Positions 1 through 63,376 of a DNA stretch of 63,376 nucleotides are shown piece by piece. The position numbers and the translations under genes were made by a program. The notes under the pieces were generated by a model. The model did no database searches. It saw only the letters and a list, made by a program, of their open reading frames with translations, and was not told where the DNA came from. How positions within the stretch are numbered: position 1 is the stretch's first letter; each line of letters starts with the position of its first letter. Where the stretch lies: assembly GCA_021811325.1 (NCBI GenBank), contig JAJZPE010000004.1:1-63376 (forward strand). Reading direction: 5' to 3'. This stretch comes from Bacillota bacterium. Lineage in GTDB: Bacteria > Bacillota > Sulfobacillia > JAJYWN01 > JAJZPE01.

Positions 1-8047: not shown

Positions 8048-9403
8048 ATGATTCAGTACTTTCATTCGGTTAAGCTCGACCGCGAGGCCTGCAAGGGCTG
8101 CACGAACTGCATCAAGCGGTGCCCGACCGAGGCCATCCGCGTCCGGGAAGGCAAGGCCGTCATCCTCGAGGAGCGCTGCGTCGACTGCGGCGAGTGCATC
8201 CGCATTTGCCCGAATCACGCCAAGTCGGCCATCACCGACCCGTTCCAGCGGTTGGAGGACTTCGAGTACCGGGTGGCCCTCCCGGCGCCGTCATTCTATG
8301 GGCAGTTCAAGCCGGACGTGCCCCCGGAGAGCTTCCTCCAAGCCTTACTGGAGCTCGGTTTCGACGATGTCTACGAGGTGCCGTACGCGGCCGAGGCCGT
8401 CTCCCTAGCCATCCGCCGCTACCTGACCGAGCACCCCGAGCGGCGTCCGCTCATCTCGTCGGCCTGCCCGGCGGTCGTCCGCCTGATGCAAGTCCGCTTC
8501 CCGGCCCTCCTCGACCAGGTCATCCCGGTCGAGTCGCCGATGGAGGTCGCCGCCCACCTGGCCAAGGAGAAGGCGGTCAGGGAACGCGGGCTGGACCGGG
8601 CCAAGGTCGGGGCCTTCTTCATCACCCCTTGCGCGGCCAAAGTCACCGCGGCCAAGCAGCCGGTGGGGAACAACGAATCGAACGTCGACGGCGTGCTCTC
8701 AATGTCGGCCGTCTGTGGCGAAGTCCTGAAGCTCCTGGGGTCCTCGCGGCGCAACCGCGGTCCGCTCTCGAAGGCCGGCGGCATCGGCATCGGCTGGGGC
8801 CGAGCGGGCGGCGAGAACGTGGCCATCGGCCAGGGCTCGCTCCTGGCCGTCGACGGTATCCACAGCGTCATCGGCGTCCTCGAGGAAGTGGAGAAGGGCA
8901 AGCTGCGCGGGGTCGATTACCTCGAGGCCCAGGCGTGTATCGGCGGGTGCATCGGCGGCCCGCTGGCCATCGAGAACCCCTTCGTCGCCAGGGTGCGGAT
9001 GAAGAACCTCTCCGAGATCTCTGAGAAGCAGGGCCTACAGGTGGACGCCGCGGAAGTGGCCCGACTCTATGCGGGCGGGCTCTTTACCATGAAGAAGCAA
9101 GTCGAGCCGCGCCCGGTGATGCAGCTCGACCGGGACGTCGCCCGGGCCATCTCGATGGTCGAGGCCCTCGAGAAGACGGTGGCCGAACTCCCCGGTCTCG
9201 ACTGCGGCTCCTGCGGTTCACCGAGCTGCCGGACCCTGGCCGAGGACATCGTCCGCGGCGTGGCCTTCGAGACGGATTGCGTCTTCAAACTGCGCGACCG
9301 GGTCCAGGTCCTGGCGCAAGAAGTGCTGGAGTTGGCCCGCAAAGTGCCCCCGGCGATGGGGCAGAAGGGCCCCGGGGCCGGGCGCGAGGGGCAAGACGGC
9401 TAG
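8048..9403 (+). CDS. Group D-like (HydS/Hfs-type) putative sensory [FeFe]-hydrogenase protein
   Basis: N-terminal 2x[4Fe-4S]; H-cluster-like motifs SSACP, TPCAAK, EAQACIGGCIGG; C-terminal LPGLDCGSCGSPSC FeS domain. Confidence 0.75.
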   Translation: MIQYFHSVKLDREACKGCTNCIKRCPTEAIRVREGKAVILEERCVDCGECIRICPNHAKSAITDPFQRLEDFEYRVALPAPSFYGQFKPDVPPESFLQALLELGFDDVYEVPYAAEAVSLAIRRYLTEHPERRPLISSACPAVVRLMQVRFPALLDQVIPVESPMEVAAHLAKEKAVRERGLDRAKVGAFFITPCAAKVTAAKQPVGNNESNVDGVLSMSAVCGEVLKLLGSSRRNRGPLSKAGGIGIGWGRAGGENVAIGQGSLLAVDGIHSVIGVLEEVEKGKLRGVDYLEAQACIGGCIGGPLAIENPFVARVRMKNLSEISEKQGLQVDAAEVARLYAGGLFTMKKQVEPRPVMQLDRDVARAISMVEALEKTVAELPGLDCGSCGSPSCRTLAEDIVRGVAFETDCVFKLRDRVQVLAQEVLELARKVPPAMGQKGPGAGREGQDG

Positions 9404-9436
9404 TGGCCAGGACGGTACGGAGAGGAGCGATCGGTC

Positions 9437-9778
9437 TTGCGGCTTGAGGAGATCGCCCGGCGGCTCGGTCTCGAGGCGGCCGTGGCGGGCAAAGGGATGG
9501 CGGCGGAGGTCACCGGTGGTTACTGCTCGGACCTCCTGAGCGACGTGATGGCCAACGCCAAGGAGGGCTACGTCTGGGTGACCATCCAGACCCACCAGAA
9601 CGTGGTCGCCGTGGCCGGCCTGACGTCGGTGGCCGGGGTCGTCATCGCCGGCGGGCACCGGCCGGACGAGGAGACCATCGCCCGCGCCGGCCACGAAGGG
9701 GTGACCATCCTGCTCACCCCGATGAGCGGCTTCGAGGTCGCCGGCCGGGTCCACGCCCTCTTGTCCCAGACTTCATGA
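9437..9778 (+). CDS. DRTGG-domain protein
   Basis: GGYCSDLLSDVMA..WVTIQTHQNVVAVA motif. Confidence 0.75.
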   Translation: MRLEEIARRLGLEAAVAGKGMAAEVTGGYCSDLLSDVMANAKEGYVWVTIQTHQNVVAVAGLTSVAGVVIAGGHRPDEETIARAGHEGVTILLTPMSGFEVAGRVHALLSQTS

Positions 9779-9781
9779 AGC

Positions 9782-10525
9782 ATGGCCCATCTCTACTCAG
9801 CGGACCTGCACCTTCACACCGGTCTGTCACCGTGCGCCGACGATGACGCGTCGCCCCTGGCCGTGGTCGGCCGGGCCCGGCAACGAGGCCTGGAGGTCAT
9901 CGCCGTGACCGACCACAACAGCTGCGAGAACGCGGCGGCCGCGGTGGCCGCCGGGGAGCGGCTCGGGGTCACCGTCTGGCCGGGGATGGAGCTGCAGACG
10001 CGCGAAGAGGTCCATCTCGTCTGCATCTTCGCCGGCCTCAAGGCGGCCCTGGACTTCCAGGGGTTCGTCTATGACCGCCTGCCCAAGCTGCCGAACCGGC
10101 CAGAGAAGCTCGGCCGCCAGGTCATCTACGACGAGGCCGGGAGACCGGCGGGGGAGTGCCCGAAACTCCTCCTGGCCTCCTGCGAGGTCGGACTGGAGGA
10201 GGCCTTCCGGCGGGTGACCGCGGCCGGGGGGCTGTGTTACCCGGCCCACGTCGACCGCAGGGCCTTCGGCCTGATCGGGGTCCTCGGGCCCTTCCCGCCG
10301 GAGGCCCCCTTCCCGGCCTACGAGGTCTCGCGCGGGACGCCGGTGGACCGTGTCCGGCGCGACTGCCCCTGGATCCCTCCCGGAGCGATCGTGGTTTCCT
10401 CGGACGCCCACCGTCTCGAGGAGATTGAGAGCGGCAGGACCCTGTTGGAGATGGAACGACCGACCCCGGCCGAGTTCCTGGCCGCGCTCGAAGGACGTGT
10501 CGGACGAAAGGTGGTGGTCCGCTGA
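9782..10525 (+). CDS. PHP-domain phosphoesterase
   Basis: DLHLHT.LSPC, AVTDHN, PGMEL..EEVH, PAHVDR and SSDAH metal-binding motifs. Confidence 0.85.
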   Translation: MAHLYSADLHLHTGLSPCADDDASPLAVVGRARQRGLEVIAVTDHNSCENAAAAVAAGERLGVTVWPGMELQTREEVHLVCIFAGLKAALDFQGFVYDRLPKLPNRPEKLGRQVIYDEAGRPAGECPKLLLASCEVGLEEAFRRVTAAGGLCYPAHVDRRAFGLIGVLGPFPPEAPFPAYEVSRGTPVDRVRRDCPWIPPGAIVVSSDAHRLEEIESGRTLLEMERPTPAEFLAALEGRVGRKVVVR

Positions 10526-10586
10526 AGCGTAACGCCGATGATCGGAGCCGCGCCAAGTTGCCTGAAAGGAGGAACCACCGAAAACC

Positions 10587-11066
10587 ATGAGCCTCACCTG
10601 TGACTGCCTCGATGCCAAGTACCAGGAGCTGGACCAGATCCTGAACCAGTACAACGGGCAGAAAGAGGCCCTGATCACCGTCCTCCACAAGGCCCAGGAG
10701 CTGTTCGGTTACCTGCCGCAGGACGTGCAGATCAAGGCCGCCGACGCGCTGAGCGTGCCCCTTAGCGAGGTTTACGGGGTCATCACCTTCTATGCTCTTT
10801 TCTCCACCAAGCCCAAAGGGAAGTACAAGATCGCCGCCTGCAAAGGCACGGCTTGCTATGTCCGGGGTTCCGAGCGGGTCCTCGAGCGCATCCAGAAGGA
10901 GCTTGGGGTCAAGGCCGGCGACACCACGCCAGACGCCAAGTTCTCCCTCGAAGTCGTGCGTTGCCTCGGGGCCTGCGGCCTGGGACCGGTCATGATGGTC
11001 AATGACGATGTCCATGCCCGGCTCAAGCCCGATAAGATCCCGGGGGTCCTGAGCCGGTACCAATAA
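10587..11066 (+). CDS. hydC: HydC/HndA (NuoE-like 2Fe-2S) subunit, module 1
   Basis: V.TFY..F, CKGTAC..GS, CLGACGLGPVMMVN. Confidence 0.85.
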   Translation: MSLTCDCLDAKYQELDQILNQYNGQKEALITVLHKAQELFGYLPQDVQIKAADALSVPLSEVYGVITFYALFSTKPKGKYKIAACKGTACYVRGSERVLERIQKELGVKAGDTTPDAKFSLEVVRCLGACGLGPVMMVNDDVHARLKPDKIPGVLSRYQ

Positions 11067-11102
11067 GCCCCCGTTCCGGGGGCCGGGAAAAAGGCCACGA
11101 CC

Positions 11103-11648
11103 ATGCGTGAGCTCGCCCTCCACATCCTGGACCTCCTCCAGAACTCAGCCGAGGCCGGCGCCCTCCGGGTCGAACTCGGCGTCGAGGAAGATCCGGAGAA
11201 CGACATCCTCCGCATCAGCGTCGGCGACGACGGGCGGGGGATGGATGAAGCGACGGTCCGGCGGGTCCTCGACCCGTTCTATACGACCCGCAAGACGAGA
11301 CACGTCGGATTGGGGTTGCCTCTTCTGGCGGCGGCCGCCAGGCGGTGCGGCGGCAAAGTAGAAATAGAGTCGGCTCCGGGGGTGGGGACCAAGGTCTCCG
11401 CCGACTTCCGGCGCTCCAACATCGACCGCGCCCCCCTAGGGGACCTCCCGCAGACCCTGGCCATCTTCCTGGCCGGTCACCCGGGATTAAGGCTGGTCTA
11501 CCGGCACCGGGTCGGTCCGCGGGACCTGACCTTCGACAGCGACGAGGTCAGCGCGCGGTTGGGGGCGGTCGGCTTCGACCACCCGCTGGTCGCCGACTGG
11601 GTTAAGGGGTACTTGTCCGAAGGTTTGCTGAACTTGCAAAAGGGGTGA
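11103..11648 (+). CDS. Histidine-kinase-like ATPase (HATPase_c only)
   Basis: LHILDLLQNS, DDGRGM, DPFYTT, GLGLP, G.GT; commonly embedded in hnd/hyd operons. Confidence 0.8.
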   Translation: MRELALHILDLLQNSAEAGALRVELGVEEDPENDILRISVGDDGRGMDEATVRRVLDPFYTTRKTRHVGLGLPLLAAAARRCGGKVEIESAPGVGTKVSADFRRSNIDRAPLGDLPQTLAIFLAGHPGLRLVYRHRVGPRDLTFDSDEVSARLGAVGFDHPLVADWVKGYLSEGLLNLQKG

Positions 11649-12016
11649 GCCATTTGAAATCCCTGGACGAACTGGAGAAGATCCGGCAGCGGGCTCTGCA
11701 AGAGACCCGTGTCCGGCAGTCCGGCCAGAAGACGCAGGTCGTGGTGGGCATGGGGACGTGCGGCATCGCCGCCGGCGCCCGTGAGACCATGGCCGCCATC
11801 CTGGCTGAACTAGGTAAGCGGAACCTCACCGAGGTGATGGTCACCCAGACCGGCTGCATCGGCCTCTGCGACAGAGAACCTCTGGTGGACGTGATCAAAC
11901 CCGGCCAGGCCAAGGTCACCTACGCCCGCGTCGACGCCGAGAAAGCCAGGATGATTGTCGCCCAGCACATCATCAACGACCAGGTCATCGGGGAATGGGC
12001 CATCGCCACTAGATGA
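11645..12016 (+). CDS. HydD/HndB thioredoxin-like (2Fe-2S) ferredoxin, module 1
   Basis: VGMGTCGIAAGAR..TGCIGLCDREP. Confidence 0.8.
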   Translation: MSHLKSLDELEKIRQRALQETRVRQSGQKTQVVVGMGTCGIAAGARETMAAILAELGKRNLTEVMVTQTGCIGLCDREPLVDVIKPGQAKVTYARVDAEKARMIVAQHIINDQVIGEWAIATR

Positions 12017-12030
12017 AGGAGGGTCGCTGA

Positions 12031-15000
12031 ATGGAACTCTATCGCTCGCACGTCCTGGTCTGTGCCGGCGCCGGTTGCGTCTCGTCGGGCTGCAAGGCCG
12101 TCGAGGACGCCCTCGTGGCCGAGGTTAAGAAGCTCGGGCTCGAGAAGGAAGTCCGGATCGTCGAGACCGGCTGCATGGGCCCGTGCGACCTCGGCCCGGT
12201 GATCGTGGTCTATCCCGAGGGCGTCTTCTACAAGAAGGTCAAACCGCAGGACGCCGTGGAGATAGCCAACGAGCACCTGCTCAAGGGCCGTCTTGTCGAG
12301 CACTTGACCTACAAGCTCCCGGGGACGGATGAGTCCATCCCGTCCTATGCGGACATCGCCTTTTTCAAGCAGCAGAACCGCATCGCCCTAAGGAATTGCG
12401 GCCTCATCGACCCCCTGAACATCGAGGAGGCCATCGCCCGTGACGCCTACGCCGCCCTGGGCAAGGTCCTGACCAAGATGACCGCGGCTGAGGTCATCGA
12501 GACGGTCAAGCGGTCCGGGCTGCGCGGCCGCGGCGGCGGCGGGTTCCCGACGGGCACCAAGTGGGACTTCGCGGCCAAGGCCAAGGGCAGCCCGAAGTAC
12601 GTCGTCTGCAACGCCGACGAGGGTGACCCAGGCGCCTTCATGGACCGCAGCGTCATGGAGGGCGACCCGCACTCGGTCATCGAGGCCATGGCCATCGGCG
12701 GCTACGCCATCGGCGCCAACCAGGGCTACGTCTACATCCGGGCCGAGTACCCGCTGGCCGTCGAGCGCCTCACCCACGCCATCAAGCAGGCCCGCCAATA
12801 CGGGCTCCTGGGCAAGAGCATCTTCGGCTCCGGCTTTGACTTCGACCTCGACATCCGGGTGGGCGCCGGCGCCTTCGTCTGCGGCGAGGAGACCGCCCTG
12901 CTGACCTCGATCGAGGGCCGGCGCGGCGAGCCCCGGCCGCGGCCGCCCTTCCCGGCCAACGCCGGGCTCTTCGGCCGGCCGACGGTCATCAACAACGTTG
13001 AGACCTGGGCCTGCATCAGCCCGATCATCCTCAAGGGGGCCGACTGGTTCGCGGCCATCGGGACCGAGAAGTCCAAGGGGACCAAGGTCTTCGCCCTGGC
13101 CGGCAAGATCGTCAACACCGGTCTGGTCGAGGTGCCGATGGGCACCGCCCTCGGGGAGATCATCTTCGACATCGGCGGCGGCATCCCCAACCACAAGAAA
13201 TTCAAGGCCGCCCAGACCGGCGGCCCGTCCGGCGGGTGCATCCCGACCGAGTACCTGAACACGCCGGTCGACTACGATACCCTGACCGCCCTCGGGACGA
13301 TCATGGGGTCCGGCGGCCTGATCATCATGGACGAGGACACCTGCATGGTCGACCTGGCCAAGTTCTTCCTGGAGTTCGTCCAGGACGAGTCGTGCGGCAA
13401 GTGCACCCCGTGCCGCATCGGGACCAAGCGGATGCTGGAGATCCTCCAGCGGATCACCCGCGGCGAGGGCCGGGAGGGCGACATCGAGCTGCTCATCGAG
13501 CTGTCCAACGAGATCAAGAGCTCGGCCCTCTGCGGCCTCGGCCAGACGGCGCCGAACCCGGTCCTCTCGACCATCCGCTACTTCCGCCACGAGTATGAGC
13601 AGCACATCCGGGAGAAGAAGTGCGCCGCCTCGGTTTGCGCGATGCTCTTCAACTCCCCGTGCCAGAACACGTGTCCGGCCAACGTCGACGTACCGGTGTA
13701 CATCGACCACATCCGCAACAAGCGCTTCGCCCAGGCCTATCAGACGGTGAAGGACGAGAACCCGTTCCCGGCCATCTGCGGCCGCGTCTGCAACCATCCG
13801 TGCGAGTCCAAGTGCCGCCGGGCGCAGATCGACCAGGCCCTGGCCATCCGCGCCCTGAAGCGGTTCGCCGGGGACTGGGCCCTCAAGAACAACGGGCACC
13901 TGCCGGCGGGCAAGGGCGGCCTCAAAAAGGACGATAAGGTAGCCGTCGTCGGCTCCGGCCCGGCCGGCCTCACCGCCGCGTACTACCTGGCCCGCAAGGG
14001 CTACCCGGTGACCGTCTTCGAGGCCCTGCCGGTGGCCGGTGGGATGATGGCCGTCGGCATCCCTGAGTACCGCCTGCCCAAGAAGATGCTCCGGGCGGAG
14101 ATCGAGAGCGTCGAGAGGATGGGCGTGGAGATCAAGACCGGCGTCCGCGTCGGCCAGGACATCACCCTCGACGGCCTCAAGAAGAAAGGCTACAAGGCCA
14201 TCTTCCTGGCCGTCGGGGCCCACAAGAGCCAGCGCCTGGAGATTCCGGGCGAGGACCTCATGGGCGTCATCCACGCCACCGACTTCCTGCGCCGGGTCAA
14301 CCTTGGTGAGGACCCCAAGCTGAAAGGAAAGAAAGTGGCCATTGTCGGCGGCGGCAACGCGGCCATCGACTCGGCCCGGGTCGCCCTACGCCTCGGGGCC
14401 TCGGCGGTGAAGGTCGTCTACCGTCGCCGTCGCGACGAGATGCCGGCCCTCCGTGAAGAGATCGAGGACGCCGAGCACGAGGGGGTCGAGTTCCTCTTCC
14501 TGGCCGCCCCGAAGAGCGTCGCCGGGAAGAACGGCAAGGCCATCGGGTTGGAGTGCCTGCAGATGAAGCTCGGCGAGTTCGACCGCAGCGGGCGGCGTCG
14601 CCCGGTGGCCGTCGAGGGCTCGGAGTTCATCGTCGAGGCCGACGTGGTCATCCCGGCGGTCAGCCAGGCGCCCGAGGTCGAGGCCCTCAACAACGGGACC
14701 AAGTTGAACCCCAATCGCGACGGCACGCTCGCCGTCGACGGCAACCTGGCGACCCCAGTCCCGGGCCTCTTCGCCGGCGGCGACTGCGTCACCGGTCCGG
14801 ACACCGTCATTGGGGCCGTCGCAGCCGGCAAGAAGGCCGCCGCGGCCATCGACAAGTACCTCGGCGGCGACGGCGACGTTGTCGACCTTCAAACCGTCGT
14901 CCGCGAGCTGTCCGCTGAAATCGTCGAAGAGGAACGGCCGCGGGCCGAGATGCCGGTCGTCCCGGTCAAGGACCGCTGCAAGGGCTTCGCCGAGGTCGAG

Positions 15001-15069
15001 CTCGGCTTCGACGAGAAGGCGGCCGTCTCGGAAGCCTCACGTTGCCTCCGTTGCGACGTGAAGGAGTAA
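12031..15069 (+). CDS. HydB/HndC (NuoF-like) fused to a GltD-like FAD/NADPH oxidoreductase
   Basis: GLRGRGGGGFP, NADEGDPGAFMDR, CGEET, ESCGKCTPC, then PCQNTCP..CGRVCNHPCE, VGSGPAG, VGGGNAAID, YRRRRDEMPA, FAGGD; 1012 aa in one frame. Confidence 0.85.
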   Translation: MELYRSHVLVCAGAGCVSSGCKAVEDALVAEVKKLGLEKEVRIVETGCMGPCDLGPVIVVYPEGVFYKKVKPQDAVEIANEHLLKGRLVEHLTYKLPGTDESIPSYADIAFFKQQNRIALRNCGLIDPLNIEEAIARDAYAALGKVLTKMTAAEVIETVKRSGLRGRGGGGFPTGTKWDFAAKAKGSPKYVVCNADEGDPGAFMDRSVMEGDPHSVIEAMAIGGYAIGANQGYVYIRAEYPLAVERLTHAIKQARQYGLLGKSIFGSGFDFDLDIRVGAGAFVCGEETALLTSIEGRRGEPRPRPPFPANAGLFGRPTVINNVETWACISPIILKGADWFAAIGTEKSKGTKVFALAGKIVNTGLVEVPMGTALGEIIFDIGGGIPNHKKFKAAQTGGPSGGCIPTEYLNTPVDYDTLTALGTIMGSGGLIIMDEDTCMVDLAKFFLEFVQDESCGKCTPCRIGTKRMLEILQRITRGEGREGDIELLIELSNEIKSSALCGLGQTAPNPVLSTIRYFRHEYEQHIREKKCAASVCAMLFNSPCQNTCPANVDVPVYIDHIRNKRFAQAYQTVKDENPFPAICGRVCNHPCESKCRRAQIDQALAIRALKRFAGDWALKNNGHLPAGKGGLKKDDKVAVVGSGPAGLTAAYYLARKGYPVTVFEALPVAGGMMAVGIPEYRLPKKMLRAEIESVERMGVEIKTGVRVGQDITLDGLKKKGYKAIFLAVGAHKSQRLEIPGEDLMGVIHATDFLRRVNLGEDPKLKGKKVAIVGGGNAAIDSARVALRLGASAVKVVYRRRRDEMPALREEIEDAEHEGVEFLFLAAPKSVAGKNGKAIGLECLQMKLGEFDRSGRRRPVAVEGSEFIVEADVVIPAVSQAPEVEALNNGTKLNPNRDGTLAVDGNLATPVPGLFAGGDCVTGPDTVIGAVAAGKKAAAAIDKYLGGDGDVVDLQTVVRELSAEIVEEERPRAEMPVVPVKDRCKGFAEVELGFDEKAAVSEASRCLRCDVKE

Positions 15070-15087
15070 AAAGGGGGTGTGACGCTA

Positions 15088-16827
15088 GTGGCAACCGTGA
15101 CCTTGACCATCGATAACCAAAAGGTCGAAATCGAAGAAAGCGCCACCATCCTCGACGCCGCAAAGAAGGCCGGCATCAAGATCCCGACCCTCTGCTACTT
15201 GGAGGACATCAACGAGATCGGCGCCTGCCGGGTCTGCGTCGTCGAGGTCAGGGGGGCCAAGGCCCTCCAGGCGGCATGCGTCGCCCCCGTGGCGAACGGG
15301 ATGATCGTCAGCACCAACTCCCCGGCCGTGCGGTCGTCCCGGCGCCTGACGGTCGAGCTGCTCCTGTCCAACCATCCGACCGACTGCCTGGTCTGCCCGC
15401 GCAACCTCAACTGCGAACTGCAGGCCCTGGCCGAGAACCTCGGCATCAGGGAGGTCCGCTTCGAAGGGGCCAAGCCGTCCTGGCCGGTGGACGAATCGAC
15501 CCCGTCGATCGTCCGTAACCCGGCCAAGTGCGTCCTCTGCCGGCGCTGCGTGGCCGTTTGCGAGAAGGTCCAGGGGGTTAAGGCCATCGCCCCCATCGAG
15601 CGCGGCTTCGATACCGTCATCGCCCCGGCCTTCGGCCACGAGATGATCGACGCGGCCTGCGCCCTGTGCGGTCAGTGCACGCTGGTCTGCCCGACCGCGG
15701 CCCTGACCGAGCACGACTCCACCGCCCAGACCTGGGCGGCCCTCGCCGACCCAAAGAAGCACGTCATCGTTCAGACCGCCCCGGCCACCCGCGTGGCCGT
15801 CGGCGAGATGTTCGGCTACGAGCCGGGGACCATCGTCACCGGCAAGATGGTCGCCGCCCTGCGGCGCCTGGGCTTCGACCGGGTCTTCGACACCGACTTC
15901 ACGGCCGACCTGACGATCATGGAGGAAGGCACGGAGCTGCTCGAGCGGGTCAGCCACGGCGGCGTGCTGCCGATGATCACCTCCTGCAGCCCGGGCTGGA
16001 TCAAGTTCATCGAACACTACTACCCGCACCTCCTCCCGCACCTGTCGACCTGCAAATCGCCGCAGCAGATGTTCGGGGCCCTGGCCAAGACGTACTACGC
16101 CGAGAAGGCCGGGATCAACCCCAAAGACATCGTCTCCGTCTCGATCATGCCGTGCACGGCCAAGAAGTTCGAGCTGACCCGGCCGGAGATGGAGGATAGC
16201 GGGTTCAGGGACGTGGACATCGTCCTGACCACCCGCGAGCTCGGCCGGATGTTCAAGCAGGCCGGCCTGGACTTCACCAACCTGCCCGAGGAACCATACG
16301 ACGACCCGTTCGGGATCACCACCGGCGCGGCCGTCATCTTCGGGGCCACCGGCGGCGTCATGGAGGCCGCCCTGCGCACGGCGTACGAGGTGAAGACCGG
16401 AAAGACCCTCGGCAACATCAACTTCACGGGGGTCCGCGGTCTCGAAGGGGTCAAAGAAGCGACCGTCCCCGTGGACGGGATAGACGTCAAGGTGGCGGTG
16501 GCCCACGGCCTGGGCAACGCCCGCAAGCTCCTGGATAAGCTGGCGGCGGGCCAGGCCGACCACCACTTCATCGAGATCATGTGCTGCCCCGGCGGGTGCA
16601 TCGGCGGCGGCGGGCAACCCATCCCGACCAATACGGAGATCCGCCAGAAGCGAATCAACGGCATCTACGCGGCCGACGAGCGGATGGCCATCAGAAAATC
16701 CCACGAAAACCCGGCCGTCCAGGCGCTCTACAAGGAGTTCCTGGGCCAACCGCTGGGTCACAAGTCACACGAACTCCTCCACACTCACTACACGCCACGT
16801 GGGAAGTACCCCAAGACGGACAAGTGA
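15088..16827 (+). CDS. hydA: [FeFe]-hydrogenase catalytic subunit HydA (group A3), module 1
   Basis: TSCSPGW, MPCTAKKFE, EIMCCPGGCIGGGGQP; 2Fe-2S, His-ligated 4Fe-4S and 2x4Fe-4S F-clusters. Confidence 0.92.
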   Translation: MATVTLTIDNQKVEIEESATILDAAKKAGIKIPTLCYLEDINEIGACRVCVVEVRGAKALQAACVAPVANGMIVSTNSPAVRSSRRLTVELLLSNHPTDCLVCPRNLNCELQALAENLGIREVRFEGAKPSWPVDESTPSIVRNPAKCVLCRRCVAVCEKVQGVKAIAPIERGFDTVIAPAFGHEMIDAACALCGQCTLVCPTAALTEHDSTAQTWAALADPKKHVIVQTAPATRVAVGEMFGYEPGTIVTGKMVAALRRLGFDRVFDTDFTADLTIMEEGTELLERVSHGGVLPMITSCSPGWIKFIEHYYPHLLPHLSTCKSPQQMFGALAKTYYAEKAGINPKDIVSVSIMPCTAKKFELTRPEMEDSGFRDVDIVLTTRELGRMFKQAGLDFTNLPEEPYDDPFGITTGAAVIFGATGGVMEAALRTAYEVKTGKTLGNINFTGVRGLEGVKEATVPVDGIDVKVAVAHGLGNARKLLDKLAAGQADHHFIEIMCCPGGCIGGGGQPIPTNTEIRQKRINGIYAADERMAIRKSHENPAVQALYKEFLGQPLGHKSHELLHTHYTPRGKYPKTDK

Positions 16828-16946
16828 CAGACGCCCGTCCCGCTCAGCAACGGAAAGGGCGATGCCAATCCGGCGCCGCCCCGTACAAACATGGCGGGGC
16901 CGCCCCGGGGCTGACCAGTAGCGACCCATCCGAAGGAGGTGCGAGG

Positions 16947-17315
16947 GTGAAATCCCTCAAGGAATTGGATCAGATCCGGGAAAAAGCCCTGGAGATGACC
17001 CGGGTCAGGCAAGGACAGGGCTTGGTCAAGATCGTCGTCGGCCTGGGTACGTGCGGAATCGCCGCGGGGGCCCGCGACGTCATGGCGGCCATCCTGGATG
17101 AACTCAGCAAGCGCGGCCTGACCTCGGTCACCGTGTCGCAAACGGGTTGCGTCGGACTGTGCGACCAGGAACCGCTGGTTGATGTGATCAAGGCCGGAGA
17201 GCCGCGGGTCACCTACGGTCGCGTCACGCCCGAGGTAGCCAGGAAGATCATCGCCCAGCACGTCATCAACCACCAAGTGCTGGGTGAGTGGGTCATCGCG
17301 ACCAAAGAAGCCTGA
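16947..17315 (+). CDS. HydD/HndB (2Fe-2S) ferredoxin, module 2
   Basis: GGAGGT RBS, GTG start; VGLGTCGIAAGAR..TGCVGLCDQEP; paralogue of 11645-12016. Confidence 0.8.
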   Translation: MKSLKELDQIREKALEMTRVRQGQGLVKIVVGLGTCGIAAGARDVMAAILDELSKRGLTSVTVSQTGCVGLCDQEPLVDVIKAGEPRVTYGRVTPEVARKIIAQHVINHQVLGEWVIATKEA

Positions 17316-17329
17316 AGGAGGGTTGACCC

Positions 17330-17821
17330 GTGGCAGTGGCAACCAAGAAACCAAGCGTCCTCTCCAAGAGCGCCCTGGCCAAGGTCGACCAGATCATCGC
17401 CAGGCACAAGGACCAGCCGGGGCCCCTGCTGCCGGTGCTTCACGCCCTGCAGGCCGAATTCAAGTACCTGCCGGAGGAAGCACTGGTTAGAGTGGCCATC
17501 GGTCTGGACATCCCCCTCTCCAAGATCTACGGCGTGGCCAGCTTCTACACCCTCTTCAACTTGCGCCCCAAGGCGGAGCACGTCATCCGCGCCTGCGAGA
17601 GCGCTCCCTGCCACGTGCGCGGGGCCAAAGAGGTCATCGAGGCGCTGGAAAACGCCCTGGGCGTGAAGGTCGGCGAGGACACCCGAGACGGCCGCTTCAC
17701 CCTCGAGCTGTCGAGCTGCATCGGCGTCTGCGGCGTGGCCCCGGCGATCATGATCGACGATGAGGTCTTCGGCAACCTCACGCCGGACATGGTCCCAGGC
17801 ATCCTCGCCCGCTTCAACTGA
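17330..17821 (+). CDS. hydC: HydC/NuoE-like subunit, module 2
   Basis: VASFY, CESAPCHVRG, CIGVCGVAP. Confidence 0.85.
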   Translation: MAVATKKPSVLSKSALAKVDQIIARHKDQPGPLLPVLHALQAEFKYLPEEALVRVAIGLDIPLSKIYGVASFYTLFNLRPKAEHVIRACESAPCHVRGAKEVIEALENALGVKVGEDTRDGRFTLELSSCIGVCGVAPAIMIDDEVFGNLTPDMVPGILARFN

Positions 17822-17837
17822 AAGGGGGAGGAGACAG

Positions 17838-19481
17838 ATGGAGTTCTATCGTTCTCACGTCCTGGTCTGTGCCGGGACCAACTGCTCCCTCAAGGGCAAC
17901 CGAGCCGTCCGGGAAGCGCTGGTCCAGGAAGTCGCCCGCAGGAAGCTGGATAGAGAGGTCAAGGTCGTCGAGACCGGCTGCTTCGGTCTTTGCGAGCAAG
18001 GGCCGACGATCGTCATCTACCCCGAAGGGGTGCTCTACTGCCAGACCACGGTGGCCGACATCCCCGAAATCGTCGAGACCCACCTCCTCAAGGGGCGCCT
18101 GGTACAACGGTTGCTCTACAAGGAGCCCGTGGCCACCAAGCCCGTACAGACGGCGCCCGAGCTTGATTACTTCAAGAGGCAGGTCCGCGTGGTCCTCAGG
18201 AACTGCGGCCTGATCAACCCCGAGGTCGTCGAGGAGTACCTCGCCCAGGGCGGGTACCAGGCCCTCGGTAAGGCCCTGACGACGATGAGCCCCGACGAGG
18301 TCATCGCTACCATCAAGAACGCGAAGCTCCGCGGGCGTGGCGGGGCCGGCTTCCCGACCGGTCTCAAGTGGGAGTTCGCCCGCAAGGCGGCCGGGTCCCG
18401 GAAGTACATCGTCGGCAACGCCGACGAGGGCGAGCCGGGCACCTTCAAGGACCGCCTCATCCTCGAGGGCGACCCCCACAGCGTCCTGGAGGGCATGGCC
18501 ATCGCCGGCTACGCCGTCGGGGCCGACTACGGCTACATCTATATCCGTGGGGAGTACACCCTCTCCATCAAGCGCCTCAAGCTGGCCATCGAGCAGGCCC
18601 GCAAGCTCGGACTGCTGGGCCGGGACATCTTCGGCTCCGGCTTCGACTTCGACGTCGAGATCCGCACCGGCGCCGGAGCCTATGTCTGCGGCGAAGAGAC
18701 CGCCCTCTTCGAGTCGCTCGAAGGCGGCCGCGGCGAGCCGCGGGTCAAGCCGCCGTACCCGACCGACGCCGGCCTCTTCGGTCAACCGACCTCCATCAAC
18801 AACGTCGAGACCCTGGCCAACGTGGCCCCGATCATCAGCCGCGGGGCCGACTGGTTCCGCAGCCTCGGCACCGAACGGACCCCGGGGACCAAGGTCTTCA
18901 CCCTCACCGGCGACATCGTCAACGAGGGTCTCATCGAGGTGCCCATGGGGATCACCCTCCGCGAGGTCATCTACGACATCGGCGGCGGGACCAAGGACGG
19001 AAAGACCTTCAAGATGGCCCAGACCGGCGGGACCTCAGGCGGCTGCCTGCCCCAGGAACTCCTGGATGTGCCGATGGACTACGACAACCTGGCCGCGGCC
19101 GGATCGGCCCTCGGTTCTGGCGCGCTGCTGATCATGGACGATACCCACTGCATCGTCGACGTGGCCAAGTGCTTCGCCCGGTTCTTCGAACACGAGTCGT
19201 GCGGCAAGTGCGTCCCCTGCCGAGAGGGGACCATGCGCCTGTATCAACTGGTCGACAAGATCACCCGCGGGGAGGCCGACGAGGGGACCATCCCGCTCAT
19301 CACCGCCTTGGCCGAGATGATGTACAAGTCGCCCCTCTGCCCGCTCGGGCAGACGGCCCCCCTACCCATCATGTCCACCCTCAAATACTTCCGGGACGAG
19401 TACGACGCCCACATCAACGAAAAGCGCTGCCCGACCGGGACCTGCAAGGCCATCGCGGCCAGGGTCCAGGTCGCGGACTAG
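17838..19481 (+). CDS. hydB: HydB/NuoF-like subunit, module 2 (short form)
   Basis: LRGRGGAGFP, NADEGEPGTFKDR, CGEET, ESCGKCVPC; ends after CPTGTC with no C-terminal 2x[4Fe-4S] domain. Confidence 0.88.
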   Translation: MEFYRSHVLVCAGTNCSLKGNRAVREALVQEVARRKLDREVKVVETGCFGLCEQGPTIVIYPEGVLYCQTTVADIPEIVETHLLKGRLVQRLLYKEPVATKPVQTAPELDYFKRQVRVVLRNCGLINPEVVEEYLAQGGYQALGKALTTMSPDEVIATIKNAKLRGRGGAGFPTGLKWEFARKAAGSRKYIVGNADEGEPGTFKDRLILEGDPHSVLEGMAIAGYAVGADYGYIYIRGEYTLSIKRLKLAIEQARKLGLLGRDIFGSGFDFDVEIRTGAGAYVCGEETALFESLEGGRGEPRVKPPYPTDAGLFGQPTSINNVETLANVAPIISRGADWFRSLGTERTPGTKVFTLTGDIVNEGLIEVPMGITLREVIYDIGGGTKDGKTFKMAQTGGTSGGCLPQELLDVPMDYDNLAAAGSALGSGALLIMDDTHCIVDVAKCFARFFEHESCGKCVPCREGTMRLYQLVDKITRGEADEGTIPLITALAEMMYKSPLCPLGQTAPLPIMSTLKYFRDEYDAHINEKRCPTGTCKAIAARVQVAD

Positions 19482-19505
19482 CCGCCGGAAAGGGAGGGAA
19501 AAGTG

Positions 19506-21230
19506 ATGGACATGGTGACCTTGACCATTGACGGTCGTAAGGTCCAGGTGGCCAAAGGGGCCACCATCCTCGAGGCGGCGAAGGCCGCCGGCATCAGCAT
19601 CCCGACCCTGTGCCACCACCCCGACCAGGCGGTGAAGGCCGTCTGCCGGGTCTGCATCGTCGAGATCCAGGGACAGCGGACGTTCCAGGCCGCCTGCGCC
19701 TATCCCGCCGGGGAAGGGATGGTCGTCAAGACCAACACCCCGGCCGTGCGGGAGGCCCGCAAGCTCATCGTCGAACTGATCCTGTCCCGCCATCCCCAGG
19801 ATTGCCTGAAGTGCGAGAAGAACCTCCACTGCGAACTCCAGGAACTGGCCGAGAACCTCGGCATCCGCGACGTCCGCTTCGAGCAGGAGGTCAGGGAGTT
19901 CGCCGAGGACCATTCGACCCCGTCGATCGTTCGCGACCCGTCGAAGTGCATCCTCTGCCGCCGCTGCGTCTATACCTGTCACGAGGTCCAGGGCGTGGGG
20001 GTCCTCTACCCGATCAACCGGGGCAAGGACGCCATCGTCGCCCCGGCCATGGATAAGGACCTGGCCGACCTGGCCTGCGCCCTGTGCGGCCAGTGCACCC
20101 TGGTCTGCCCGACCGGGGCCATCACCGAGCGGGACGATACGGCCAAGGTCTGGGCGGCCATCGCCGACCCGCAGAAGCATGTGGTCGTGCAGACCGCTCC
20201 GGCCACCCGGGCCACCCTCGGCGAGGAGATGGGGCTGCCGGCCGGGACCCTGGTCACCGGGAAGCTCGTCGCGGCCTTGCGGCGGCTGGGTTTCGACCGG
20301 GTCTTCGACACCGACTTCACGGCCGACCTGACCATCCTCGAAGAGGGCTCCGAGCTCATCGAGCGGGTCAAGACAGGCGGCAAGCTGCCGCTCATCACGT
20401 CGTGCAGCCCGGGCTGGATCAAGTTCATCGAACACTACTACCCGGACCTTTTGCCGCACCTGTCGACCTGCAAGTCGCCGCAGCAGATGTTCGGGGCCCT
20501 GGCCAAGACCTACTACGCCGAGAAGGCCGGGATCAACCCCAAGGACATCTTCGTCGTCTCGATCATGCCGTGCACGGCCAAGAAGTTCGAGGGCCAGCGG
20601 CCGGAGATGAACGATAGCGGCTACCAGGACGTGGACGTCGTCCTCACCTCGCGCGAGCTCGGCCGGATGATGCGCCAGGCCGGCCTCGACTTCGAGCACC
20701 TGCCGGAGGAGGACTACGACTTGCCGCTGGGCATCTCCACCGGGGCCGCGGCCATCTTCGGGGCCACCGGCGGGGTCATGGAGGCCGCCCTCCGCACCGC
20801 TTACGAACTCCTGACCGGCAAGACCCTCGAGGACGTCGACTTCAAGGCCGTCCGCGGCATGGAGTCGATCAAGGAAGCCGCCGTCCCCGTGGACGGGCTG
20901 AACGTGAAGGTGGCCGTCGCCCACGGCCTCAACAACGCCCGCAAGCTCATGGATAAGCTGGCGGCGGGGCAGGCCGACTACCACTTCATCGAGATCATGT
21001 GCTGCCCCGGTGGCTGCATCGGCGGCGGCGGCCAACCCTTCGGGACCAACAACGCCATCCGCGGGAAGCGTATCGACGCCATCTACCGCGAGGACCAGCG
21101 GATGGAGTTCCGCAAGTCGCACGAGAACCCGGTCATCAAGCAACTCTACGCCGAGTACCTCGGGCGCCCATTGGGCGAAAAATCCCACCATCTCCTGCAC
21201 ACTCACTACACGCCACGGAGCAAATACTAA
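19506..21230 (+). CDS. hydA: [FeFe]-hydrogenase catalytic subunit HydA (group A3), module 2
   Basis: TSCSPGW, MPCTAKKFE, EIMCCPGGCIGGGGQP; same F-cluster set as module 1. Confidence 0.92.
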   Translation: MDMVTLTIDGRKVQVAKGATILEAAKAAGISIPTLCHHPDQAVKAVCRVCIVEIQGQRTFQAACAYPAGEGMVVKTNTPAVREARKLIVELILSRHPQDCLKCEKNLHCELQELAENLGIRDVRFEQEVREFAEDHSTPSIVRDPSKCILCRRCVYTCHEVQGVGVLYPINRGKDAIVAPAMDKDLADLACALCGQCTLVCPTGAITERDDTAKVWAAIADPQKHVVVQTAPATRATLGEEMGLPAGTLVTGKLVAALRRLGFDRVFDTDFTADLTILEEGSELIERVKTGGKLPLITSCSPGWIKFIEHYYPDLLPHLSTCKSPQQMFGALAKTYYAEKAGINPKDIFVVSIMPCTAKKFEGQRPEMNDSGYQDVDVVLTSRELGRMMRQAGLDFEHLPEEDYDLPLGISTGAAAIFGATGGVMEAALRTAYELLTGKTLEDVDFKAVRGMESIKEAAVPVDGLNVKVAVAHGLNNARKLMDKLAAGQADYHFIEIMCCPGGCIGGGGQPFGTNNAIRGKRIDAIYREDQRMEFRKSHENPVIKQLYAEYLGRPLGEKSHHLLHTHYTPRSKY

Positions 21231-21264
21231 AACGAGGGTCGTCCTCCCCCGGGGATGACGGAGC

Positions 21265-21297
21265 GGGGCCACGCCGCCTGCCGACGTGGCCCCCTTT
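21265..21297 (+). terminator. Hairpin after hydA2, possible weak terminator
   Basis: GGGGCCACG-N11-CGTGGCCCC followed by CTTT. Confidence 0.4.
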
Positions 21298-21340
21298 CCC
21301 CGGGGGTGAAGGGATGGCCGCGCCAGGGGGTGGACATGAA

Positions 21341-22813
<1,473 letters not shown>

Positions 22814-22816
22814 ACA

Positions 22817-24040
22817 ATGGAGGCCACACCGCGTGGCGACCGGCTCCACATCGCCATCTTCGGCCGCCGCAACGCCGGCAAGTCCAGCCTCATCAACGCC
22901 CTGTCCAACCAGGACGTGGCCATCGTCTCGCCGGAGCCGGGGACGACTACCGACCCCGTCTACCGGCCGATGGAGTTATTGCCCATCGGGCCGGTGGTCC
23001 TCATCGACACGGCGGGCATCGACGATCCCGGCGACCTGGGGCAGCTCCGCGTTCGAAGCACGCTCCGGGTGCTGAACAAGACCGACCTCGCCCTCCTCGT
23101 CATCGACGCCACCAGGGGCCCCGGGGAGGACGAGAAGAGCCTGGTCAACCGGCTCAAAGACCGCGCCATCCCGGTGATCGGCACGGTCAACAAGGTCGAC
23201 CTGGTCCGCCGGCCGGACGACTGGGCGGGCTGGGCCGATGAATTGGGGACCGAGATGGTCCCGGTGAGCGGGAGGACGGGCGAAGGGCTAGAGGACCTGA
23301 AGCGGCGGATGATCGACCGCGCCCCGAGCGACTGGGCCGCTCCGGCCATCGTCGGCGACCTTCTCGACCCGGGGGACCTGGTGGTCCTGGTCGTCCCGGT
23401 CGACCTGGCCGCCCCCAAGGGCCGGCTCATCCTGCCACAAGTCCAGACCCTGCGAGACGTCCTCGACCACGACGCCTACGCCGTCGTGGCCAAGGAGTAC
23501 GAGTTGCGGGAGGCCATCGAGAACCAGGTCACGCGGCCGAAGCTGGTGGTCACGGACTCACAGGCCTTCCTCAAGGTGGCGGCGGACACGCCCCCGGACG
23601 TCATGCTGACCTCCTTCTCCATCCTCTTTGCGAGGTACAAGGGGGACCTCGAGGAACTCGTGGCCGGGGCCAGGGCCGTCGACTCCCTGCGACCGGGCGA
23701 CCGCGTCCTCATCGCCGAGGCCTGTACCCACCACCGGATGGCCGACGACATCGGCCGGGTCAAGATTCCGCGCTGGCTACGCCAGCGGGTCGGAGGAGAC
23801 CTCGAATTCCACTGGGTCTCCGGGGTCAAGTACCCGGACGACCTGGAGTCGTACCGGCTGGTCGTCCATTGCGGGGCGTGCATGATCAACCGGAGGGAGA
23901 TGCTCTCGAGAATCGGGGAAGCGAAGGCCCGGGGAGTCCCCATCGTCAATTATGGTGTCCTCATCGCCTACCTCCTCGGGCTCCTCCCGCGTGCCCTTGA
24001 ACCTTTTCCGGCAGCCAGACAGGTGATCGTTGAGGGTTGA
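22817..24040 (+). CDS. hydF: [FeFe]-hydrogenase H-cluster maturation GTPase HydF
   Basis: GRRNAGKSS, DTAG, NKVD, EACTHH and HCGACM motifs. Confidence 0.92.
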   Translation: MEATPRGDRLHIAIFGRRNAGKSSLINALSNQDVAIVSPEPGTTTDPVYRPMELLPIGPVVLIDTAGIDDPGDLGQLRVRSTLRVLNKTDLALLVIDATRGPGEDEKSLVNRLKDRAIPVIGTVNKVDLVRRPDDWAGWADELGTEMVPVSGRTGEGLEDLKRRMIDRAPSDWAAPAIVGDLLDPGDLVVLVVPVDLAAPKGRLILPQVQTLRDVLDHDAYAVVAKEYELREAIENQVTRPKLVVTDSQAFLKVAADTPPDVMLTSFSILFARYKGDLEELVAGARAVDSLRPGDRVLIAEACTHHRMADDIGRVKIPRWLRQRVGGDLEFHWVSGVKYPDDLESYRLVVHCGACMINRREMLSRIGEAKARGVPIVNYGVLIAYLLGLLPRALEPFPAARQVIVEG

Positions 24041-24060
24041 ATGACCCCTCCGGACCTTCC

Positions 24061-24097
24061 GGGACCCCCCTCAGAAATGAGCGGCGGGTCCCTTTTT
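24061..24097 (+). terminator. Rho-independent terminator of the hydrogenase region
   Basis: GGGACCC..CTCA-GAAA-TGAG..GGGTCCC followed by TTTTT. Confidence 0.7.
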
Positions 24098-24312
24098 CGC
24101 TTCACTTCCCTTGTAAAATGTGGTAAGATACAAGTGACAGTTGAGGACCAGACGCCGGTATTTAAGCAACACTTCACCCAGACCTTGCCTTGTGAAAGCG
24201 GGAACTAGTGAAGGGATTTCCGGGGGGTGGTCGGTGAGGTGAAGGCTCGAGACCTCGTTGGACGCCCGGGCCCGTCGAGCTAGAAAAGAAGAGAGGAGCG
24301 AGGTGAAGGAGA

Positions 24313-24522
24313 ATGGACGAACGGATTAGACCCTGGATGGTCCCCACTGCACTAGCCGCCTGTTTCCCGCTCGGGCTGTATCTGTTGTGGACCGGAAACC
24401 ACTTCAACACCGCCGGCAAGGTGGCCCTGACCGTGGCCACGGCTGCCCTTTCTCCCGCGCTCGTCCTCGTGGCTGCACCGGTCCTCCTGACTGGGGCCGT
24501 GCGGCTCCTGGCCCTGGCCTGA
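24313..24522 (+). CDS. Small (69 aa) membrane protein
   Basis: Strong GAAGGAG RBS; two hydrophobic segments (FPLGLYLLW..). Confidence 0.6.
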   Translation: MDERIRPWMVPTALAACFPLGLYLLWTGNHFNTAGKVALTVATAALSPALVLVAAPVLLTGAVRLLALA

Positions 24523-24646
24523 ATGGGCCGCGGCCGTCCCGACCGCCCCATGGACGAAGCAGGGGAGGCGTCGTAGACGCCTCCCCTGTTTCCGCCGACC
24601 GGCCGCGCAGCGGCCGGTTGATGTCGTGATGGAGCTTGTCCGGAAC

Positions 24647-24898
24647 TCAGACGGCCCGGCTTTGCATGGCTTCGATGCAATTACGGCAGACGCGCTTACC
24701 GCGGAAGTTCTCCACGTTCTGGGCGTTGCCGCAAAAGATGCAAGCCGGCTCGTACTTCCGAAGGATGATCTTATCCGAGTCGACGTAGATCTCAAGGGCG
24801 TCTTTCTCTTCGATGTCGAGGGTGCGGCGGAGTTCGATTGGAATAACGACCCGTCCTAGCTCGTCGACTTTGCGGACGATACCCGTGGACTTCATCAT
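24647..24898 (-). CDS. abrB: AbrB transition-state regulator
   Basis: MKSTGIVRKVDELGRVVIPIELRRTL; C-terminal CIFC..VC..C as in clostridial AbrB. Confidence 0.92.
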   Translation of the reverse strand: MMKSTGIVRKVDELGRVVIPIELRRTLDIEEKDALEIYVDSDKIILRKYEPACIFCGNAQNVENFRGKRVCRNCIEAMQSRAV

Positions 24899-24926
24899 GC
24901 CCGGCTTCCCTCCCTTTTCTACAAGG

Positions 24927-24974
24927 TTCGACACTGTCCGTATAGACTATACCAATAATGCCAGAAAAAGTCAA
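24927..24974 (-). promoter_or_regulatory. abrB SigA promoter with a downstream Spo0A box
   Basis: Minus strand TTGACT-17bp-TATAGT with TG extension; TGTCGAA at 24933-24927 just downstream of the inferred TSS. Confidence 0.75.
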
Positions 24975-25151
24975 CCATAAAATGAGGTCCTACCTCCCCT
25001 TTTCTCCTCTCCCTTCCCAGCCGTGGCGGGAGCTAAAAACCCTGGGTGTGATGCCCTTAGGCAGACTCCCTGGCGGGGTGGTCGACGGTCGTTGAAAGCC
25101 TTTCCGGTAAACCTTAGGCAGGCTGGCCCTTCGTGAGGCGAAGGACTGAAA

Positions 25152-25168
25152 TTCGACAGGATTCGACA
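25152..25168 (-). promoter_or_regulatory. Tandem Spo0A (0A) boxes
   Basis: TTCGACA at 25152-25158 and 25162-25168 (TGTCGAA on minus strand), 10-bp period. Confidence 0.6.
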
Positions 25169-25232
25169 CAACCGCCCAGACGTTACTACCTTCGGAAGGG
25201 CACCCTGTTTTTGGGTCGGTCGCCGGCCGCCC

Positions 25233-25261
25233 TTGACAGGCGCGCCCGGCTGCCATATATT
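25233..25261 (+). promoter_or_regulatory. SigA promoter of the T-box/metG leader
   Basis: TTGACA-17bp-TATATT. Confidence 0.75.
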
Positions 25262-25289
25262 GAGGATAAACACCGACCAGAGAAATAGG

Positions 25290-25580
25290 TTTGAAAGACC
25301 GTGAAGAGGAAGAGTAGCCCCGCCGAGCGGGTCGCAGAGAGCCGGATCAGGTGCGAGCCGGCCCCGGGGAGCGAGGCGAACATGGCCCCTGAGTCGTCGG
25401 CTGAACGGTCGTCGCGGTGAGCGGCGCCCCAGTAGGCTTGACCGCCTGGCCGCCGTTAACCGGCCAGGGTCTCCGCCGTCCGGCGGGTACCTGTCGAGGG
25501 CTGTGCCGCGAGGTGCGGCCGAATTGGGTGGTAACGCGTAGGGAAATCCCACGCCCCTTGGAGGGCGTGGGATTTTTGTT
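25290..25580 (+). ncRNA. Met-specific T-box riboswitch leader
   Basis: GAGTAG and AGAGAG motifs, specifier GAAC-ATG-G (25382-25384), T-box AATTGGGTGGTAACGCG (25522-25538), terminator AATCCCACGCCC..GGGCGTGGGATTTTT. Confidence 0.92.
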
Positions 25581-25649
25581 CTCCCGGCGCCCGACGGTCA
25601 GAACCTCTTCGGCTGGGCGGGTCAGCACCCCGTAAGGGAGGAAGCGACG

Positions 25650-27602
25650 ATGAAGGAGAAGCTCAAGGGGAACGGCAAGAAAGGGACCTTCTACATCACC
25701 ACGCCCATCTACTACACCAACGACAACCTGCACATCGGGCACACCTACACGACGGTGGCGGCCGACGCCATCGCCCGGTTCCGCCGGCTGCAGGGGCGGG
25801 ACACCTTCTTCCTCACCGGCACCGACGAGCACGGTCAGAAAGTCCAGCGCCGGGCCGAAGCAAGTGGCAAGGACCCGAAGGCCTACGTGGACGCCATCGT
25901 CGAGCGGATCAAGGCCCTTTGGGCCAAGATGGGGATCTCCTACGACCACTTCATTCGGACGACCGACCCGGGTCACGAGTGGGTCGTCCAGCAGATCTTC
26001 GAGAAGATCCAGGCCAAGGGGGACATCTACAAGGCCGAGTACGAGGGCTGGTACTGCACCGGCTGCGAGGCTTTCTTCACCGAGACCCAGTACAAGGACC
26101 TCGGCGGGCGTTGCCCCGACCACGACGCCCCCCTCGAGCGCCTGCGTGAGGAGAGCTACTTCTTCCGGCTGGGCAAGTACGCCGACCGGCTCCTCAAGCA
26201 CATCGAGACGCACCCCGAGTTCATCCAGCCGGTGTCCAGGCGCAACGAGATCGTCAGCTTCATCAAGCAAGGCCTGGAGGACCTGTGCGTCTCGCGGACG
26301 ACTTTCTCCTGGGGCATCCCCATCGCCTCCGACCCGAGGCACGTCATCTACGTTTGGTTCGACGCCCTCTCCAATTACATCACGGCCATCGGCTACCTGA
26401 CCGACGAGGAGAAGTTCCGCCACTACTGGCCGGCCGACGTGCACCTCATCGGCAAGGAGATCACCCGCTTCCACTGCATCATCTGGCCGATCATCCTGAT
26501 GGCCCTCGACCTGCCGCTGCCGAGGCGGGTCTTCGGCCATGGCTGGCTTCAACTGGAGAGCGGCAAGATGTCGAAGTCGCGGGGGAACGTCATCGACCCG
26601 CTGGTCCTCATCGACAAGTACGGTGTGGACGCGGTCCGCTATTACCTCCTCCGGGAGATCCCCTTCGGCGCCGACGGTTTCTACACCGAGGACGCGCTTA
26701 TCCTGAGGACCAACGTCGACCTGGCCAACGACTTGGGGAACCTCCTCAGCCGGACGACGGCCATGATCAACCAGGCCTTCGGCGGGCGCATCCCGGAGCC
26801 CGGGCCGGCTGAGGCCATCGACCGGGAACTCCCCGAACTGGCCAAGAGCGTTCTCGGCGAAGTCGAGACGGCCATCGACAACCTCGAGATCAGCGGGGCC
26901 CTGACGGCCCTCTGGAAGCTGATTGACCGGTCCAACAAGTACATCGACGAGACCAGCCCGTGGGCGCTCGCCCGGGACGAGAAGACCAGGGGGCGCGCGG
27001 GCACGGTCCTCTATAACCTGGCCGAGACCCTGCGCATCCTGGGCGTCGCCCTGACCCCGTTCCTCCTCGAAGCCCCGCGTGAGATCTGGAAGCAACTCGG
27101 CCTGGACGCCGACGTGACCAAGGCGGCTTGGGACGAGGCCAAGGCATGGGGCAAACTCCCGCCCGGCGCCCCCGTGCGGCGCGGCCTGCCCCTCTTCCCC
27201 CGCATCGAGACCAAGGATGCGACGGCCAACGAGGCCGGGAAAGAGACCGCTCCGACGGCACCGACGGCGCCGCCGCTCATCTCCATCGATGACTTCAGGA
27301 AGCTCGACCTCCGCGTGGCCCGCGTTCTGGCGGCCGAACGGGTGGCCGGGGCCGACAAGCTCCTCCGCCTGGAAGTCCAGGTCGGGAGGGAGAAACGGCA
27401 GATCGTCGCCGGCATCGCCAAACACTATGAACCCGAGGCGCTCATCGGCCAGGACATCGTCGTCGTCGCCAACCTGCGACCGGCCAAGATCCGCGGCCTG
27501 GAGTCCAACGGCATGCTCCTGGCCGCCTCGACGGAGGACGGGAGCCAGCTCGGCGTGGTCACGCCGGAACGCCCGGTGCCGCCGGGGAGCCGGGTCAAGT
27601 GA
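25650..27602 (+). CDS. metG: Methionyl-tRNA synthetase with C-terminal OB tRNA-binding domain
   Basis: TTPIYY, HIGH and KMSKS motifs. Confidence 0.97.
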   Translation: MKEKLKGNGKKGTFYITTPIYYTNDNLHIGHTYTTVAADAIARFRRLQGRDTFFLTGTDEHGQKVQRRAEASGKDPKAYVDAIVERIKALWAKMGISYDHFIRTTDPGHEWVVQQIFEKIQAKGDIYKAEYEGWYCTGCEAFFTETQYKDLGGRCPDHDAPLERLREESYFFRLGKYADRLLKHIETHPEFIQPVSRRNEIVSFIKQGLEDLCVSRTTFSWGIPIASDPRHVIYVWFDALSNYITAIGYLTDEEKFRHYWPADVHLIGKEITRFHCIIWPIILMALDLPLPRRVFGHGWLQLESGKMSKSRGNVIDPLVLIDKYGVDAVRYYLLREIPFGADGFYTEDALILRTNVDLANDLGNLLSRTTAMINQAFGGRIPEPGPAEAIDRELPELAKSVLGEVETAIDNLEISGALTALWKLIDRSNKYIDETSPWALARDEKTRGRAGTVLYNLAETLRILGVALTPFLLEAPREIWKQLGLDADVTKAAWDEAKAWGKLPPGAPVRRGLPLFPRIETKDATANEAGKETAPTAPTAPPLISIDDFRKLDLRVARVLAAERVAGADKLLRLEVQVGREKRQIVAGIAKHYEPEALIGQDIVVVANLRPAKIRGLESNGMLLAASTEDGSQLGVVTPERPVPPGSRVK

Positions 27603-28438
27603 GGCCCGAGACCGCTGAGCCCGAGAGCCTGAAGCCCGAGACCGCGCCGCCGGTCGTCGAGACCCATTGTCACCTTGACCTCGAGGCCTACGCCGGGGAC
27701 CGCCGGGAAGTCATCCGGCGGGCCCGGCAGGCCGGAGTGGTCGGGTTCGTCAACGTCGGTTTCAACCTGGAAAGCTCGGTCAGGTCCGTCGCCCTGGCCC
27801 GCGAGCACCCCGATTTCTGGGCGGCCGTGGGCATCCATCCGCACGACGCCCGCGAGGCCAGTCCCGAGGCCCTCGCACGCCTTCGTGACCTGAGCGCCGA
27901 AGCCCGCGTGGTGGCCATCGGCGAGATCGGGCTCGACTACTACCGTGACCTATCGCCTCGGCCGGAGCAGCGCGAGGCTTTCCGGCGCCAGCTCCGGCTG
28001 GCCCGGGAGCTCAGGAAGCCGGTCATCATCCACGACCGCGACGCCCACGACGAGGTCTTGAAGATCCTCGAGGAGGAGGCCGCCGGTCTGACCGTCGTCC
28101 TCCACTGCTTCTCCGGGGATGCGGCGATGGCCGCGCGATGCCTGGAGATGGGCTACTTCATCGCCCTTGGCGGGGCGGTCACCTTCGGGAACGGGCAACG
28201 GGCCCGGGAGGTCGCGGCGATGATGCCCCTCGACCGCCTGCTCCTCGAGACCGACTCGCCGTACCTCTCGCCGGACCCTTGCCGCGGGCAGCGCAACGAG
28301 CCGGCGCGCGTCGCCCTGGTGGCCCGGAAGGTCGCCGAGGTCAAAGGGATGGATGTGGCGCGGGTGGCTCGGGACACCACGCGGACCGCGGCCCGAGCCC
28401 TCGGCCTGTCCGGTCTGGCCGCCCGACGGTCCGGCTGA
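27599..28438 (+). CDS. tatD: TatD family hydrolase
   Basis: ETHCHLD, GIHPH, GEIGLDYY, IIHDRDA, VLHCFSG, ETDSP. Confidence 0.93.
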   Translation: MRPETAEPESLKPETAPPVVETHCHLDLEAYAGDRREVIRRARQAGVVGFVNVGFNLESSVRSVALAREHPDFWAAVGIHPHDAREASPEALARLRDLSAEARVVAIGEIGLDYYRDLSPRPEQREAFRRQLRLARELRKPVIIHDRDAHDEVLKILEEEAAGLTVVLHCFSGDAAMAARCLEMGYFIALGGAVTFGNGQRAREVAAMMPLDRLLLETDSPYLSPDPCRGQRNEPARVALVARKVAEVKGMDVARVARDTTRTAARALGLSGLAARRSG

Positions 28439-28540
28439 GGTCGCGAAAGCCGGGCCGCGTGGAGGGATGCGGCCGCGCCGCGACGAAAAGGACAAGCGGG
28501 GCACGACTCACTGACCGGCGCGACGACTGGAGGACTGGCG

Positions 28541-29674
28541 ATGAGCCGGCAACCGGGGACTTATGAACGCTTCATGTTGTGGCTCCGGTGGGGCCTCGTC
28601 GGCGTCGGCGCGGTCGCCCTCGCCTGGGGCGGCCCGGACCCGCTGTCGCTGGCCCTGGTGGCCGGGCTCATCGCCTACACCGGTGTCCTGCACTGGCTCT
28701 ACCGGCGTCCGGCCTATCCGGAGCGGGCGGGGTATTACGTCCTCGGGGCCGACCTGGCCTTCATCAGCGCGTTGGTCTTCTCCGGCGGCGGTGGGCCGAC
28801 CGATCTGTACAACCTGTACTATCTGGCCATCGTCCAGGCGGCCGTCCTCTTCGGCTGGCGCGAGAGCGTCCTCACCAGCGTCACCGCAGCTCTGCTGTAT
28901 GCCTTCGCCGTGGGCCCGGATGGCTCGGCCTGGCTGGCGGTGGGCCTCCGCGGCGCGTTCTTTGTCTTGGTCGGCGCCCTGGCCGGCTATCTCGCCGACG
29001 CCGTCAAGCGCGAGCGGTTGGAGCGCGAGGCCAGCATCGAGTTACTCGAGGAACTGCGGGTGGCCCACGAGAACCTCCGGGCGTACGCCGAGGAGATCGG
29101 CCGGCTGGCGGTCACCGACGGACTGACCAAACTCTACAACCACACCTATTTTCAGCAGCGGCTGGATGAGGAGGTCAAGCGGGCCGAGCGCTACTGCTTC
29201 CCGATGGTCCTCTTGATGATTGACATTGACAACTTCAAGGAATACAACGACACCCACGGCCACATGGCCGGCAACGGACTGCTCAAGGAACTCTCGGCCC
29301 TGCTGAAGGGCTCCGTGCGGGAGGTCGACATCGTCGCCCGTTACGGAGGGGAGGAGTTCACTGTCACCCTCCCGGAGACCGACGGCCCGGCGGGGCTGAT
29401 CGCCGCCGAGCGCATCAGACGGCAGGTCGAAGAGCATCCTTTCGTTGGGGAGGCCCAGCTGAAGTCAGGCCGGGTGACCGTCTCCATTGGGGCGGCCGCC
29501 TACCCCACCGCGGCCGCCGACCGCACCGAACTCATCGAGCGGGCCGACCAGGCTATGTACGCGGCCAAGCGGGACGGCCGGAACCGCGTGGTCCTCTATG
29601 AAGAGCTGACCCTGTCGGCCCAGGAAATACCGGTCGAGGAAGATAGGAAAGACCCGTCCGACAAGAGAAGTTAA
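28541..29674 (+). CDS. Membrane-anchored diguanylate cyclase
   Basis: About 5 TM helices; TDGLT.LYN, DID.FK.YND..GH..G, RYGGEEF with RxxD (REVD) I-site. Confidence 0.9.
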   Translation: MSRQPGTYERFMLWLRWGLVGVGAVALAWGGPDPLSLALVAGLIAYTGVLHWLYRRPAYPERAGYYVLGADLAFISALVFSGGGGPTDLYNLYYLAIVQAAVLFGWRESVLTSVTAALLYAFAVGPDGSAWLAVGLRGAFFVLVGALAGYLADAVKRERLEREASIELLEELRVAHENLRAYAEEIGRLAVTDGLTKLYNHTYFQQRLDEEVKRAERYCFPMVLLMIDIDNFKEYNDTHGHMAGNGLLKELSALLKGSVREVDIVARYGGEEFTVTLPETDGPAGLIAAERIRRQVEEHPFVGEAQLKSGRVTVSIGAAAYPTAAADRTELIERADQAMYAAKRDGRNRVVLYEELTLSAQEIPVEEDRKDPSDKRS

Positions 29675-29765
29675 CCTGACCAGGCCAAGCCCTGGAGGCC
29701 AAGCCAAAGGCGGTGGATGCCATCTGACAGCCAGGCGCGAACGACTGGCCCGCGCGGCCGGAGAC

Positions 29766-30776
29766 TTGACCCGTGAAGCAAGGAGACGCCCGCTCGTCGC
29801 GGCGGGCGTCATCGTCGTCTTGCTGCTCACGTTGACCATTGGTTCGGTGGCCCTGGCCCAGAAGACGGTGCAAGTCTCCGTCGATGGGAAGGCCGTCGTC
29901 GTCCACACCCGGGCCCGCACGGTCGAGGCCGCGTTGAAGGCCGGGGGCATCGCCCTCGGGCCGCATGACCGGGTCGACCCGGACCCGGCCACGAAGCTGC
30001 CACGGCGGGCGACGGTGGCGGTCACGAGAGCCATCCCCTTCACCCTCAAGGCGGATGGGAAGACCGTGCAGGCGTACACGACGCGGACCACCGCCGCCGC
30101 CGCCCTGGCGGAAGCCGGGCTGGCGGTCGGACCGAAGGACCGCGTCGTGGTGACGAAAGACAAGAAGACGGTCAAGGCCGACGCCCTCGTCCCCGGCGTG
30201 ACCGTCGAGGTCGTCCGGCGCGCCGTGAACACGGTCTCTGAGCAGCGGACCCTTCCGGCCCCGGTGGTCTACCGCGACGATGAGAGCCTGCCCCTGGGAA
30301 TCACCCAGGTCGCCCAGGATGGCCGGGACGGCCTGGCCCAGGTGACCCTGGAGGTCGTCGTCGAGAACGGGCGCCGGGTCGCCAGCAAGGAACTCAGCCG
30401 GCAGGTCATCCGCGAGCCCGAGATGAAGGTGGTCCTCAAGGGCACCTCCGGCCGGGTCACCCGTGGCGACCGCGAGATAAGCTTCAAAAAGGCCTTCCAG
30501 ATGGTGGCCACGGCCTACTACCCCGGCCCCGACAGCACCGGGCCCTACGCCAACGGGTACACGTCCATTGGGATGAAGGCGACCTATGGGGTGGTGGCCG
30601 TCGACCCGAAGGTCATCCCGCTACGCTCGCTTCTCTACATCGACGGCTACGGTTACGCCATCGCCGGCGACGTCGGCAGCGCCATCAAGGGGAACAAGAT
30701 CGACCTCTGCTACGACACCAAGCAGGAAGCCCTCGACTGGGGCAAGCGGACGGTCATGGTCTTCCTGATCAAGTGA
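29766..30776 (+). CDS. YabE-like protein (ubiquitin-like/DUF348, G5 and 3D domains)
   Basis: N-terminal TM, G5-like linker, ATAY..VAVDP.VIPL..YG..IAGDVGSAIKGNKIDL. Confidence 0.85.
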   Translation: MTREARRRPLVAAGVIVVLLLTLTIGSVALAQKTVQVSVDGKAVVVHTRARTVEAALKAGGIALGPHDRVDPDPATKLPRRATVAVTRAIPFTLKADGKTVQAYTTRTTAAAALAEAGLAVGPKDRVVVTKDKKTVKADALVPGVTVEVVRRAVNTVSEQRTLPAPVVYRDDESLPLGITQVAQDGRDGLAQVTLEVVVENGRRVASKELSRQVIREPEMKVVLKGTSGRVTRGDREISFKKAFQMVATAYYPGPDSTGPYANGYTSIGMKATYGVVAVDPKVIPLRSLLYIDGYGYAIAGDVGSAIKGNKIDLCYDTKQEALDWGKRTVMVFLIK

Positions 30777-30848
30777 GAGTGACGAGTCTCGGGAACGGGT
30801 CCGCCCGTTCCTTTGTTTTCAGGTCGGGACGACAGGTGGCGATGACCG

Positions 30849-31769
30849 GTGACCGACCCCACGGGCTCGCCGCCCCGGCTGAGCTCACCCAAAGGCATCA
30901 TCGGGCTCCTCGAGCGGCGCGGGTTCTCCTTCAGCCACCGCCTGGGGCAGAACTTCCTCGTCGACCCGAGGGTCCTAGTGGACATCGCCGACGAAACCGG
31001 GGCCGGGCCCGGCGACCACATCCTCGAGATCGGCGCGGGGGCCGGGATCCTCACCGCCGAGCTGGCCCGCCGCGCGGCCGCGGTGGCCGCGATCGAGCTT
31101 GACCGCCGCCTCCTGGAGGTCTTGGGGGAAGTCCTGGCCGGCCAGACCAACGTGACCGTCATCCACGGCGACATCCTGAAGACCGATACCGACGCTGTCT
31201 TCGCGGCCCTGGAGAAGCAGGCCGGACCGCCGCCCGGGGTCCGGCGGGTGGTCGGCAACCTGCCCTACTACATCACCACCCCGGTGATGATGAAACTCCT
31301 CGAAGAAGCCCCATCGGCCCGCCACCCATGGGCCACCCTGACGGTCACCGTTCAGAAGGAGGTCGCCGACCGGCTCTTGGCCGGCCCCGGCGGCAAGGAC
31401 TATGGAGCCATCACTCTGGCCGTCAATTACTACGCTGAGGCGCGCGGCGGGCCGATCATTCCGCCCGGGGCCTTCCGCCCGGCGCCCAAGGTCTCATCTC
31501 GGGTGATCACCCTCGTCCGGCGAGAGAAGCCTCCCGTCGAAGCCGACCGCGGGCTCCTCTTCAAGCTCACCCGGGCGGGCTTCGGGCAGCGCCGGAAGAC
31601 CCTCGCCAACGCCCTGGCCGCCCTCGGCGCGGATGGCGCCTTTCCCGTGCTGGTCTGGGCGGACGTCCTTCGCGAAGCCGGCATCGACCCGCGCCGCCGG
31701 GCCGAGACCCTGTCCCTGGAAGAGTTTGGGGCCCTGGCGTTGACGGTGGAGCGGCATCTGACTCAATGA
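30849..31769 (+). CDS. rsmA: 16S rRNA dimethyladenosine transferase
   Basis: LGQNFL, LEIGAGAG.LT, GNLPYYITTP, QRRKTL. Confidence 0.95.
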   Translation: MTDPTGSPPRLSSPKGIIGLLERRGFSFSHRLGQNFLVDPRVLVDIADETGAGPGDHILEIGAGAGILTAELARRAAAVAAIELDRRLLEVLGEVLAGQTNVTVIHGDILKTDTDAVFAALEKQAGPPPGVRRVVGNLPYYITTPVMMKLLEEAPSARHPWATLTVTVQKEVADRLLAGPGGKDYGAITLAVNYYAEARGGPIIPPGAFRPAPKVSSRVITLVRREKPPVEADRGLLFKLTRAGFGQRRKTLANALAALGADGAFPVLVWADVLREAGIDPRRRAETLSLEEFGALALTVERHLTQ

Positions 31770-31847
31770 TGTCGACCGGGACCCGCGTCGCGTCCCGGTT
31801 TCTTGCCGCTGGGGCTTGTGTGGTATAATCCATATAAGGTGAGGAAC

Positions 31848-32318
31848 GTGAACTTCATCAGTCCGACCAAGGGCCCCATGTCTTTCGAGGCGATGTTTGA
31901 CGATATCGTCGAGTATGTCGGCCAGGAGCCGCAGGCTCCCCATCGTCTCATCGTCGGGACCGACTCGCAGACTCGTGATGACTTGCTCTTCGTGACCGCC
32001 GTTGTCGTCCACCGCTTGGGCAAGGGGGCGCGCTACTACTATAGCCGTCGCCGGCACAAGCGGATGGCCTCGCTACGCCAGAAGATATACTACGAGACTT
32101 CGCTCAGCCTCGGGCTGGGCAGCCGGATCACCGAGCGCCTGGCCAGGAACGGCTACTCCAAGCTCGACGTGGAGATCCACCTCGACGTCGGGCAGGGCGG
32201 GGAGACGAGAGACCTCATCCGCGAGGTCGTCGGGATGGTCACCGGTAGCGGCTTCGACGCCAAGATCAAACCGAACGCCTACGGGGCCTCAAAAGTGGCC
32301 GACAAACACACCAAATAG
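31848..32318 (+). CDS. RNase H-like YkuK-family (DUF458) protein
   Basis: VGTDSQ, IHLDVG..G.T, KP.AYGASKVAD; preceded by extended -10 TGGTATAAT (31821-31829). Confidence 0.8.
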   Translation: MNFISPTKGPMSFEAMFDDIVEYVGQEPQAPHRLIVGTDSQTRDDLLFVTAVVVHRLGKGARYYYSRRRHKRMASLRQKIYYETSLSLGLGSRITERLARNGYSKLDVEIHLDVGQGGETRDLIREVVGMVTGSGFDAKIKPNAYGASKVADKHTK

Positions 32319-32358
32319 AACAAGGCGTCTCCACTTTTGAGGCGCCGACGAGCCCGAG

Positions 32359-32389
32359 AACGAGCCGACTGACGGTCGGCTCGTTTTTT
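32359..32389 (+). terminator. Rho-independent terminator
   Basis: AACGAGCCGAC-TGACG-GTCGGCTCGTT followed by TTTT. Confidence 0.85.
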
Positions 32390-32442
32390 GCGCCCTGAAA
32401 CGGAAAGACACCCACATCAGACAGAATTTCTGGTCCACCCTC

Positions 32443-32471
32443 TTGCCTAAAATGACAGTATCGCCTATAAT
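32443..32471 (+). promoter_or_regulatory. SigA promoter of the cytochrome operon
   Basis: TTGCCT-17bp-TATAAT followed by an AT-rich imperfect palindrome. Confidence 0.65.
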
Positions 32472-32674
32472 GAAAGTGCAAGTTAAAGCAAATATATACA
32501 TTATAAACTATTAGTTATTATAACTTTCGAAAGGGGCCCCGGGAGACCGGTCAGTCCAGGCCACCTCACTGCATGGGGTCAAGACGGGCGTACAGCCCGT
32601 TCATAAGGGCGGGAATTGTGAAGAATGGTGCAAAGAAAGACCGGCACAATAAACCAAGAGAAGGAGGGGTTAAG

Positions 32675-33427
32675 ATGAAGGATAACGTGGCGGCGGAGCG
32701 CGATGGCCGCAGGCCGCTATACCGGATCGCCGGGTATGCTGCCTTCACGATCGCCCTGAGTACGGCGCTCTGGATTGTCCTGGCCGGGTTGTGCTTCCTG
32801 ACGAGGGTGGGGCAAGACCCCAGCGGACTGGAGAAGGTCTTCCCGTTCATCAACGGATGGGGCCGGTTCAACCTGGTGGGCCTGGTGCTGCTGCAAGTTC
32901 CCGTCGTCATCGCCCTGACGACCATGACCATCGGACGCCAGCGGATGCTGGCCGTCCTGGGGGCTACTTTCGGCGGGCTGTACGTCCTGGCAGGGCTGTT
33001 CGCGGCGCTCCTCAAGACCGTCGTCTTCAGCGACATCGCCGGGCGTTTCCTCACCGTCAGTGGAGCTGAGCAGGCAATCGCCATCCGGAACCTGACCATC
33101 TGGGCCCAGGGACACCCATACGCCGTGACCTACGGTCTCGACGTCCCGGTCAACCTGCTGTTCGCGCTGATGGCCGTGTGCTTCGCCGGCGCCCTGACCA
33201 CGGCGACGGTGGCTGAGTCGGCTGTCAAGTGGCTCCTGGCCGGCGGGGCAGTCATCGGCCTCGTGGTCTCGGCCACGCAACTCGTAGGCTGGTCGGCGCT
33301 GCAGGGCCTGCTCCTGGTCGCCGCGGCCGCCACCATCGGCGCCTACCTGCTGCTCGCGCCGCTCTTCTTGGCCAAGGCCATGGGTCCGTCGGCCGAGGCC
33401 GAAACGGCCGTCCCGGTCCGCAGCTAG
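32675..33427 (+). CDS. Hypothetical integral membrane protein (about 7 TM, loosely DUF4386-like)
   Basis: AAGGAGGG RBS; 250 aa, highly hydrophobic; family call is tentative. Confidence 0.65.
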   Translation: MKDNVAAERDGRRPLYRIAGYAAFTIALSTALWIVLAGLCFLTRVGQDPSGLEKVFPFINGWGRFNLVGLVLLQVPVVIALTTMTIGRQRMLAVLGATFGGLYVLAGLFAALLKTVVFSDIAGRFLTVSGAEQAIAIRNLTIWAQGHPYAVTYGLDVPVNLLFALMAVCFAGALTTATVAESAVKWLLAGGAVIGLVVSATQLVGWSALQGLLLVAAAATIGAYLLLAPLFLAKAMGPSAEAETAVPVRS

Positions 33428-33519
33428 CCGTAGACCGCAATCAGCCGCAACCCTTAAACAGACCGAACGGACGCTACGGACGCTTGCGTTCGTCGCCAGC
33501 CAGTTGGGGAGGAGACACA

Positions 33520-34203
33520 ATGGAAGAGCGCGTAACCCGTCCGGCCCGGTCACCGCTGCTCCGGGTGGCGGACCGGCTGGATGAGCGGTTCCACGTCCGG
33601 GCCTTGTGGAAGAGCATCGCCGAACACGAGGTTCCGGCGCACGTCAACTGGATGTACTGCCTTGGTGGGATCACCTTCTTCCTCTTTGGCGTGCAGGGCA
33701 TCACCGGGATCATCATGGCGTTCTACTACAAGCCGCAGCCGGAGCTGGCCTACCAGAGCGTGCAGTTGATCGTCTACCAACTGCCGCTCGGCTGGCTCAT
33801 CCGGACCACTCACCGCTGGGCGGCTAACGGCATGGTCCTGATGGTCATCCTGCACATGTTGAGGGTCTTCTTCACCGGGTCGTACAAAAAGCCTCGCCAG
33901 TTCAACTGGGTCGTCGGTGTGTTCCTCTTCGTCATCACCTTCAGCTTCGCCATCACCGGGTTCCTCCTTCCGTGGGACCAGCAAGCCTACTGGGGGACGT
34001 CCGAACTCCTGAAGGTCGTCCAGGGGACCCCGCTCATCGGACCCGCCCTGGCCGGCATCCTTCGAGGCGGCGCGGCGGTGGGAGCGGTCACGTTGCGGCG
34101 GTTCTTCTCCCTGCACGTGCTGGCGCTCCCCGCCGCCATCGTCATCCTCCTGGGCGTCCATTTCGTGGTCGTGCGTCGCCAGGGCATTTCGGGGCCCCTA
34201 TAA
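33520..34203 (+). CDS. qcrB: Cytochrome b6-like (QcrB/PetB) subunit
   Basis: YCLGG (heme ci Cys), HRW.AN, LHM.RVF.TGSY.KPR..NW, TG.LLPWDQ.AYW, RFFSLH..LP..H, GISGPL. Confidence 0.9.
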   Translation: MEERVTRPARSPLLRVADRLDERFHVRALWKSIAEHEVPAHVNWMYCLGGITFFLFGVQGITGIIMAFYYKPQPELAYQSVQLIVYQLPLGWLIRTTHRWAANGMVLMVILHMLRVFFTGSYKKPRQFNWVVGVFLFVITFSFAITGFLLPWDQQAYWGTSELLKVVQGTPLIGPALAGILRGGAAVGAVTLRRFFSLHVLALPAAIVILLGVHFVVVRRQGISGPL

Positions 34204-34263
34204 TCCCTGGGCGCCGAGGACGCCGGCCACGAACCGCCATCCGTACGGAACGAGGTGAAACTC

Positions 34264-35112
34264 ATGGATAACCTGCCACTCGAGAAAGGCGCGCCCGAAA
34301 CGCACAAGAGCGGGCATCCATTCTTCCCCGACCACTTCTTCAAGGAACTCCTGGTGATCGTGATCGCCGCGACGGTCCTCATCGCCATCGCGGCCATCCG
34401 GCCGGCCCCGGGCTTCATCGGCCAGCCGGACCCGAGCGCCGCCGGGCCGCAGGTGAGCTTCCAACCCCAGTGGTACCTGTACTACTTCTACCTGGGGGCC
34501 AAGAAGCTCTCGCCCGGGACGATCACGACCTTGGCCCTCCTCCTCCTGGCCCTGTTCTTCGCGGTGCCCTTCATGGACCGCAACCCGCAGCGCAAACCGA
34601 CCAGGCGGCCGGTGGCCCTTTGTATCAGCGTCATCGCCATCGTCGCGGCCATCTACATGGCCGGCTCGGGGGTCAAGGCGACCCTCGCCGCGGGCAGCGT
34701 CAACGTCGAGGATATGAAGGGCGTGCACTGCTCATCGTGCCACTCCTACCTCAAGGGCATCAAGACCTTCGAGCCGACCCGCGAGGCCTGTCTGAAGTGC
34801 CACGCCGACCAGGACCCGGCCAAGGGGACCTTCTCGGCCAACGCCCCGATGAACTTAACCTGCCAGTCGTGCCACAAGCCGCACATCGGGAAGGACCCGG
34901 TCCCCTGCCTGTCTTGCCACGCCGACCAGACCAAGCAAGGGCTGCATGCCCGGCCGGCCCATCAGACCTGTCAGGTCTGCCACCAGCCGCATTCCTGGAA
35001 GGTCCCGGCCGACGCGGCGGTCAGGAATACCTGCCAGAGCTGCCACGCCGACAAGAAGGACCATATGAGCGGCATCCCCTGCACGACCTGCCACAAGTTC
35101 TCCCCCAAATAG
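34264..35112 (+). CDS. Cytochrome b6 subunit IV-like domain fused to a heptaheme cytochrome c
   Basis: PFFPDH..KE, PQWY, PF.DRNP.R; seven CxxCH motifs: CSSCH, CLKCH, CQSCH, CLSCH, CQVCH, CQSCH, CTTCH. Confidence 0.88.
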   Translation: MDNLPLEKGAPETHKSGHPFFPDHFFKELLVIVIAATVLIAIAAIRPAPGFIGQPDPSAAGPQVSFQPQWYLYYFYLGAKKLSPGTITTLALLLLALFFAVPFMDRNPQRKPTRRPVALCISVIAIVAAIYMAGSGVKATLAAGSVNVEDMKGVHCSSCHSYLKGIKTFEPTREACLKCHADQDPAKGTFSANAPMNLTCQSCHKPHIGKDPVPCLSCHADQTKQGLHARPAHQTCQVCHQPHSWKVPADAAVRNTCQSCHADKKDHMSGIPCTTCHKFSPK

Positions 35113-35163
35113 GGCGACGGCAGGTTCAGAAAACGAACACCAACGCCGGTCTTCCGCCGGGCC

Positions 35164-35190
35164 ACGCCGGCCTGCGAAGGCCGGCGTTTT
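35164..35190 (+). terminator. Rho-independent terminator
   Basis: ACGCCGGCCT-GCGA-AGGCCGGCGT followed by TTT. Confidence 0.75.
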
Positions 35191-35691
35191 CGGTCCGCCT
35201 GGCAGCTAGGCTGTCGCGGTCGAACGGTCAACCGACCTGTTGGGAGATCCCTGGCTGGGGACTGATTGCGAGCCGTTTCTTCTTCGTCCCTGGCCGGTTC
35301 ACGAAGTACGCCGAGATTCAATACGCCTCGCGGGTCGCTGGCCTGACCACCAGCCTCGGCATCTGGTTTCAGGCTCACGTCTGAGCGCCGACCGGTGAGG
35401 CCGTCATGGGCGGCGTTCTTGCTCCTGGAATACGCGGCCGGGAGGCCGTCGGTCCCAAATACGTCCCGCCCGGACATGAGCCGCGGGTCACGGCAAAACC
35501 CGGGCGGGTTCTTATTGCTCTTCTGGACGTTCGGAGGGAAGGGTTCAACTTCCTGGGGTATACGTTCTGGGCAAGACCGAACCACCGGTGGCGTGGAGGG
35601 GCGGACAACCGCCCCTTCTCTGTTTTCGGCCGCGCCCACGGCGCGCTGAGCCGGCCCGTCGGCGCCGGTCCAGCGGCCGTTGAAAGGCCGA

Positions 35692-35720
35692 GCATAAGAC
35701 CAGCGACGGCGGCCAAACTA
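35692..35720 (+). promoter_or_regulatory. SigG/SigF-like promoter upstream of cphB
   Basis: GCATA-17bp-CAAACTA; the -10 also reads GGCCAAACTA (SigF-like). Confidence 0.5.
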
Positions 35721-35740
35721 GGGCGGCAGGGGGCGAATCG

Positions 35741-36616
35741 ATGAGCGACGGTGGGCGTTTGAACGACGGGGTACGCGGCAGCCTGGTGATCATCGGCGGG
35801 GCCGAGGACAAGCAGGGCCGCTGCGTCATCCTGCGCAAGTTCGTCGACCTCGCCGGCGGGGACGAGGCGGTCGTGGCCGTGGTCACCGCGGCCACCGAAG
35901 ACCCGGAGAAGGTCTCTCGGACCTACCGCGAGGTCTTCGCCCGGCTGGAGGTCAGGGAGACCAGTATCGTGCGAGTCGAGCGGCGGGAGGACGCCTTCGA
36001 GCGCGAGCCGCTGGAGCGCATCAAGCGGGCCACCGGCATCTTCTTCACCGGCGGCGACCAACTGCGGATAACCAGCGCGCTGGGCGGCACGCCCCTTTAC
36101 GACGCCCTCTACGACGCCTGTGGACGGGGCGTGGTCATCGCCGGCACGAGCGCCGGCGCCTCGGCCATGAGCGACACGATGATCGTCGGCGGGGAGGACG
36201 ACGGTGCCCCGAAGCGTTGCACGACGGCCATGGCGCCGGGGATGGGACTCCTCCGCCAGATCGTCGTCGACCAGCACTTTGCCCAGCGCGGGCGGATCGG
36301 ACGGTTGCTCTCGGCCCTCGCCCAGAACCCTTTCGTGTTGGGCGTGGGCGTCGACGAGGACACGGCGATCGTCGTCCGCCCCGGAGGCGTCTTTCGGGTC
36401 CTCGGCTCCCAGACGGTGACCGTCCTCGACGGAAAGGGGGTCTCCCACACCAACGCCTCGGAGTCGGTGCCCGACGAACCGCTGGCCCTCTTCGGAGTGA
36501 CCCTGCACATCCTCCCGGCCGGTCACGGCTATGACCTCGAGAGTCGGAAGCCCCTAGGGCCGGAAGCCTTTGAAGGGGAGGGACAGCCTGGAAAACCTGC
36601 ATATGCGGCTTTTTGA
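35741..36616 (+). CDS. cphB: Cyanophycinase
   Basis: IIGGAEDK, FFTGGDQLR, GTSAGA, DQHF.QRGR.GRL, GVDEDT. Confidence 0.93.
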   Translation: MSDGGRLNDGVRGSLVIIGGAEDKQGRCVILRKFVDLAGGDEAVVAVVTAATEDPEKVSRTYREVFARLEVRETSIVRVERREDAFEREPLERIKRATGIFFTGGDQLRITSALGGTPLYDALYDACGRGVVIAGTSAGASAMSDTMIVGGEDDGAPKRCTTAMAPGMGLLRQIVVDQHFAQRGRIGRLLSALAQNPFVLGVGVDEDTAIVVRPGGVFRVLGSQTVTVLDGKGVSHTNASESVPDEPLALFGVTLHILPAGHGYDLESRKPLGPEAFEGEGQPGKPAYAAF

Positions 36617-36712
36617 GCGGGGAAAATAGGCCCACGATGACGACCAGCTGGTCCCACGTCGGGACGATGAGGACCATCCGCACGACGATAAGACCCGTCA
36701 GGAGGGTCTCTG

Positions 36713-39400
36713 ATGCGAATAAAGGAACTCCGGGCCTTTGAGGGCCGGAACATCCACAGCCATTACCCGGCTGTCGAGATGCTCCTGGACCTCGGCGACC
36801 TAGACGGCCGCAAGACGCGAGACCTGGAGGACTTCAGCGAGCGGCTCTTGGCCGCTCTGCCGGGCTTGGCTCAGCACCACTGCTCGCTCGGGCGGCCCGG
36901 CGGTTTCATCGAAAGGGTACGGGAAGGCACCTACCTTGGCCACGTGGTCGAACACGTGGCCTTAGAGCTACAGACGCAGGCCGGTCTCGGGATGGTCTAC
37001 GGCAAGACGCGCCAGACCGAGCAGCCCGGGGTCTACCGCATCGTCTTCGAGTACCGGGCCAGGGAGGCCGGGCTGGAGGCGGCCAGGCGGGCCGTCGAGG
37101 TGACCTCGAGGTTGGTCGCCGGGGAGCGGCCCGACGTGGCCGCCGCCGTGACCGCCATCAAAGGGACGGCCGCCCGCACCGAACTCGGCCCGAGCACGGC
37201 GGCCATCGCCGAAGCCGCCCGGCGGCGGGGCATCCCGGTCACCCGGATCGGCCCGGAGAGTCTACTGCAGCTGGGCTACGGGTGCCGCCAGAAGCGGGTC
37301 AGGGCGACCATCACCGCCAACACGGGCTGCGTCGGCGTGGACATCGCCGGCGACAAGAGCCTGGCCAAACTCATCCTCGACCGGGCCGGCGTCCCGGTCC
37401 CACCGGGGACCGTGGTCAGCACGGAGGAGGAGGCCGCCGAGGCGGCCAGGGCCATCGCCGAGCCGACGGTGGTCAAGCCGCGCGACGGCAATCAGGGACG
37501 GGGCGTGAGCCTCAATCTGACCACCGAAGAGCAGGTCCGGGCGGCGTTCCGGGCGGCCCGCGCCCACGGCGAGGAGGTCATCGTCGAGCAGCACGTGACC
37601 GGCCGTCACTACCGGTTGCTCATCGTCGACGGCCGCCTCGAGGCCGCGGCCGAGCGGATGCCGGCGCGCGTCGTCGGCGATGGGGAGCACACCGTGGCCG
37701 AACTGATCGACCTCGTCAACGCCGACCCCAACCGCGGGGACGAGCACGAGAAGCCGTTGACCAAGATCAAGGTGGATGACGTCGTCGCCATCACGCTGGC
37801 CAAGCAAGGGCTATCGCTGGCCGCCCGGCCGCCCGCCGGGCAGGTCGTCAACCTCCGCGAGGGGGCCAACCTGAGCACGGGAGGCACGGCCCGGGATGTC
37901 ACCGATGAAGTCCACCCCGACTTCGCCGCCCTCGCCATGCGCGTGGCCGCCATCGTCGGCCTCGATGTGGCCGGCATCGACCTCGTGACGCCGGACATCG
38001 CCGCCCCCTTCGACCCCGAGAAGACGGCCGTCATCGAAGTCAACGCGGCCCCCGGCATCCGCATGCACCTCTACCCGAGCGAGGGCCGGCCGCGGCCGGT
38101 GGCCGAGGCCATCGTTCGCTCCATGTTCCCGCCCGGGGAAGACGGCCGCATCCCCGTCCTGGCGGTCACAGGGACGAACGGGAAGACGACCGTCTGCCGG
38201 CTCATCGCCCGCATCCTGCGGGAACAGGGCAAAAAAGTCGGCCTGGCGACCACCGACGGCATCTGGATTGACGGCCGCCGGGTCGTCGACGGTGACACCA
38301 GCGGCCCATGGAGCGCCGGGGTGGTCCTGAGCGACCCGGCGGTCGAGGCCGCCGTCCTGGAGACGGCCAGGGGCGGCATCATCCGCGGCGGGCTGGCCTT
38401 CGACCACTGCGACGTGGCCGTGGTGACGAACATCTCGTCCGACCACCTCGGGCAGGACGGCGTCGAGACCCTCGAGGACCTCGCCGATGTCAAGGCACTC
38501 CTGGTCGAAGCCGTGCCCAGGGATGGCTTCGCCGTCCTCAACGCCGACGACCATTACGTGGTCGAACTGGCCTACCGGACTGACGGGGAGATCATCTACT
38601 TCGGCCTCCAGGACGACAACCTGGTCGTCCGCCGCCACCTCAACGGGCGGGGGCGGGCCGTGCTCCTCAGGAAGGGGCAGGTCGTCCTGGCCCATGGCGG
38701 AAGCGAGGTCCGGTTGGGGAGCATCCGCGAATTCCCCTTGACCTTGGGCGGACGGGCCGTCCACAACGTCCAGAACCTGCTGGCCGCGACCGCCGCGGGT
38801 TGGGCCGCGGGGGCCGACCCGGGGGTCCTGGTCCAGGCCCTCCGGGCCTTCAGCCACACTCCGGACTGCAACCCCGGGCGTTTCAACCTCTACGAAGTCG
38901 GCGACCTCCGTCTGGTCATCGACTACGGTCACAACCCGGCCGCTTTCCAGAACACCCTGCGGGCGGTCAGGGCCCTGTCTCCCGGCCGGCTCATCGGGGT
39001 CATCGCCGCCCCGGGCGACCGCCGCGACGAAAACCTCCGGGAACTCGGGCGGGTGGCCGGGCGTGGTTTCACCCGGCTGTTCATCAAGGAGGACCACGAC
39101 AAACGCGGCCGGCGTCCCGGCGAGGTGGCCGAGTTGCTCCTCCGAGGGGCCATCGAGGGCGGGGCGCCGCCTGAAGGCGTGACCGTCATCCTGGACGAGG
39201 AGGAAGCCGTCCTGACGGCCTGCCGCGGGACTCAGGGGGGCGACGTGGTCGTTGTCTTCTACGAAAAATACGAGCCCATTGCGGCCCTCGCCCGAAGAGT
39301 GGCGGCCGAGTGGGAGGAGCGGCGGTCGGCGGCACCCAGACCGCTGGTCGTGGCCGGGGTGCTGGTCGAGAACAGCTTCACGGGCGGGCCCGGTGAATAG
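36713..39400 (+). CDS. cphA: Cyanophycin synthetase
   Basis: GTYLGHVVEH, LGPST, QLGYG, ATP-grasp KPRDGNQGRGV, NLSTGG, EVNAAPG.RMH, Mur-ligase VTGTNGKTT and DYGHNP. Confidence 0.95.
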   Translation: MRIKELRAFEGRNIHSHYPAVEMLLDLGDLDGRKTRDLEDFSERLLAALPGLAQHHCSLGRPGGFIERVREGTYLGHVVEHVALELQTQAGLGMVYGKTRQTEQPGVYRIVFEYRAREAGLEAARRAVEVTSRLVAGERPDVAAAVTAIKGTAARTELGPSTAAIAEAARRRGIPVTRIGPESLLQLGYGCRQKRVRATITANTGCVGVDIAGDKSLAKLILDRAGVPVPPGTVVSTEEEAAEAARAIAEPTVVKPRDGNQGRGVSLNLTTEEQVRAAFRAARAHGEEVIVEQHVTGRHYRLLIVDGRLEAAAERMPARVVGDGEHTVAELIDLVNADPNRGDEHEKPLTKIKVDDVVAITLAKQGLSLAARPPAGQVVNLREGANLSTGGTARDVTDEVHPDFAALAMRVAAIVGLDVAGIDLVTPDIAAPFDPEKTAVIEVNAAPGIRMHLYPSEGRPRPVAEAIVRSMFPPGEDGRIPVLAVTGTNGKTTVCRLIARILREQGKKVGLATTDGIWIDGRRVVDGDTSGPWSAGVVLSDPAVEAAVLETARGGIIRGGLAFDHCDVAVVTNISSDHLGQDGVETLEDLADVKALLVEAVPRDGFAVLNADDHYVVELAYRTDGEIIYFGLQDDNLVVRRHLNGRGRAVLLRKGQVVLAHGGSEVRLGSIREFPLTLGGRAVHNVQNLLAATAAGWAAGADPGVLVQALRAFSHTPDCNPGRFNLYEVGDLRLVIDYGHNPAAFQNTLRAVRALSPGRLIGVIAAPGDRRDENLRELGRVAGRGFTRLFIKEDHDKRGRRPGEVAELLLRGAIEGGAPPEGVTVILDEEEAVLTACRGTQGGDVVVVFYEKYEPIAALARRVAAEWEERRSAAPRPLVVAGVLVENSFTGGPGE

Positions 39401-39520
39401 GGCCCGGCGCATCCCGCAGTCGTGTCCACCGGCCCGAGGCGGCCGGTGGAACCGCTTTCACGGGGGCGTAGGGGAAGCGCCTCCGGGCGGCGAATCACGG
39501 CTCGTGGAGGGATGCGAGCC

Positions 39521-40468
39521 ATGCCAAGTTCCGGGACGTCGTCCACCGGCGGGGCGGTCAGCGTGCGGGCCCCGGCCAAGATCAACCTGACCCTGGACGT
39601 GCTGGGCCTCCGCCCGGACGGCTGCCACGAAGTCGCCACCGTCTATCAGACGCTGACTTTGGCCGACCGGCTGGACGTGCGGTTATCGTGGGTGCCGGAC
39701 GATGGGCCGACCATCGTGGTGTCGGCCGATGACCCGGAGGTGCCCGCCGGGCCGGCGAACCTCGTCTACCGAGCGGTCGAGGCCGTCCTGAGGAGAGCCG
39801 GGTCCCTGAACGGGGCGGTCGCGTCAGGGCTGTCGCCGCGGGTCGAGGTGGCCATCGCCAAGGCCATTCCGGTGGCCGCCGGGCTCGGGGGCGGGAGTTC
39901 GGATGCGGCCGCCGCGCTGACCGCCGTCAACGGGCTGTTGGGCGGCCGCGTGGCCCCCGCCGCCCTGGCCGGACTGGCCGCCGCTCTGGGCTCGGACGTG
40001 CCGTTCTTCCTCCGCGGGGGCACGGCCCTGGCCCGGGGGCGCGGAGAGGACGTCGAGCCCTTGGCCGACGCCCCTCCGTTCCACGTGGTGCTGGTCAAGG
40101 CCGGCCGGAAGGAATCGACGGCGGGCGTCTACGCCCGGCACGACCGCATGGCCCCAGGAGGCGGCGGCCGGCGGGACCGTTCGCGCGCGGCGGCGCTGGC
40201 CATCCGCGGCGGTGACCCGACCGCCCTGGCCGCTTCCATCGGGAACGACCTCGCGGCGGCCGCGCGCGAGCTGGCGCCGGAGATAGCCCGGGTCGAGTCG
40301 GCCTTGGTGGCCACCGGGGCCGAAGCGGTAGCCGTGAGCGGGGCCGGTCCCACCGTCTTCGCCCTTTACCGCGGCGCCGAGCAGGCGGCCTCGGCCGAAA
40401 GGTTGATGGCGTCACTTTTTCCCTGGACAGCGTTGGCGGAATTCGCGTCCCCGGCAGGAGACCGTTGA
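39521..40468 (+). CDS. ispE: 4-diphosphocytidyl-2-C-methyl-D-erythritol kinase
   Basis: APAKINL.L, IP.AAGLGGGSSDAA, LGSDVPF, SGAGPT. Confidence 0.93.
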   Translation: MPSSGTSSTGGAVSVRAPAKINLTLDVLGLRPDGCHEVATVYQTLTLADRLDVRLSWVPDDGPTIVVSADDPEVPAGPANLVYRAVEAVLRRAGSLNGAVASGLSPRVEVAIAKAIPVAAGLGGGSSDAAAALTAVNGLLGGRVAPAALAGLAAALGSDVPFFLRGGTALARGRGEDVEPLADAPPFHVVLVKAGRKESTAGVYARHDRMAPGGGGRRDRSRAAALAIRGGDPTALAASIGNDLAAAARELAPEIARVESALVATGAEAVAVSGAGPTVFALYRGAEQAASAERLMASLFPWTALAEFASPAGDR

Positions 40469-40574
40469 GTTCCAGCGAATACTCTCCCGCGCCGGATGCG
40501 GGGCCGCGGGGCGGCGTCCGGCGGCAAGGCCCATGAACCGGGCGCCAAGGGCAAATCCACGGGGGTGCTCGCAG

Positions 40575-41345
40575 ATGAAAGCGAACGCAGTGGTCATGGC
40601 CGGGCGAGCCAACGAGGGGCGACTCAAGGAAGTCAGCGACGCTGCCTATGAGGCCCTGATCGCCATCGCCGGCCGGCCCATGCTGGACTGGGTCCTGGGG
40701 GCCCTCCGGGCATCCAGCACCATTCAACGCATCGTCATCGTCGGTCCGGAGAAGGTCATCCGGGAGAAGGTCGACCCGCAGGGGGCGACCTTCGTCGAGC
40801 CCGGCGAGTCAATGGTCGAGAACATGCTCCGCGGGGTCAGGTCACTGCCTTCCGACGAGATGGTCCTGGTCGTCTCGTCCGACCTGCCGCTCCTCACGGG
40901 CCACGTCATTGATGATTATCTGGGCCAGTGCGCCGAGAGGAAGGCCGACCTCTACTACCCGATCATCGAGAAGGACGTCATCGAACCCAAGTACCCCGGC
41001 GTCCACCGGACCTACGCCACCCTCAGGGAGGGCACCTACACAGGCGGCAACGTCCTTCTGGTCCACCCGCGGCTGCTCCTGGAGAATTACCAGAAGGCCG
41101 AGGCCTTCGTCGACGCCCGGAAGAGTCCGCTGAAGTTGGCCCAGGTCCTCGGCTTCGGCTTCGTCGTCCGGCTCCTCCTGAAGATGCTTTCGATCAAGGA
41201 ACTCGAGGAGACCATCTGCCGGAACTTCAACCTGTCGGGGGTGGCCGTCGCCTGCCGCGAGGCCGAGATCGGCATCGACGTCGACAAGCCCAGCGACTAC
41301 GAACTGGCCGCCCGGGTGCTCGGCCAGAATAGGCCGGGCGCCTGA
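40575..41345 (+). CDS. MobA-like nucleotidyltransferase family protein
   Basis: AVVMAG, GRPMLDWV, SDLP and DVDKP motifs. Confidence 0.75.
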   Translation: MKANAVVMAGRANEGRLKEVSDAAYEALIAIAGRPMLDWVLGALRASSTIQRIVIVGPEKVIREKVDPQGATFVEPGESMVENMLRGVRSLPSDEMVLVVSSDLPLLTGHVIDDYLGQCAERKADLYYPIIEKDVIEPKYPGVHRTYATLREGTYTGGNVLLVHPRLLLENYQKAEAFVDARKSPLKLAQVLGFGFVVRLLLKMLSIKELEETICRNFNLSGVAVACREAEIGIDVDKPSDYELAARVLGQNRPGA

Positions 41346-41372
41346 GCCGCTACCCTGAAGTTCAGAGAAATA

Positions 41373-41406
41373 GCGAGGCCGCCCCGAAGGGCGGCTTCGT
41401 TTTGTT
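41373..41406 (+). terminator. Rho-independent terminator
   Basis: GCGAGGCCGCCC-CGAA-GGGCGGCTTCGT followed by TTTGTT. Confidence 0.75.
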
Positions 41407-41472
41407 CTCCAGCCCGGCCGCGCCCCAGGGACAAAAGACTACCCCGCCGGGCAGACCCACGGCCCGCGGCCG

Positions 41473-41499
41473 GCAGGACTTGCGCACTGGCTATCGAAA
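41473..41499 (+). promoter_or_regulatory. SigH-like promoter upstream of purR
   Basis: GCAGGA-17bp-GAAA. Confidence 0.45.
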
Positions 41500-41576
41500 G
41501 AGATGAATAAAACGGTCGGTAAAGCCAAAGATTGTTCGGAAACAGCAGTCAGGAACAAGCCGAGAGGGGTGGCCCG

Positions 41577-42401
41577 GTGGGCAGGCTGAGGCGCAGCGAA
41601 CGGCTGGCGGCGATGGTCAAGACCCTGGTCGACCAGCCGGCGGTCCTTTTCTCCCTGACCCAGTTCGCTGAGATGTTCGGGGCGGCCAAGTCGACCATCA
41701 GCGAAGACCTGGGCATCGTCAAAGACAGCCTCGAGCGGTTCGGCCTGGGGCGGGTGGAGACCTTCGCCGGGGCCGCCGGCGGCGTCAAGTTCCTCCCACA
41801 ACTGCCGATGCCGGCCGCCCGTGCCTTTGTGTCTGAGCTGTGTGGGCAACTTAAAGCCCCGGACCGGGTCCTCCCGGGGGGCTTCCTCTTCATGACCGAC
41901 CTCATCTTCTCACCGGCCGTCGCCTCCCGGGTCGGGGAGATCTTCGCCACCCGTTTCCGTGACCTCGAGCCGGGGTACGTCCTGACCGTCGAGACCAAGG
42001 GCATCCCGATGGCCATGATGACCGCCAGGTTCCTCGGCCTGCCGCTGGTCGCCCTGCGGCGCGGGGCGCGGGTCACCGAGGGGACGTCGGTCAGCATCAA
42101 CTACCTGTCCGGGTCGGACCACCGCATCCAGTCTATGTCCCTGGCCAAGCGAGCCCTCCCGCACGGCGCCCGGGTCATCTTCATCGACGACTTCATGCGG
42201 GCCGGCGGCACCGCCCGTGGCACCTACGACCTGATGGCTGAGTTCGAGGCGGAAGTGGTCGGGGTCGGCGTCTTTATGGCCACCACCGAGCCGCGCCGGA
42301 AGCTTGTCGAGAATTACACCGCCCTGACCTACCTCGACCACGTCGACGAGGATGGACGGAAGGTCGCCGTCCGCCCGGCGCCCTGGTTGGTTGAGGAGTA
42401 G
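41577..42401 (+). CDS. purR: Purine operon repressor PurR (Bacillus type)
   Basis: [42 protein letters not shown]. Confidence 0.92.
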
Positions 42402-42430
42402 GCGGTCGGGCCTTCGGTTCCAGGCGCCGG

Positions 42431-42492
42431 TGTCGAACGAAACCTGTCGGCTCGAGTCTGACCGTGGAGGATTCGGAGCCATCCGGTCGAAA
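42431..42492 (+). promoter_or_regulatory. Spo0A box plus SigH-like promoter of spoVG
   Basis: TGTCGAA at 42431-42437; GGAGGA-17bp-GAAA at 42466-42492; spoVG is SigH-dependent in B. subtilis. Confidence 0.6.
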
Positions 42493-42541
42493 CCTTGCCA
42501 CCACCCAGATGGGAAAATTTAACAAAGGCGGGTGGTTCGCA

Positions 42542-42820
42542 GTGCAGGTGACCGATGTCCGAGTGCGCAAGGTCTTGCCGGAGGGCAAGATGAAGGCCGT
42601 CGCCTCGGTGACCCTCGACGACGAGTTCGTCGTCCACGACGTCCGCGTGGTCGAGGGGCAGAATGGACTGTTCATCGCCATGCCCAGCCGCAAGACTCCT
42701 GAGGGGACCTTCCGGGACGTGGCCCATCCCATCACCGCCGAGGCCCGGGAGATGATCCAGGCGGCGGTGCTCAAGGCCTACGAGGAAGGAGCCGCCGGCT
42801 TGGCGGCGCGGGTCGGGTAG
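42542..42820 (+). CDS. spoVG: Septation regulator SpoVG
   Basis: [38 protein letters not shown]. Confidence 0.95.
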
Positions 42821-42875
42821 GCGGCGAAGGTCGCGATCCGGGCATCTCGAGGCGGCCGGCCACGTGTGGCCAAAG

Positions 42876-42911
42876 GAAAAGCCCCTTCCGGGTTGGAAGG
42901 GGCTTCGTCTT
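42876..42911. terminator. Probable bidirectional terminator
   Basis: AAAAGCCCCTTCC-GGGTT-GGAAGGGGCTTCGTCTT between convergent genes. Confidence 0.7.
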
Positions 42912-42951
42912 GCCGTTCGCGCGCTTTGGTCGCGCGCCGCGGCCGTCAAGC

Positions 42952-43605
42952 TTACATCCCGGGGACGTGGAGCCAATCCCGGAAGAGGAACTGGAGACGG
43001 CCAATAAACAGAGAGATGCGGGCCATGACGGTGTTGCCGAAAGCGGCGCCCAGGCCGACCATGATCACCCAGCGGCCGAACCAGGCGGGCCAACCGAGCA
43101 GCTTGTTCTCCCTCTTCACGGTGAAAAAGAAGTACGAGAGCGCGGTCAGCAGGAAGACCCAAAACAGGATGTTGTTCAGAGTCTGGGTGAAGATGATGCC
43201 GCCGCCCTTGGCGGAAACGGCGAACTTCGACCCATAGCTATCGACGATCTGCTTCATGAGGACCGCCGGTTGGAAGGCCAGGGTGTAGCCGACGCCGTAG
43301 CCGACCCAGAAGGACATCGGGTAGCGGGCCAGCCAGGACATTTTCGGGAAGTACTGGAAGTAGATCAGCAGACCGATGACGATCGGGACGATATAAATGA
43401 ACTTCCCGTCCTTCAGGATGTCGGTCTGGATCGTTGGCTTGATGTACTGGTCCCAGTTGCCGACGACCCCGAAGCCGGTGGCCAACCCGACGAAGAGATG
43501 CTCGGCCGCGCGGAACACGGGGTTCTCGGCCCAGAGGTAGCTCAGGCAGGCGAATGTCGCGATCGCCCCGACCCAAGCAGCTGTAGGAGTCCAAGTCCAA
43601 GTCAC
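42952..43605 (-). CDS. Uncharacterised membrane protein (gene 4 of DUF6754 cluster)
   Basis: Multi-TM; S.L..ENP.FR.AEH.FVG and FG.TVMAR.SL..GR motifs; GGAGGTG RBS. Confidence 0.75.
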   Translation of the reverse strand: MTWTWTPTAAWVGAIATFACLSYLWAENPVFRAAEHLFVGLATGFGVVGNWDQYIKPTIQTDILKDGKFIYIVPIVIGLLIYFQYFPKMSWLARYPMSFWVGYGVGYTLAFQPAVLMKQIVDSYGSKFAVSAKGGGIIFTQTLNNILFWVFLLTALSYFFFTVKRENKLLGWPAWFGRWVIMVGLGAAFGNTVMARISLFIGRLQFLFRDWLHVPGM

Positions 43606-43653
43606 GCTTTGTCACCTCCCGACATGAGCTGCGGAAGACACTCCGCGCGGTGG

Positions 43654-44475
43654 TCAGGCCTTCTTGCGAAGGACATAGCCGACGTTACCGACGATGATCA
43701 GCAGGATGATCAGGGCATGACCGAGGGACTGCGCGTCCATACCCTTGATGGCGCTCCCGGGGGCCCTGGTCAGAAGTTCATACTCGGCCGCGCCGCGCAT
43801 CCCCGACAGAATCCCCTTGTACTGCCCGGACTTGACGTACGGCATGGCGCCAGGGGCGGAGACGGCGGTCACGCCGACGCTCATCGGGACCTTCTTCGGC
43901 TCGGAGACATACTGGAGGTAGTCCGCGGTGCCGGGGCTGCCGGTGCTCAAGTCGAAGATAAAGGCCACGCTCGAAGAGTCGAGCTTCTTGACCCGCTCCA
44001 TCAGCGGCAACTGGGACAGCGGAGTGCCGTTGACGTCCACGCCGGCCGCGGCGCCCCACAGGTCGTCGGTCATCTGGCGGAGGGTGACCGGGTTGTTCGG
44101 CTTCCAGCCGAGGTTGACCCAGTCCACACCTTCCTTGGCCCCGACTTCCTTGGAGACCTTCTCGGTCCAGTTCTTGGACATCTGGACGCCGTCCTGCCAC
44201 ATGGCGTAGATGACGACCTTGACGCCCTTCTTGAGGGCTTGCCGGAAGATGGCGATGGCCATCGGGTCGAGCTCCGGCGCGCTGGACGGGCCGTAGTCGG
44301 CGCCGATCCAGAGGACGTCACCGGGCTTGAGGGCGTCGACCGCGTTGAAGCCGGTCTCGCTCTCGGTGCTGGTGCTCAAGGGCAACCCCAGGGGCTTGAC
44401 CAGCGGAACGGCGATGGCGATGGCGACCAGCAGGTAGATGACCCGCTTGTCAAGGCTCATAAGCCGGTCCCACAT
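43654..44475 (-). CDS. Uncharacterised membrane-anchored protein (gene 3 of DUF6754 cluster)
   Basis: N- and C-terminal TMs around a soluble domain; DYGPSS.PEL.P, GM.GAAEYE, MDAQS..H motifs. Confidence 0.75.
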   Translation of the reverse strand: MWDRLMSLDKRVIYLLVAIAIAVPLVKPLGLPLSTSTESETGFNAVDALKPGDVLWIGADYGPSSAPELDPMAIAIFRQALKKGVKVVIYAMWQDGVQMSKNWTEKVSKEVGAKEGVDWVNLGWKPNNPVTLRQMTDDLWGAAAGVDVNGTPLSQLPLMERVKKLDSSSVAFIFDLSTGSPGTADYLQYVSEPKKVPMSVGVTAVSAPGAMPYVKSGQYKGILSGMRGAAEYELLTRAPGSAIKGMDAQSLGHALIILLIIVGNVGYVLRKKA

Positions 44476-44531
44476 TCTTCGTTACACCTCCTTGCTGTGG
44501 GCTAAGTGACACGAGTAACGGGAACCGGCCA

Positions 44532-45167
44532 TCACTTCATCCCTGCCCCGCCGACCCCACCGAGGTGGGCCCGCTCGATACCGAGCAAGATGCGGAGCAC
44601 GGTGACGAAGGATCCTAGGTAAGCGCCGATGAGGACGGCGCGCATGGCGGCCGTGTTCGGGAAGCGCATGATCCAGTTGGCCCAGTCCGGGAACCCCTTC
44701 CAGATAGCCTCGCCGATAGGGGCCCGGCCGAGCATGACGATGGCCGCCGAGACCAGGAGGAGGGTCGCCTCCACGGTCCGGATCCGGAACGCCCGGTAGG
44801 CCGCGGTGGCGATGTAGAACGCCAGGAGCGAGAAGATGGTCGAGTCAAGCTGTACCAGGAGGGCGTTGTATAGCCACCGAAAGTTCTGGCCCTTGTAGCC
44901 CTCGACGACGCCGAGGGCGGTGTAACCCCACAAGGCGACGAGCAGCAGGAGGCTGAAGATGTACCCGGCCTTGCGCCGCCTGATGTGGTTGACATGGATC
45001 CTGGTCAGGTTGACGGCCCCGATCAGGAGGGCGAAGGCTTGGCTGATGGTCTGCCACTTGTCCATGGCGTTGATCAGCTGCCATTTCTCGCCGATGGCGA
45101 AGTCATGGCCGAAGATGACAAACAGCCCGGTCAAAATGGTCACGAGCAAGGGCAATTCCTTGCGCAC
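44532..45167 (-). CDS. Uncharacterised membrane protein (gene 2 of DUF6754 cluster)
   Basis: Multi-TM; FSLLAFYI..AAYRAFR.R..EA..LL and P.TAA.R motifs. Confidence 0.75.
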   Translation of the reverse strand: MRKELPLLVTILTGLFVIFGHDFAIGEKWQLINAMDKWQTISQAFALLIGAVNLTRIHVNHIRRRKAGYIFSLLLLVALWGYTALGVVEGYKGQNFRWLYNALLVQLDSTIFSLLAFYIATAAYRAFRIRTVEATLLLVSAAIVMLGRAPIGEAIWKGFPDWANWIMRFPNTAAMRAVLIGAYLGSFVTVLRILLGIERAHLGGVGGAGMK

Positions 45168-45207
45168 TCACGTACACCCCCTTTTCCCTTTGGTGTGCTC
45201 CCCGGGC

Positions 45208-45996
45208 TCACTTCAGAATCCAACTGGTGAGCGGGTTCTTCTTCGGGTCGGCGATGACGTTGGTGATCACGGTCCCGACGATAATCGTCAGGAAGACGAG
45301 GATCTTGAACCAGTCCTCGCCGACGACGGTCCCGAGCAACACCGGGTTCTTGGAAATGTACGCGCTGGCGGCATAGATCTCCTCGCCGATCAGCGTGTAG
45401 TCGCAGGCCGCGACGAAGAAGGGGAGCTGGGCGGTGGACGTTGTGCCGGCGATCTGGATGGCGCCGATCTGGGCGCCGGCCTCGGCCAGGATCAGGGACT
45501 CGGCGTAGAAGTAGCCGATCATGATGTTGGCCGCCGGCTTCTCGCGGGCGAACATACCCAGAAGGGCCGAGGTGTAACCGAACTGGAAGCCCGACAGGTA
45601 CCGGACGTCATCCGGGTTGTAGGCGTCCGGACGACCGGCTTCGAGGTAAGCCTGCTTGATGATTTCCTCGTTCACCGAGTGCACCAGGTAGTTCCGGTTG
45701 GTCTGAATCAACCGGCAGTCGTACTTGGCGCACAGCTGAGCGATGTAGCCCAGGGTATTGAAGAAGGCGAAGGTCTCTGGAGCACTGATACCACCGAGGC
45801 CGGGGGTCGCGTGCACCGGCCGACCCATCTCAGTGGCGCGGCCGATCGACTCTTCCAAGGCCTCGAGGCCGGCGATCTTGCGGATCTCGGGGATCTTCAT
45901 CCCGGCTCTGGCCCGGGTGATGAGGACATAGGTGACGATTCCTATCGCGACGATGAACCAGAAGTCGACAACCATGCCCTTGGTCCAGATTGTCAC
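45208..45996 (-). CDS. DUF6754-family membrane protein
   Basis: IR.IAGL.A.EE.IGRATEMGRP, AESLILAE.G..GAIQIAGT, QLPFF..CDY.LIGEE.YAA; GTG start chosen after AGGAGGTG. Confidence 0.75.
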   Translation of the reverse strand: MTIWTKGMVVDFWFIVAIGIVTYVLITRARAGMKIPEIRKIAGLEALEESIGRATEMGRPVHATPGLGGISAPETFAFFNTLGYIAQLCAKYDCRLIQTNRNYLVHSVNEEIIKQAYLEAGRPDAYNPDDVRYLSGFQFGYTSALLGMFAREKPAANIMIGYFYAESLILAEAGAQIGAIQIAGTTSTAQLPFFVAACDYTLIGEEIYAASAYISKNPVLLGTVVGEDWFKILVFLTIIVGTVITNVIADPKKNPLTSWILK

Positions 45997-46233
45997 TGCT
46001 TTTTTCACCTCCTTCCCCTGCCCAATGATTTAAGCAACGCTGTATTTTTTCATTTCGGTGAAGGTTCCCCGAATCCTTCTGGGGGCCTAAAGTTCTTGGT
46101 CCTAAAGACCCCCTGGTCGGCCGCGTGGGCGTGGCCGGGCGGTCGGGCAAAGCTGGCCGGGCAGGAACGCACCGGGGCGCGTTGAATAACTGCCGGGGCG
46201 CAGGCAACTAACTAATGGTAAGGGGTTGAGGGT

Positions 46234-47625
46234 GTGCCGGAAGTCCGGTGTGTGATCCTGGCCGCGGGCCAGGGCACGAGGATGAAATCGAACCTGCCCA
46301 AGGCGATGCACCCGCTGGCCGGGCGACCGATGGTCGATTACGTGGTCAGGGCGGCCACCGCGGCCACTGGCGAAAGGCCGCTGGTCGTCGTGGGCTACGG
46401 GCGAGAACTGGTCGAGGCCGCCCTCGCCGGGCGGGCCGACTTCGTCGTCCAGAAGGAGCAGCTCGGCACGGGGCACGCGGCCGCTCAGGCCGCCGAGAAG
46501 CTGACCGGCTTCCGCGGGACGGTGGTCGTGCTCCCCTGCGACACGCCCCTCATCTCCCCCCGGACGCTGGCCGACTTCATCGCCACCCACGAGCGGGCGG
46601 GGGCCGCCGTGACCGTCCTCACCGCCGCCCTCGAGGACCCGTCCGGTTACGGCCGGGTCATCAGGTCGGCGGACGGCCGGGTGACGGCCGTGGTCGAGGA
46701 CCGGGACGCCACCCCGGAACAGCGGGCCATCCGGGAGATAAACACGGCCATCTACTGCTTTGACAGCCAGACCCTCTTTGCCGCCCTGCCGCGGCTGAGA
46801 CGGGACAACGCCCAGCAGGAATACTACCTGCCGGACGTGGTCGAGCTGACCCTGGCCGACGGCCGCCCGGTCCACGCCTACCAGGCCGGTGACCCCGACG
46901 AAGTGAGCGGGGTCAACAACCGCCGCCAGCAGGCCCAGGCGGAAGCCGTCGTCCGCCGGCGCACCCTGGACCGCCTGATGGACGAGGGGGTGACCGTGGT
47001 CGACCCCGAGACCACTTTCATCGACGACACCGTCAAGGTCGGACCGGACGTCACCGTCTTGCCCTTCACCTTCATCAGCGGGGAGAGCGAGGTCGGGCCG
47101 GAGTGCCGCCTGGGTCCGGCGGCCGACATCCGCGACTCGCGGCTCGGCCGGGAGTGCGTCGTCCAGTACTCGGTGGTGGAGAAGAGCGCGGTCGCCGACA
47201 GGGTGACCATCGGCCCCTTCGCCCACCTCCGCGCGGACAATGAAGTGGCCTCGGACGTCCGCGTCGGCAACTACGCCGAGATCAAGAACTCGCGGGTCGG
47301 CCCGGGGACGAAGATCTCCCACCACAGCTACATCGGGGACGCGGACATCGGGGGCGAGGTCAACATCGGGGCCGGCGTGGTCGTGGTCAACTTCGACGGC
47401 CTGAGAAAGCACCGGACCGAGATTGGCGAGGGGGCCTTCATCGGCTGCAACAACAACCTGGTGGCCCCGATGAAAGTCGGCCCGGGGGCCTACACGGCGG
47501 CCGGCTCCACTCTGACCAAGGACGTACCGGCCGACGCCCTGGCCGTCTCCCGCGAGAGACAGCAGGTCCACCTGGCCGGGTGGGCCCGCCGACGCAGGGA
47601 AAAGGCGAACAAGGAAGAACCCTGA
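46234..47625 (+). CDS. glmU: Bifunctional UDP-GlcNAc pyrophosphorylase / glucosamine-1-P acetyltransferase
   Basis: ILAAG.GTRMKS, QLGTGHA, GYGR, EINT, EYYL, hexapeptide repeats, HHSYIGDA. Confidence 0.96.
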   Translation: MPEVRCVILAAGQGTRMKSNLPKAMHPLAGRPMVDYVVRAATAATGERPLVVVGYGRELVEAALAGRADFVVQKEQLGTGHAAAQAAEKLTGFRGTVVVLPCDTPLISPRTLADFIATHERAGAAVTVLTAALEDPSGYGRVIRSADGRVTAVVEDRDATPEQRAIREINTAIYCFDSQTLFAALPRLRRDNAQQEYYLPDVVELTLADGRPVHAYQAGDPDEVSGVNNRRQQAQAEAVVRRRTLDRLMDEGVTVVDPETTFIDDTVKVGPDVTVLPFTFISGESEVGPECRLGPAADIRDSRLGRECVVQYSVVEKSAVADRVTIGPFAHLRADNEVASDVRVGNYAEIKNSRVGPGTKISHHSYIGDADIGGEVNIGAGVVVVNFDGLRKHRTEIGEGAFIGCNNNLVAPMKVGPGAYTAAGSTLTKDVPADALAVSRERQQVHLAGWARRRREKANKEEP

Positions 47626-47664
47626 GAAGTGGTCGACAACAAGGGAGATCCGGGGGGACAATAC

Positions 47665-48621
47665 TTGACACCGATCACTAAAGAAATGAACGTGCAGGTC
47701 TTCAGCGGGTCGGCCAACCGGGCCCTGGCTGAGGAGATTGCCAGGTACCTGGGGATTGCCACGGCCCGGGCCGACGTGGGGCGGTTCTCTGACGGTGAGA
47801 TCAAGGTCATCATCGATGAGAACGTCCGCGGGGCCGACGTCTTCCTCATCCAGCCGACCTGTACCCCGATCAACGACCACCTTATGGAGCTTCTGATTAT
47901 GATCGACGCCGTGCGCCGGTCCTCGGCCAAACGGATCACGGCGGTCATCCCCTACTATGGCTACGCCCGGCAAGACCGGAAGACCCGCGGGCGCGAGCCG
48001 ATCACCGCCAAGCTCGTGGCCAACCTCCTGACCACGGCCGGCGTCGGCCGCATCCTGACCGTCGACCTTCACGCCGGCCAGATCCAGGGGTTCTTCGACA
48101 TCCCGGTCGACCACCTCAGCGGCATCCCCATCGTGGCCGAGTACCTTCTGTCCAAGAAGCTGAAGGACGCCGTGGTTGTCTCGCCCGACCTGGGCGGCGT
48201 GACCAGGGCCAGGAACCTGGCCGACCGGCTGGGCGTGCCCATCGCCATCATCGACAAGCGGCGGCCCGAGCCGAACGTGGCCGAGGTCATGAACGTCATC
48301 GGCAAGGTCCAGGGAAAGACGGTGATCATGGTCGACGACATCATCGACACGGCCGGGACCATCGTCCTCGGGGCGACGACGATGCTCGAACGTGGCGCCA
48401 CCGAAATTTATGCCTGTTCCACCCACCCGGTTCTCTCCGGGCCGGCGGTGGAGCGCCTGACCAAGTCGCCGATCAAGGAAGTCGTGGTGACCAACACCAT
48501 CCCGCTCAACCCGGCGGCGACAGACCCGAAGTTCAGGGTCCTCTCAATCGGCCCGATCCTGGCTGAGGCGATCAGCCGAATCGCCCAGGACCTCTCGGTG
48601 AGCGCCCTCTTCACCCGTTGA
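47665..48621 (+). CDS. prs: Ribose-phosphate pyrophosphokinase
   Basis: [40 protein letters not shown]; start uncertain (47665 or 47686). Confidence 0.96.
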
Positions 48622-48661
48622 GGCGGGCCGGGTCGTCGACGGCCTCGATGGCAAGAAAACG

Positions 48662-48722
48662 TTGACAATGGAAGGCGCAACGATTATCATACTAATGTTG
48701 CTGCCTATCGGCAGTGCTTTTT
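48662..48722 (+). promoter_or_regulatory. SigA promoter and 5' leader hairpin of rplY
   Basis: TTGACA-17bp-TATCAT; then GCTGCC-TATC-GGCAGT and TTTTT. Confidence 0.6.
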
Positions 48723-48752
48723 CCTGCGTGAGAAAGGGGCAGTTGGCAAGGT

Positions 48753-49454
48753 ATGGAACAGGTCATCCTGAACGCGTCTAAGCGGCCCATTGGTAAGGGC
48801 GGCGCCCACGCCGTCCGTCGCGAGGGTTATGTCCCGGCGGTCCTCTACGGCAAAGACGTCGAGCCGGTCCCGGTGAAGGTCTCAGCGCGCGAGTTCTCCC
48901 GGGTCCTCTCGACCGGCCGGAACAGCATCATCAAGCTCGCCATCGCCGACAACGGGGAGGTCGACGAGCGGACCTGCATGGTCAAGGACCTCCAGCAGGA
49001 CCCGGTCCGCGGGGAGGTCATCCACGCCGACTTCCACCAGATCAACCTGAAGGACAAACTCCGCGCGACGGTGGCGATTCGCATCGTCGGCGAGGAGGCC
49101 GCGGCCAAGGCCGGCGGCATCCTGCAGCACCAGCTGTGGGAGGTCGAGGTGGAGTGCCTGCCGACAGACATCCCGGATCACCTCGTGGCTGACGTGAGCA
49201 ACCTCTCGGTAGGCGGGCACCTCTCGGTCAAGGACCTGAAGGTCCCGGCCGACGTCGAGTTCATCACCGACCCGGACACGGTCATCGCCTCGCTGTTGGC
49301 GCCGAAGGCGGTCGAGGAGGAAGTCAAGCCCGAGGGCGAGGCCGCCGCGGAATCGGGCCAGCCCGAGGTCATCGGCCGGGGCAAGCAGGAAGAAGAAGGC
49401 GGAGCCACCCCCGCCCCGAAGGAAGGCAAGGCCAAGGCCGAGAAGGAGAAATAA
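48753..49454 (+). CDS. rplY: 50S ribosomal protein L25/Ctc
   Basis: R.EG.VPAVLYG, Q.DPV...H.DF, GGILQ, CLP..IP; acidic tail. Confidence 0.93.
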   Translation: MEQVILNASKRPIGKGGAHAVRREGYVPAVLYGKDVEPVPVKVSAREFSRVLSTGRNSIIKLAIADNGEVDERTCMVKDLQQDPVRGEVIHADFHQINLKDKLRATVAIRIVGEEAAAKAGGILQHQLWEVEVECLPTDIPDHLVADVSNLSVGGHLSVKDLKVPADVEFITDPDTVIASLLAPKAVEEEVKPEGEAAAESGQPEVIGRGKQEEEGGATPAPKEGKAKAEKEK

Positions 49455-49514
49455 ACCGCAGGGTGAATGGTCGGAGCGTAATCCTTCGGGGTTACGCTCC
49501 TTGTCGTGTAAGGG

Positions 49515-50126
49515 GTGAGTGGCTTGAGGCTTCTGGTCGGCCTGGGCAACCCGGGTCGGGAGTATGCCGGGACCAGGCACAACATGGGGTTCCGGGTCAT
49601 CGACGAGGTCGCCGCCAGGCACGGCGCGGCTCTGTCCGGCCGGCGCTTCAACTCCCGCACCGGGCGCGGGCGCGTCGGCGGCCAGGACGTCTGCCTGGTC
49701 AAGCCCCAGACGTTCATGAACGCCTCAGGGACGGCCGTCCGCGCCGCCCTGGCGACGATGGGCCTGGAGCCGTCGGACATGCTGGTCATCGTCGACGACC
49801 TGGACCTGCCCGTCGGTCGCCTGAGACTGAAGGGCTCCGGCTCGAGCGCCGGCCACCGCGGGCTCGAGTCCATCACCGCCGCCCTCGGCGGGACGGACTT
49901 CCCGCGCCTGCGCCTGGGCATCGGGCGCCCGGCCGACCGCGCCGACGTCATCGACTGGGTCCTCGAGCGGCCCAGCCGCGCCGAACTGGCCGTCCTCGAC
50001 CAGGTGGTGACGGCCGCCGCCGACTGCGTCGAGGTCTTCTTCTCCCAGGGGCTCGAGCGGGCGATGGCCTTCGTCAATGGGCTCGACCTGGCCGCGCCGC
50101 CGGTGGAAGGCGGGCCGCGGGGCTGA
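49515..50126 (+). CDS. pth: Peptidyl-tRNA hydrolase
   Basis: VGLGNPG.EY..TRHN.GF, KPQTFMN.SG, DDLDLP, GH.GL.SI. Confidence 0.95.
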   Translation: MSGLRLLVGLGNPGREYAGTRHNMGFRVIDEVAARHGAALSGRRFNSRTGRGRVGGQDVCLVKPQTFMNASGTAVRAALATMGLEPSDMLVIVDDLDLPVGRLRLKGSGSSAGHRGLESITAALGGTDFPRLRLGIGRPADRADVIDWVLERPSRAELAVLDQVVTAAADCVEVFFSQGLERAMAFVNGLDLAAPPVEGGPRG

Positions 50127-50186
50127 GCGAGGGGCCTGGACGCGGAGCCCGAGAGAAGGCGAAGCCGCTGCTTAGGCAGCGGCTTT

Positions 50187-50615
50187 TTGGGTCACAGTAA
50201 CGGCGTGGTAACCGTCGGTCTCACGCTGGCGGCCGGTCTCGCGGCCGCCTTCATCGCCCTCGTCGTCAACCGGTGGGTGGTCCGCGGCGGGAACCGCGCC
50301 GCCGTGGCCGCGCTGGTGCCCATGGTCGAAGAGACGGCCAAGACCGGGGCGGCCCTCGCCCTCGGCGCTCCCATCCTGGCCACCCACACCGCCTTCGGCC
50401 TCATCGAGGCCGCCTACGATGTCATCAAGCCGTCGCGGGTCGGGCTCTTCGCCGGCCTCGTCGGGCTGGCCGGGCACCTGGCCTTCGGCCTGACCGCATG
50501 GCTGGTCTACAACCGCTACCGCTCGGGCGCGGCGGCCGTCGCCGCCGCCACGCTCGTCCACACCTTCTTCAACGCCGTCATCATCGGGCGGTTGCCAGTC
50601 ATCGACCGCCGCTGA
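50187..50615 (+). CDS. Minimal PrsW-like glutamic intramembrane protease
   Basis: EETAK, FGLIE, GHLAF and HTFFN motifs over about 4 TMs; start uncertain. Confidence 0.6.
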   Translation: MGHSNGVVTVGLTLAAGLAAAFIALVVNRWVVRGGNRAAVAALVPMVEETAKTGAALALGAPILATHTAFGLIEAAYDVIKPSRVGLFAGLVGLAGHLAFGLTAWLVYNRYRSGAAAVAAATLVHTFFNAVIIGRLPVIDRR

Positions 50616-50692
50616 GCCGCTCCCGTGGGGCCGAGCCGTTCCTGCGGGGCCGAGTCGCCGCCGCCTTGCCGGGCCACAGCCGAAAATCGGGT

Positions 50693-50788
50693 TTGACCGG
50701 CGCCGAGCCGGGCGGATATAATGCATTGTAACCGAATGGCTCAAATGAGGTCAGGGACCCCCGGTCGAATCGGGGGAGCCCCTTTTTG
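50693..50788 (+). promoter_or_regulatory. SigA promoter with a structured, terminator-containing mfd leader
   Basis: TTGACC-18bp-TATAAT; GGGACCCCCG..CGGGGGAGCCCC then TTTTT upstream of an AGGAGG RBS. Confidence 0.55.
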
Positions 50789-50811
50789 GCGTTTAGGAGG
50801 ACGGCAACAAA

Positions 50812-53800
50812 GTGAACGAAGTCAAGATGACGATGGCGATAGATGAATTCGAGCGGGTGGCCGACGCGCTGCGCACGGGGGCCCGCGAGCAACTTATCTA
50901 CGGCCTGACCGGGTCGCAGAAGTCCTTTTTCCTGGCCCACCTGGCGCGGACCGCGGACCGGCCCCTGCTCATTATCACCGGCCACCTCTCTCAGGCCGGG
51001 CGGATCCGCGACGACCTGCGCACCTTCCTTCCGGGGCGCGGGGTCGACGTCTTCCCGGCCATCGAGATTCTCCCCTATCAGGTGGTCGCCCACAGCCCGG
51101 AACTGTTCGCCGACCGCCTCCGCGTCTTGCACCGCCTGAGCAGCGCGGCGGCGGGCGCCGGGAACGGCGGTGGAGCACCCCTGGTCGTCGCGCCGGTCGG
51201 GGCCGTCCTACCCCGCCTGATGCCCAGGTCGCGCTTCACCTCGCTGGGCATCGACCTCCACTGGGGCGACCGGCTCGACCTCGGCCGGTTGGCCGCGAGC
51301 CTCGCCGGGATGGCCTATGAGCGGGTCGACATGGTCGAGGGCAAGGGCCAGTTCAGCGTCAGGGGTGGAATCGTCGACGTCTTCTCGCCGGTGGCCGACG
51401 AGCCCTGGCGGGTCGAGCTGTTTGACGACGAGGTCGACTCCATCCGCTCTTTCGACCCGGTCTCCCAGCGCTCGCTGAGCAACCTGCAGTCGGTCAGGGT
51501 CATCCCCGCCCGGGAGATGCTCTTCCCGCCGGGCGGGCGCGAGGAGGCCCTCGGGCGCGTCCGGCGCGAACTCGAGGCCGCCCTGAAGAGGATGACCCGG
51601 GCCGGCCTCGACCAGGCCGCGGACGCCCTCCGCGAACGGGCCGAGGCCCATTTGGAGCGGCTCGGCACGGGCCAGGACGAGGGCCTCGAGTCGTACGCTC
51701 CCTTCTTCTACGAGAGTCTGGACACGCTCATCGACTACCTGCCGCCTGACGGCGTGGTCGTCTTCGATGAGCCCCACCGGGTGCGCGAGGCGGCCGCCGA
51801 GAGCGAGCGGCTGGTCGAGGAGATGTTCGGCTCGTCCCTCGAACGCGGTGAGGCCCTCCCGACCCAGACCAAGGTCTATCAGACGAGCCCTGAATTGGTC
51901 GCCCGGGCCAAGGAGCGCCCGGTCATCTACCTGTCCCTGCTCTTGCGGAAACCGCCGGCGGCCGAGCCCGACAACCTGGTCTCGGTGGAGACGCGGCCCG
52001 GGCCGAGCTTCCATGGGCAACGTGAGGCCTTCGTGGCGGAGGCCCGCCGCTACGCCTCGCGCGGTCTGCGGGTGGCCATGGTCGCCTCGACCCCGGACCG
52101 GGCCCAGAGGCTGGCGGCCATTCTGCGCGAGGCTGAGCTGCCGGCGACTACCGCGGAGAGCTGGCAGGTCCCCGACCCCGGCCGGTTCCTCGCGGTCATC
52201 GGCAGCCTCGAGACGGGTTTCGAGTTCCCCGGCGTCGGGCTGGTCGTCCTGACCGACGACGAGGTCTTCGGCCGGGTCAAGCGCCGGACCAAGCCCAGGG
52301 CCATCAAGGAAGGCCTACGCCTGGCGTCTTACCAGGACCTCAAGATCGGCGACTTCGTCGTCCACGTCAATCATGGCATCGGCAAGTACCTCGGCCTGCG
52401 GACCCTGGAGATCCAGGGCAAGAACCGCGATTATCTTTACATCCAATACTCCGGCGAGGACCGCCTGTACGTCCCGACCGACCAGATCGACCTCGTCCAG
52501 AAGTACATCGGGGCCGAGGGCCAGGAGCCCAAGGTCTATAAGCTCGGCGGCACCGAGTGGTCCAAGGTCAAGGGCCGGGTCCGAGCCTCCGTCCGGCAGA
52601 TGGCCGAGGAGTTGCTGCGCATCTACGCCGTGCGGCAGGCGATGCCCGGCCACGCCTTCGGGCCCGACACGGTCTGGCAGAAGGATTTCGAGGACGCCTT
52701 CCGCTACGAGGAAACCCCCGACCAGCTCCAGGCGACGGCGGAGATCAAGGCGGACATGGAGAAGCCGCAGCCGATGGAGCGCCTCCTGTGCGGCGATGTC
52801 GGCTACGGCAAGACCGAGGTGGCCATGCGGGCGGCCTTTAAGGCGGTCATGGACGGCAAACAGGTGGCCGTCCTCGTTCCCACGACCATCCTGGCGGCCC
52901 AGCACTTCAACACCTTCCGCGACCGCTTCGCCGGCTATCCGGTGAAGATCGAGATCTTGTCGCGCTTCCGCTCGGTGGCCGACCAGAAGAAAGCCCTGGC
53001 CGCCGTGCGCAAAGGGGCGGCCGACATCCTCATCGGCACCCACCGCCTGCTTAGTGAGGACATCCACTTCAAGGACCTGGGCCTCCTGGTCATCGACGAA
53101 GAGCAGCGCTTCGGGGTGGCCCACAAGGAGCGGTTGAAGAAGCTCAAGGAGACCGTGGACGTGCTCGTCCTGTCGGCCACGCCCATCCCGCGGACGATGC
53201 ACATGGCCATGGTCGGGATGCGGGACATGAGCGTCATCGAGACCCCGCCGGAGGACCGCTTCCCCGTCCAGACCTACGTCATCGAGTACTCCGATGAACT
53301 GGTCCGCGAGGTCCTCCAGCGCGAGCTGGACCGCGGCGGCCAGGCCTACTACGTCCACAACCGCGTCCAGACCATCGGCCGGGTCGCCGCCCGGGTGCAG
53401 CGGCTCATCCCCGACACGCGAGTGGCCGTCGGCCACGGGCAGATGGCCGAGGACCAATTGGAGCGGGTGATGTTGGACTTCATGGAGGGCCAGGACGACG
53501 TCCTGGTCTGCACGACGATCATCGAGAACGGCCTGGACATCCCGAACGTCAACACCCTTCTCGTCGAGGACGCCGACCACCTCGGCCTGGCTCAGCTCTA
53601 CCAGCTGCGCGGACGGGTCGGCCGGTCGAACCGCCTGGCCTACGCCTATTTCACATACCGGCCAGACCGCTCCATCAGCGAGACCGCCGAGAAGCGGCTC
53701 CAGGCGATCAAGGAGTTCACCGAGTTCGGGTCGGGGTTCAAGATCGCCCTCCGTGACCTGGAAATCCGCGGGGCCGGCAACATCCTCGGCCCCGAGCAGC

Positions 53801-54354
53801 ACGGCCACATCCTCTCGGTGGGCTTCGACCTCTACGCTCAGATGCTCGAGGAAGCGATCCAGGAGCTCAAGGGCGAGAAGCGGCCCGAGGTCATCGAGCC
53901 CTCGATCGAACTCGCCCTCGACGCCTACATCGACGATGGCTACGTTCCCGACTCTCGGCAAAAGATAGAGTTGTACAAGAAGATCTCGGTCATCGAGGGC
54001 CGGAGCGACGCCGAAGAAGTCCTGGACGAGGTCCGCGACCGGTTCGGCGAGCCGCCCGCGGCCGTCCAGAACCTGGTCGGCGTGGCCCGGCTGAAAGCCC
54101 TGGCCCGCAAGGTCGGGGCGACGGCGATCTCCCAGCAGAAGGGCTTGGTGGCGGTCAAGTTCGGCCCGATGCGCCGCCTGTCCATGGAGAGCCTGGCCGA
54201 CCTTGCCCGCAAGCATCGCGACCGGGTCGTCCTGTCTCCCCAGAAGGCCGCGCCGGTCCTCCTGGTGAAGGTCCAGGGCCTCGAGGACGCGCGGCTCGTC
54301 GAGATTCTGGAGGGCGTCCTCACCCAGGCGGAGCGCTCGGCCGGCCTCGCCTGA
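50812..54354 (+). CDS. mfd: Transcription-repair coupling factor
   Basis: UvrB-homology N-terminus, VH..HGIG, CGDVGYGKTEVA, IDEEQRFG, SATPIPRT, QLRGRVGRS, RDLEIRGAG. Confidence 0.97.
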   Translation: MNEVKMTMAIDEFERVADALRTGAREQLIYGLTGSQKSFFLAHLARTADRPLLIITGHLSQAGRIRDDLRTFLPGRGVDVFPAIEILPYQVVAHSPELFADRLRVLHRLSSAAAGAGNGGGAPLVVAPVGAVLPRLMPRSRFTSLGIDLHWGDRLDLGRLAASLAGMAYERVDMVEGKGQFSVRGGIVDVFSPVADEPWRVELFDDEVDSIRSFDPVSQRSLSNLQSVRVIPAREMLFPPGGREEALGRVRRELEAALKRMTRAGLDQAADALRERAEAHLERLGTGQDEGLESYAPFFYESLDTLIDYLPPDGVVVFDEPHRVREAAAESERLVEEMFGSSLERGEALPTQTKVYQTSPELVARAKERPVIYLSLLLRKPPAAEPDNLVSVETRPGPSFHGQREAFVAEARRYASRGLRVAMVASTPDRAQRLAAILREAELPATTAESWQVPDPGRFLAVIGSLETGFEFPGVGLVVLTDDEVFGRVKRRTKPRAIKEGLRLASYQDLKIGDFVVHVNHGIGKYLGLRTLEIQGKNRDYLYIQYSGEDRLYVPTDQIDLVQKYIGAEGQEPKVYKLGGTEWSKVKGRVRASVRQMAEELLRIYAVRQAMPGHAFGPDTVWQKDFEDAFRYEETPDQLQATAEIKADMEKPQPMERLLCGDVGYGKTEVAMRAAFKAVMDGKQVAVLVPTTILAAQHFNTFRDRFAGYPVKIEILSRFRSVADQKKALAAVRKGAADILIGTHRLLSEDIHFKDLGLLVIDEEQRFGVAHKERLKKLKETVDVLVLSATPIPRTMHMAMVGMRDMSVIETPPEDRFPVQTYVIEYSDELVREVLQRELDRGGQAYYVHNRVQTIGRVAARVQRLIPDTRVAVGHGQMAEDQLERVMLDFMEGQDDVLVCTTIIENGLDIPNVNTLLVEDADHLGLAQLYQLRGRVGRSNRLAYAYFTYRPDRSISETAEKRLQAIKEFTEFGSGFKIALRDLEIRGAGNILGPEQHGHILSVGFDLYAQMLEEAIQELKGEKRPEVIEPSIELALDAYIDDGYVPDSRQKIELYKKISVIEGRSDAEEVLDEVRDRFGEPPAAVQNLVGVARLKALARKVGATAISQQKGLVAVKFGPMRRLSMESLADLARKHRDRVVLSPQKAAPVLLVKVQGLEDARLVEILEGVLTQAERSAGLA

Positions 54355-54421
54355 CCCGGCGGCGCTTGGTCGGAAGGGCCGGGATGGGGGCACGGATCGA
54401 GGCGCCCCAACTGGAAAAAAT

Positions 54422-54451
54422 GAATAATTGTGTTAAACGGCTTATATACTA
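54422..54451 (+). promoter_or_regulatory. SigG-like promoter of spoVT
   Basis: GAATA-18bp-TATACTA; spoVT is SigG-dependent in B. subtilis. Confidence 0.65.
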
Positions 54452-54492
54452 AGACCGGACTGAAGGGGCTTTAGGGCCTGGGAAAAGGAGGG

Positions 54493-55062
54493 GTGCAGGT
54501 GAAAGCTACGGGCATTGTCAGGCGGATCGACGATCTCGGAAGGGTGGTCATCCCCAAGGAAATCCGGCGGACCCTGCGAATCCGCGAAGGCGATCCGTTG
54601 GAGATATTTGTCGACCGCGAAGGCGAAGTAATCCTGAAGAAGTACTCCCCCATCGGAGAGCTAGGCGATTTCGCCAAGGAGTATGCCGATTCCCTATACG
54701 AAGCGGTCGGCCATATCGCCTTGATCACCGACCGTGACAACATCATCGCGGTCTCCGGGGCCCCCAAGAAGGAGTTTCTGAACAAGGCCATCAGCGTGGC
54801 CGTGGAGAAGGTGATGGAGGAGCGCAAACCGGTCCTCATCACCAAGCCGGGAGAACACCGGTACTGCAAGGAGTGTCTCCTGGACGACGAGGAAGCGGGC
54901 TGCAAGTTTACGGCCGAGGTCATCGCTCCGATCATCTCGGGCGGCGACCCTATCGGCGCGGTCGTCATCACGTCGAAGGAGCCCGATGTCTCCTTCGGCG
55001 ACCTCGAGCTGAAACTGGCCGAGACCGCCGCCGGGTTCCTGGCCAAGCAGATGGAGCAATAG
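54493..55062 (+). CDS. spoVT: Stage V sporulation protein T
   Basis: KATGIVRRIDDLGRVVIPKEIRRTLRIREGDPLEIFVD plus C-terminal GAF domain. Confidence 0.96.
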   Translation: MQVKATGIVRRIDDLGRVVIPKEIRRTLRIREGDPLEIFVDREGEVILKKYSPIGELGDFAKEYADSLYEAVGHIALITDRDNIIAVSGAPKKEFLNKAISVAVEKVMEERKPVLITKPGEHRYCKECLLDDEEAGCKFTAEVIAPIISGGDPIGAVVITSKEPDVSFGDLELKLAETAAGFLAKQMEQ

Positions 55063-55147
55063 GACCCGGAGCAGCAGACCCCGAACCGGTTCCCCGACCC
55101 CATCGGATCCGTCACAGCCTCGAAATCTCTGGCCTTATGGCCTGACC

Positions 55148-55185
55148 AAAAATGCGCTGGTCTCGACTGAGCGCATTTTTGCTTT
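55148..55185 (+). terminator. Terminator after spoVT
   Basis: AAAAATGCGCT-N11-AGCGCATTTTT. Confidence 0.65.
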
Positions 55186-55206
55186 AAGTGGTCGACGGAG
55201 GGTCCT

Positions 55207-56856
55207 ATGACCAGGGAATCGTTCCTCCAAGGCGCGATGGTGCTGGCCCTGGCCGGGCTGGTGAGCCGGGTCCTCGGGGCCATCTACCGAATCCCGCTCT
55301 CCTGGGTCATCGGAGATGAGGGGCTCGGTCTCTACGGCATGGCCTACCCCATCTACAACATGCTCCTGACGGTCTCGACGATGGGGATTCCGCTCGCCGT
55401 CTGTAAGATGATCGCCGACCGCGTGGCCAGGGGCCGCCTGGTCGACGCCCGCCGGGTCACCCGAGTCTCCCTGGCCTTCCTGGCCCTTTCGGGGGCCCTC
55501 TTTTCGTGTGTCCTCTACCTCTCAGCCGGTTTCTTCGCCCGGTTCTACCATGAGCCGCGGGCCTACCTGTCCATCGTCGCCATCTCGCCGGCCATCTTTT
55601 TCGTCGCCATCATGTCGGCGCTACGTGGGTACTTCCAGGGGCTGCACCGGATGACCCCGACGGCCATCTCCCAGGTGGCCGAGCAGATCGTCCGGGTGAC
55701 GGCCATGGTCGTGATGGCCCTGATGCTGTTGCCAAGGGGGCTGGAGTACGCCGCCGCCGGGGCCACTTCGGGGGCCGTCGCGGGGGGACTCGCCGGGCTG
55801 ATCGTGCTGCTCGTGATGTTCTGGCGGGAGGGCGGGGCGCTCGGGCTCGAGGAAGGGCCGGCGCGACGAGCGCGCGGGGCCCACCGGCGACTGGGCACCG
55901 AACAACGGCTGGGTGACGGCTCACCGCCGGGCGGCGGGACCGGCCGCATCCTAGCCGAACTCATCGCCCTGGCCGTGCCGATCAGCGTGGCGGCGGTCAT
56001 CATGCCCCTCATGAACATGCTCGACGCGGCCATCGTCCCCATCCGGCTGCAGGCCGGCGGGGTCGCCGCGGCCCGGGCGACGGCCCTCTTCGGGCAACTC
56101 TCACAGATGGCCTTCCCGTTGGTCTTCATGCCGACCAGCGTCACCTCGGCCGTCTCACTGGCCCTCGTGCCGGCCGTCTCGGAGGCCGCGGCCCTCGGGC
56201 GATGGGACGTCATCAGGGAGCGGGCGGCCCTGGGCGTCCGGATGACGGTCATCCTGACACTGCCTTGCGTGGTCGGGTTCTACCTGCTCAGTTCGGAGAT
56301 CCCGGGCCTCCTCTTCAAGCAGCCGATGGCCGGTGTGCCCGTGGCCGCCCTGGCCTCCGGTCTCTTTTTCCTGGCCCTCCAGCAGACGGCGTCCGGCGTG
56401 TTGCAGGGTCTGGGCCGGACCGCCCTACCGGTCCGCAGCCTGGCCGTGGGGGCTCTGGTCAAGGCGGCCATCAGTTGGACTCTGACGGCCATCCCGGCCT
56501 TCGGCATCCGCGGGGCCGCCCTTGGAACGGTCGGCGGTTTCGTCGTCGCATCGGCCATCAACCTGACGTCGATGGAGAGGTTGGTCGGTTCAGTCATCGA
56601 CCTCCGCGCGACGGTCCTCAAACCGGCCGTGGCCGTCTCGGCCATGGCCCTGGCCGTCGCCGGCGCCTTCTCACTGGTGACCTCGATGACCGCCTCGACC
56701 GACCTGGCCACGGTGGCCGCCATCGCCGCCGGGGCCGTGACCTACCTGGTCGTCCTCCTGGCCATCGGAGGGATGACGGCGAGCGACCTAGAAACCATAC
56801 CCCGGGTCGGACCGGCCCTGAGCGGGTTCCTGCGGCGGTTCGGCCTCACAAGGTGA
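55207..56856 (+). CDS. SpoVB/YabM-family (MurJ-like MOP) flippase
   Basis: SFLQGA..L, R.LGAIYRIPL, RGYFQG, EQIVRV; about 14 TMs; in the yabM position. Confidence 0.88.
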   Translation: MTRESFLQGAMVLALAGLVSRVLGAIYRIPLSWVIGDEGLGLYGMAYPIYNMLLTVSTMGIPLAVCKMIADRVARGRLVDARRVTRVSLAFLALSGALFSCVLYLSAGFFARFYHEPRAYLSIVAISPAIFFVAIMSALRGYFQGLHRMTPTAISQVAEQIVRVTAMVVMALMLLPRGLEYAAAGATSGAVAGGLAGLIVLLVMFWREGGALGLEEGPARRARGAHRRLGTEQRLGDGSPPGGGTGRILAELIALAVPISVAAVIMPLMNMLDAAIVPIRLQAGGVAAARATALFGQLSQMAFPLVFMPTSVTSAVSLALVPAVSEAAALGRWDVIRERAALGVRMTVILTLPCVVGFYLLSSEIPGLLFKQPMAGVPVAALASGLFFLALQQTASGVLQGLGRTALPVRSLAVGALVKAAISWTLTAIPAFGIRGAALGTVGGFVVASAINLTSMERLVGSVIDLRATVLKPAVAVSAMALAVAGAFSLVTSMTASTDLATVAAIAAGAVTYLVVLLAIGGMTASDLETIPRVGPALSGFLRRFGLTR

Positions 56857-56873
56857 ACGGAGAGAGGCCCAAC

Positions 56874-57731
56874 ATGGCCAAAGACACTGGCAAGGGCAAG
56901 AACGACAAGAGCCGCGTCGCCGGCGAGGCCTTCGCCCGTTTCGTCGACGTCGTCCGCCGCCTGCGCGACGAGGGTGGCTGCCCCTGGGACCGGGAACAGA
57001 CCCACCGGTCGCTGAAGCCTTACTTTCTCGAAGAGACGTACGAGGCCACCGAGGCCATCGATGAAGAGGACATGGACAAGCTCCGCGAGGAGCTTGGCGA
57101 CGTCCTCCTGCAGGTCGTCCTGCACGCCGTGATCGCCGAGGAGGAAAAGGCCTTTACGCCGGCGGCCGTCGTCGACGGCATCATCGAGAAGATGATCCGC
57201 CGCCACCCGCACGTCTTCGCCGGGGTCAAGGTGGCCGACAGCGACGAAGTCCTGCGTCGCTGGGAGCGCATCAAGCGGCGGGAGAAGGGCGACGCGGAGA
57301 CGGCGGCGACGGCGCTGACCGTGGGCATCCCGCGCGAACTCCCGTCCCTCATGCGCGCCTACAAGGTCCAAGAGCGGGCGGCGAGGCGCGGCTTCACCTG
57401 GCCGACCGCGGAAGGAGCGCTGGACAAGGCCAAGGAGGAACTGGCAGAACTGGTTGCGGAATACCGGCGCGGGGACAAGGTTAGAATAGGTGAGGAAATC
57501 GGCGATCTCCTGTTTGCCGTCGTCAACCTGGCCCGGTTTGCGGGGGTGGAGCCAGAGGAGGCCCTGACGCGGACCGCGAGCAAGTTTGCCGGTCGTTTTG
57601 CGGCAATTGAGGAGGAAGCCCGAAAGGCGGGCCGCCGGGTCGAAGAACTGGAGCTCTCGGAGATGCTGAGACTCTGGGAAAAGGCCAAAGGCTACGCCGG
57701 AAGACGGGGGGATGGATTTGAACAAGACTGA
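56874..57731 (+). CDS. mazG: MazG nucleoside triphosphate pyrophosphohydrolase (no N-terminal methylase domain)
   Basis: [40 protein letters not shown]. Confidence 0.92.
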
Positions 57732-57996
57732 CTTGGTGAACAGCGTGGCCGAGAAAGCCGGGCTGAAAAAGCAGGACGCCGAGAAGGCCGTCAACGCGGT
57801 CTTCGAGGCCATCGAGGACGCCCTGGGGAAAGGGGACAAGGTAGCCCTGGTCGGCTTCGGGACCTTCGAGGTGAGGAAGAGGGCCGCCCGCACCGGCCGG
57901 AACCCGCAGACGGGTGAGGCCATCAACATCGGGGAGGCCAAGGTCCCGGCCTTCAAGGCAGGCAAGTCGCTGAAGGACACGGTCCAAAAGAAGTGA
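57718..57996 (+). CDS. hup: DNA-binding protein HU
   Basis: [35 protein letters not shown]. Confidence 0.96.
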
Positions 57997-58058
57997 AGCC
58001 GAAGGATCAGGTCGAATACAGAAACGACCTGATTCTTTTTTTGATGGGGGAGACCGGA

Positions 58059-58337
58059 GTGAGGCTGGACAAGTTCCTCAAGGTGAGCCGGGTGATCAAG
58101 CGGCGGACGGTGGCCAAGCAAGCCTGCGAAGGCGGGCGGGTGACGATCAACGGCCGCACGGGCAAGGCCGGCAGCGAGGTCGCCCCGGGCGACGTGGTCA
58201 CGGTGAGTTTCGGGCAGCGCTTCCTGAAGTTCAAGGTCCTCGAGGTCCGGGAGAGCGCCCCGGCCGCTCGGGCCAAGGAGCTCTATGAGATCCTCGAGGA
58301 ACGGGGCTTCGAGAGCGAGGACGGCAGCCGGGACTAG
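58059..58337 (+). CDS. rqcP: S4-domain protein YabO/RqcP
   Basis: RLDKFLKVSRVIKRRTVAK.AC..GRV..NG. Confidence 0.88.
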   Translation: MRLDKFLKVSRVIKRRTVAKQACEGGRVTINGRTGKAGSEVAPGDVVTVSFGQRFLKFKVLEVRESAPAARAKELYEILEERGFESEDGSRD

Positions 58338-58388
58338 GCCCGACCCACGAGGCCGGCCCGCGCCCGGCGCGGGCCGACGGCCACCCTC

Positions 58389-58418
58389 GGATAGCGGCCC
58401 GGCGGCGGCAGGATACTA
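58389..58418 (+). promoter_or_regulatory. SigG-like promoter
   Basis: GGATA-18bp-GATACTA. Confidence 0.45.
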
Positions 58419-58456
58419 ACCAGGCAAGCTGCCGGGGCGTAAAAGGGGGTAACCGG

Positions 58457-59407
58457 ATGAACGGCAAGACGACCTCATCCAGACAGTGGTGGTGGGTTGC
58501 GGGGGCCCTCGTCCTGGTCGGGCTGGTCTTCGTGATCGCGAGGGCGGTCCGCGGGCCGGCCCTCAAACCGGCTCCGATGATCCAGGAGCCGACCATCTCG
58601 ATGAACTTCGACCAGACGGGGAAGAAGGAGAACCTCAAGCTCGAGGACTACCTGGCCGGGGTGGTGGCCGCGGAGATGCCCGCCAACTGGCCGGCCGAAG
58701 CCCTGAAGGCCCAGGCCATCGTGGCCCGCACCTACACGATGAAGAAGGTCGCCCAGGGCGGGGTGAAGAACCTCCACGGCACCGATGTCTGCGACAACCC
58801 CGACCACTTCCAGGCCTACGACGCCGGTAAGGTGACCGACGCCGTGAGACAGGCCGTGGCCGCCACCCGCGGCCAAGTCGCGTCATACCGCGGCGATTAC
58901 ATCCTGGCCTGGTTCCACGCCAACAGCGGGGGGCGTACCGCGACCGCCCAGGAGGGCCTGGAATGGCGCGGGGAGGCCACCCCGTACATCACTGTCGTCC
59001 GCGACGTGGCCGGCCCGGAGGGTTTCACCCCGTGGTCGGCGAGCTTCACCAAGGCCGACATCCGCTCGGCGGTGATCCGGGTCACCGGGAAAGACCCCGG
59101 CGACTTCAGCGACATCCGCTTCACCAGCAAGGGCCCGTCGGGGCGGGCGGTCACTCTGGCCATCGGCAAGGTTAGCATTTCCGGGCCGTCCCTGCGCGTC
59201 GCCCTGGGTAGCGAAAAGCTGAAGTCGACCCTGATCGACCAGATCGCCGTGTCCGGCGCCAAGGTCACCTTCACCGGCAAGGGCTTCGGTCATGGTGTCG
59301 GCATGGCTCAGGACGGAGCCAAGGCCCAGGCGACTCGAGGACGCAAGGCGGCCGACATCGTCCGCTTCTATTACCGGGGCACACAGGTCGTACAGCGCTG
59401 GCGTTAG
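58457..59407 (+). CDS. SpoIID/LytB-domain lytic transglycosylase
   Basis: N-terminal TM; LEDYL.GVV.AEM, ALKAQA..ARTY, FQAY, G.GHGVGM.Q. Confidence 0.85.
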   Translation: MNGKTTSSRQWWWVAGALVLVGLVFVIARAVRGPALKPAPMIQEPTISMNFDQTGKKENLKLEDYLAGVVAAEMPANWPAEALKAQAIVARTYTMKKVAQGGVKNLHGTDVCDNPDHFQAYDAGKVTDAVRQAVAATRGQVASYRGDYILAWFHANSGGRTATAQEGLEWRGEATPYITVVRDVAGPEGFTPWSASFTKADIRSAVIRVTGKDPGDFSDIRFTSKGPSGRAVTLAIGKVSISGPSLRVALGSEKLKSTLIDQIAVSGAKVTFTGKGFGHGVGMAQDGAKAQATRGRKAADIVRFYYRGTQVVQRWR

Positions 59408-59416
59408 TCCCTCCGG

Positions 59417-59445
59417 GTCTTAATTCCCTCCTTCCGGCATACGAT
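59417..59445 (+). promoter_or_regulatory. SigE-like promoter of yabP
   Basis: GTCTTAAT-13bp-CATACGAT; yabPQ is SigE-dependent in B. subtilis. Confidence 0.6.
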
Positions 59446-59485
59446 GGTCACCGGAGCAGAAACCGGTAAAGGAGGGAAAAGACGC

Positions 59486-59776
59486 ATGGAGGACAAGGAC
59501 CTGGAGCGGGAAGACCAGCATCTACTGACCATAGGCAACCGTGAAGCGGTCAGCGTCAACGGGGTCCTCGAGATGATAAGCTTTGACGATCAGGAGATCG
59601 TCCTCAACACGGAACTCGGCACGCTGACCCTCAAGGGTGAGGAACTCCACATCAAGACCCTCAACCTCGACGTCGGCACCCTGGACGTGGAGGGGCTGGT
59701 CAATGCGGTCAGCTACGGGCCGAAGAAAACGGCCAAGGGGAAGGGCAAGGGTTTCATCGACCGCCTCCTCCGCTGA
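59486..59776 (+). CDS. yabP: Sporulation protein YabP
   Basis: NRE...V.GV....SFD..EI.L.T..G.L...G..L.I..L motif. Confidence 0.9.
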   Translation: MEDKDLEREDQHLLTIGNREAVSVNGVLEMISFDDQEIVLNTELGTLTLKGEELHIKTLNLDVGTLDVEGLVNAVSYGPKKTAKGKGKGFIDRLLR

Positions 59777-59894
59777 CCGGTCTGGCTCGGGACCCTGGTA
59801 AAGCAGGAAGACCCTTCCGGCGGGGCGAAATAGGACGCACCGAGCTCGGCGGCCCAAGCCGGGTCCGCCATGGGCCCCAACGGGAGGAAAGCCC

Positions 59895-60797
59895 GTGCGT
59901 CTCTTCCCCACCCGTTCAATCTCACTTGCGGCCGGCCGGCGCTCACGACGCCGGCCGGTCCTGTCCTGGCTGGTCCGCGCGGTCTCGGTGGTGGGACGGG
60001 CCCTGGTCAGCGTGGTCGCCAGCCCGGCCGTGCTCCTGGGGGACCTCTTCAATCCGGAGAACCGGATCGCCCGGCGGTGGCTTCTTGGTTTCATCGTCCT
60101 GGCCAGCCTGGTCAACCTCGGCGACCTCGGGGTCGACCTGCTGGTCGACAGGCAGACCCGGGAGGCCACCGCTCTCTTGGGCGACTACTCCGCCCTGCGT
60201 GGCCAGGTCAAGCAGCTGCCGTACGCGGAAGAGATCAACTTCTACGCCGTCCGGTACGACCTCGACCCGGCCCTGGTGGCAGCGGTGGTCAAGGTCGAGA
60301 GCGATTTCGACCCGAACGCCGTCTCGCGGGCCGGGGCGAGGGGCCTGATGCAGGTCAGCCCGGCCGTCTGGCGGATGTTCAACGCCTCTTCGACCTGCGA
60401 CGGCCGGCACGCCCCGCCGGCGGTCTCAAGCGACTGCATCTTCGACCCGGGGGCCAATGTCCGCACCGGGACAGCCTACCTGCGGCAGCTCCTCGACACC
60501 TTCAAGGGCGACTTCACTCTGGCCTTTGCCGCCTACAACGCGGGGGTGAGCGCCATCCGTCCGGCGACGACCGGCGGCCCGGGCGACCGGCTGCCGCCCT
60601 TCAAAGAGACGCGGGCCTTCGTCCGCGACGTCCTCGACAACTGGGCCGGTCTGCGCCTGCTGATCCTCCGCCCGCTGCCCCTCCAAGCACTGCTCGTGCT
60701 GCAGCCGCTGCGGCGCGGGCTGCCCCTGGCCAGCCTCGGCCTGTGGGGCCTGTTCGCGGCCTGGGCGGCGGTCAAGTGGCCGCGGCAGCACTGGTAA
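59895..60797 (+). CDS. Membrane-anchored SLT-family lytic transglycosylase
   Basis: AVVKVESDF...AVS.AGA.GLMQ, N...G..YL, AAYNAG and ET..FV motifs; hydrophobic termini; start uncertain. Confidence 0.8.
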   Translation: MRLFPTRSISLAAGRRSRRRPVLSWLVRAVSVVGRALVSVVASPAVLLGDLFNPENRIARRWLLGFIVLASLVNLGDLGVDLLVDRQTREATALLGDYSALRGQVKQLPYAEEINFYAVRYDLDPALVAAVVKVESDFDPNAVSRAGARGLMQVSPAVWRMFNASSTCDGRHAPPAVSSDCIFDPGANVRTGTAYLRQLLDTFKGDFTLAFAAYNAGVSAIRPATTGGPGDRLPPFKETRAFVRDVLDNWAGLRLLILRPLPLQALLVLQPLRRGLPLASLGLWGLFAAWAAVKWPRQHW

Positions 60798-60899
60798 GAC
60801 GGGCGGCTAAGGCGGGAGCGAAGCGAATAAACCTGAACGGAGGGCGCCGCGCCGCCGCCTGGTGATTCCGGGACGGCACCGGCTCGGGAGGTAGACCTG

Positions 60900-61373
60900 T
60901 TGACCTCCGTGGACGTTCAGGTCGCTGTGCTCCTGGTGACAGTGCTCCTGGGGACCGGTGTCGGGTTCGCCTACGACCTCTACCGCGGGCTTCGGCGGGC
61001 GGCCATCCGCGGTCGGGCGGCGACGGTGGTCGGCGACGTCGTCTTCTGGGTCGTCGCCACCGTCCTGGTCTTCCGGGGGCTCTTCTTCGGCAACGGCGGC
61101 GAACTACGCCTGTACGTCTTCGCCGGCACAGCGGTCGGCCTGTACCTGTATTTCCAGCTTGCGAGCCAGACGGTCATCTGGGCGGTGACCTGGTTCTGGC
61201 GGGCCGTCTTTGCCCTTGGCCGGCTCGTGGCAAGGTTCTTTCGGACGGTCGGGCGGGGCCTCTCGGCGGCCTGGCTCTTCACCGCCGCGGTGGCGCTGAG
61301 GGCGGGGGCCGGGGCCGGCCGGACGGTGGCCCGTCCCTTCGCCCGGTTCCGCCGCCGGCCGCCCACCGAGTGA
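60900..61373 (+). CDS. yabQ: Spore cortex biosynthesis protein YabQ
   Basis: G...YD.YR, D..FW, N.GELR.Y motifs. Confidence 0.85.
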   Translation: MTSVDVQVAVLLVTVLLGTGVGFAYDLYRGLRRAAIRGRAATVVGDVVFWVVATVLVFRGLFFGNGGELRLYVFAGTAVGLYLYFQLASQTVIWAVTWFWRAVFALGRLVARFFRTVGRGLSAAWLFTAAVALRAGAGAGRTVARPFARFRRRPPTE

Positions 61374-61494
61374 CGGGAGAGTGGTGAGCGCCGGCTCACG
61401 GACACGTCGGACCCGGACGTCGCCGGCGCGGACAAGCCGCGGCCCGGACCCGGCCAGGAGTCAGAAGACCCGCGGACATGAGGAGGTCAAGCCA

Positions 61495-61815
61495 ATGTTC
61501 TTCAAGACGGCCCAAGCCAAAGCGGTCGAGATGTCGCCCGGCATGTTCCGGCGTACCCTCGGCTGGGGCGAGGCGATGATGGCGGCGCGGTTCAGCTATG
61601 TTATCGGCACGGGCGCGCCGCCCCACACCCATCCCCACGAGCAGTTCACCTACGTCCTGAGTGGCCGGTGCCGGGTCAGGATCGGCGACGAGGAGCAGGT
61701 CGTGGCGGCGGGCGAGGGCTATCTCGTGCCGGGCGGAGCGACCCATTCGCAGGAGGCGCTCGAGCCCACCGAAACCGTTGAGCTCTGGAGCCCTCCGCGG
61801 CCGGAATTCAGGTGA
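61495..61815 (+). CDS. Cupin-2 domain protein
   Basis: AGGAGG RBS; H.HPHEQ.TYVL.G and P....H motifs. Confidence 0.8.
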   Translation: MFFKTAQAKAVEMSPGMFRRTLGWGEAMMAARFSYVIGTGAPPHTHPHEQFTYVLSGRCRVRIGDEEQVVAAGEGYLVPGGATHSQEALEPTETVELWSPPRPEFR

Positions 61816-61924
61816 AGCGCGCCGCATCAAGGGTCACCAAGAGCGAATCGGACGAAGAGCGAACCGGCCGGCGAAGGCCGGTTCGCCTAGTTTCGGAGGC
61901 GACCGTGAAAACCCCGGGGCTCAA

Positions 61925-61996
61925 GGAGGAATTCTGTAAACCGCGGCGAAAAAGATGACCTGCTTACTAAAGTTGTACACAGCCTGTACATAACTT
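61925..61996 (+). promoter_or_regulatory. SigH-like promoter followed by a palindromic operator-like site
   Basis: GGAGGAATT..(AGGA-17bp-GAAA) at 61925-61951; AAGTTGTACA-CAGCC-TGTACATAACTT at 61970-61996. Confidence 0.5.
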
Positions 61997-62043
61997 GTGA
62001 ATAAGCTGTCCGAGCCGGGTGTTCCACGGAAGGAGTCAACCCC

Positions 62044-62295
62044 GTGCAGATCGAGATCCGCGGCGCCGAGCAATTGAGTTTCCGCGAACGACAGGTGGTC
62101 TCCCTGCGGGAGATGGGTCACAACAACGCTGAGGTGGCCCTGCGCCTGGGGCTGAGCCCGGCGACCGTGGCCACCCTTTACAGCCGCGCCAAGAACAAGG
62201 GTTATCAGGTGGTCATCATCCTCAACGGCGACCCGCTGAACCTCTTCGGCTCGTCCAACGGCGACGAGGAAGGGTTGGAGGAACCGAAGCAATGA
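62044..62295 (+). CDS. Small LuxR/sigma-region-4-like HTH protein
   Basis: LSFRERQVV.L..MG.NNAEVA.RLG.SPATV.T...RA. Confidence 0.75.
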   Translation: MQIEIRGAEQLSFRERQVVSLREMGHNNAEVALRLGLSPATVATLYSRAKNKGYQVVIILNGDPLNLFGSSNGDEEGLEEPKQ

Positions 62296-62330
62296 CGCGG
62301 CGCCACTGATCCGCCGTCCAGGAGGCAGCC

Positions 62331-62726
62331 ATGGCTTACCCACTCACCGACGCCGGCCGTTCGGCGGTCATCGACCTCAGGACCAGGAGACAGGCTCTCC
62401 GCCCGCGCCGGGCCAGGCCCCGGGTGAAGGTGCGATTAGGCCGCCTGTTGTTCGTGGGCTTGCTCATCTATGGGGTGTCCGTCTTCGCCGCCCAGGAGGT
62501 CCGCGTCTACCAGTTGAAGGCCCAGGAATCCAGGGTGCAGGGGGAGATTCGCCGCCTGCAACAGGAGAACCAGGCCCTCCGCGAGCAGATCACGTTGATG
62601 CACAGTGACGCGGTCATCGAGAAGGTCGCGCGCGAACAGCTCGGTCTGGTCAAAGACGGCGAGATCCCGTACTTCAACGGCGTCCCAGGCGACCCCGGCC
62701 GTCTTCGAAAAGAGCCTGGATACTAG
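62331..62726 (+). CDS. divIC: Septum formation initiator DivIC/FtsB
   Basis: TM plus coiled coil, IEKVAREQLGLVK.GE. Confidence 0.88.
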   Translation: MAYPLTDAGRSAVIDLRTRRQALRPRRARPRVKVRLGRLLFVGLLIYGVSVFAAQEVRVYQLKAQESRVQGEIRRLQQENQALREQITLMHSDAVIEKVAREQLGLVKDGEIPYFNGVPGDPGRLRKEPGY

Positions 62727-62746
62727 AGTTTCGTTGGCTTGATAGC

Positions 62747-62775
62747 TTGACACTCTCCACCCGTTCTTGTATAAT
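62747..62775 (+). promoter_or_regulatory. Consensus SigA promoter
   Basis: TTGACA-17bp-TATAAT. Confidence 0.85.
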
Positions 62776-62818
62776 TTTTAATTGCAGATGAAGATGGTGG
62801 GGAGGACCGGTTCTGGTC

Positions 62819-63217
62819 ATGCAGTTGGAGGTCGGCCAAGTTATTGAAGGAGTCGTCACCGGAATAACGCATTTCGGCGCTTTTGTGGAACTCCCGGGTG
62901 GGAAGACCGGCTTGGTGCACATTTCCGAAGTGGCGGATGCTTACGTCCGGGACATCAAGGACTACCTCAAGGAAAAAGACGTGGTCAAGGTGAAGATCCT
63001 CTCGGTCGACCCGAAAGGGAAGATTGGCCTCTCAATCAAGCAGGCCAATCCGAACCGGCCGACCGGCGGGCGCCGCCCGATGGGCCGTGAAGGGCGCATG
63101 TCTTTCGAAGACAAACTCGCCAAGTTCATGAAGGACAGTGACGAGCGCCTCAGCGACCTGCGCAAGAACGCCGACTCCAAGCGCGGCGGGCGGGGAACGG
63201 GCGGTCGGGAAGCCTGA
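62819..63217 (+). CDS. yabR: S1-domain RNA-binding protein YabR
   Basis: G.VTGIT.FGAFV.L..GKTGLVHISEVA, SFEDKL.KFMKDSDER. Confidence 0.9.
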   Translation: MQLEVGQVIEGVVTGITHFGAFVELPGGKTGLVHISEVADAYVRDIKDYLKEKDVVKVKILSVDPKGKIGLSIKQANPNRPTGGRRPMGREGRMSFEDKLAKFMKDSDERLSDLRKNADSKRGGRGTGGREA

Positions 63218-63250
63218 AGCTCCGCGGAGAATCCGTCCGGCTGAGTTGAT

Positions 63251-63288
63251 GAGGGAGGCATTCCGTGGGAATGCCTCCTCTCGTGTTT
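63251..63288 (+). terminator. Hairpin terminator after yabR
   Basis: GAGGGAGGCATTCC-GTG-GGAATGCCTCCTCTC followed by GTGTTT. Confidence 0.65.
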
Positions 63289-63376
63289 GGCACTTAACTA
63301 GATAAGGAATAGTCATCTGGGCCGAGGAAAGTGGTTGTCCTCGCCTTCCTTTTTTGTGGTATACTAGTTATGTTAC

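What the first reader, a model, noticed from the sequence alone, without database searches (positions are those of the whole stretch)
12031..15069. HydB whose ferredoxin-like tail is replaced by a whole GltD/NfnB-like NADPH flavodomain
Seen: one 1012-aa ORF. The NuoF part has the DPGAFMDR signature. After HIREKKCAASVC the usual 2x[4Fe-4S] tail is absent and a GltD-like unit follows, with two FeS clusters, an FAD site, GGGNAA and YRR. Known: the C-terminal 2x[4Fe-4S] domain of bifurcating HydB is implicated in ferredoxin reduction, and GxGxxA plus Arg-Arg marks NADP(H) preference. Inference: a [FeFe]-hydrogenase with both an NADH site and an NADPH site on one chain, possibly coupling H2, NADH and NADPH without free ferredoxin. 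It is reminiscent of Stn/Nso-type transhydrogenases but attached to a hydrogenase.
Basis: partly seen in the sequence, partly recalled or inferred. Interest (0 to 1): 0.72.

Follow-up and report, generated by a model that had tools for sequence, protein, structure and literature searches.

The report
Hydrogenase subunit with NADPH module swapped in
One subunit of an iron-iron hydrogenase has lost the small iron-sulfur domain that normally passes electrons to ferredoxin and carries a complete NADPH-binding flavin module in its place; the design occurs in at least ten prokaryotic phyla, and we found no report of a purified or assayed example.

Summary
ORF 12031-15069 encodes a 1012-aa protein. 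Its N-half is a complete HydB/BfuB: an N-terminal [2Fe-2S] domain, the FMN/NADH site, the NuoF [4Fe-4S] cluster and the Zn-hinge His/Cys. Homology to canonical 597-aa HydB ends at about residue 540. There the 2x[4Fe-4S] ferredoxin domain is replaced by an FAD/NADP(H) module.

The module is the Stn/Nfn-Bfu type, not the NfnB type. A Lys (K610), not a Glu, sits at the fourth ligand position of the proximal cluster. The module is also circularly permuted: the last 40 residues match the N-terminus of NfnB and supply two invariant Cys.

The gene sits in a tightly spaced hydC-HATPase-hndB-like-hydB-hydA run. The same fusion occurs in at least 70 species-level genomes of at least ten phyla. There it is paired with [FeFe] hydrogenase, [NiFe] hydrogenase or formate-dehydrogenase-like partners. 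Trees show the C-terminal module was exchanged repeatedly.

One 2018 genome paper noted the architecture. The literature we could search reports no biochemistry or structure, and the Bfu census excluded this class by definition.

The likely function is a hydrogenase linked to NAD(H) and NADP(H) without a ferredoxin domain. Whether the two nucleotide sites are energetically coupled is unresolved. Verdict: a new variant of a known kind, of moderately high interest.

The parts
12031..15069 (+). hydB-gltD fusion gene, 1012 aa (HydB/BfuB core plus Stn-type NADP(H)/FAD cassette)
   Evidence: ORF list and translation; Pfam and NCBIfam hits; gene called in the public record; AF2 model with pLDDT 87.6 and pTM 0.84
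12031..12315 (+). N-terminal thioredoxin-like [2Fe-2S] domain (aa 1-95); Cys 11, 16, 48 and 52 invariant
   Evidence: Pfam PF01257 at 6-80; invariant Cys in the 59-sequence alignment A1
12505..13017 (+). NuoF FMN/NADH-binding domain (aa 159-329) with GLRGRGGGGFP 163-173, K177, DPGAFMDR 199-206 and E286/E287
   Evidence: [quoted passage not shown]
13351..13605 (+). NuoF four-helix bundle with the [4Fe-4S] cluster (B1/N3; C455, C458, C461, C501)
   Evidence: PF10589, E 6e-36; Cys invariant
13603..13638 (+). Zn-hinge segment HIREKKCAASVC (H525, C531, C536; probably with C438), the last stretch shared with canonical HydB and the junction of the domain swap
   Evidence: [quoted passage not shown]
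13654..13890 (+). Cassette cluster domain (aa 542-620, Fer4_20). Inferred proximal [4Fe-4S] ligands: C548, C587, C591 and K610. Inferred distal ligands: C544 and C595, plus C1005 and C1008 from the tail
   Evidence: PF14691. Gap-free alignment to Csac NfnA 102-201 maps its A7 ligands C108, C147, C151 and K170 (PMC11829005) onto C548, C587, C591 and K610. All are invariant
13936..14865 (+). FAD and NAD(P)H Rossmann domains (aa 636-945): GSGPAG 641-646, R681, GGGNAA 773-778, YRRRR 797-801
   Evidence: PF07992, E 9e-34; alignments to NADPH-binding StnC, Csac NfnA, Tm NfnB and Pfu NfnL; invariance
14938..15066 (+). C-terminal tail (aa 970-1012) homologous to the N-terminus of NfnB/NfnL; carries RCLRC (C1005, C1008) and marks the circular permutation
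   Evidence: Second HMMER domains: query tail versus 4ylf_B residues 14-43 and 5jca_L residues 8-48; same position as StnC and Csac NfnA ~530-567; R1004, C1005, C1008 and D1009 invariant; tail pLDDT 88-94
10587..11066 (+). hydC (NuoE-like [2Fe-2S] subunit, 159 aa)
   Evidence: PF01257, E 3e-53; NuoE/HoxE NCBIfam families; present upstream of the fusion in nearly all related loci
11103..11648 (+). Histidine-kinase-like ATPase gene inside the gene run (181 aa)
   Evidence: PF02518; conserved at this position in fused and canonical gene runs
11645..12016 (+). Small thioredoxin-like [2Fe-2S] protein (HydD/HndB-like, 123 aa)
   Evidence: Weak PF01257 hit and 2Fe-2S ferredoxin NCBIfam hits; conserved in related loci
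15079..16827 (+). hydA, catalytic [FeFe]-hydrogenase subunit (582 aa) with H-cluster motifs TSCSP, MPCTAK and EIMCCPGGCIGG
   Evidence: PF02906, E 5e-104; NCBIfam NF040763, 929 bits, above cutoff; motifs; 9-nt gap after the fusion gene
8036..9403 (+). HydS-like putative sensory [FeFe]-hydrogenase homologue, upstream regulatory partner
   Evidence: PF02906 plus PF04060; none of my three H-cluster motif patterns matched; conserved upstream in fused and canonical loci
9782..10525 (+). PHP-domain protein between hydS and hydC
   Evidence: PF02811 and PF13263; conserved position

Best explanation
The gene encodes the flavoprotein subunit of a soluble multimeric [FeFe]-hydrogenase made of HydA, HydB-fusion and HydC, probably with the small HndB-like [2Fe-2S] protein.

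Shown:
- The N-half is a full bifurcating-type HydB/BfuB core, with the N-terminal [2Fe-2S] domain, the FMN/NADH site, the [4Fe-4S] B1 cluster and the Zn hinge.
- Directly after the hinge, the usual ferredoxin-interacting 2x[4Fe-4S] domain is replaced by the NADP(H)-FAD cassette known from StnC and Nfn-Bfu NfnA. The cassette has two [4Fe-4S] sites. The proximal one has 3 Cys plus Lys-610. The distal one is completed by the permuted C-terminal tail.

Inferred:
- The complex has three substrate sites, for H2, NAD(H) and NADP(H), and no dedicated ferredoxin domain.
- The most likely working model places the cassette where the B3/B4 domain sat. Electrons leaving the FMN/HydC [2Fe-2S] branch would then end on FAD and NADP+ instead of ferredoxin.
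- The enzyme would catalyse 2 H2 + NAD+ + NADP+ <-> NADH + NADPH + 2 H+. At low H2 pressure this is a real bifurcation, using approximate in vivo potentials from my own knowledge: NAD about -280 mV as the high-potential branch and NADPH about -370 to -380 mV as the low-potential branch. In reverse it is a confurcation that lets NADPH help NADH make H2.
- The FAD would act as a 2e/1e converter as in Stn, not as a bifurcating flavin.
For: Domain content and motifs.

The swap lies exactly at the hinge where the canonical C-terminal domain begins. That domain carries B3/B4 and forms the ferredoxin site in Tsi NfnABC and in HydABC models (PMC12018979; PMC10021017).

The cassette is the Stn/Nfn-Bfu type: 9bov_A 438 bits, 9n5u_A 390 bits and 8oh5_C 369 bits over residues 542-1010. 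The Lys ligand and all Cys ligands are conserved and invariant in 59 homologues.

The NADH-site residues K177 and E286/E287 are invariant, as are the cassette motifs GGGNxA and YR (R799 in at least 90%).

The other Bfu-core hallmarks are kept throughout the family: HydC, the N-terminal [2Fe-2S] domain and the Zn hinge.

The same fused subunit is combined with HydA, with NuoG-like + [NiFe] subunits, and with NuoG + molybdopterin Fdh-like subunits in other phyla. This mirrors the modular range of ferredoxin-type Bfu enzymes.

AF2 gives one confident two-half model (pTM 0.84), and no solved chain covers both halves.
Against: No activity, cofactor or structural data exist for any member in the searched literature.

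Model coordinates could not be read, so no cluster-to-cluster distance supports the proposed wiring.

FMN-less proteins made of the NuoF [4Fe-4S] helix bundle plus the same cassette exist, and one sits next to a HydA (L035 13244-16860). This suggests the cassette can connect through the B1 cluster, giving an uncoupled enzyme.

NADPH rather than NADH preference of the cassette is inferred from motifs only.

Under standard conditions both nucleotide reductions by H2 are exergonic, so coupling is not thermodynamically required.
Confidence: 0.5

Rival explanations
1. Uncoupled dual-nucleotide hydrogenase. The cassette feeds or drains the NuoF [4Fe-4S] (B1) cluster directly. NADH (via FMN) and NADPH (via FAD) would then each exchange electrons independently with the H-cluster. 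There would be no bifurcation, and the enzyme would also act as an ungated NADPH:NAD+ transhydrogenase.
For: Proteins of about 640 aa keep the SCGKCxPCR helix bundle and the cassette but have no FMN domain. Most also lack the Zn-hinge Cys pair. One is the only partner gene beside a HydA in L035, so the cassette must be able to reach HydA without FMN or HydC. The window's second module has a HydB truncated at the same junction, and a group-3b-like NAD(P)-linked [NiFe] hydrogenase lies upstream. This suggests an organism that relies on nucleotide-linked rather than ferredoxin-linked hydrogenases.
Against: An ungated link between the NADH and NADPH pools would collapse the potential difference cells maintain between them. 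The fused class keeps the Zn hinge, HydC and the N-terminal [2Fe-2S] domain. The characterised non-bifurcating HydB homologues lack the additional clusters (B2-B5) of bifurcating BfuB (Schut 2022, PMC9304861); that they specifically lack the N-terminal [2Fe-2S] domain is from my own knowledge.
Confidence: 0.27
2. Still ferredoxin-dependent. Ferredoxin would dock on the cassette's distal [4Fe-4S] (as on NfnB/NfnL) or between HydC and the cassette. The enzyme would merge HydABC and Nfn chemistry into a four-substrate system (H2, NAD, NADP, ferredoxin), possibly with the FAD as a second bifurcating flavin.
For: In NfnAB the path from the bifurcating FAD to ferredoxin runs through the two [4Fe-4S] clusters of NfnB (Stn paper introduction). 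The fold matches NfnL at TM 0.81. R681, the equivalent of NfnB R201 and StnC R239, is invariant.
Against: The proximal cluster has the Stn-type Lys instead of the Nfn-type Glu. In StnC the same cassette was shown not to bifurcate (PMC10482914). No NfnA/NfnS-like partner lies in the gene run. The ferredoxin-like domain that forms the ferredoxin site in Tsi NfnABC is absent.
Confidence: 0.15
3. Glutamate-synthase-linked hydrogenase (the HydDB 'group A2' reading). The GltD-like part would hand electrons to a glutamate synthase large subunit or another acceptor enzyme rather than bind NADPH as a substrate of the hydrogenase.
For: The domain belongs to the GltD family. The neighbour-domain rule used for A2 (PRK12771/PRK12814; bioRxiv 10.64898/2026.06.24.733704) would fire here. 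In a Thermoplasmata locus the fusion is followed by a Glu_synthase-domain protein (L033). The Vallitalea paper speculated on a glutamate link.
Against: No gltB-like gene lies in the hydrogenase gene run of the window or of the Bacillota loci. The cassette is closest to Stn/Nfn-Bfu cassettes, which act as plain NADPH:FeS oxidoreductase modules.
Confidence: 0.04

Closest known systems
Electron-bifurcating [FeFe]-hydrogenase HydABC (A. woodii 7q4v, T. kivui 8a6t, T. maritima 7p5h), HydB subunit
   Same: Residues 1-540 align end to end (817 bits to 7q4v_B; Foldseek TM 0.82-0.93 on the target). This covers the N-terminal [2Fe-2S] domain, the FMN/NADH site, the [4Fe-4S] bundle and the Zn-hinge His/Cys. 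The gene order with hydC and hydA is the same, and the HydA L1 motif TSCSP matches A. woodii HydA1.
   Different: The C-terminal 2x[4Fe-4S] domain (B3/B4) is absent and is replaced by a ~470-aa FAD/NADP(H) cassette. The literature calls that domain essential for bifurcation and the ferredoxin site.
StnABC / NfnABC (Nfn-Bfu) transhydrogenases (8oh5, 9bov, 9n5u)
   Same: The cassette form is the same. It starts at PCxxxCP and ends at EAxRCLxC (permuted relative to NfnB). It has a Lys ligand on the proximal cluster and the same FAD and NADPH motifs. Foldseek identity to the NfnA/StnC chains is 41-47%. The BfuB- and BfuC-type partner subunits are also shared.
   Different: In Stn/Nfn-Bfu the cassette is inserted in the NuoG-like A subunit and replaces the catalytic input, and BfuB keeps its ferredoxin domain. 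Here the cassette is on the B subunit in place of the ferredoxin domain, and the A subunit is a true H-cluster hydrogenase.
NfnAB / NfnSL (4ylf, 5jca), NfnB/NfnL subunit
   Same: Same fold (TM 0.81 on the target), the same two [4Fe-4S] + FAD + NADPH layout, and YRR and GxGxxA motifs.
   Different: The order is circularly permuted. Lys replaces Glu as the fourth ligand of the proximal cluster. There is no NfnA/NfnS partner.
Non-bifurcating NADH-dependent [FeFe]-hydrogenases (Syntrophomonas wolfei, Syntrophus aciditrophicus HydAB(C))
   Same: HydB lacks the B3/B4 ferredoxin-type domain, and the enzyme is nucleotide-linked without ferredoxin (PMC7311640 abstract; PMC9499530).
   Different: Those HydB simply lack the extra domains. 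The fusion keeps the N-terminal [2Fe-2S] domain and the Zn hinge and adds a second flavin/nucleotide site. The window's own module-2 HydB (17760-19481) is closer to the truncated type.
HydDB group A2 [FeFe]-hydrogenases with a GltD-like partner (PRK12771/PRK12814-type proteins)
   Same: The partner proteins share the helix-bundle + cassette region (query 410-1008 at 40-45% identity). NCBIfam PRK12771 scores above its cutoff on residues 495-1008.
   Different: A2 partners have no FMN/NADH domain and usually no hinge Cys pair, and the one A2-like module examined (L035) shows no HydC or NuoF-FMN gene. The function of A2 is itself only predicted (own knowledge; the HydDB paper was not read).
Vallitalea guaymasensis L81 hydrogenase peg.3894-3896 (PMC6163223)
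   Same: [quoted passage not shown]
   Different: This is a genome annotation remark only. It gives no analysis of cassette type, distribution or function, and the sequence was not compared here.

Membership tests
Bfu family BfuB as defined by Schut et al. 2022 (PMC9304861) | NuoF-type FMN-binding domain (IPR011538) and NuoF [4Fe-4S] domain (IPR019575) | tested here: met
   PF01512 (E 2e-47) and PF10589 (E 6e-36); FMN/NADH loop and all four cluster Cys invariant
Bfu family BfuB as defined by Schut et al. 2022 (PMC9304861) | SLBB domain (IPR019554) | tested here: inconclusive
   PF10531 is not reported for the window protein at E <= 0.001. It is precomputed for many close homologues, and the modelled strands 351-369 fit the fold
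Bfu family BfuB as defined by Schut et al. 2022 (PMC9304861) | C-terminal 4Fe-4S ferredoxin-type domain (IPR017896) carrying clusters B3/B4 | tested here: not met
   No ferredoxin-type Fer4 Pfam hit. The junction alignment shows both CxxCxxCxxxC(P) motifs are replaced. The protein therefore falls outside that census by definition
Bfu family BfuB as defined by Schut et al. 2022 (PMC9304861) | N-terminal [2Fe-2S] domain, the hinge metal site (Zn, or '[2Fe-2S]' in one model), and a BfuC partner | tested here: met
   C11, C16, C48, C52, H525, C531 and C536 invariant; hydC directly upstream
Stn / Nfn-Bfu transhydrogenase (StnABC, NfnABC) | NfnL-like cassette with 3 Cys + Lys on the proximal [4Fe-4S], FAD and NADPH sites | tested here: met
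   C548, C587, C591 and K610 map onto Csac C108, C147, C151 and K170. All are invariant
Stn / Nfn-Bfu transhydrogenase (StnABC, NfnABC) | Cassette inserted in a NuoG-like A subunit that lacks a catalytic centre; BfuB keeps the ferredoxin domain | tested here: not met
   The cassette is on the B subunit. The A subunit is a HydA with H-cluster motifs
Stn / Nfn-Bfu transhydrogenase (StnABC, NfnABC) | NADPH-dependent reduction of NAD+ and ferredoxin | not testable with these tools
   Needs enzyme assays
NfnAB / NfnSL | NfnB/L with a Glu-ligated proximal cluster, standard N-to-C order, and an NfnA/S partner with [2Fe-2S] and a second FAD | tested here: not met
   Lys at the Glu position; the tail is permuted; no NfnA-like gene in the gene run. 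The only DHODB-FeS protein nearby belongs to the [NiFe] cluster
Multimeric group A [FeFe]-hydrogenase (HydABC / Hnd type) | Catalytic HydA with H-cluster motifs beside NuoE- and NuoF-like genes | tested here: met
   NF040763, 929 bits, above cutoff 765; motifs TSCSP, MPCTAK and ExMxCxxGCxxG; gene gaps of -4 to 36 nt
Multimeric group A [FeFe]-hydrogenase (HydABC / Hnd type) | Ferredoxin- and NAD-dependent electron bifurcation | not testable with these tools
   Needs enzyme assays. The domain regarded as required for it is missing
Non-bifurcating NADH-dependent HydAB(C) | HydB without the additional clusters of bifurcating BfuB, including the C-terminal 2x[4Fe-4S] domain | tested here: not met
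   The N-terminal [2Fe-2S] domain is present. The C-terminal domain is replaced, not just absent
HydDB group A2 (GltD-linked) [FeFe]-hydrogenase | GltD-family domain in a gene next to hydA, without a NuoF-type flavoprotein | tested here: not met
   The PRK12771 domain is present, but it is fused to a complete NuoF-type flavoprotein. By the neighbour-domain rule quoted the locus satisfies both the A2 and the A3 criteria

The most novel reading that the evidence does not exclude
The fusion may define a ferredoxin-free version of the Bfu bifurcating core. In it the FMN/[4Fe-4S]/[2Fe-2S] site would split electrons from a mid-potential donor between NAD+ (high-potential branch) and NADP+ (low-potential branch, via the hinge-mounted cassette). 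The donor would be H2 here, and H2 via [NiFe] or formate in other phyla. In reverse it would confurcate NADH + NADPH to H2. That would be a family-wide 'NADP-type Bfu core', missed by the published census because that census required a ferredoxin-type domain.
Probability: 0.3. Interest if true: 0.8.

Novelty: new variant of a known kind. Interest (0 to 1): 0.6.

Why it matters
Two things follow if the cassette really replaces the ferredoxin branch.

First, it offers a natural experiment on the disputed Bfu/HydABC mechanism. The core is the same, but the low-potential outlet ends on a hydride carrier that is easy to assay.

Second, H2 metabolism in many anaerobes would be tied directly to the NADH and NADPH pools without ferredoxin. 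The carriers include Moorella relatives, Pelotomaculum and Syntrophomonadaceae relatives, gut Oscillospiraceae and Christensenellaceae, Verrucomicrobiota, Dehalococcoidales and Thermoplasmata. This would change redox-balance models for acetogenesis, syntrophy and fermentation.

There is also a practical point. Survey pipelines that classify [FeFe]-hydrogenases by neighbouring domains will label these loci ambiguously as A2 or A3. Censuses of bifurcating enzymes that require a ferredoxin domain will miss them.

Tried and rejected
- Measuring Cys-Cys and cluster distances in the AF2 model, to decide whether the cassette sits near HydB's B1 cluster or in the former B3/B4 position. Model coordinates are not exposed to the script environment, so this was not possible.
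- Promoter and terminator scan of 9300-17900. Counts were at chance level and did not help define the operon.
- Literature searches for a characterised HydB-GltD enzyme, using HydB/GltD/fusion, BfuB+GltD, Bfu family+glutamate synthase, NuoF+glutamate synthase domain, HydB+NfnB+NADP and Moth_1883-1888. Only the Vallitalea remark turned up. Schut 2022, Losey 2020, the 'Fantastic [FeFe]-hydrogenases' review, the Hydrogenedentota paper and the syntrophic propionate review do not mention it.
- The idea that the fusion is an assembly or frameshift artefact. Rejected because of more than 120 same-length homologues and a conserved in-frame junction.
- The idea that the HydA TSCSP motif is linked to the fusion. 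Rejected because it is shared with canonical relatives and with A. woodii HydA1.
- Monophyly of fused HydB. Rejected by bootstrap NJ (0/100).
- A cassette tree. It has no bootstrap support and is star-like at the base, so it was used only as a hint.

Full report
**Observation**

The window carries an uninterrupted ORF at 12031-15069 (+), 1012 aa with an ATG start. The same gene is called in the public MAG record that holds this sequence, GCA_027327795.1, contig DAHVYF010000063.1.

Pfam places five domains in order:
- thioredoxin-like [2Fe-2S] domain, 6-80
- NuoF FMN domain, 159-329 (E 2e-47)
- NuoF [4Fe-4S] domain, 441-525 (E 6e-36)
- Fer4_20, 528-620 (E 7e-26)
- Pyr_redox_2, 636-933 (E 9e-34)

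No ferredoxin-type Fer4 family is hit.

**Where the swap is**

I extracted canonical 597-aa HydB genes from the closest non-fused relatives: Desulfofundulus, Desulfotomaculum copahuensis, Desulfovirgula and others, 70-78% identical over residues 1-540. I compared their C-termini with the fusion.
- All share '...FRxEYExHIxxKxCPAxVCxxL'.
- Canonical proteins then run into two CxxCxxCxxxC(P) motifs.
- The fused proteins run into 'SPCQNTCPxxVDVPxYI...'.
- The window's second HydB (17760-19481, 573 aa) stops a few residues after the same point.

So three alternative C-termini hang on one junction. That junction is the His/Cys segment that binds Zn at the start of the mobile C-terminal domain in solved HydABC structures (PMC9499530; PMC10021017). 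H525, C531 and C536 are invariant in 59 fused homologues. The linker 531-540 has the lowest local confidence in the AF2 model.

**What was swapped in**

Against PDB sequences, residues 1-540 match HydB/BfuB chains (7t2r_B, 7q4v_B, 8oh5_B, 9bov_B). Residues 542-1010 match best to Csac NfnA-Bfu residues 102-567 (438 bits). Next come Tsi NfnA and StnC 102-567, and only then T. maritima NfnB and P. furiosus NfnL.

Two details show that this is the Stn/Nfn-Bfu form of the module.
- The last ~40 residues ('FAEVELGFDEKAAVSEASRCLRCD') align as a separate HMMER domain to the N-terminus of NfnB (residues 14-43) and NfnL (8-48). In StnC and Csac NfnA the equivalent segment also lies after the Rossmann domains. 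The unit is therefore circularly permuted relative to NfnB/GltD. The tail supplies C1005 and C1008, both invariant.
- The gap-free alignment maps the published ligands of the Csac A7 cluster (C108, C147, C151, K170; PMC11829005) onto C548, C587, C591 and K610, all invariant. NfnB has Glu at the Lys position. In StnC this Lys is essential, and the FAD was shown not to bifurcate (PMC10482914).

The FAD motif (GSGPAG 641-646) and the NADPH-type motifs (GGGNAA 773-778, YRR 797-799) are conserved. So is the Arg equivalent to StnC R239 (R681).

On the NuoF side, the glycine loop, K177 and E286/E287 are conserved. By offset mapping, K177 and E287 correspond to the Csac NfnB residues that bind the NADH adenine ribose. 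This fits NADH at the FMN site and NADP(H) at the FAD site. That assignment is an inference from homology, not a test.

**Structure prediction**

AF2 on the 59-sequence alignment gave mean pLDDT 87.6 and pTM 0.84, with the tail at pLDDT 88-94. Foldseek against the PDB found no chain that covers both halves; the best query-normalised TM is 0.52. The N-half matches HydB/BfuB chains (target TM 0.82-0.96). The C-half matches the NfnA/StnC cassettes and NfnL (target TM 0.81). This is the main gap in the analysis.

**Context in the window**

The fusion gene lies in a tightly spaced run:
- hydC (10587-11066)
- a histidine-kinase-like ATPase gene (11103-11648)
- a small HndB-like [2Fe-2S] protein (11645-12016)
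- the fusion gene
- hydA (15079-16827)

Gaps between these genes range from -4 to 36 nt. HydA has the H-cluster motifs and scores above the NCBIfam cutoff for group A6 NADH-dependent hydrogenases.

Upstream lie a HydS-like sensory homologue and a PHP protein. Downstream lie a second HydC-HydB(short)-HydA module, aspartate ammonia-lyase and HydF. Further upstream is a four-gene sulfhydrogenase-like NAD(P)-linked [NiFe] hydrogenase cluster. None of the three hydrogenases in this island has a ferredoxin-type HydB domain.

**Distribution**

A protein search returned more than 120 full-length homologues at 63-88% identity.

A scan of one genome per species found 548 relatives. Of the 80 best loci, about 70 carry the full fusion. 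They include:
- Moorella thermoacetica DSM 21394, M. mulderi, Neomoorella, Thermanaeromonas, Candidatus Formimonas and Dehalobacterium
- Oscillospiraceae, Christensenellaceae and Victivallis
- Bacteroidota, Spirochaetes, Planctomycetes, Verrucomicrobiota and Dehalococcoidales
- Thermoplasmata and Theionarchaea

At 50% clustering, about a dozen clusters are full-length fusions. HydC precedes the fusion almost everywhere.

The downstream partner varies:
- a full HydA in Bacillota and several other phyla
- a NuoG-like protein plus [NiFe] hydrogenase subunits: in Verrucomicrobiota (L036) a small subunit and a large subunit follow, and in Balneolales (L059) the gene directly after the NuoG-like one is a [NiFe] large subunit
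- a NuoG + molybdopterin formate-dehydrogenase-like protein in Desantisbacteria and Dehalococcoidales
- a HoxU-like protein plus a Glu_synthase-domain protein in a Thermoplasmata MAG

The fused flavoprotein is thus a general module. Its range of partners resembles that of the ferredoxin-type Bfu core.

**Evolution**

A bootstrap NJ analysis of the conserved core (residues 110-530, 46 taxa, 100 replicates) gave these supports:
- The canonical Desulfotomaculia HydBs fall inside the fused clade: window + canonical, excluding the Moorella fused form, 90/100.
- L002 fused + canonical, excluding the window, 94/100.
- Monophyly of all fused forms, 0/100.
- Stn-type BfuBs encoded next to fused gene runs group with fused HydBs, 90/100.

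One MAG (Desulfovirgula) has both a fused and a canonical gene run with the same gene order (L001, L071). The C-terminal module has therefore been exchanged more than once on the same core. Sampling is biased towards relatives of the query and NJ is a simple method, so the number and direction of the swaps remain open. A cassette tree without bootstraps hints that cassettes also move between fused, Stn-type and A2-type contexts.

**How it probably works**

Shown: a complete HydB/HydC/HydA set, a second flavin/nucleotide module with all cluster ligands, and loss of the ferredoxin-type domain.

Inferred: in Bfu enzymes the low-potential electrons leave FMN through the HydC/BfuC [2Fe-2S] cluster to the B3/B4 domain, where ferredoxin binds (PMC12018979; PMC10482914). 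The cassette is attached at the hinge of that domain. The simplest reading is that NADP+ takes the place of ferredoxin: 2 H2 + NAD+ + NADP+ <-> NADH + NADPH + 2 H+.

The potentials that follow are approximate in vivo values from my own knowledge. NAD is about -280 mV and NADPH about -370 to -380 mV. H2 at 10-1000 Pa is about -300 to -355 mV. With these values the reaction is a meaningful bifurcation, or in reverse a confurcation of NADH + NADPH to H2.

I give this coupled model about 0.3. I give the broader statement, an NAD(H)- and NADP(H)-linked hydrogenase without a ferredoxin domain, about 0.5.

**Why the wiring is uncertain**

The exhaustive search also found proteins of about 640 aa that consist of the NuoF [4Fe-4S] helix bundle plus the same cassette. 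The SCGKCxPCR motif is kept, there is no FMN domain, and most have no hinge Cys pair. One of them is the only partner gene beside a HydA in L035, which is the HydDB 'A2' situation.

In such an enzyme the cassette presumably reaches HydA through the B1-like cluster. If the same geometry holds in the fusion, NADPH and NADH both connect to the H-cluster at B1 and the enzyme is an uncoupled dual-nucleotide hydrogenase (rival 1, 0.27).

A ferredoxin-dependent hybrid remains possible (0.15). The Stn-type Lys and the missing ferredoxin-like domain argue against it. A glutamate-synthase link is unlikely for this locus (0.04).

**Comparison with what is known**

The protein fails the published definition of BfuB only in the ferredoxin-type domain, which that census required (PMC9304861). 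This explains why the class is absent from it.
- It is not an Stn/Nfn-Bfu enzyme: the cassette is on the wrong subunit and the A subunit is catalytic.
- It is not NfnB: Lys replaces Glu, the order is permuted and there is no NfnA.
- It is not a Syntrophomonas-type non-bifurcating HydB: the N-terminal [2Fe-2S] domain is present and the C-terminal domain is replaced.

The architecture was noted once, for Vallitalea guaymasensis L81 (PMC6163223). A Dehalobacteriia comparative-genomics paper treats that lineage's hydrogenase clusters as ordinary HydABC/Hnd-like and does not mention a GltD-fused beta subunit. Two Dehalobacteriia loci in my scan (L023, L027) carry the fusion. I found no purified or solved member in the searchable library. 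Subscription-only papers were not covered.

**Verdict**

This is a real, conserved and widespread, but apparently uncharacterised, variant of the HydABC/Bfu hydrogenases. I rate it a new variant of a known kind, with interest 0.6.

Noticed in passing
window 17330-21230: A second hydrogenase module follows directly downstream: NuoE-like HydC (17330-17821), a 573-aa HydB and HydA2 (19503-21230). This HydB keeps the N-terminal [2Fe-2S] domain and the hinge Cys pair but stops right after it ('HINEKRCPTGTCKAIAARVQVAD'). The same tandem of a fused module plus a short-HydB module occurs in Clostridiales bacterium PH28_bin88 (L002).
   Followed up: partly
window 3251-7153: Four-gene sulfhydrogenase-like (group 3b type) NAD(P)-linked [NiFe] hydrogenase cluster. 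Its beta, gamma, delta and alpha subunits hit the ShyB/HydB, ShyC/HydG, ShyD and ShyA NCBIfam families below the equivalog cutoffs. With the two [FeFe] modules it forms a hydrogenase island without any ferredoxin-type HydB domain.
   Followed up: partly
window 15979-15993 (HydA1 aa 301-305) and 20397-20411 (HydA2 aa 299-303): Both HydA have the L1 motif TSCSP instead of the textbook TSCCP. The same 'PMITSCSPGWIKF' is present in the solved A. woodii HydA1 (7q4v_A). It occurs in 43 of 45 HydA genes with a readable motif next to fused or canonical relatives. It is a clade trait and is not linked to the fusion.
   Followed up: yes
L035 13244-16860; proteins P0171, P0179, P0185, P0195, P0203, P0219, P0243: A class of ~620-660-aa proteins made of the NuoF [4Fe-4S] helix bundle plus the same NADPH cassette. 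They have no FMN domain and mostly no hinge Cys pair. In L035 one lies directly upstream of a TSCCP-type HydA (HydDB 'A2'-like). They look like a truncated relative of the fusion and bear on how the cassette is wired.
   Followed up: partly
L036 10287-14258; L059 8973-10936; L044 6420-9122; L048 10013-12688; L033 10105-12406: In other phyla the same NuoF-cassette fusion is followed by a partner other than HydA. In Verrucomicrobiota (L036) the partner is a NuoG-like protein plus [NiFe] hydrogenase small and large subunits. In Balneolales (L059) it is a NuoG-like protein followed by a [NiFe] large subunit. In Desantisbacteria and Dehalococcoidales it is a 890-900-aa NuoG + molybdopterin formate-dehydrogenase-like protein. 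In a Thermoplasmata MAG it is a HoxU-like protein plus a Glu_synthase-domain protein.
   Followed up: partly
L027 2-2919, L030 12112-16376 (minus strand), L042 2092-6027: Stn/Nfn-Bfu-like gene runs (NuoE, NuoF, [2Fe-2S]-cassette-NuoG) lie immediately next to the fused-HydB hydrogenase gene runs. The two systems therefore co-occur rather than replace each other in these genomes. The adjacency could have favoured cassette exchange.
   Followed up: no
L001 and L071 (both from Desulfovirgula sp. MAG Tomsk_3_55_126): One genome carries two paralogous gene runs with the same order (HydS, HydC, HATPase, HydD, HydB, HydA). One has the fused HydB and one has the canonical ferredoxin-domain HydB. This is a natural pair for comparison.
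   Followed up: partly
window 8036-9403, 9782-10525, 11103-11648, 7577-8035: A regulatory set surrounds the gene run. It comprises a HydS-like protein (none of my three H-cluster motif patterns matched), a PHP-domain protein, a histidine-kinase-like ATPase gene between hydC and the HndB-like gene, and an anti-sigma-factor-like HATPase_c_2 protein. The first three are conserved at the same positions in fused and canonical loci.
   Followed up: partly
L023 and L027 (Candidatus Formimonas warabiya, Dehalobacterium sp.): The tblastn match to the fused HydB starts at query residue ~109-110, so the HydB N-terminal [2Fe-2S] domain gave no match. A separate HydD-like gene sits just upstream.
   Followed up: no
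window 22817-24040, 21380-22813 and 36713-39400: The HydF maturase gene lies after an aspartate ammonia-lyase gene. The lyase match begins at residue ~126 of the mechanical ORF 20999-22813, so its true start is later than the ORF start. A cyanophycin-synthetase-like gene lies further downstream. HydE and HydG were not looked for.
   Followed up: no

What the first reader, a model, noticed from the sequence alone, without database searches (positions are those of the whole stretch)
32675..35112. Rieske-less cytochrome b6/subunit-IV complex with a fused 7-heme cytochrome c
Seen: promoter, 7-TM protein, cytochrome b6 (four His ligands and the heme-ci Cys), subunit IV with seven CxxCH motifs, then a terminator. 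No Rieske 2Fe-2S gene lies in the unit, and the Qo motif is PQWY instead of PEWY/PDWY. CxxCHxPH pairs resemble DmsE/MtrA-type multiheme wires, and three TMs put the hemes on the outer face. Known: Q-cycle complexes need a Rieske protein and normally an acidic Qo residue, and Bacillus QcrC carries one heme. Inference: a non-Q-cycle quinol:multiheme conduit in a Gram-positive anaerobe, possibly for extracellular or interspecies electron transfer, analogous in concept to Geobacter CbcL.
Basis: partly seen in the sequence, partly recalled or inferred. Interest (0 to 1): 0.82.

Follow-up and report, generated by a model that had tools for sequence, protein, structure and literature searches.

The report
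Cytochrome b6 complex with fused heptaheme
An uncultured spore-forming anaerobe carries a rare three-gene operon for a photosynthesis-type cytochrome b6/subunit IV quinol oxidase whose subunit IV ends in seven c-type hemes; no Rieske iron-sulfur gene lies nearby and the quinol-oxidation pocket is remodelled, so it may be a natural Rieske-free offshoot of the bc complexes.

Summary
On the + strand, a promoter-like site and a terminator hairpin bound three genes: a 250-aa membrane protein (6 TM helices plus one amphipathic helix, not 7 TM), a 227-aa cytochrome b6 with four His ligands and the CxGG Cys, and a 282-aa subunit IV fused to seven CxxCH motifs. The third gene starts at ATG 34264, and PQWY aligns to PEWY.

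A Rieske HMM that recovers positive controls finds nothing in the 63-kb window, in 10 kb further upstream, or in three orthologous loci. Every non-cyanobacterial relative sampled has an adjacent Rieske gene.

New evidence: the clade also replaces the otherwise invariant Qo tyrosine (Y147 in Rhodobacter numbering; Y in 82/82 relatives) with Phe, and puts Glu or Gln on the cd1 helix.

The fusion is very rare: three 50%-identity clusters among 1.84 billion representatives.

The "non-Q-cycle" reading is not established:
- The rest of the genome could not be searched, and cyanobacteria encode Rieske in trans.
- PQWY occurs next to a Rieske gene in one outgroup.
- All b-heme and heme-ci ligands are kept.

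CbcL is not homologous. Geobacter ExtOPQ/Cbc6 and the anammox Rieske/b complexes are closer relatives. I rate it a new variant of a known kind.

The parts
32443..32471 (+). sigma-70-like promoter candidate (TTGCCT-17-TATAAT) in an AT-rich stretch upstream of the operon
   Evidence: 10/12 matches; 2 sites found against 0.5 expected in shuffles; sequence
32675..33427 (+). gene 1: 250-aa integral membrane protein, six hydrophobic TM segments plus one amphipathic helix; no known family and no conserved cofactor ligands
   Evidence: No Pfam or NCBIfam hit. Hydropathy; AF2 secondary structure (low pLDDT). Only six homolog clusters, all in this lineage. A 32%-identical homolog sits directly upstream of cyt b in L010; none in L008/L009. 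dN/dS 0.18 against L007.
33520..34203 (+). gene 2: cytochrome b6 (227 aa) with four b-heme His (H98, H112, H199, H214), heme-ci Cys in YCLGG (C47), and the clade-specific changes F148 (normally Tyr), A144 and E162
   Evidence: dN/dS 0.09
34264..34700 (+). gene 3, N-terminal part: subunit IV homolog with three TM helices and the Qo motif PQWY (residues 68-71)
34701..35112 (+). gene 3, C-terminal part: compact heptaheme c domain (seven CxxCH in about 130 residues; two CxxCHxPH; five further invariant His and two invariant Met as candidate distal ligands), predicted on the outer face
   Evidence: topology
35142..35195 (+). GC-rich hairpin followed by UUUU: intrinsic-terminator-like end of the operon
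   Evidence: MFE -45.2 kcal/mol, z -2.74. It was not flagged by the stricter T-run rule.

Best explanation
The operon encodes a membrane quinol:cytochrome c oxidoreductase derived from a b6f/Bacillus-type bc complex.

Composition and topology:
- Cytochrome b6 (hemes bL and bH plus covalently bound heme ci) and subunit IV form the quinol pocket on the outer (p) side.
- Subunit IV continues, about 19 residues after its third TM helix, into a compact seven-heme c-type chain on the outside of the cytoplasmic membrane.

Most likely mechanism (inferred):
- Menaquinol is oxidised at a remodelled Qo pocket. The usual Tyr/Glu proton-handling pair is Phe/Gln here, and a polar Glu or Gln sits on the cd1 helix.
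- One electron enters the fused heme chain directly or through its membrane-proximal hemes, with no Rieske protein encoded with the complex.
- The heme chain then passes the electron to an unidentified outer-face acceptor.
- Because all ligands of bL, bH and heme ci are conserved, the second electron probably still crosses the membrane to the n-side quinone site. The enzyme is therefore more likely a Rieske-independent, Q-cycle-like device than a simple non-electrogenic conduit.
- The upstream 6-TM protein is probably a lineage-specific accessory subunit without cofactors.

Shown: gene content, motifs, homology, topology by homology, rarity, purifying selection, absence of Rieske within about 74 kb and in orthologous loci, and the clade-specific Qo substitutions.

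Inferred: independence from a Rieske protein, the electron path, the quinone species, the acceptor and the direction of flow.
For: - Domain identities.
- Heme ligands and the CxGG Cys are invariant.
- The seven CxxCH and PQWY are invariant in the family.
- Subunit IV topology and the short, K/R-rich TM2-TM3 loop place the C-terminal domain outside.
- A Rieske HMM built from 28 neighbours of b6 genes recovers the controls (L012 5e-30, L014 3.5e-44). It finds nothing (E>2) in the window, L007, L008 or L010, and nothing at E 1e-3 or better in those loci in the survey of all loci. No Rieske family appears among the precomputed Pfam hits of the genes called in the 10 kb upstream.
- In the survey, every non-cyanobacterial b6 locus with enough flank has a Rieske gene adjacent.
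- Clade-specific changes: cyt b Y148F (Tyr in 82/82 others), V/I162 to E or Q, G144A; subunit IV E/D to Q or P (67/68 others are acidic).
- The operon and its synteny are conserved down to 62% cyt b identity, and dN/dS is 0.09-0.34.
Against: - Only about 74 kb of one MAG and 17-21 kb of three relatives were visible, so a Rieske gene elsewhere is not excluded.
- Cyanobacterial petBD operons in the same survey also lack an adjacent Rieske gene, and Rieske genes are not always next to cyt b (PMC5600118).
- PQWY occurs together with a Rieske gene in L086.
- Position 162 is Gln rather than Glu in two of seven clade representatives, so there is no universal relocated carboxylate.
- The AF2 models were unusable (pLDDT 42 and 44), so no geometry links heme 1 to the Qo pocket.
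- No menaquinone, cytochrome c maturation or acceptor genes are in view.
Confidence: 0.5

Rival explanations
1. It is an ordinary Rieske/cytochrome b6 complex whose Rieske subunit is encoded elsewhere in the genome, as in cyanobacteria. The heptaheme simply replaces cytochrome f or the QcrC heme as acceptor of the Rieske cluster, and a normal Q cycle runs.
For: - All b-heme and heme-ci ligands are intact.
- The fused c domain sits where QcrC carries its heme.
- Homologous b6-plus-multiheme systems with Rieske exist: L012, L014 and L032, Geobacter ExtOPQ (PMC5877670) and the anammox complexes (PMC12954380).
- Cyanobacterial petBD loci lack an adjacent Rieske gene.
- PQWY coexists with Rieske in L086.
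Against: - Four clade members spanning 61-100% cyt b identity all lack an adjacent Rieske gene, while every non-cyanobacterial relative sampled has one.
- The clade uniquely loses the Qo Tyr that is invariant in 82/82 relatives, including the cyanobacterial ones, as well as the acidic Qo residue.
Confidence: 0.3
2. The Qo pocket no longer oxidises quinol. The complex is a transmembrane wire between the n-side quinone/heme-ci site and the outer heme chain through bH and bL. It would either export electrons from menaquinol (or a cytoplasmic donor at heme ci) at the expense of membrane potential, or import electrons from outside to reduce menaquinone, in the manner of Qrc or CbcBA-type enzymes.
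For: - Two of the three conserved Qo proton-handling residues are lost (PMC12199298), while the n-side features (CxGG Cys, bH His, C-terminal RRQGISGP) are fully kept.
- The host has low-potential, hydrogen-centred metabolism.
- Low-potential cyt b plus multiheme quinone oxidoreductases are known in Geobacter (10.1101/2021.04.15.440034).
Against: - W and Y of the Qo motif and the LPW(D)Q and cd1 framework are conserved, and a polar Glu or Gln is introduced into the pocket. This suggests the pocket is still used.
- No experimental precedent exists for this mode in the bc family.
Confidence: 0.15
3. It is a decaying or chance arrangement: pseudogenes or a non-functional remnant of a qcr operon that lost qcrA.
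For: The fusion is extremely rare.
Against: - The reading frames are intact, dN/dS is 0.09-0.34, and all heme motifs are invariant.
- The same operon sits in the same synteny in relatives down to 62% identity, and in a different context in L010.
Confidence: 0.01

Closest known systems
Bacillus/Geobacillus menaquinol:cytochrome c reductase QcrABC (b6c complex)
   Same: - Firmicute host.
- Split cytochrome b6 with the heme-ci Cys.
- Subunit IV carries a C-terminal c-type cytochrome domain on the outer face. The QcrC-like architecture is seen in P0163 and in loci L056, L065 and L087.
   Different: - QcrC has one class I heme; here there are seven hemes of the c3/MtrA type.
- qcrA (Rieske) is adjacent in QcrABC-type loci but absent here.
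- The Qo motif is PDWY there and PQWY here.
- The Qo Tyr is replaced by Phe.
- An extra 6-TM protein is encoded in the operon.
Geobacter sulfurreducens ExtMNOPQS / Cbc6 (Rieske ExtO, b6-like ExtP, membrane protein ExtQ, multiheme ExtM/N/S)
   Same: A homologous b6-type cytochrome b (NF040969 cytb_ExtP, 247 bits) is combined with multiheme c-type cytochromes instead of cytochrome f or c1 (PMC5877670).
   Different: - ExtO is a Rieske protein, and the multihemes are separate proteins.
- The score is below the equivalog cut-off (290).
- The host is a Gram-negative with a porin and periplasm.
- Its function is likewise unproven.
Anammox Rieske/cyt b complexes Kustd1480-85 and Kuste4569-74
   Same: b6-like four-helix cytochrome b, a subunit IV-like protein and a hexa- or octaheme cytochrome c in place of cytochrome f (PMC12954380).
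   Different: They contain Rieske proteins and NAD(P) oxidoreductase subunits, their subunit IV has five TM helices, and the multiheme is not fused to subunit IV.
Geobacter CbcL / CbcBA and ANME Mco (cyt b plus multiheme quinol oxidoreductases)
   Same: The concept is the same: a membrane b-type cytochrome coupled or fused to a 7-11-heme c-type cytochrome to move electrons from the quinol pool outward (10.1101/2021.04.15.440034; PMC9012536).
   Different: Their b-type modules are hydrogenase- or formate-dehydrogenase-anchor-like (CbcB [NiFe]-hydrogenase-related, CbcL His pattern like formate dehydrogenase, Mco VhtC-like), not bc-family cytochrome b. They have no subunit IV, no Qo/Qi architecture and no heme ci. 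They are analogous, not homologous.
MtrA/DmsE decaheme cytochromes
   Same: Local similarity of the heme domain: 6r2q_A E 3.9e-8 over about 100 residues and TIGR03508 E 7e-6. CxxCHxPH spacing is shared.
   Different: Seven hemes rather than ten. The score of 25.7 bits is far below the 192-bit cut-off. The domain is membrane-anchored through subunit IV rather than inserted in an outer-membrane porin.

Membership tests
Rieske/cytochrome b (bc1/b6f-type) complexes | Cytochrome b with two His pairs on helices B and D ligating hemes bL and bH | tested here: met
   H98/H112 and H199/H214 align to the b6 ligands and are invariant in 18 relatives. PF00033 E 2e-53.
Rieske/cytochrome b (bc1/b6f-type) complexes | Rieske 2Fe-2S subunit | tested here: inconclusive
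   There is no hit to a Rieske HMM (positive controls 5e-30 and 3.5e-44) in the 63-kb window, L007, L008 or L010, and no Rieske family among the genes called in the 10 kb upstream. The rest of the genomes could not be searched.
Rieske/cytochrome b (bc1/b6f-type) complexes | Qo motif PEWY/PDWY with an acidic second residue | tested here: not met
   PQWY aligns to PEWY. Q, Q, Q and P occur in the four clade members, against E or D in 67 of 68 relatives.
Rieske/cytochrome b (bc1/b6f-type) complexes | Conserved Qo tyrosine at the end of helix C (TGY/MGY; Y147 in Rhodobacter numbering) | tested here: not met
   Phe in all seven clade representatives and four loci; Tyr in 82/82 other b6 sequences. 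The numbering is mapped from the GY(V/S)LPW(G/D)Q motif using my own knowledge of the Rhodobacter sequence.
b6f/Firmicute-type split complexes | Four-helix b6 with the CxGG heme-ci motif, plus a separate three-helix subunit IV | tested here: met
   YCLGG at C47. PF00032 and TIGR01156 match the subunit IV part of gene 3 (about residues 16-141), and three TM segments are predicted. Heme attachment itself is not testable here.
Bacillus QcrC | Subunit IV fused to a single class I cytochrome c domain, in an operon with qcrA and qcrB | tested here: not met
   There are seven CxxCH of the c3/paired-CXXCH type and no qcrA.
Geobacter ExtP (NF040969 equivalog) | Score above the curated cut-off, and an operon with Rieske ExtO | tested here: not met
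   247 bits against a cut-off of 290, and no Rieske gene.
DmsE/MtrA decaheme family (TIGR03508) | Ten CxxCH motifs and a score above the cut-off | tested here: not met
   Seven CxxCH; 25.7 bits against a cut-off of 192.
Geobacter CbcL-type quinol oxidoreductases | Hydrogenase/formate-dehydrogenase-anchor-type diheme cytochrome b fused to a multiheme c | tested here: not met
   The b-type protein here is PF00033/PF13631 (the bc family). No hydrogenase- or formate-dehydrogenase-anchor-type cytochrome b family appeared at E 0.1 or better. The multiheme is fused to subunit IV, not to cyt b.

The most novel reading that the evidence does not exclude
This could be a truly Rieske-free descendant of the bc complexes. 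In it a c-type heme of the fused heptaheme, rather than a mobile 2Fe-2S head, would be the primary acceptor at a Qo pocket that has lost both the conserved Tyr and the acidic residue, while the bL-bH-ci chain still works. That would be a natural test of whether quinol bifurcation and Q-cycling need a Rieske protein at all.
Probability: 0.4. Interest if true: 0.8.

Novelty: new variant of a known kind. Interest (0 to 1): 0.62.

Why it matters
The Rieske protein and the Tyr/Glu pair at the Qo site are central to every current model of quinol bifurcation in bc1/b6f complexes.

This lineage keeps the whole low-potential chain, but it has no Rieske gene with the operon, has changed both Qo residues, and has welded a heme wire onto subunit IV. 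It would therefore show what parts of the Q-cycle machinery are dispensable. It would also add a bc-derived module to the short list of quinol:multiheme oxidoreductases used by anaerobes.

If instead a Rieske gene is found elsewhere, the operon is still an unusual QcrC variant with a heptaheme acceptor, but the mechanistic interest falls.

Tried and rejected
1. AlphaFold2 on subunit IV-heptaheme (6-sequence alignment) and on the membrane protein (7 sequences) gave pLDDT 42 and 44. I used only the secondary structure and ran no fold search, because matches would be meaningless.
2. My first regex for Rieske boxes missed L012. The source's gene calls had made L014 look Rieske-free. An HMM built from 28 Rieske neighbours corrected both, so L014 is not a Rieske-less precedent.
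3. My recollection that Geobacter Cbc3 (CbcVWX) is the b6-type complex was wrong. CbcV is described as an Fe-S subunit (PMC10608574). The b6-type one is ExtP/Cbc6 (PMC5877670).
4. A relocated Qo carboxylate at cyt b E162 is only partly tenable, because two of seven clade representatives have Gln there.
5. The metagenome scan with the cyt b alignment returned mostly cyanobacterial petB and nothing above 55% identity. It was useful as a control set but added no new clade members.
6. Literature searches for Rieske-less bc complexes and for the MAG accessions found no description of this operon.
7. The roughly 500-bp non-coding stretch after the operon has no Rfam family, no repeats and no remnant of the protease gene found at that place in L008.
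8. A look-up with the GTG 34255 start found nothing.
Full report
**What is there**

The window is a 63-kb piece of a high-GC (about 67%) uncultured Bacillota genome. Identical contigs occur in several metagenome assemblies, including GCA_027327795.1 contig DAHVYF010000063.

Three + strand genes lie between ksgA plus a PF04308 gene and the cyanophycinase/cyanophycin synthetase genes:
- 32675-33427: a 250-aa membrane protein.
- 33520-34203: a 227-aa cytochrome b6.
- 34264-35112: a 282-aa subunit IV-heptaheme fusion.

Signals around the genes:
- Each gene has a Shine-Dalgarno-like sequence.
- A TTGCCT-17-TATAAT site lies at 32443-32471.
- A strong hairpin with a short U run lies at 35142-35195.
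- The exact-match look-up fails for the GTG 34255 start and succeeds for ATG 34264, which fixes the start of gene 3.

**Checking the motifs**

Cytochrome b6:
- It is PF00033 at 2e-53.
- It matches solved cyanobacterial b6 chains at 3e-66. The heme-ci Cys (YCLGG) and the four His are in register.
- These residues are invariant across 18 relatives.

Gene 3:
- Residues 13-141 align to b6f subunit IV, and PQWY lies exactly on PEWY.
- Hydropathy and the AF2 secondary structure give three TM helices. A short Arg/Lys-rich TM2-TM3 loop places the C-terminal domain outside, as in b6f and QcrC.
- The seven CxxCH are the only such motifs in any sizeable ORF of the window and are invariant in the family. 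So are five extra His and two Met that could serve as distal ligands.
- Seven hemes in about 130 residues is unusually dense.
- The best solved match of the heme domain is 6r2q_A (E 4e-8). I recognise this from memory as MtrA, although the file labels it otherwise. The DmsE family model scores far below its cut-off. This is resemblance, not membership.

Gene 1:
- It has six hydrophobic segments and one amphipathic helix, not seven TM helices.
- It matches no family.
- Its single conserved His is Ala in the distant homolog in L010, so it probably binds no cofactor.

**Rarity and conservation**

- The fusion protein has only six homolog clusters of at least 69% identity among 5.8 billion proteins.
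- It falls in three clusters at the 50% level among 1.84 billion representatives searched exhaustively with a profile.
- One locus was found among 185,579 species genomes.

The three subclades are:
- The window and L007: PQWY, 7 hemes, membrane protein present.
- L008/L009: TQWY, 7 hemes, same metG-ksgA...cyanophycin synteny, no membrane protein.
- L010: PPWY, 5 hemes, different neighbourhood, membrane-protein homolog present.

dN/dS against L007 is 0.18, 0.09 and 0.34 for the three genes. They are real, selected genes inherited vertically in a small lineage.

**The Rieske question**

No Rieske motif occurs in six-frame translations of the window.

A Rieske HMM built from 28 ORFs adjacent to b6 genes in fetched loci recovers the positive controls. 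One of these, L012, had been missed by my regex. Another, L014, had been left uncalled by the source's gene caller. The HMM finds nothing in the window, L007, L008 or L010. The 10 kb upstream of the window holds housekeeping genes only. The contig extends less than 1 kb past the window's downstream end, with two small genes that have no Pfam hit.

In the control set of 80 metagenome loci plus L012 and L014:
- Every non-cyanobacterial b6 locus with enough flank has a Rieske gene directly upstream of cyt b or directly downstream of subunit IV.
- The only other Rieske-free operons are cyanobacterial petBD.

That second point is the main caveat. Rieske in trans is a known arrangement, and the literature notes that Rieske genes are not always next to cyt b (PMC5600118). 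I could not search the rest of these genomes.

**New evidence on the Qo pocket**

I compared the four clade loci with 82 diverse b6 and 68 subunit IV sequences. The clade-specific changes are few and sit in the quinol-oxidation pocket:
- The Tyr of the TGY motif at the end of helix C is Phe in all clade members and Tyr in 82/82 others.
- The V/I five residues after the LPWDQ motif, on the cd1 helix, is Glu here.
- G144 is Ala.
- The acidic residue of PEWY/PDWY (67/68 others) is Gln or Pro.

Across seven cluster representatives, the Phe is universal and the cd1 position is Glu in five and Gln in two.

By the conserved GY(V/S)LPW(G/D)Q motif, the Tyr corresponds to Y147 and the cd1 position to V161 of Rhodobacter cytochrome b. 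This mapping rests on my own knowledge of that sequence.

This clade has therefore changed two of those three residues and lacks a cis Rieske gene. That pattern is not expected for a canonical complex whose Rieske gene has merely moved.

Against over-reading PQWY alone:
- L086 has PQWY with a Rieske gene, Tyr and Val.
- Natural non-acidic motifs are known (PMC4122944).

**How it most likely works**

Shown by homology: a b6/subunit IV quinol module with intact bL, bH and heme-ci sites, and a heptaheme on the outer face.

Inferred:
- Menaquinol is oxidised at the remodelled p-side pocket, and an electron enters the fused heme chain without a Rieske shuttle.
- Because the low-potential chain and n-side site are fully conserved, the second electron probably still crosses the membrane.

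Rivals:
- An ordinary complex with Rieske in trans (0.3).
- A transmembrane wire using the n-side site, with a disabled Qo pocket, running in either direction (0.15).

The acceptor is unknown. The window has no other c-type cytochrome and no maturation or quinone genes. A seven-heme domain is short relative to a Gram-positive wall, so extracellular or interspecies transfer remains a guess. The genomic context fits a strict anaerobe with hydrogen-centred metabolism: a group-3-like [NiFe] hydrogenase, a sensory-type and two bifurcating-type [FeFe] hydrogenases, HydF and sporulation genes.

**Comparison with known systems**

- CbcL, CbcBA and ANME Mco are analogous, but they use different b-type modules (10.1101/2021.04.15.440034; PMC9012536).
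- The homologous precedents for b6 plus multiheme cytochromes are Geobacter ExtO/P/Q with ExtM/N/S (PMC5877670) and the anammox Kustd1480-85 and Kuste4569-74 complexes (PMC12954380). All of these include a Rieske protein.
- The precedent for fusing a c domain to subunit IV is Bacillus-type QcrC (one heme). In L070 and L075, subunit IV is fused to seven tandem class I domains, with Rieske present.
- A Rieske-free branch of the cyt b family, fused to a different Fe-S protein, has been noted but not characterised (PMC4122944).
- I found no description of this operon.

**Verdict**

Rieske independence and the absence of a Q cycle are unproven, and the named analogue was not the closest one.

It is a new variant of a known kind. 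Interest is moderate to high, and hinges on one genome-wide search that these tools could not run.

Noticed in passing
window 3251-24040: A dense hydrogen-metabolism region. It holds a four-gene group-3-like [NiFe] hydrogenase (3251-7153) and a HydS-like sensory [FeFe] hydrogenase with PHP, DRTGG and HATPase partners (7505-12016). Two NuoE/NuoF/HydA bifurcating-type [FeFe] hydrogenases follow (10566-16827 and 17327-21230). In the first, the 1012-aa NuoF-like subunit is fused to a GltD/NfnB-like pyridine-nucleotide oxidoreductase. An aspartase/fumarase-class lyase (20957-22813) and HydF (22814-24040) complete the region.
   Followed up: partly
window 35200-35700: About 500 bp of non-coding DNA between the operon terminator and the cyanophycinase gene is absent from the ortholog L007, where the gap is about 120 bp. 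It has no Rfam family, no repeats and no remnant of the Trypsin_2 gene that sits there in L008. A second terminator-like hairpin lies at 35595-35618.
   Followed up: partly
window 35741-39400: Cyanophycinase and cyanophycin synthetase lie directly downstream of the cytochrome operon. They keep that position in L007 and L008, inside the otherwise classic Firmicute metG-ksgA-ispE-purR-spoVG block.
   Followed up: no
window 42952-46029 (- strand): Four consecutive minus-strand genes interrupt the plus-strand housekeeping run. Three have no Pfam match and one is DUF6754.
   Followed up: no
L014 5517-6683: The Rieske domain and cytochrome b6 lie in one stop-free frame, which may be a Rieske-b6 fusion or overlapping genes. 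The source's gene caller had left the Rieske part uncalled, making the locus look Rieske-free. A 17-heme cytochrome follows subunit IV.
   Followed up: partly
L086 (cyt b at 7001-7663): This is the only outgroup subunit IV with PQWY. It has an adjacent Rieske gene and keeps the Qo Tyr and the cd1 Val, so PQWY alone does not mark Rieske-free complexes.
   Followed up: partly
L070 6697-8817 and L075 7691-9790: Subunit IV (PKPEWY/PRPEWY) is fused to seven tandem class I cytochrome c domains (about 700 aa), downstream of Rieske and b6. This is a different way of attaching seven hemes to subunit IV.
   Followed up: partly
PDB chain 6r2q_A: The molecule name returned for this 333-residue multiheme chain is 'Cystathionine beta-synthase'. 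The alignment is clearly to a CxxCH-rich cytochrome, and I recall this entry as the Shewanella baltica MtrCAB complex, chain MtrA. The label looks wrong.
   Followed up: no
L010 8887-9396: In the pentaheme (PPWY) relative, a 169-aa protein without any Pfam hit follows the fusion gene. By eye it has a flavodoxin-like alternating pattern. It could be an extra, cytoplasmic partner in that subclade.
   Followed up: no

What the first reader, a model, noticed from the sequence alone, without database searches (positions are those of the whole stretch)
42952..45996. Antisense four-gene DUF6754 membrane system splitting spoVG from glmU
Seen: four co-oriented minus-strand membrane genes, each with a strong RBS, spaced 40-56 bp apart and ending at a shared terminator. 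One carries a soluble alpha/beta-like domain between TMs, and DUF6754 has conserved acidic residues (AESLILAE, CDY..GEE). Known: spoVG and glmU are adjacent in Bacillus, and to my knowledge this cluster has no assigned function. Inference: a hetero-oligomeric transporter or ion-coupled membrane complex of an undescribed class.
Basis: partly seen in the sequence, partly recalled or inferred. Interest (0 to 1): 0.62.

Follow-up and report, generated by a model that had tools for sequence, protein, structure and literature searches.

The report
Uncharacterised conserved four-protein membrane complex
Four adjacent genes between spoVG and glmU encode a four-protein membrane complex that keeps the same gene order in many bacterial phyla; it matches no studied transporter, enzyme or solved structure, so it is probably the membrane part of an undescribed, possibly nutrient-uptake, machine.

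Summary
Four intact minus-strand genes lie 40-56 bp apart: A (DUF6754, 45208-45996), B, C and D. Each has a Shine-Dalgarno site, and the set ends at a strong hairpin terminator. The genome holds three full paralogous A-B-C-D sets. The same order recurs in nearly all of 80 loci from over 15 phyla.

Class-level relatives have purR-spoVG-glmU adjacent. The set was therefore inserted there in this lineage, and its codon composition shows the insertion is old.

Two details need correcting. Both A and C, not one subunit, are built as TM helix, alpha/beta domain, TM helix (AlphaFold pLDDT 94-97). The conserved acidic motifs of DUF6754 lie in A's soluble domain, which I infer is cytoplasmic, not in the membrane. 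C's domain faces outward. B has six TM helices.

No Pfam, NCBIfam, PADLOC or PDB sequence match exists beyond DUF6754. Foldseek against the PDB gives only generic Rossmann-like hits.

At genome level the set co-occurs with a GlmL-clade actin-fold ATPase and its RnfC_N-like partner (12 of 14 genomes, p = 2e-16). Here those partners are encoded elsewhere.

Best reading: the membrane module of an undescribed translocation system, probably for uptake (about 0.4). Function is inferred, not shown.

The parts
45208..45996 (-). Subunit A (DUF6754), 262 aa from the GTG at 45996 (the ORF is also open from the GTG at 46008). It has an N-terminal TM helix, a very conserved six-stranded alpha/beta domain that I infer is cytoplasmic, and a C-terminal TM helix.
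   Evidence: PF20539 E 3e-94. AF2 pLDDT 94.5, TM helices 13-34 and 222-251, alpha/beta domain 46-219. Mean column identity 49% over 79 sequences; motifs GRATEMG, AESL.LAE and ACDYTLIGEE. N-out topology is inferred from K/R counts and from Latescibacterota homologues with a signal peptide plus an extra N-terminal domain. Start supported by P0001.
44532..45167 (-). Subunit B, 211 aa, a six-TM membrane protein (N-in, C-in) with the conserved boundary motif FYIA.AAYRAFR.R.
   Evidence: No family match. Hydropathy and K/R profile of 65 homologues: inside loops 11.6 K+R against 4.2 outside.
43654..44475 (-). Subunit C, 273 aa: a TM helix, an outward-facing alpha/beta domain and a TM helix. The conserved residues cluster near the membrane (GAAEYE helix, and polar Q/H/N in TM2).
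   Evidence: AF2 pLDDT 96.9, TM helices 10-26 and 241-272. N-terminus 3.0 K+R and C-terminal tail RKK, so both ends are inside. Only generic Rossmann hits in the PDB, TM-score at most 0.38. Alignment of 71 sequences.
42952..43605 (-). Subunit D, 217 aa, a membrane protein with five or six TM helices, probably N-out, which would be opposite to B.
   Evidence: No family match. K/R profile of 69 homologues: putative inside loops 7.9 against 2.9 outside, with the C-terminal tail ambiguous.
42871..42906 (-). Intrinsic terminator of the four-gene operon, lying between the convergent D and spoVG genes.
   Evidence: 12-bp stem GAAGCCCCUUCC/GGAAGGGGCUUU followed by UUUUCCUUU. The folded stretch 42862-42952 gives -43.3 kcal/mol, z = -3.75.
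45997..46233 (.). Divergent intergenic region between A and glmU. It presumably holds the operon's promoter. No riboswitch was found.
   Evidence: No sigma-70 consensus match. No Rfam match at E <= 1.

Best explanation
The four genes form one operon that encodes a hetero-oligomeric cytoplasmic-membrane complex.

Shown:
- The unit is real and conserved.
- A and C are each a TM helix, an alpha/beta domain and a TM helix.

Inferred from the positive-inside rule and from homologues that carry a signal peptide:
- A's highly conserved domain is cytoplasmic.
- C's more variable domain faces outward.
- B (N-in) and D (probably N-out) form the membrane core.

The complex is the membrane module of a widespread undescribed system. 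Its soluble parts are a GlmL-clade ASKHA (actin/Hsp70-fold) ATPase with a C-terminal extension, an RnfC_N-like barrel-sandwich protein (called P5 here) and a small protein (S6). In this genome these parts are encoded in trans: three A-B-C-D sets against three close ATPase/P5 pairs.

Most likely mechanism (inferred, not shown): substrate translocation, probably nutrient uptake. C's outer domain would bind or select the substrate. B and D would form the pathway. A's cytoplasmic domain, with its invariant acidic and polar patch, would couple the pathway to the ATPase module or bind a cytoplasmic ligand. Weak context points to amino acids or peptides as the substrate class.
For: Unit:
- Intact ORFs, ribosome-binding sites and a terminator.
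- Three full paralogous sets in the genome, in which the C150 copy is the closer one for A, B and C, as expected of whole-set duplication.
- A-B-C-D order in all 20 phylum-sample loci except one divergent locus, and in nearly all of 80 loci from Bacillota, WOR-3, Zixibacteria, Latescibacterota, Planctomycetota, Poribacteria and others. Tandem sets are common.
- More than 8000 clusters at 90% identity for A, all unnamed.

Anatomy:
- AF2 models with pLDDT 94.5 and 96.9.
- Topology profiles.
- A signal peptide plus an extra N-terminal domain on Latescibacterota A proteins.

Link to the ATPase module:
- It is adjacent in about 20 of 80 loci, either upstream or downstream, and next to the C150 set of this genome.
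- In 201 genomes of the phylum, DUF6754 occurs in 14, P5 in 13 and both in 12. Fisher p = 1.8e-16.

Transporter-like behaviour:
- 1-11 sets per genome, and whole-set tandem duplication.
- The outer subunit C (37% mean column identity) and the TM subunits (30-32%) vary more than cytoplasmic A (49%).
- B and D appear to have opposite orientation.

Substrate hint:
- An Opp-type peptide ABC importer is interleaved with the system in four Latescibacterota-type loci.
- Aminopeptidase, M20, DUF4438 and amidohydrolase genes flank the C150, L023, L026 and L034 copies.
Against: - No subunit resembles any characterised transporter by sequence.
- A and C give only generic Rossmann-like fold hits.
- No multimer prediction was possible, so physical assembly is inferred from synteny only.
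- The window set has no ATPase neighbour. Most sets stand alone, and the numbers of sets and P5 paralogues are not 1:1 in other genomes (for example 1 against 7, and 2 against 9).
- Operon-like neighbours beyond the ATPase module are heterogeneous.
- No riboswitch or regulator gives a ligand.
- The extreme conservation of A's domain would also fit an enzyme.
- The peptide and amino-acid context comes from few lineages.
Confidence: 0.4

Rival explanations
1. Cell-envelope biogenesis or export machine. A's conserved cytoplasmic alpha/beta domain would be an enzyme or nucleotide-sugar/phospho-ligand binding module. B and D would flip or export the product. C would handle it outside the membrane.
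For: - A is the most conserved subunit, with an invariant polar and acidic cluster (E170, Q194, D203, E209, E210) at the strand ends of a Rossmann-like fold, the usual site for ligand or metal binding.
- A's weak fold neighbours are SIS, LOG-type and GT-B-like domains.
- The window set sits beside glmU and prs, among housekeeping genes. One ATPase/P5 pair also sits among housekeeping genes (tdk, dprA, topA).
- The system occurs in both Gram-positive-type and Gram-negative-type phyla.
Against: - Up to 11 diverged sets per genome is unusual for a core biogenesis machine.
- The distribution is patchy: 14 of 201 genomes in the phylum, and none of the 14 control genomes.
- There is no glycosyltransferase, polymerase or lipid-carrier gene as a recurrent neighbour.
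- The glmU adjacency is confined to one order.
Confidence: 0.2
2. Ion-coupled secondary transporter or ion channel that works without any ATPase. The GlmL-like module would be a separate or merely regulatory system.
For: - Most sets, including this one, are stand-alone four-gene operons.
- Numbers of sets and P5 paralogues differ within genomes.
- Conserved polar residues sit in or near TM segments of C (Q/H/N in TM2) and D (N28, E35).
Against:
- B has no conserved membrane-embedded acidic residue.
- Genome-level co-occurrence with P5 is very strong (12 of 14, p = 2e-16).
- There is no similarity to any secondary-transporter family.
Confidence: 0.12
3. Transmembrane sensor or scaffold. C's outer domain would sense a ligand, and A's inner domain would recruit or regulate the ASKHA ATPase module. 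That module would carry out a cytoplasmic reaction, for example an ATP-dependent amidohydrolase-, kinase- or chaperone-type reaction.
For: - There is one domain on each side of the membrane.
- The ATPase belongs to a clade whose known members are enzyme-reactivating chaperones (PF13941; below the GlmL and Or-4 equivalog cut-offs).
- Amidohydrolase and peptidase genes are neighbours in Bacillota loci.
Against: - No output domain (kinase, cyclase or DNA-binding) is ever fused or adjacent.
- Two conserved polytopic subunits are more than a sensor needs.
- Tandem arrays of whole sets are untypical of sensors.
Confidence: 0.1
4. Rnf/Nqr-like ion-translocating complex without recognisable cofactors. 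P5 would stand for RnfC/NqrA. B and D would stand for the inverted 6-TM pair RnfA/E (NqrD/E). C would stand for RnfG/NqrC, and A for the anchored cytoplasmic subunit.
For: - P5 matches RnfC_N above the Pfam cut-off (E 4e-7).
- B and D are about 210-aa proteins of roughly six TM helices with apparently opposite orientation, like RnfA/E (the size and orientation of RnfA/E are from my own knowledge).
- One bitopic subunit has its domain outside and one has it inside.
Against: - There is no hit to the Rnf-Nqr or FMN_bind families, even at E <= 1, among 65-69 members of each family.
- There are no conserved cysteine clusters or flavin motifs.
- C's fold is Rossmann-like, not the FMN_bind fold.
- There is no RnfD/NqrB counterpart.
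Confidence: 0.05

Closest known systems
Pfam PF20539 (DUF6754)
   Same: Subunit A is a full-length member (E 3e-94, positions 10-249 of 257).
   Different: The family has no assigned function and no paper in the searched library. Pfam covers only A, not B, C or D, nor the operon.
Binding-protein-dependent ABC importers (e.g. Opp)
   Same: The overall logic is similar: an outward-facing alpha/beta receptor domain, two roughly 6-TM membrane subunits, and a cytoplasmic module linked to an ATPase. Paralogue expansion also resembles these importers. In Latescibacterota, Opp genes are interleaved with the system.
   Different: There is no ABC_tran, BPD_transp_1 or SBP family match. The associated ATPase has the actin/Hsp70 fold, not the ABC fold. 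The receptor-like and cytoplasmic domains are each tethered by two TM helices. This is a functional analogy only, not membership.
GlmL/MutL and Or-4 accessory proteins of B12-dependent mutases (PF13941, NF040745, NF040744)
   Same: The partner ATPase encoded elsewhere in this genome matches PF13941 (E 5e-122).
   Different: It scores far below the GlmL and Or-4 equivalog cut-offs (226 against 475, and 219 against 600 bits). It carries an extra C-terminal region of about 130 aa and has no mutase neighbour. The genome's true Or-4 sits in a separate ornithine-degradation cluster (C185).
Rnf/Nqr ion-translocating oxidoreductases
   Same: The partner P5 has an RnfC_N-type barrel-sandwich domain. 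The two roughly 210-aa 6-TM subunits may be inverted relative to each other, and there are bitopic subunits with domains on either side of the membrane.
   Different: There is no sequence match to Rnf-Nqr or FMN_bind, no cofactor motifs and no RnfD/NqrB equivalent.

Membership tests
Pfam DUF6754 (PF20539) | Match to the family HMM above the gathering score (27 bits) | tested here: met
   A scores 315 bits, E 3.3e-94. The genome holds three such genes.
Conserved A-B-C-D membrane set (unnamed) | All four families present in the order A-B-C-D on one strand | tested here: met
   Window ORFs. The same order is found in the two other genome copies and in nearly all of 100 related loci.
Conserved A-B-C-D membrane set (unnamed) | GlmL-clade ATPase and P5 partner in the same genome | tested here: met
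   Three close pairs and one divergent pair lie on C150, C114/C157 and C213. None is in the window. Co-occurrence is 12 of 14 in the phylum sample.
ABC importer | ABC ATPase domain (Walker A/B, signature motif) and BPD_transp_1-type permeases | tested here: not met
   No such Pfam or NCBIfam match in A-D. None among 65 B and 69 D homologues at E <= 1.
Rnf/Nqr complex | Rnf-Nqr family 6-TM subunits, FMN_bind subunit, Fe-S or flavin motifs | tested here: not met
   No matches. No conserved Cys clusters in the alignments.
GlmL / Or-4 mutase accessory proteins (for the trans-encoded partner) | Score above the NCBIfam equivalog cut-off, and a B12 mutase neighbour | tested here: not met
   226 against 475 bits, and 219 against 600 bits. 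The neighbours are P5 and A-D, not a mutase.
Known anti-phage defence systems (PADLOC) | Match to a PADLOC model | tested here: not met
   No family at E <= 0.01 for A-D.
Any protein of solved structure | Sequence-profile or fold similarity to a PDB chain | tested here: inconclusive
   Profiles of A-D find nothing credible. Foldseek for A and C gives only generic Rossmann hits, TM-score at most 0.38. B and D were not modelled.

The most novel reading that the evidence does not exclude
A-B-C-D is a new class of membrane translocase built from two two-subunit halves that sit upside-down relative to each other. One half is A (N-out, alpha/beta domain inside) with B (N-in). The other is C (N-in, alpha/beta domain outside) with D (N-out). 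It would be powered or gated by an actin/Hsp70-fold (ASKHA) ATPase rather than by an ABC, P-type, rotary or AAA+ motor.

A and C have the same order of secondary-structure elements (TM helix, then helix, six strand-helix units, TM helix) and share weak fold neighbours (quinone-reductase Rossmann domain, OtsA). This fits an ancient duplication, although no sequence similarity survives.
Probability: 0.2. Interest if true: 0.9.

Novelty: categorically new. Interest (0 to 1): 0.7.

Why it matters
This family is very large: A alone has more than 8000 clusters at 90% identity. It is strongly conserved and spread over more than 15 phyla, including nitrifiers, anammox bacteria, sponge symbionts and many uncultured lineages. 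Yet I found no paper, no solved relative and no functional name for it.

If it is a translocase, it would add a new architecture, and possibly a new kind of motor (an ASKHA ATPase), to the known ways of crossing the cytoplasmic membrane. It would also fill a gap in metabolic models of these organisms.

This window offers a simple entry point. It holds a stand-alone four-gene operon in a Bacillota genome, a cultured relative (Symbiobacterium thermophilum) carries the system, and the confident models of A and C show where to mutate.

Tried and rejected
1. Homology between subunits (A with C, B with D): hhalign probability about 1% in both cases, and BLASTP found nothing. Only the shared order of secondary-structure elements and shared weak PDB neighbours of A and C remain.
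2. Known families: Pfam, NCBIfam and PADLOC on the four proteins. Member-by-member Pfam scans of 65 B and 69 D homologues at E <= 1 gave only scattered hydrophobic noise, such as TMD0_ABC, DUF373 and DUF3704.
3. Solved structures: PDB profile searches (and 58, 59 for the partners) and Foldseek for A and C gave nothing specific.
4. Riboswitch or leader as a clue to the ligand: Rfam found nothing in the window region or upstream of 20 other sets.
5. Neighbour enrichment: 71 operon-like neighbours had no recurrent family beyond the ATPase module. Opp ATPases, PtsI, PurF and GcvPB each occur in only a few loci.
6. Recent horizontal transfer: rejected, because GC3 of the set (0.87-0.91) equals that of the flanks.
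7. Subunit fusions as evidence of assembly: none convincing. One odd ORF in L043 was not resolved.
8. Literature: DUF6754, PF20539, PF13941 with membrane, GlmL, and ASKHA with operon found nothing relevant.
9. RNA evidence: only DNA metagenome runs (mine drainage, sediment) hold the stretch.
10. My greedy ORF caller was misled by long antisense ORFs in high-GC loci (families f8, f11, f12, f20 and f21 are artefacts). Counts that depend on it are lower bounds.
Full report
WHAT IS THERE

Between spoVG (42464-42820, +) and glmU (46234-47625, +) lie four intact minus-strand ORFs:
- A, 45208-46008
- B, 44532-45167
- C, 43654-44475
- D, 42952-43605

The gaps between them are 40, 56 and 48 bp. Each start has an AGGAGGTG-like ribosome-binding site 7-9 nt upstream. 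A 93%-identical homologue of 262 aa begins at that position.

Forty-six nt after the D stop there is a 12-bp G+C-rich hairpin followed by UUUUCCUUU. The folded stretch gives -43 kcal/mol, z = -3.75. The simple terminator scan missed it.

The flanks are ispE, a MobA-like nucleotidyltransferase, purR and spoVG on one side, and glmU, prs and the L25 (ctc) gene on the other. GC3 of the four genes (0.87-0.91) equals that of the flanks, so there is no sign of recent transfer.

IS THE POSITION AN INSERTION?

In five class-level relatives, purR-spoVG-glmU are directly adjacent (L103, L104, L105, L108, L113). The set lies between spoVG and glmU in four places: the window, a same-order genome (L110, G203), a same-genus genome (G201, where A lies 5 kb from spoVG) and MAG locus L022. 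In L022 the flanking proteins are only about 50% identical to the window's. The set therefore split an ancestral spoVG-glmU pair, and it did so long ago.

THE FOUR GENES ARE ONE UNIT

A is PF20539 DUF6754 (E 3e-94). B, C and D match no Pfam or NCBIfam family.

The window's own genome has three complete A-B-C-D sets, on C224 (the window), C150 and C194. They are 44-62% identical protein by protein. The C150 copy is the closer one for A, B and C and about equal for D, as expected if whole sets were duplicated.

Nineteen of the 20 loci from the phylum sample show A-B-C in order as far as the stored DNA reaches. The exception is L016, where B was not detected. A scan of one genome per species found 593 relatives of A. 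The best 80 loci come from Bacillota (including Symbiobacterium thermophilum and Fermentithermobacillaceae), WOR-3, Zixibacteria, Latescibacterota, Planctomycetota, Poribacteria, Sumerlaeota, Marinimicrobia and others. My ORF clustering finds A>B>C>D in nearly all of them, often as tandem arrays.

A alone has more than 8000 clusters at 90% identity, all unnamed or labelled 'DUF6754 domain-containing'. Within the window's phylum the set is patchy (14 of 201 genomes) but multi-copy (up to 11). Within its class, 12 of 21 genomes have it. None of the 14 control genomes does.

ANATOMY

AlphaFold2 with family alignments gave very confident models.
- A (pLDDT 94.5): TM helix 13-34, then a helix and six strand-helix units (46-219), then TM helix 222-251.
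- C (pLDDT 96.9): TM helix 10-26, alpha/beta domain 37-235, TM helix 241-272.

Two subunits, not one, therefore carry a soluble alpha/beta domain between two TM helices.

They sit at strand ends and helix starts of A's soluble domain, not in the membrane.

Topology is inferred.
- For C, the N-terminus (3.0 K+R on average) and the C-terminal tail (RKK) are both inside, so its domain faces outward.
- For A, the segment after TM1 is strongly basic. Latescibacterota homologues also carry a signal peptide and an extra domain of about 130 aa before TM1. A's conserved domain is therefore cytoplasmic.
- B has six TM helices, N-in (inside loops 11.6 K+R against 4.2 outside).
- D has five or six TM helices and is probably N-out (7.9 against 2.9, with an ambiguous basic C-terminal tail).

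A is the most conserved subunit (49% mean column identity). C (37%), D (32%) and B (30%) are less so.

DOES IT MATCH ANYTHING KNOWN?

No.
- PDB profile searches with all four alignments found nothing credible.
- Foldseek against the PDB gave only generic Rossmann-like neighbours, with TM-score at most 0.38. For A these were the MurR SIS domain, LOG-type Moco carrier protein, quinone reductase and OtsA. For C they were alcohol dehydrogenase and SDR Rossmann domains, quinone reductase and OtsA.
- Member-by-member Pfam scans of 65 B and 69 D homologues at E <= 1 gave only scattered noise.
- PADLOC gave nothing.
- Rfam found no riboswitch in the window region or upstream of 20 other sets.
- hhalign finds no similarity between B and D or between A and C. 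A and C do share the same element order and some of the same weak PDB neighbours.
- No paper in the library mentions DUF6754 or PF20539. Three further searches also found nothing relevant.

THE WIDER SYSTEM

In about 20 of the 80 loci, and next to the C150 copy of this genome, the set is adjacent to further genes, placed either upstream or downstream:
- a 600-640-aa ASKHA ATPase matching PF13941 'MutL' (E 5e-122);
- a 370-450-aa protein, called P5 here, with an RnfC_N barrel-sandwich domain;
- often a small protein of about 120 aa (S6) and a small two-TM protein.

The ATPase scores far below the NCBIfam cut-offs for true GlmL and Or-4. The genome's real Or-4 sits in a separate ornithine-degradation cluster on C185.

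In the 201-genome sample, DUF6754 occurs in 14 genomes, P5 in 13 and both in 12 (Fisher p = 1.8e-16). This genome has three sets and three close ATPase/P5 pairs: two on C150 and one split across the ends of C114 and C157. It also has a divergent pair on C213. The window set is therefore a stand-alone membrane module whose soluble partners are encoded in trans. In other genomes the counts are not 1:1.

CLUES TO FUNCTION

Most sets are stand-alone operons. Their other operon-like neighbours are heterogeneous. Two contexts recur.
- In four Latescibacterota-type loci, a complete Opp-type peptide ABC importer is interleaved with the system. The order is MutL-SBP-OppB-OppC-P5-A-B-C-D-OppD-OppF, followed by a large peptidase/TolB-like protein.
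- In Bacillota loci (C150, L023, L026, L034), aminopeptidase, M20, DUF4438 and amidohydrolase genes flank the system.

purF lies directly upstream of A in three distant lineages, and gcvPB in three loci. These contexts point weakly to amino-acid or peptide metabolism.

INTERPRETATION

Shown:
- a real four-gene operon;
- a conserved four-family unit that duplicates as a whole;
- the domain architecture of A and C;
- genome-level linkage to the GlmL-clade ATPase/P5 module;
- no detectable relation to characterised families.

Inferred:
- membrane topology;
- physical assembly;
- function.

I think translocation, probably nutrient uptake, is the most likely function (about 0.4). Four observations fit this:
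- an outward-facing, more variable alpha/beta domain;
- two polytopic subunits of apparently opposite orientation;
- a highly conserved cytoplasmic domain;
- paralogue expansion and tandem arrays.

The rivals are:
- an envelope biogenesis or export machine with A as an enzyme (0.2);
- an ATPase-independent ion-coupled transporter (0.12);
- a sensor or scaffold for the ATPase module (0.1);
- an Rnf/Nqr-like pump (0.05).

The boldest reading that the evidence does not exclude is a translocase made of two inverted halves (A+B and C+D) and driven by an actin-fold ATPase (about 0.2).

EARLIER NOTES OF THIS SCAN

Earlier notes describe the same set in many other genomes and reach similar conclusions. 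I treated them as leads. Here I re-derived independently the synteny, the co-occurrence, the architecture of A and C, the topology and the absence of known relatives.

LIMITS

B and D were not modelled, and no multimer prediction or AlphaFold DB/TCDB comparison was available. ORF calling in high-GC loci was crude. No expression data exist for this organism: only metagenomic DNA runs from mine drainage and sediment hold the stretch.

Noticed in passing
own genome, contig C150:70274-82465 (outside the window): This is the fullest copy of the system. In order it holds a small two-TM protein, A-B-C-D, a MutL-like ATPase (638 aa), P5 (454 aa), a lipoprotein on the other strand, S6 (220 aa), a second MutL-like ATPase (622 aa), P5 (373 aa) and an amidohydrolase. 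DppA, DmpA-type, DUF4438 and M20 genes lie upstream.
   Followed up: partly
own genome, contig C185:59000-70000 (outside the window): A canonical ornithine-fermentation cluster (ord, ortA, ortB, an aminomutase-like gene, an Or-4-type GlmL and a racemase). The genome therefore has both a true GlmL-family accessory gene and the distinct A-B-C-D-associated clade.
   Followed up: partly
L049, L056, L061, L093 (Latescibacterota- or Gemmatimonas-labelled MAGs): Opp-type ABC importer genes are interleaved with the system, in the order MutL-SBP-OppB-OppC-P5-A-B-C-D-OppD-OppF, followed by a protein of about 1200 aa with peptidase and TolB-like parts. L049 keeps OppD and OppF but has no SBP or OppB/C in the locus.
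   Followed up: partly
L093:9539-10759 and L056:9509-10744: The A subunits here carry a signal peptide and an extra N-terminal domain of about 130 aa before TM1. Pfam does not recognise this domain. It is useful as topology evidence.
   Followed up: partly
L027, L029, L030, L032 (Fermentithermobacillaceae), L037 (WOR-3), L051 (Latescibacterota): purF, or a whole pur operon, lies directly upstream of A in three distant lineages. The window set also lies next to purR and prs. This may be coincidence.
   Followed up: no
L016 (G101:C1, about 2.55 Mb): A divergent A-like gene (E 4e-25) and C-like gene with no detectable B between them, in a complete genome of the same phylum.
   Followed up: no
L043:1255-2598: One 447-aa ORF holds a C-like stretch followed by a B-like stretch. 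It could be a rearrangement, a frameshift or an assembly artefact.
   Followed up: no
L112 and L116 (G201, same genus): The spoVG match is fragmented, with internal stop codons in one fragment. About 5 kb, rather than 0.13 kb, separates spoVG from the set.
   Followed up: no
window 40533-41345 (+): A MobA-like nucleotidyltransferase gene (NTP_transf_3) lies between ispE and purR. It is conserved at this position in relatives (L022, L104, L105, L108).
   Followed up: no
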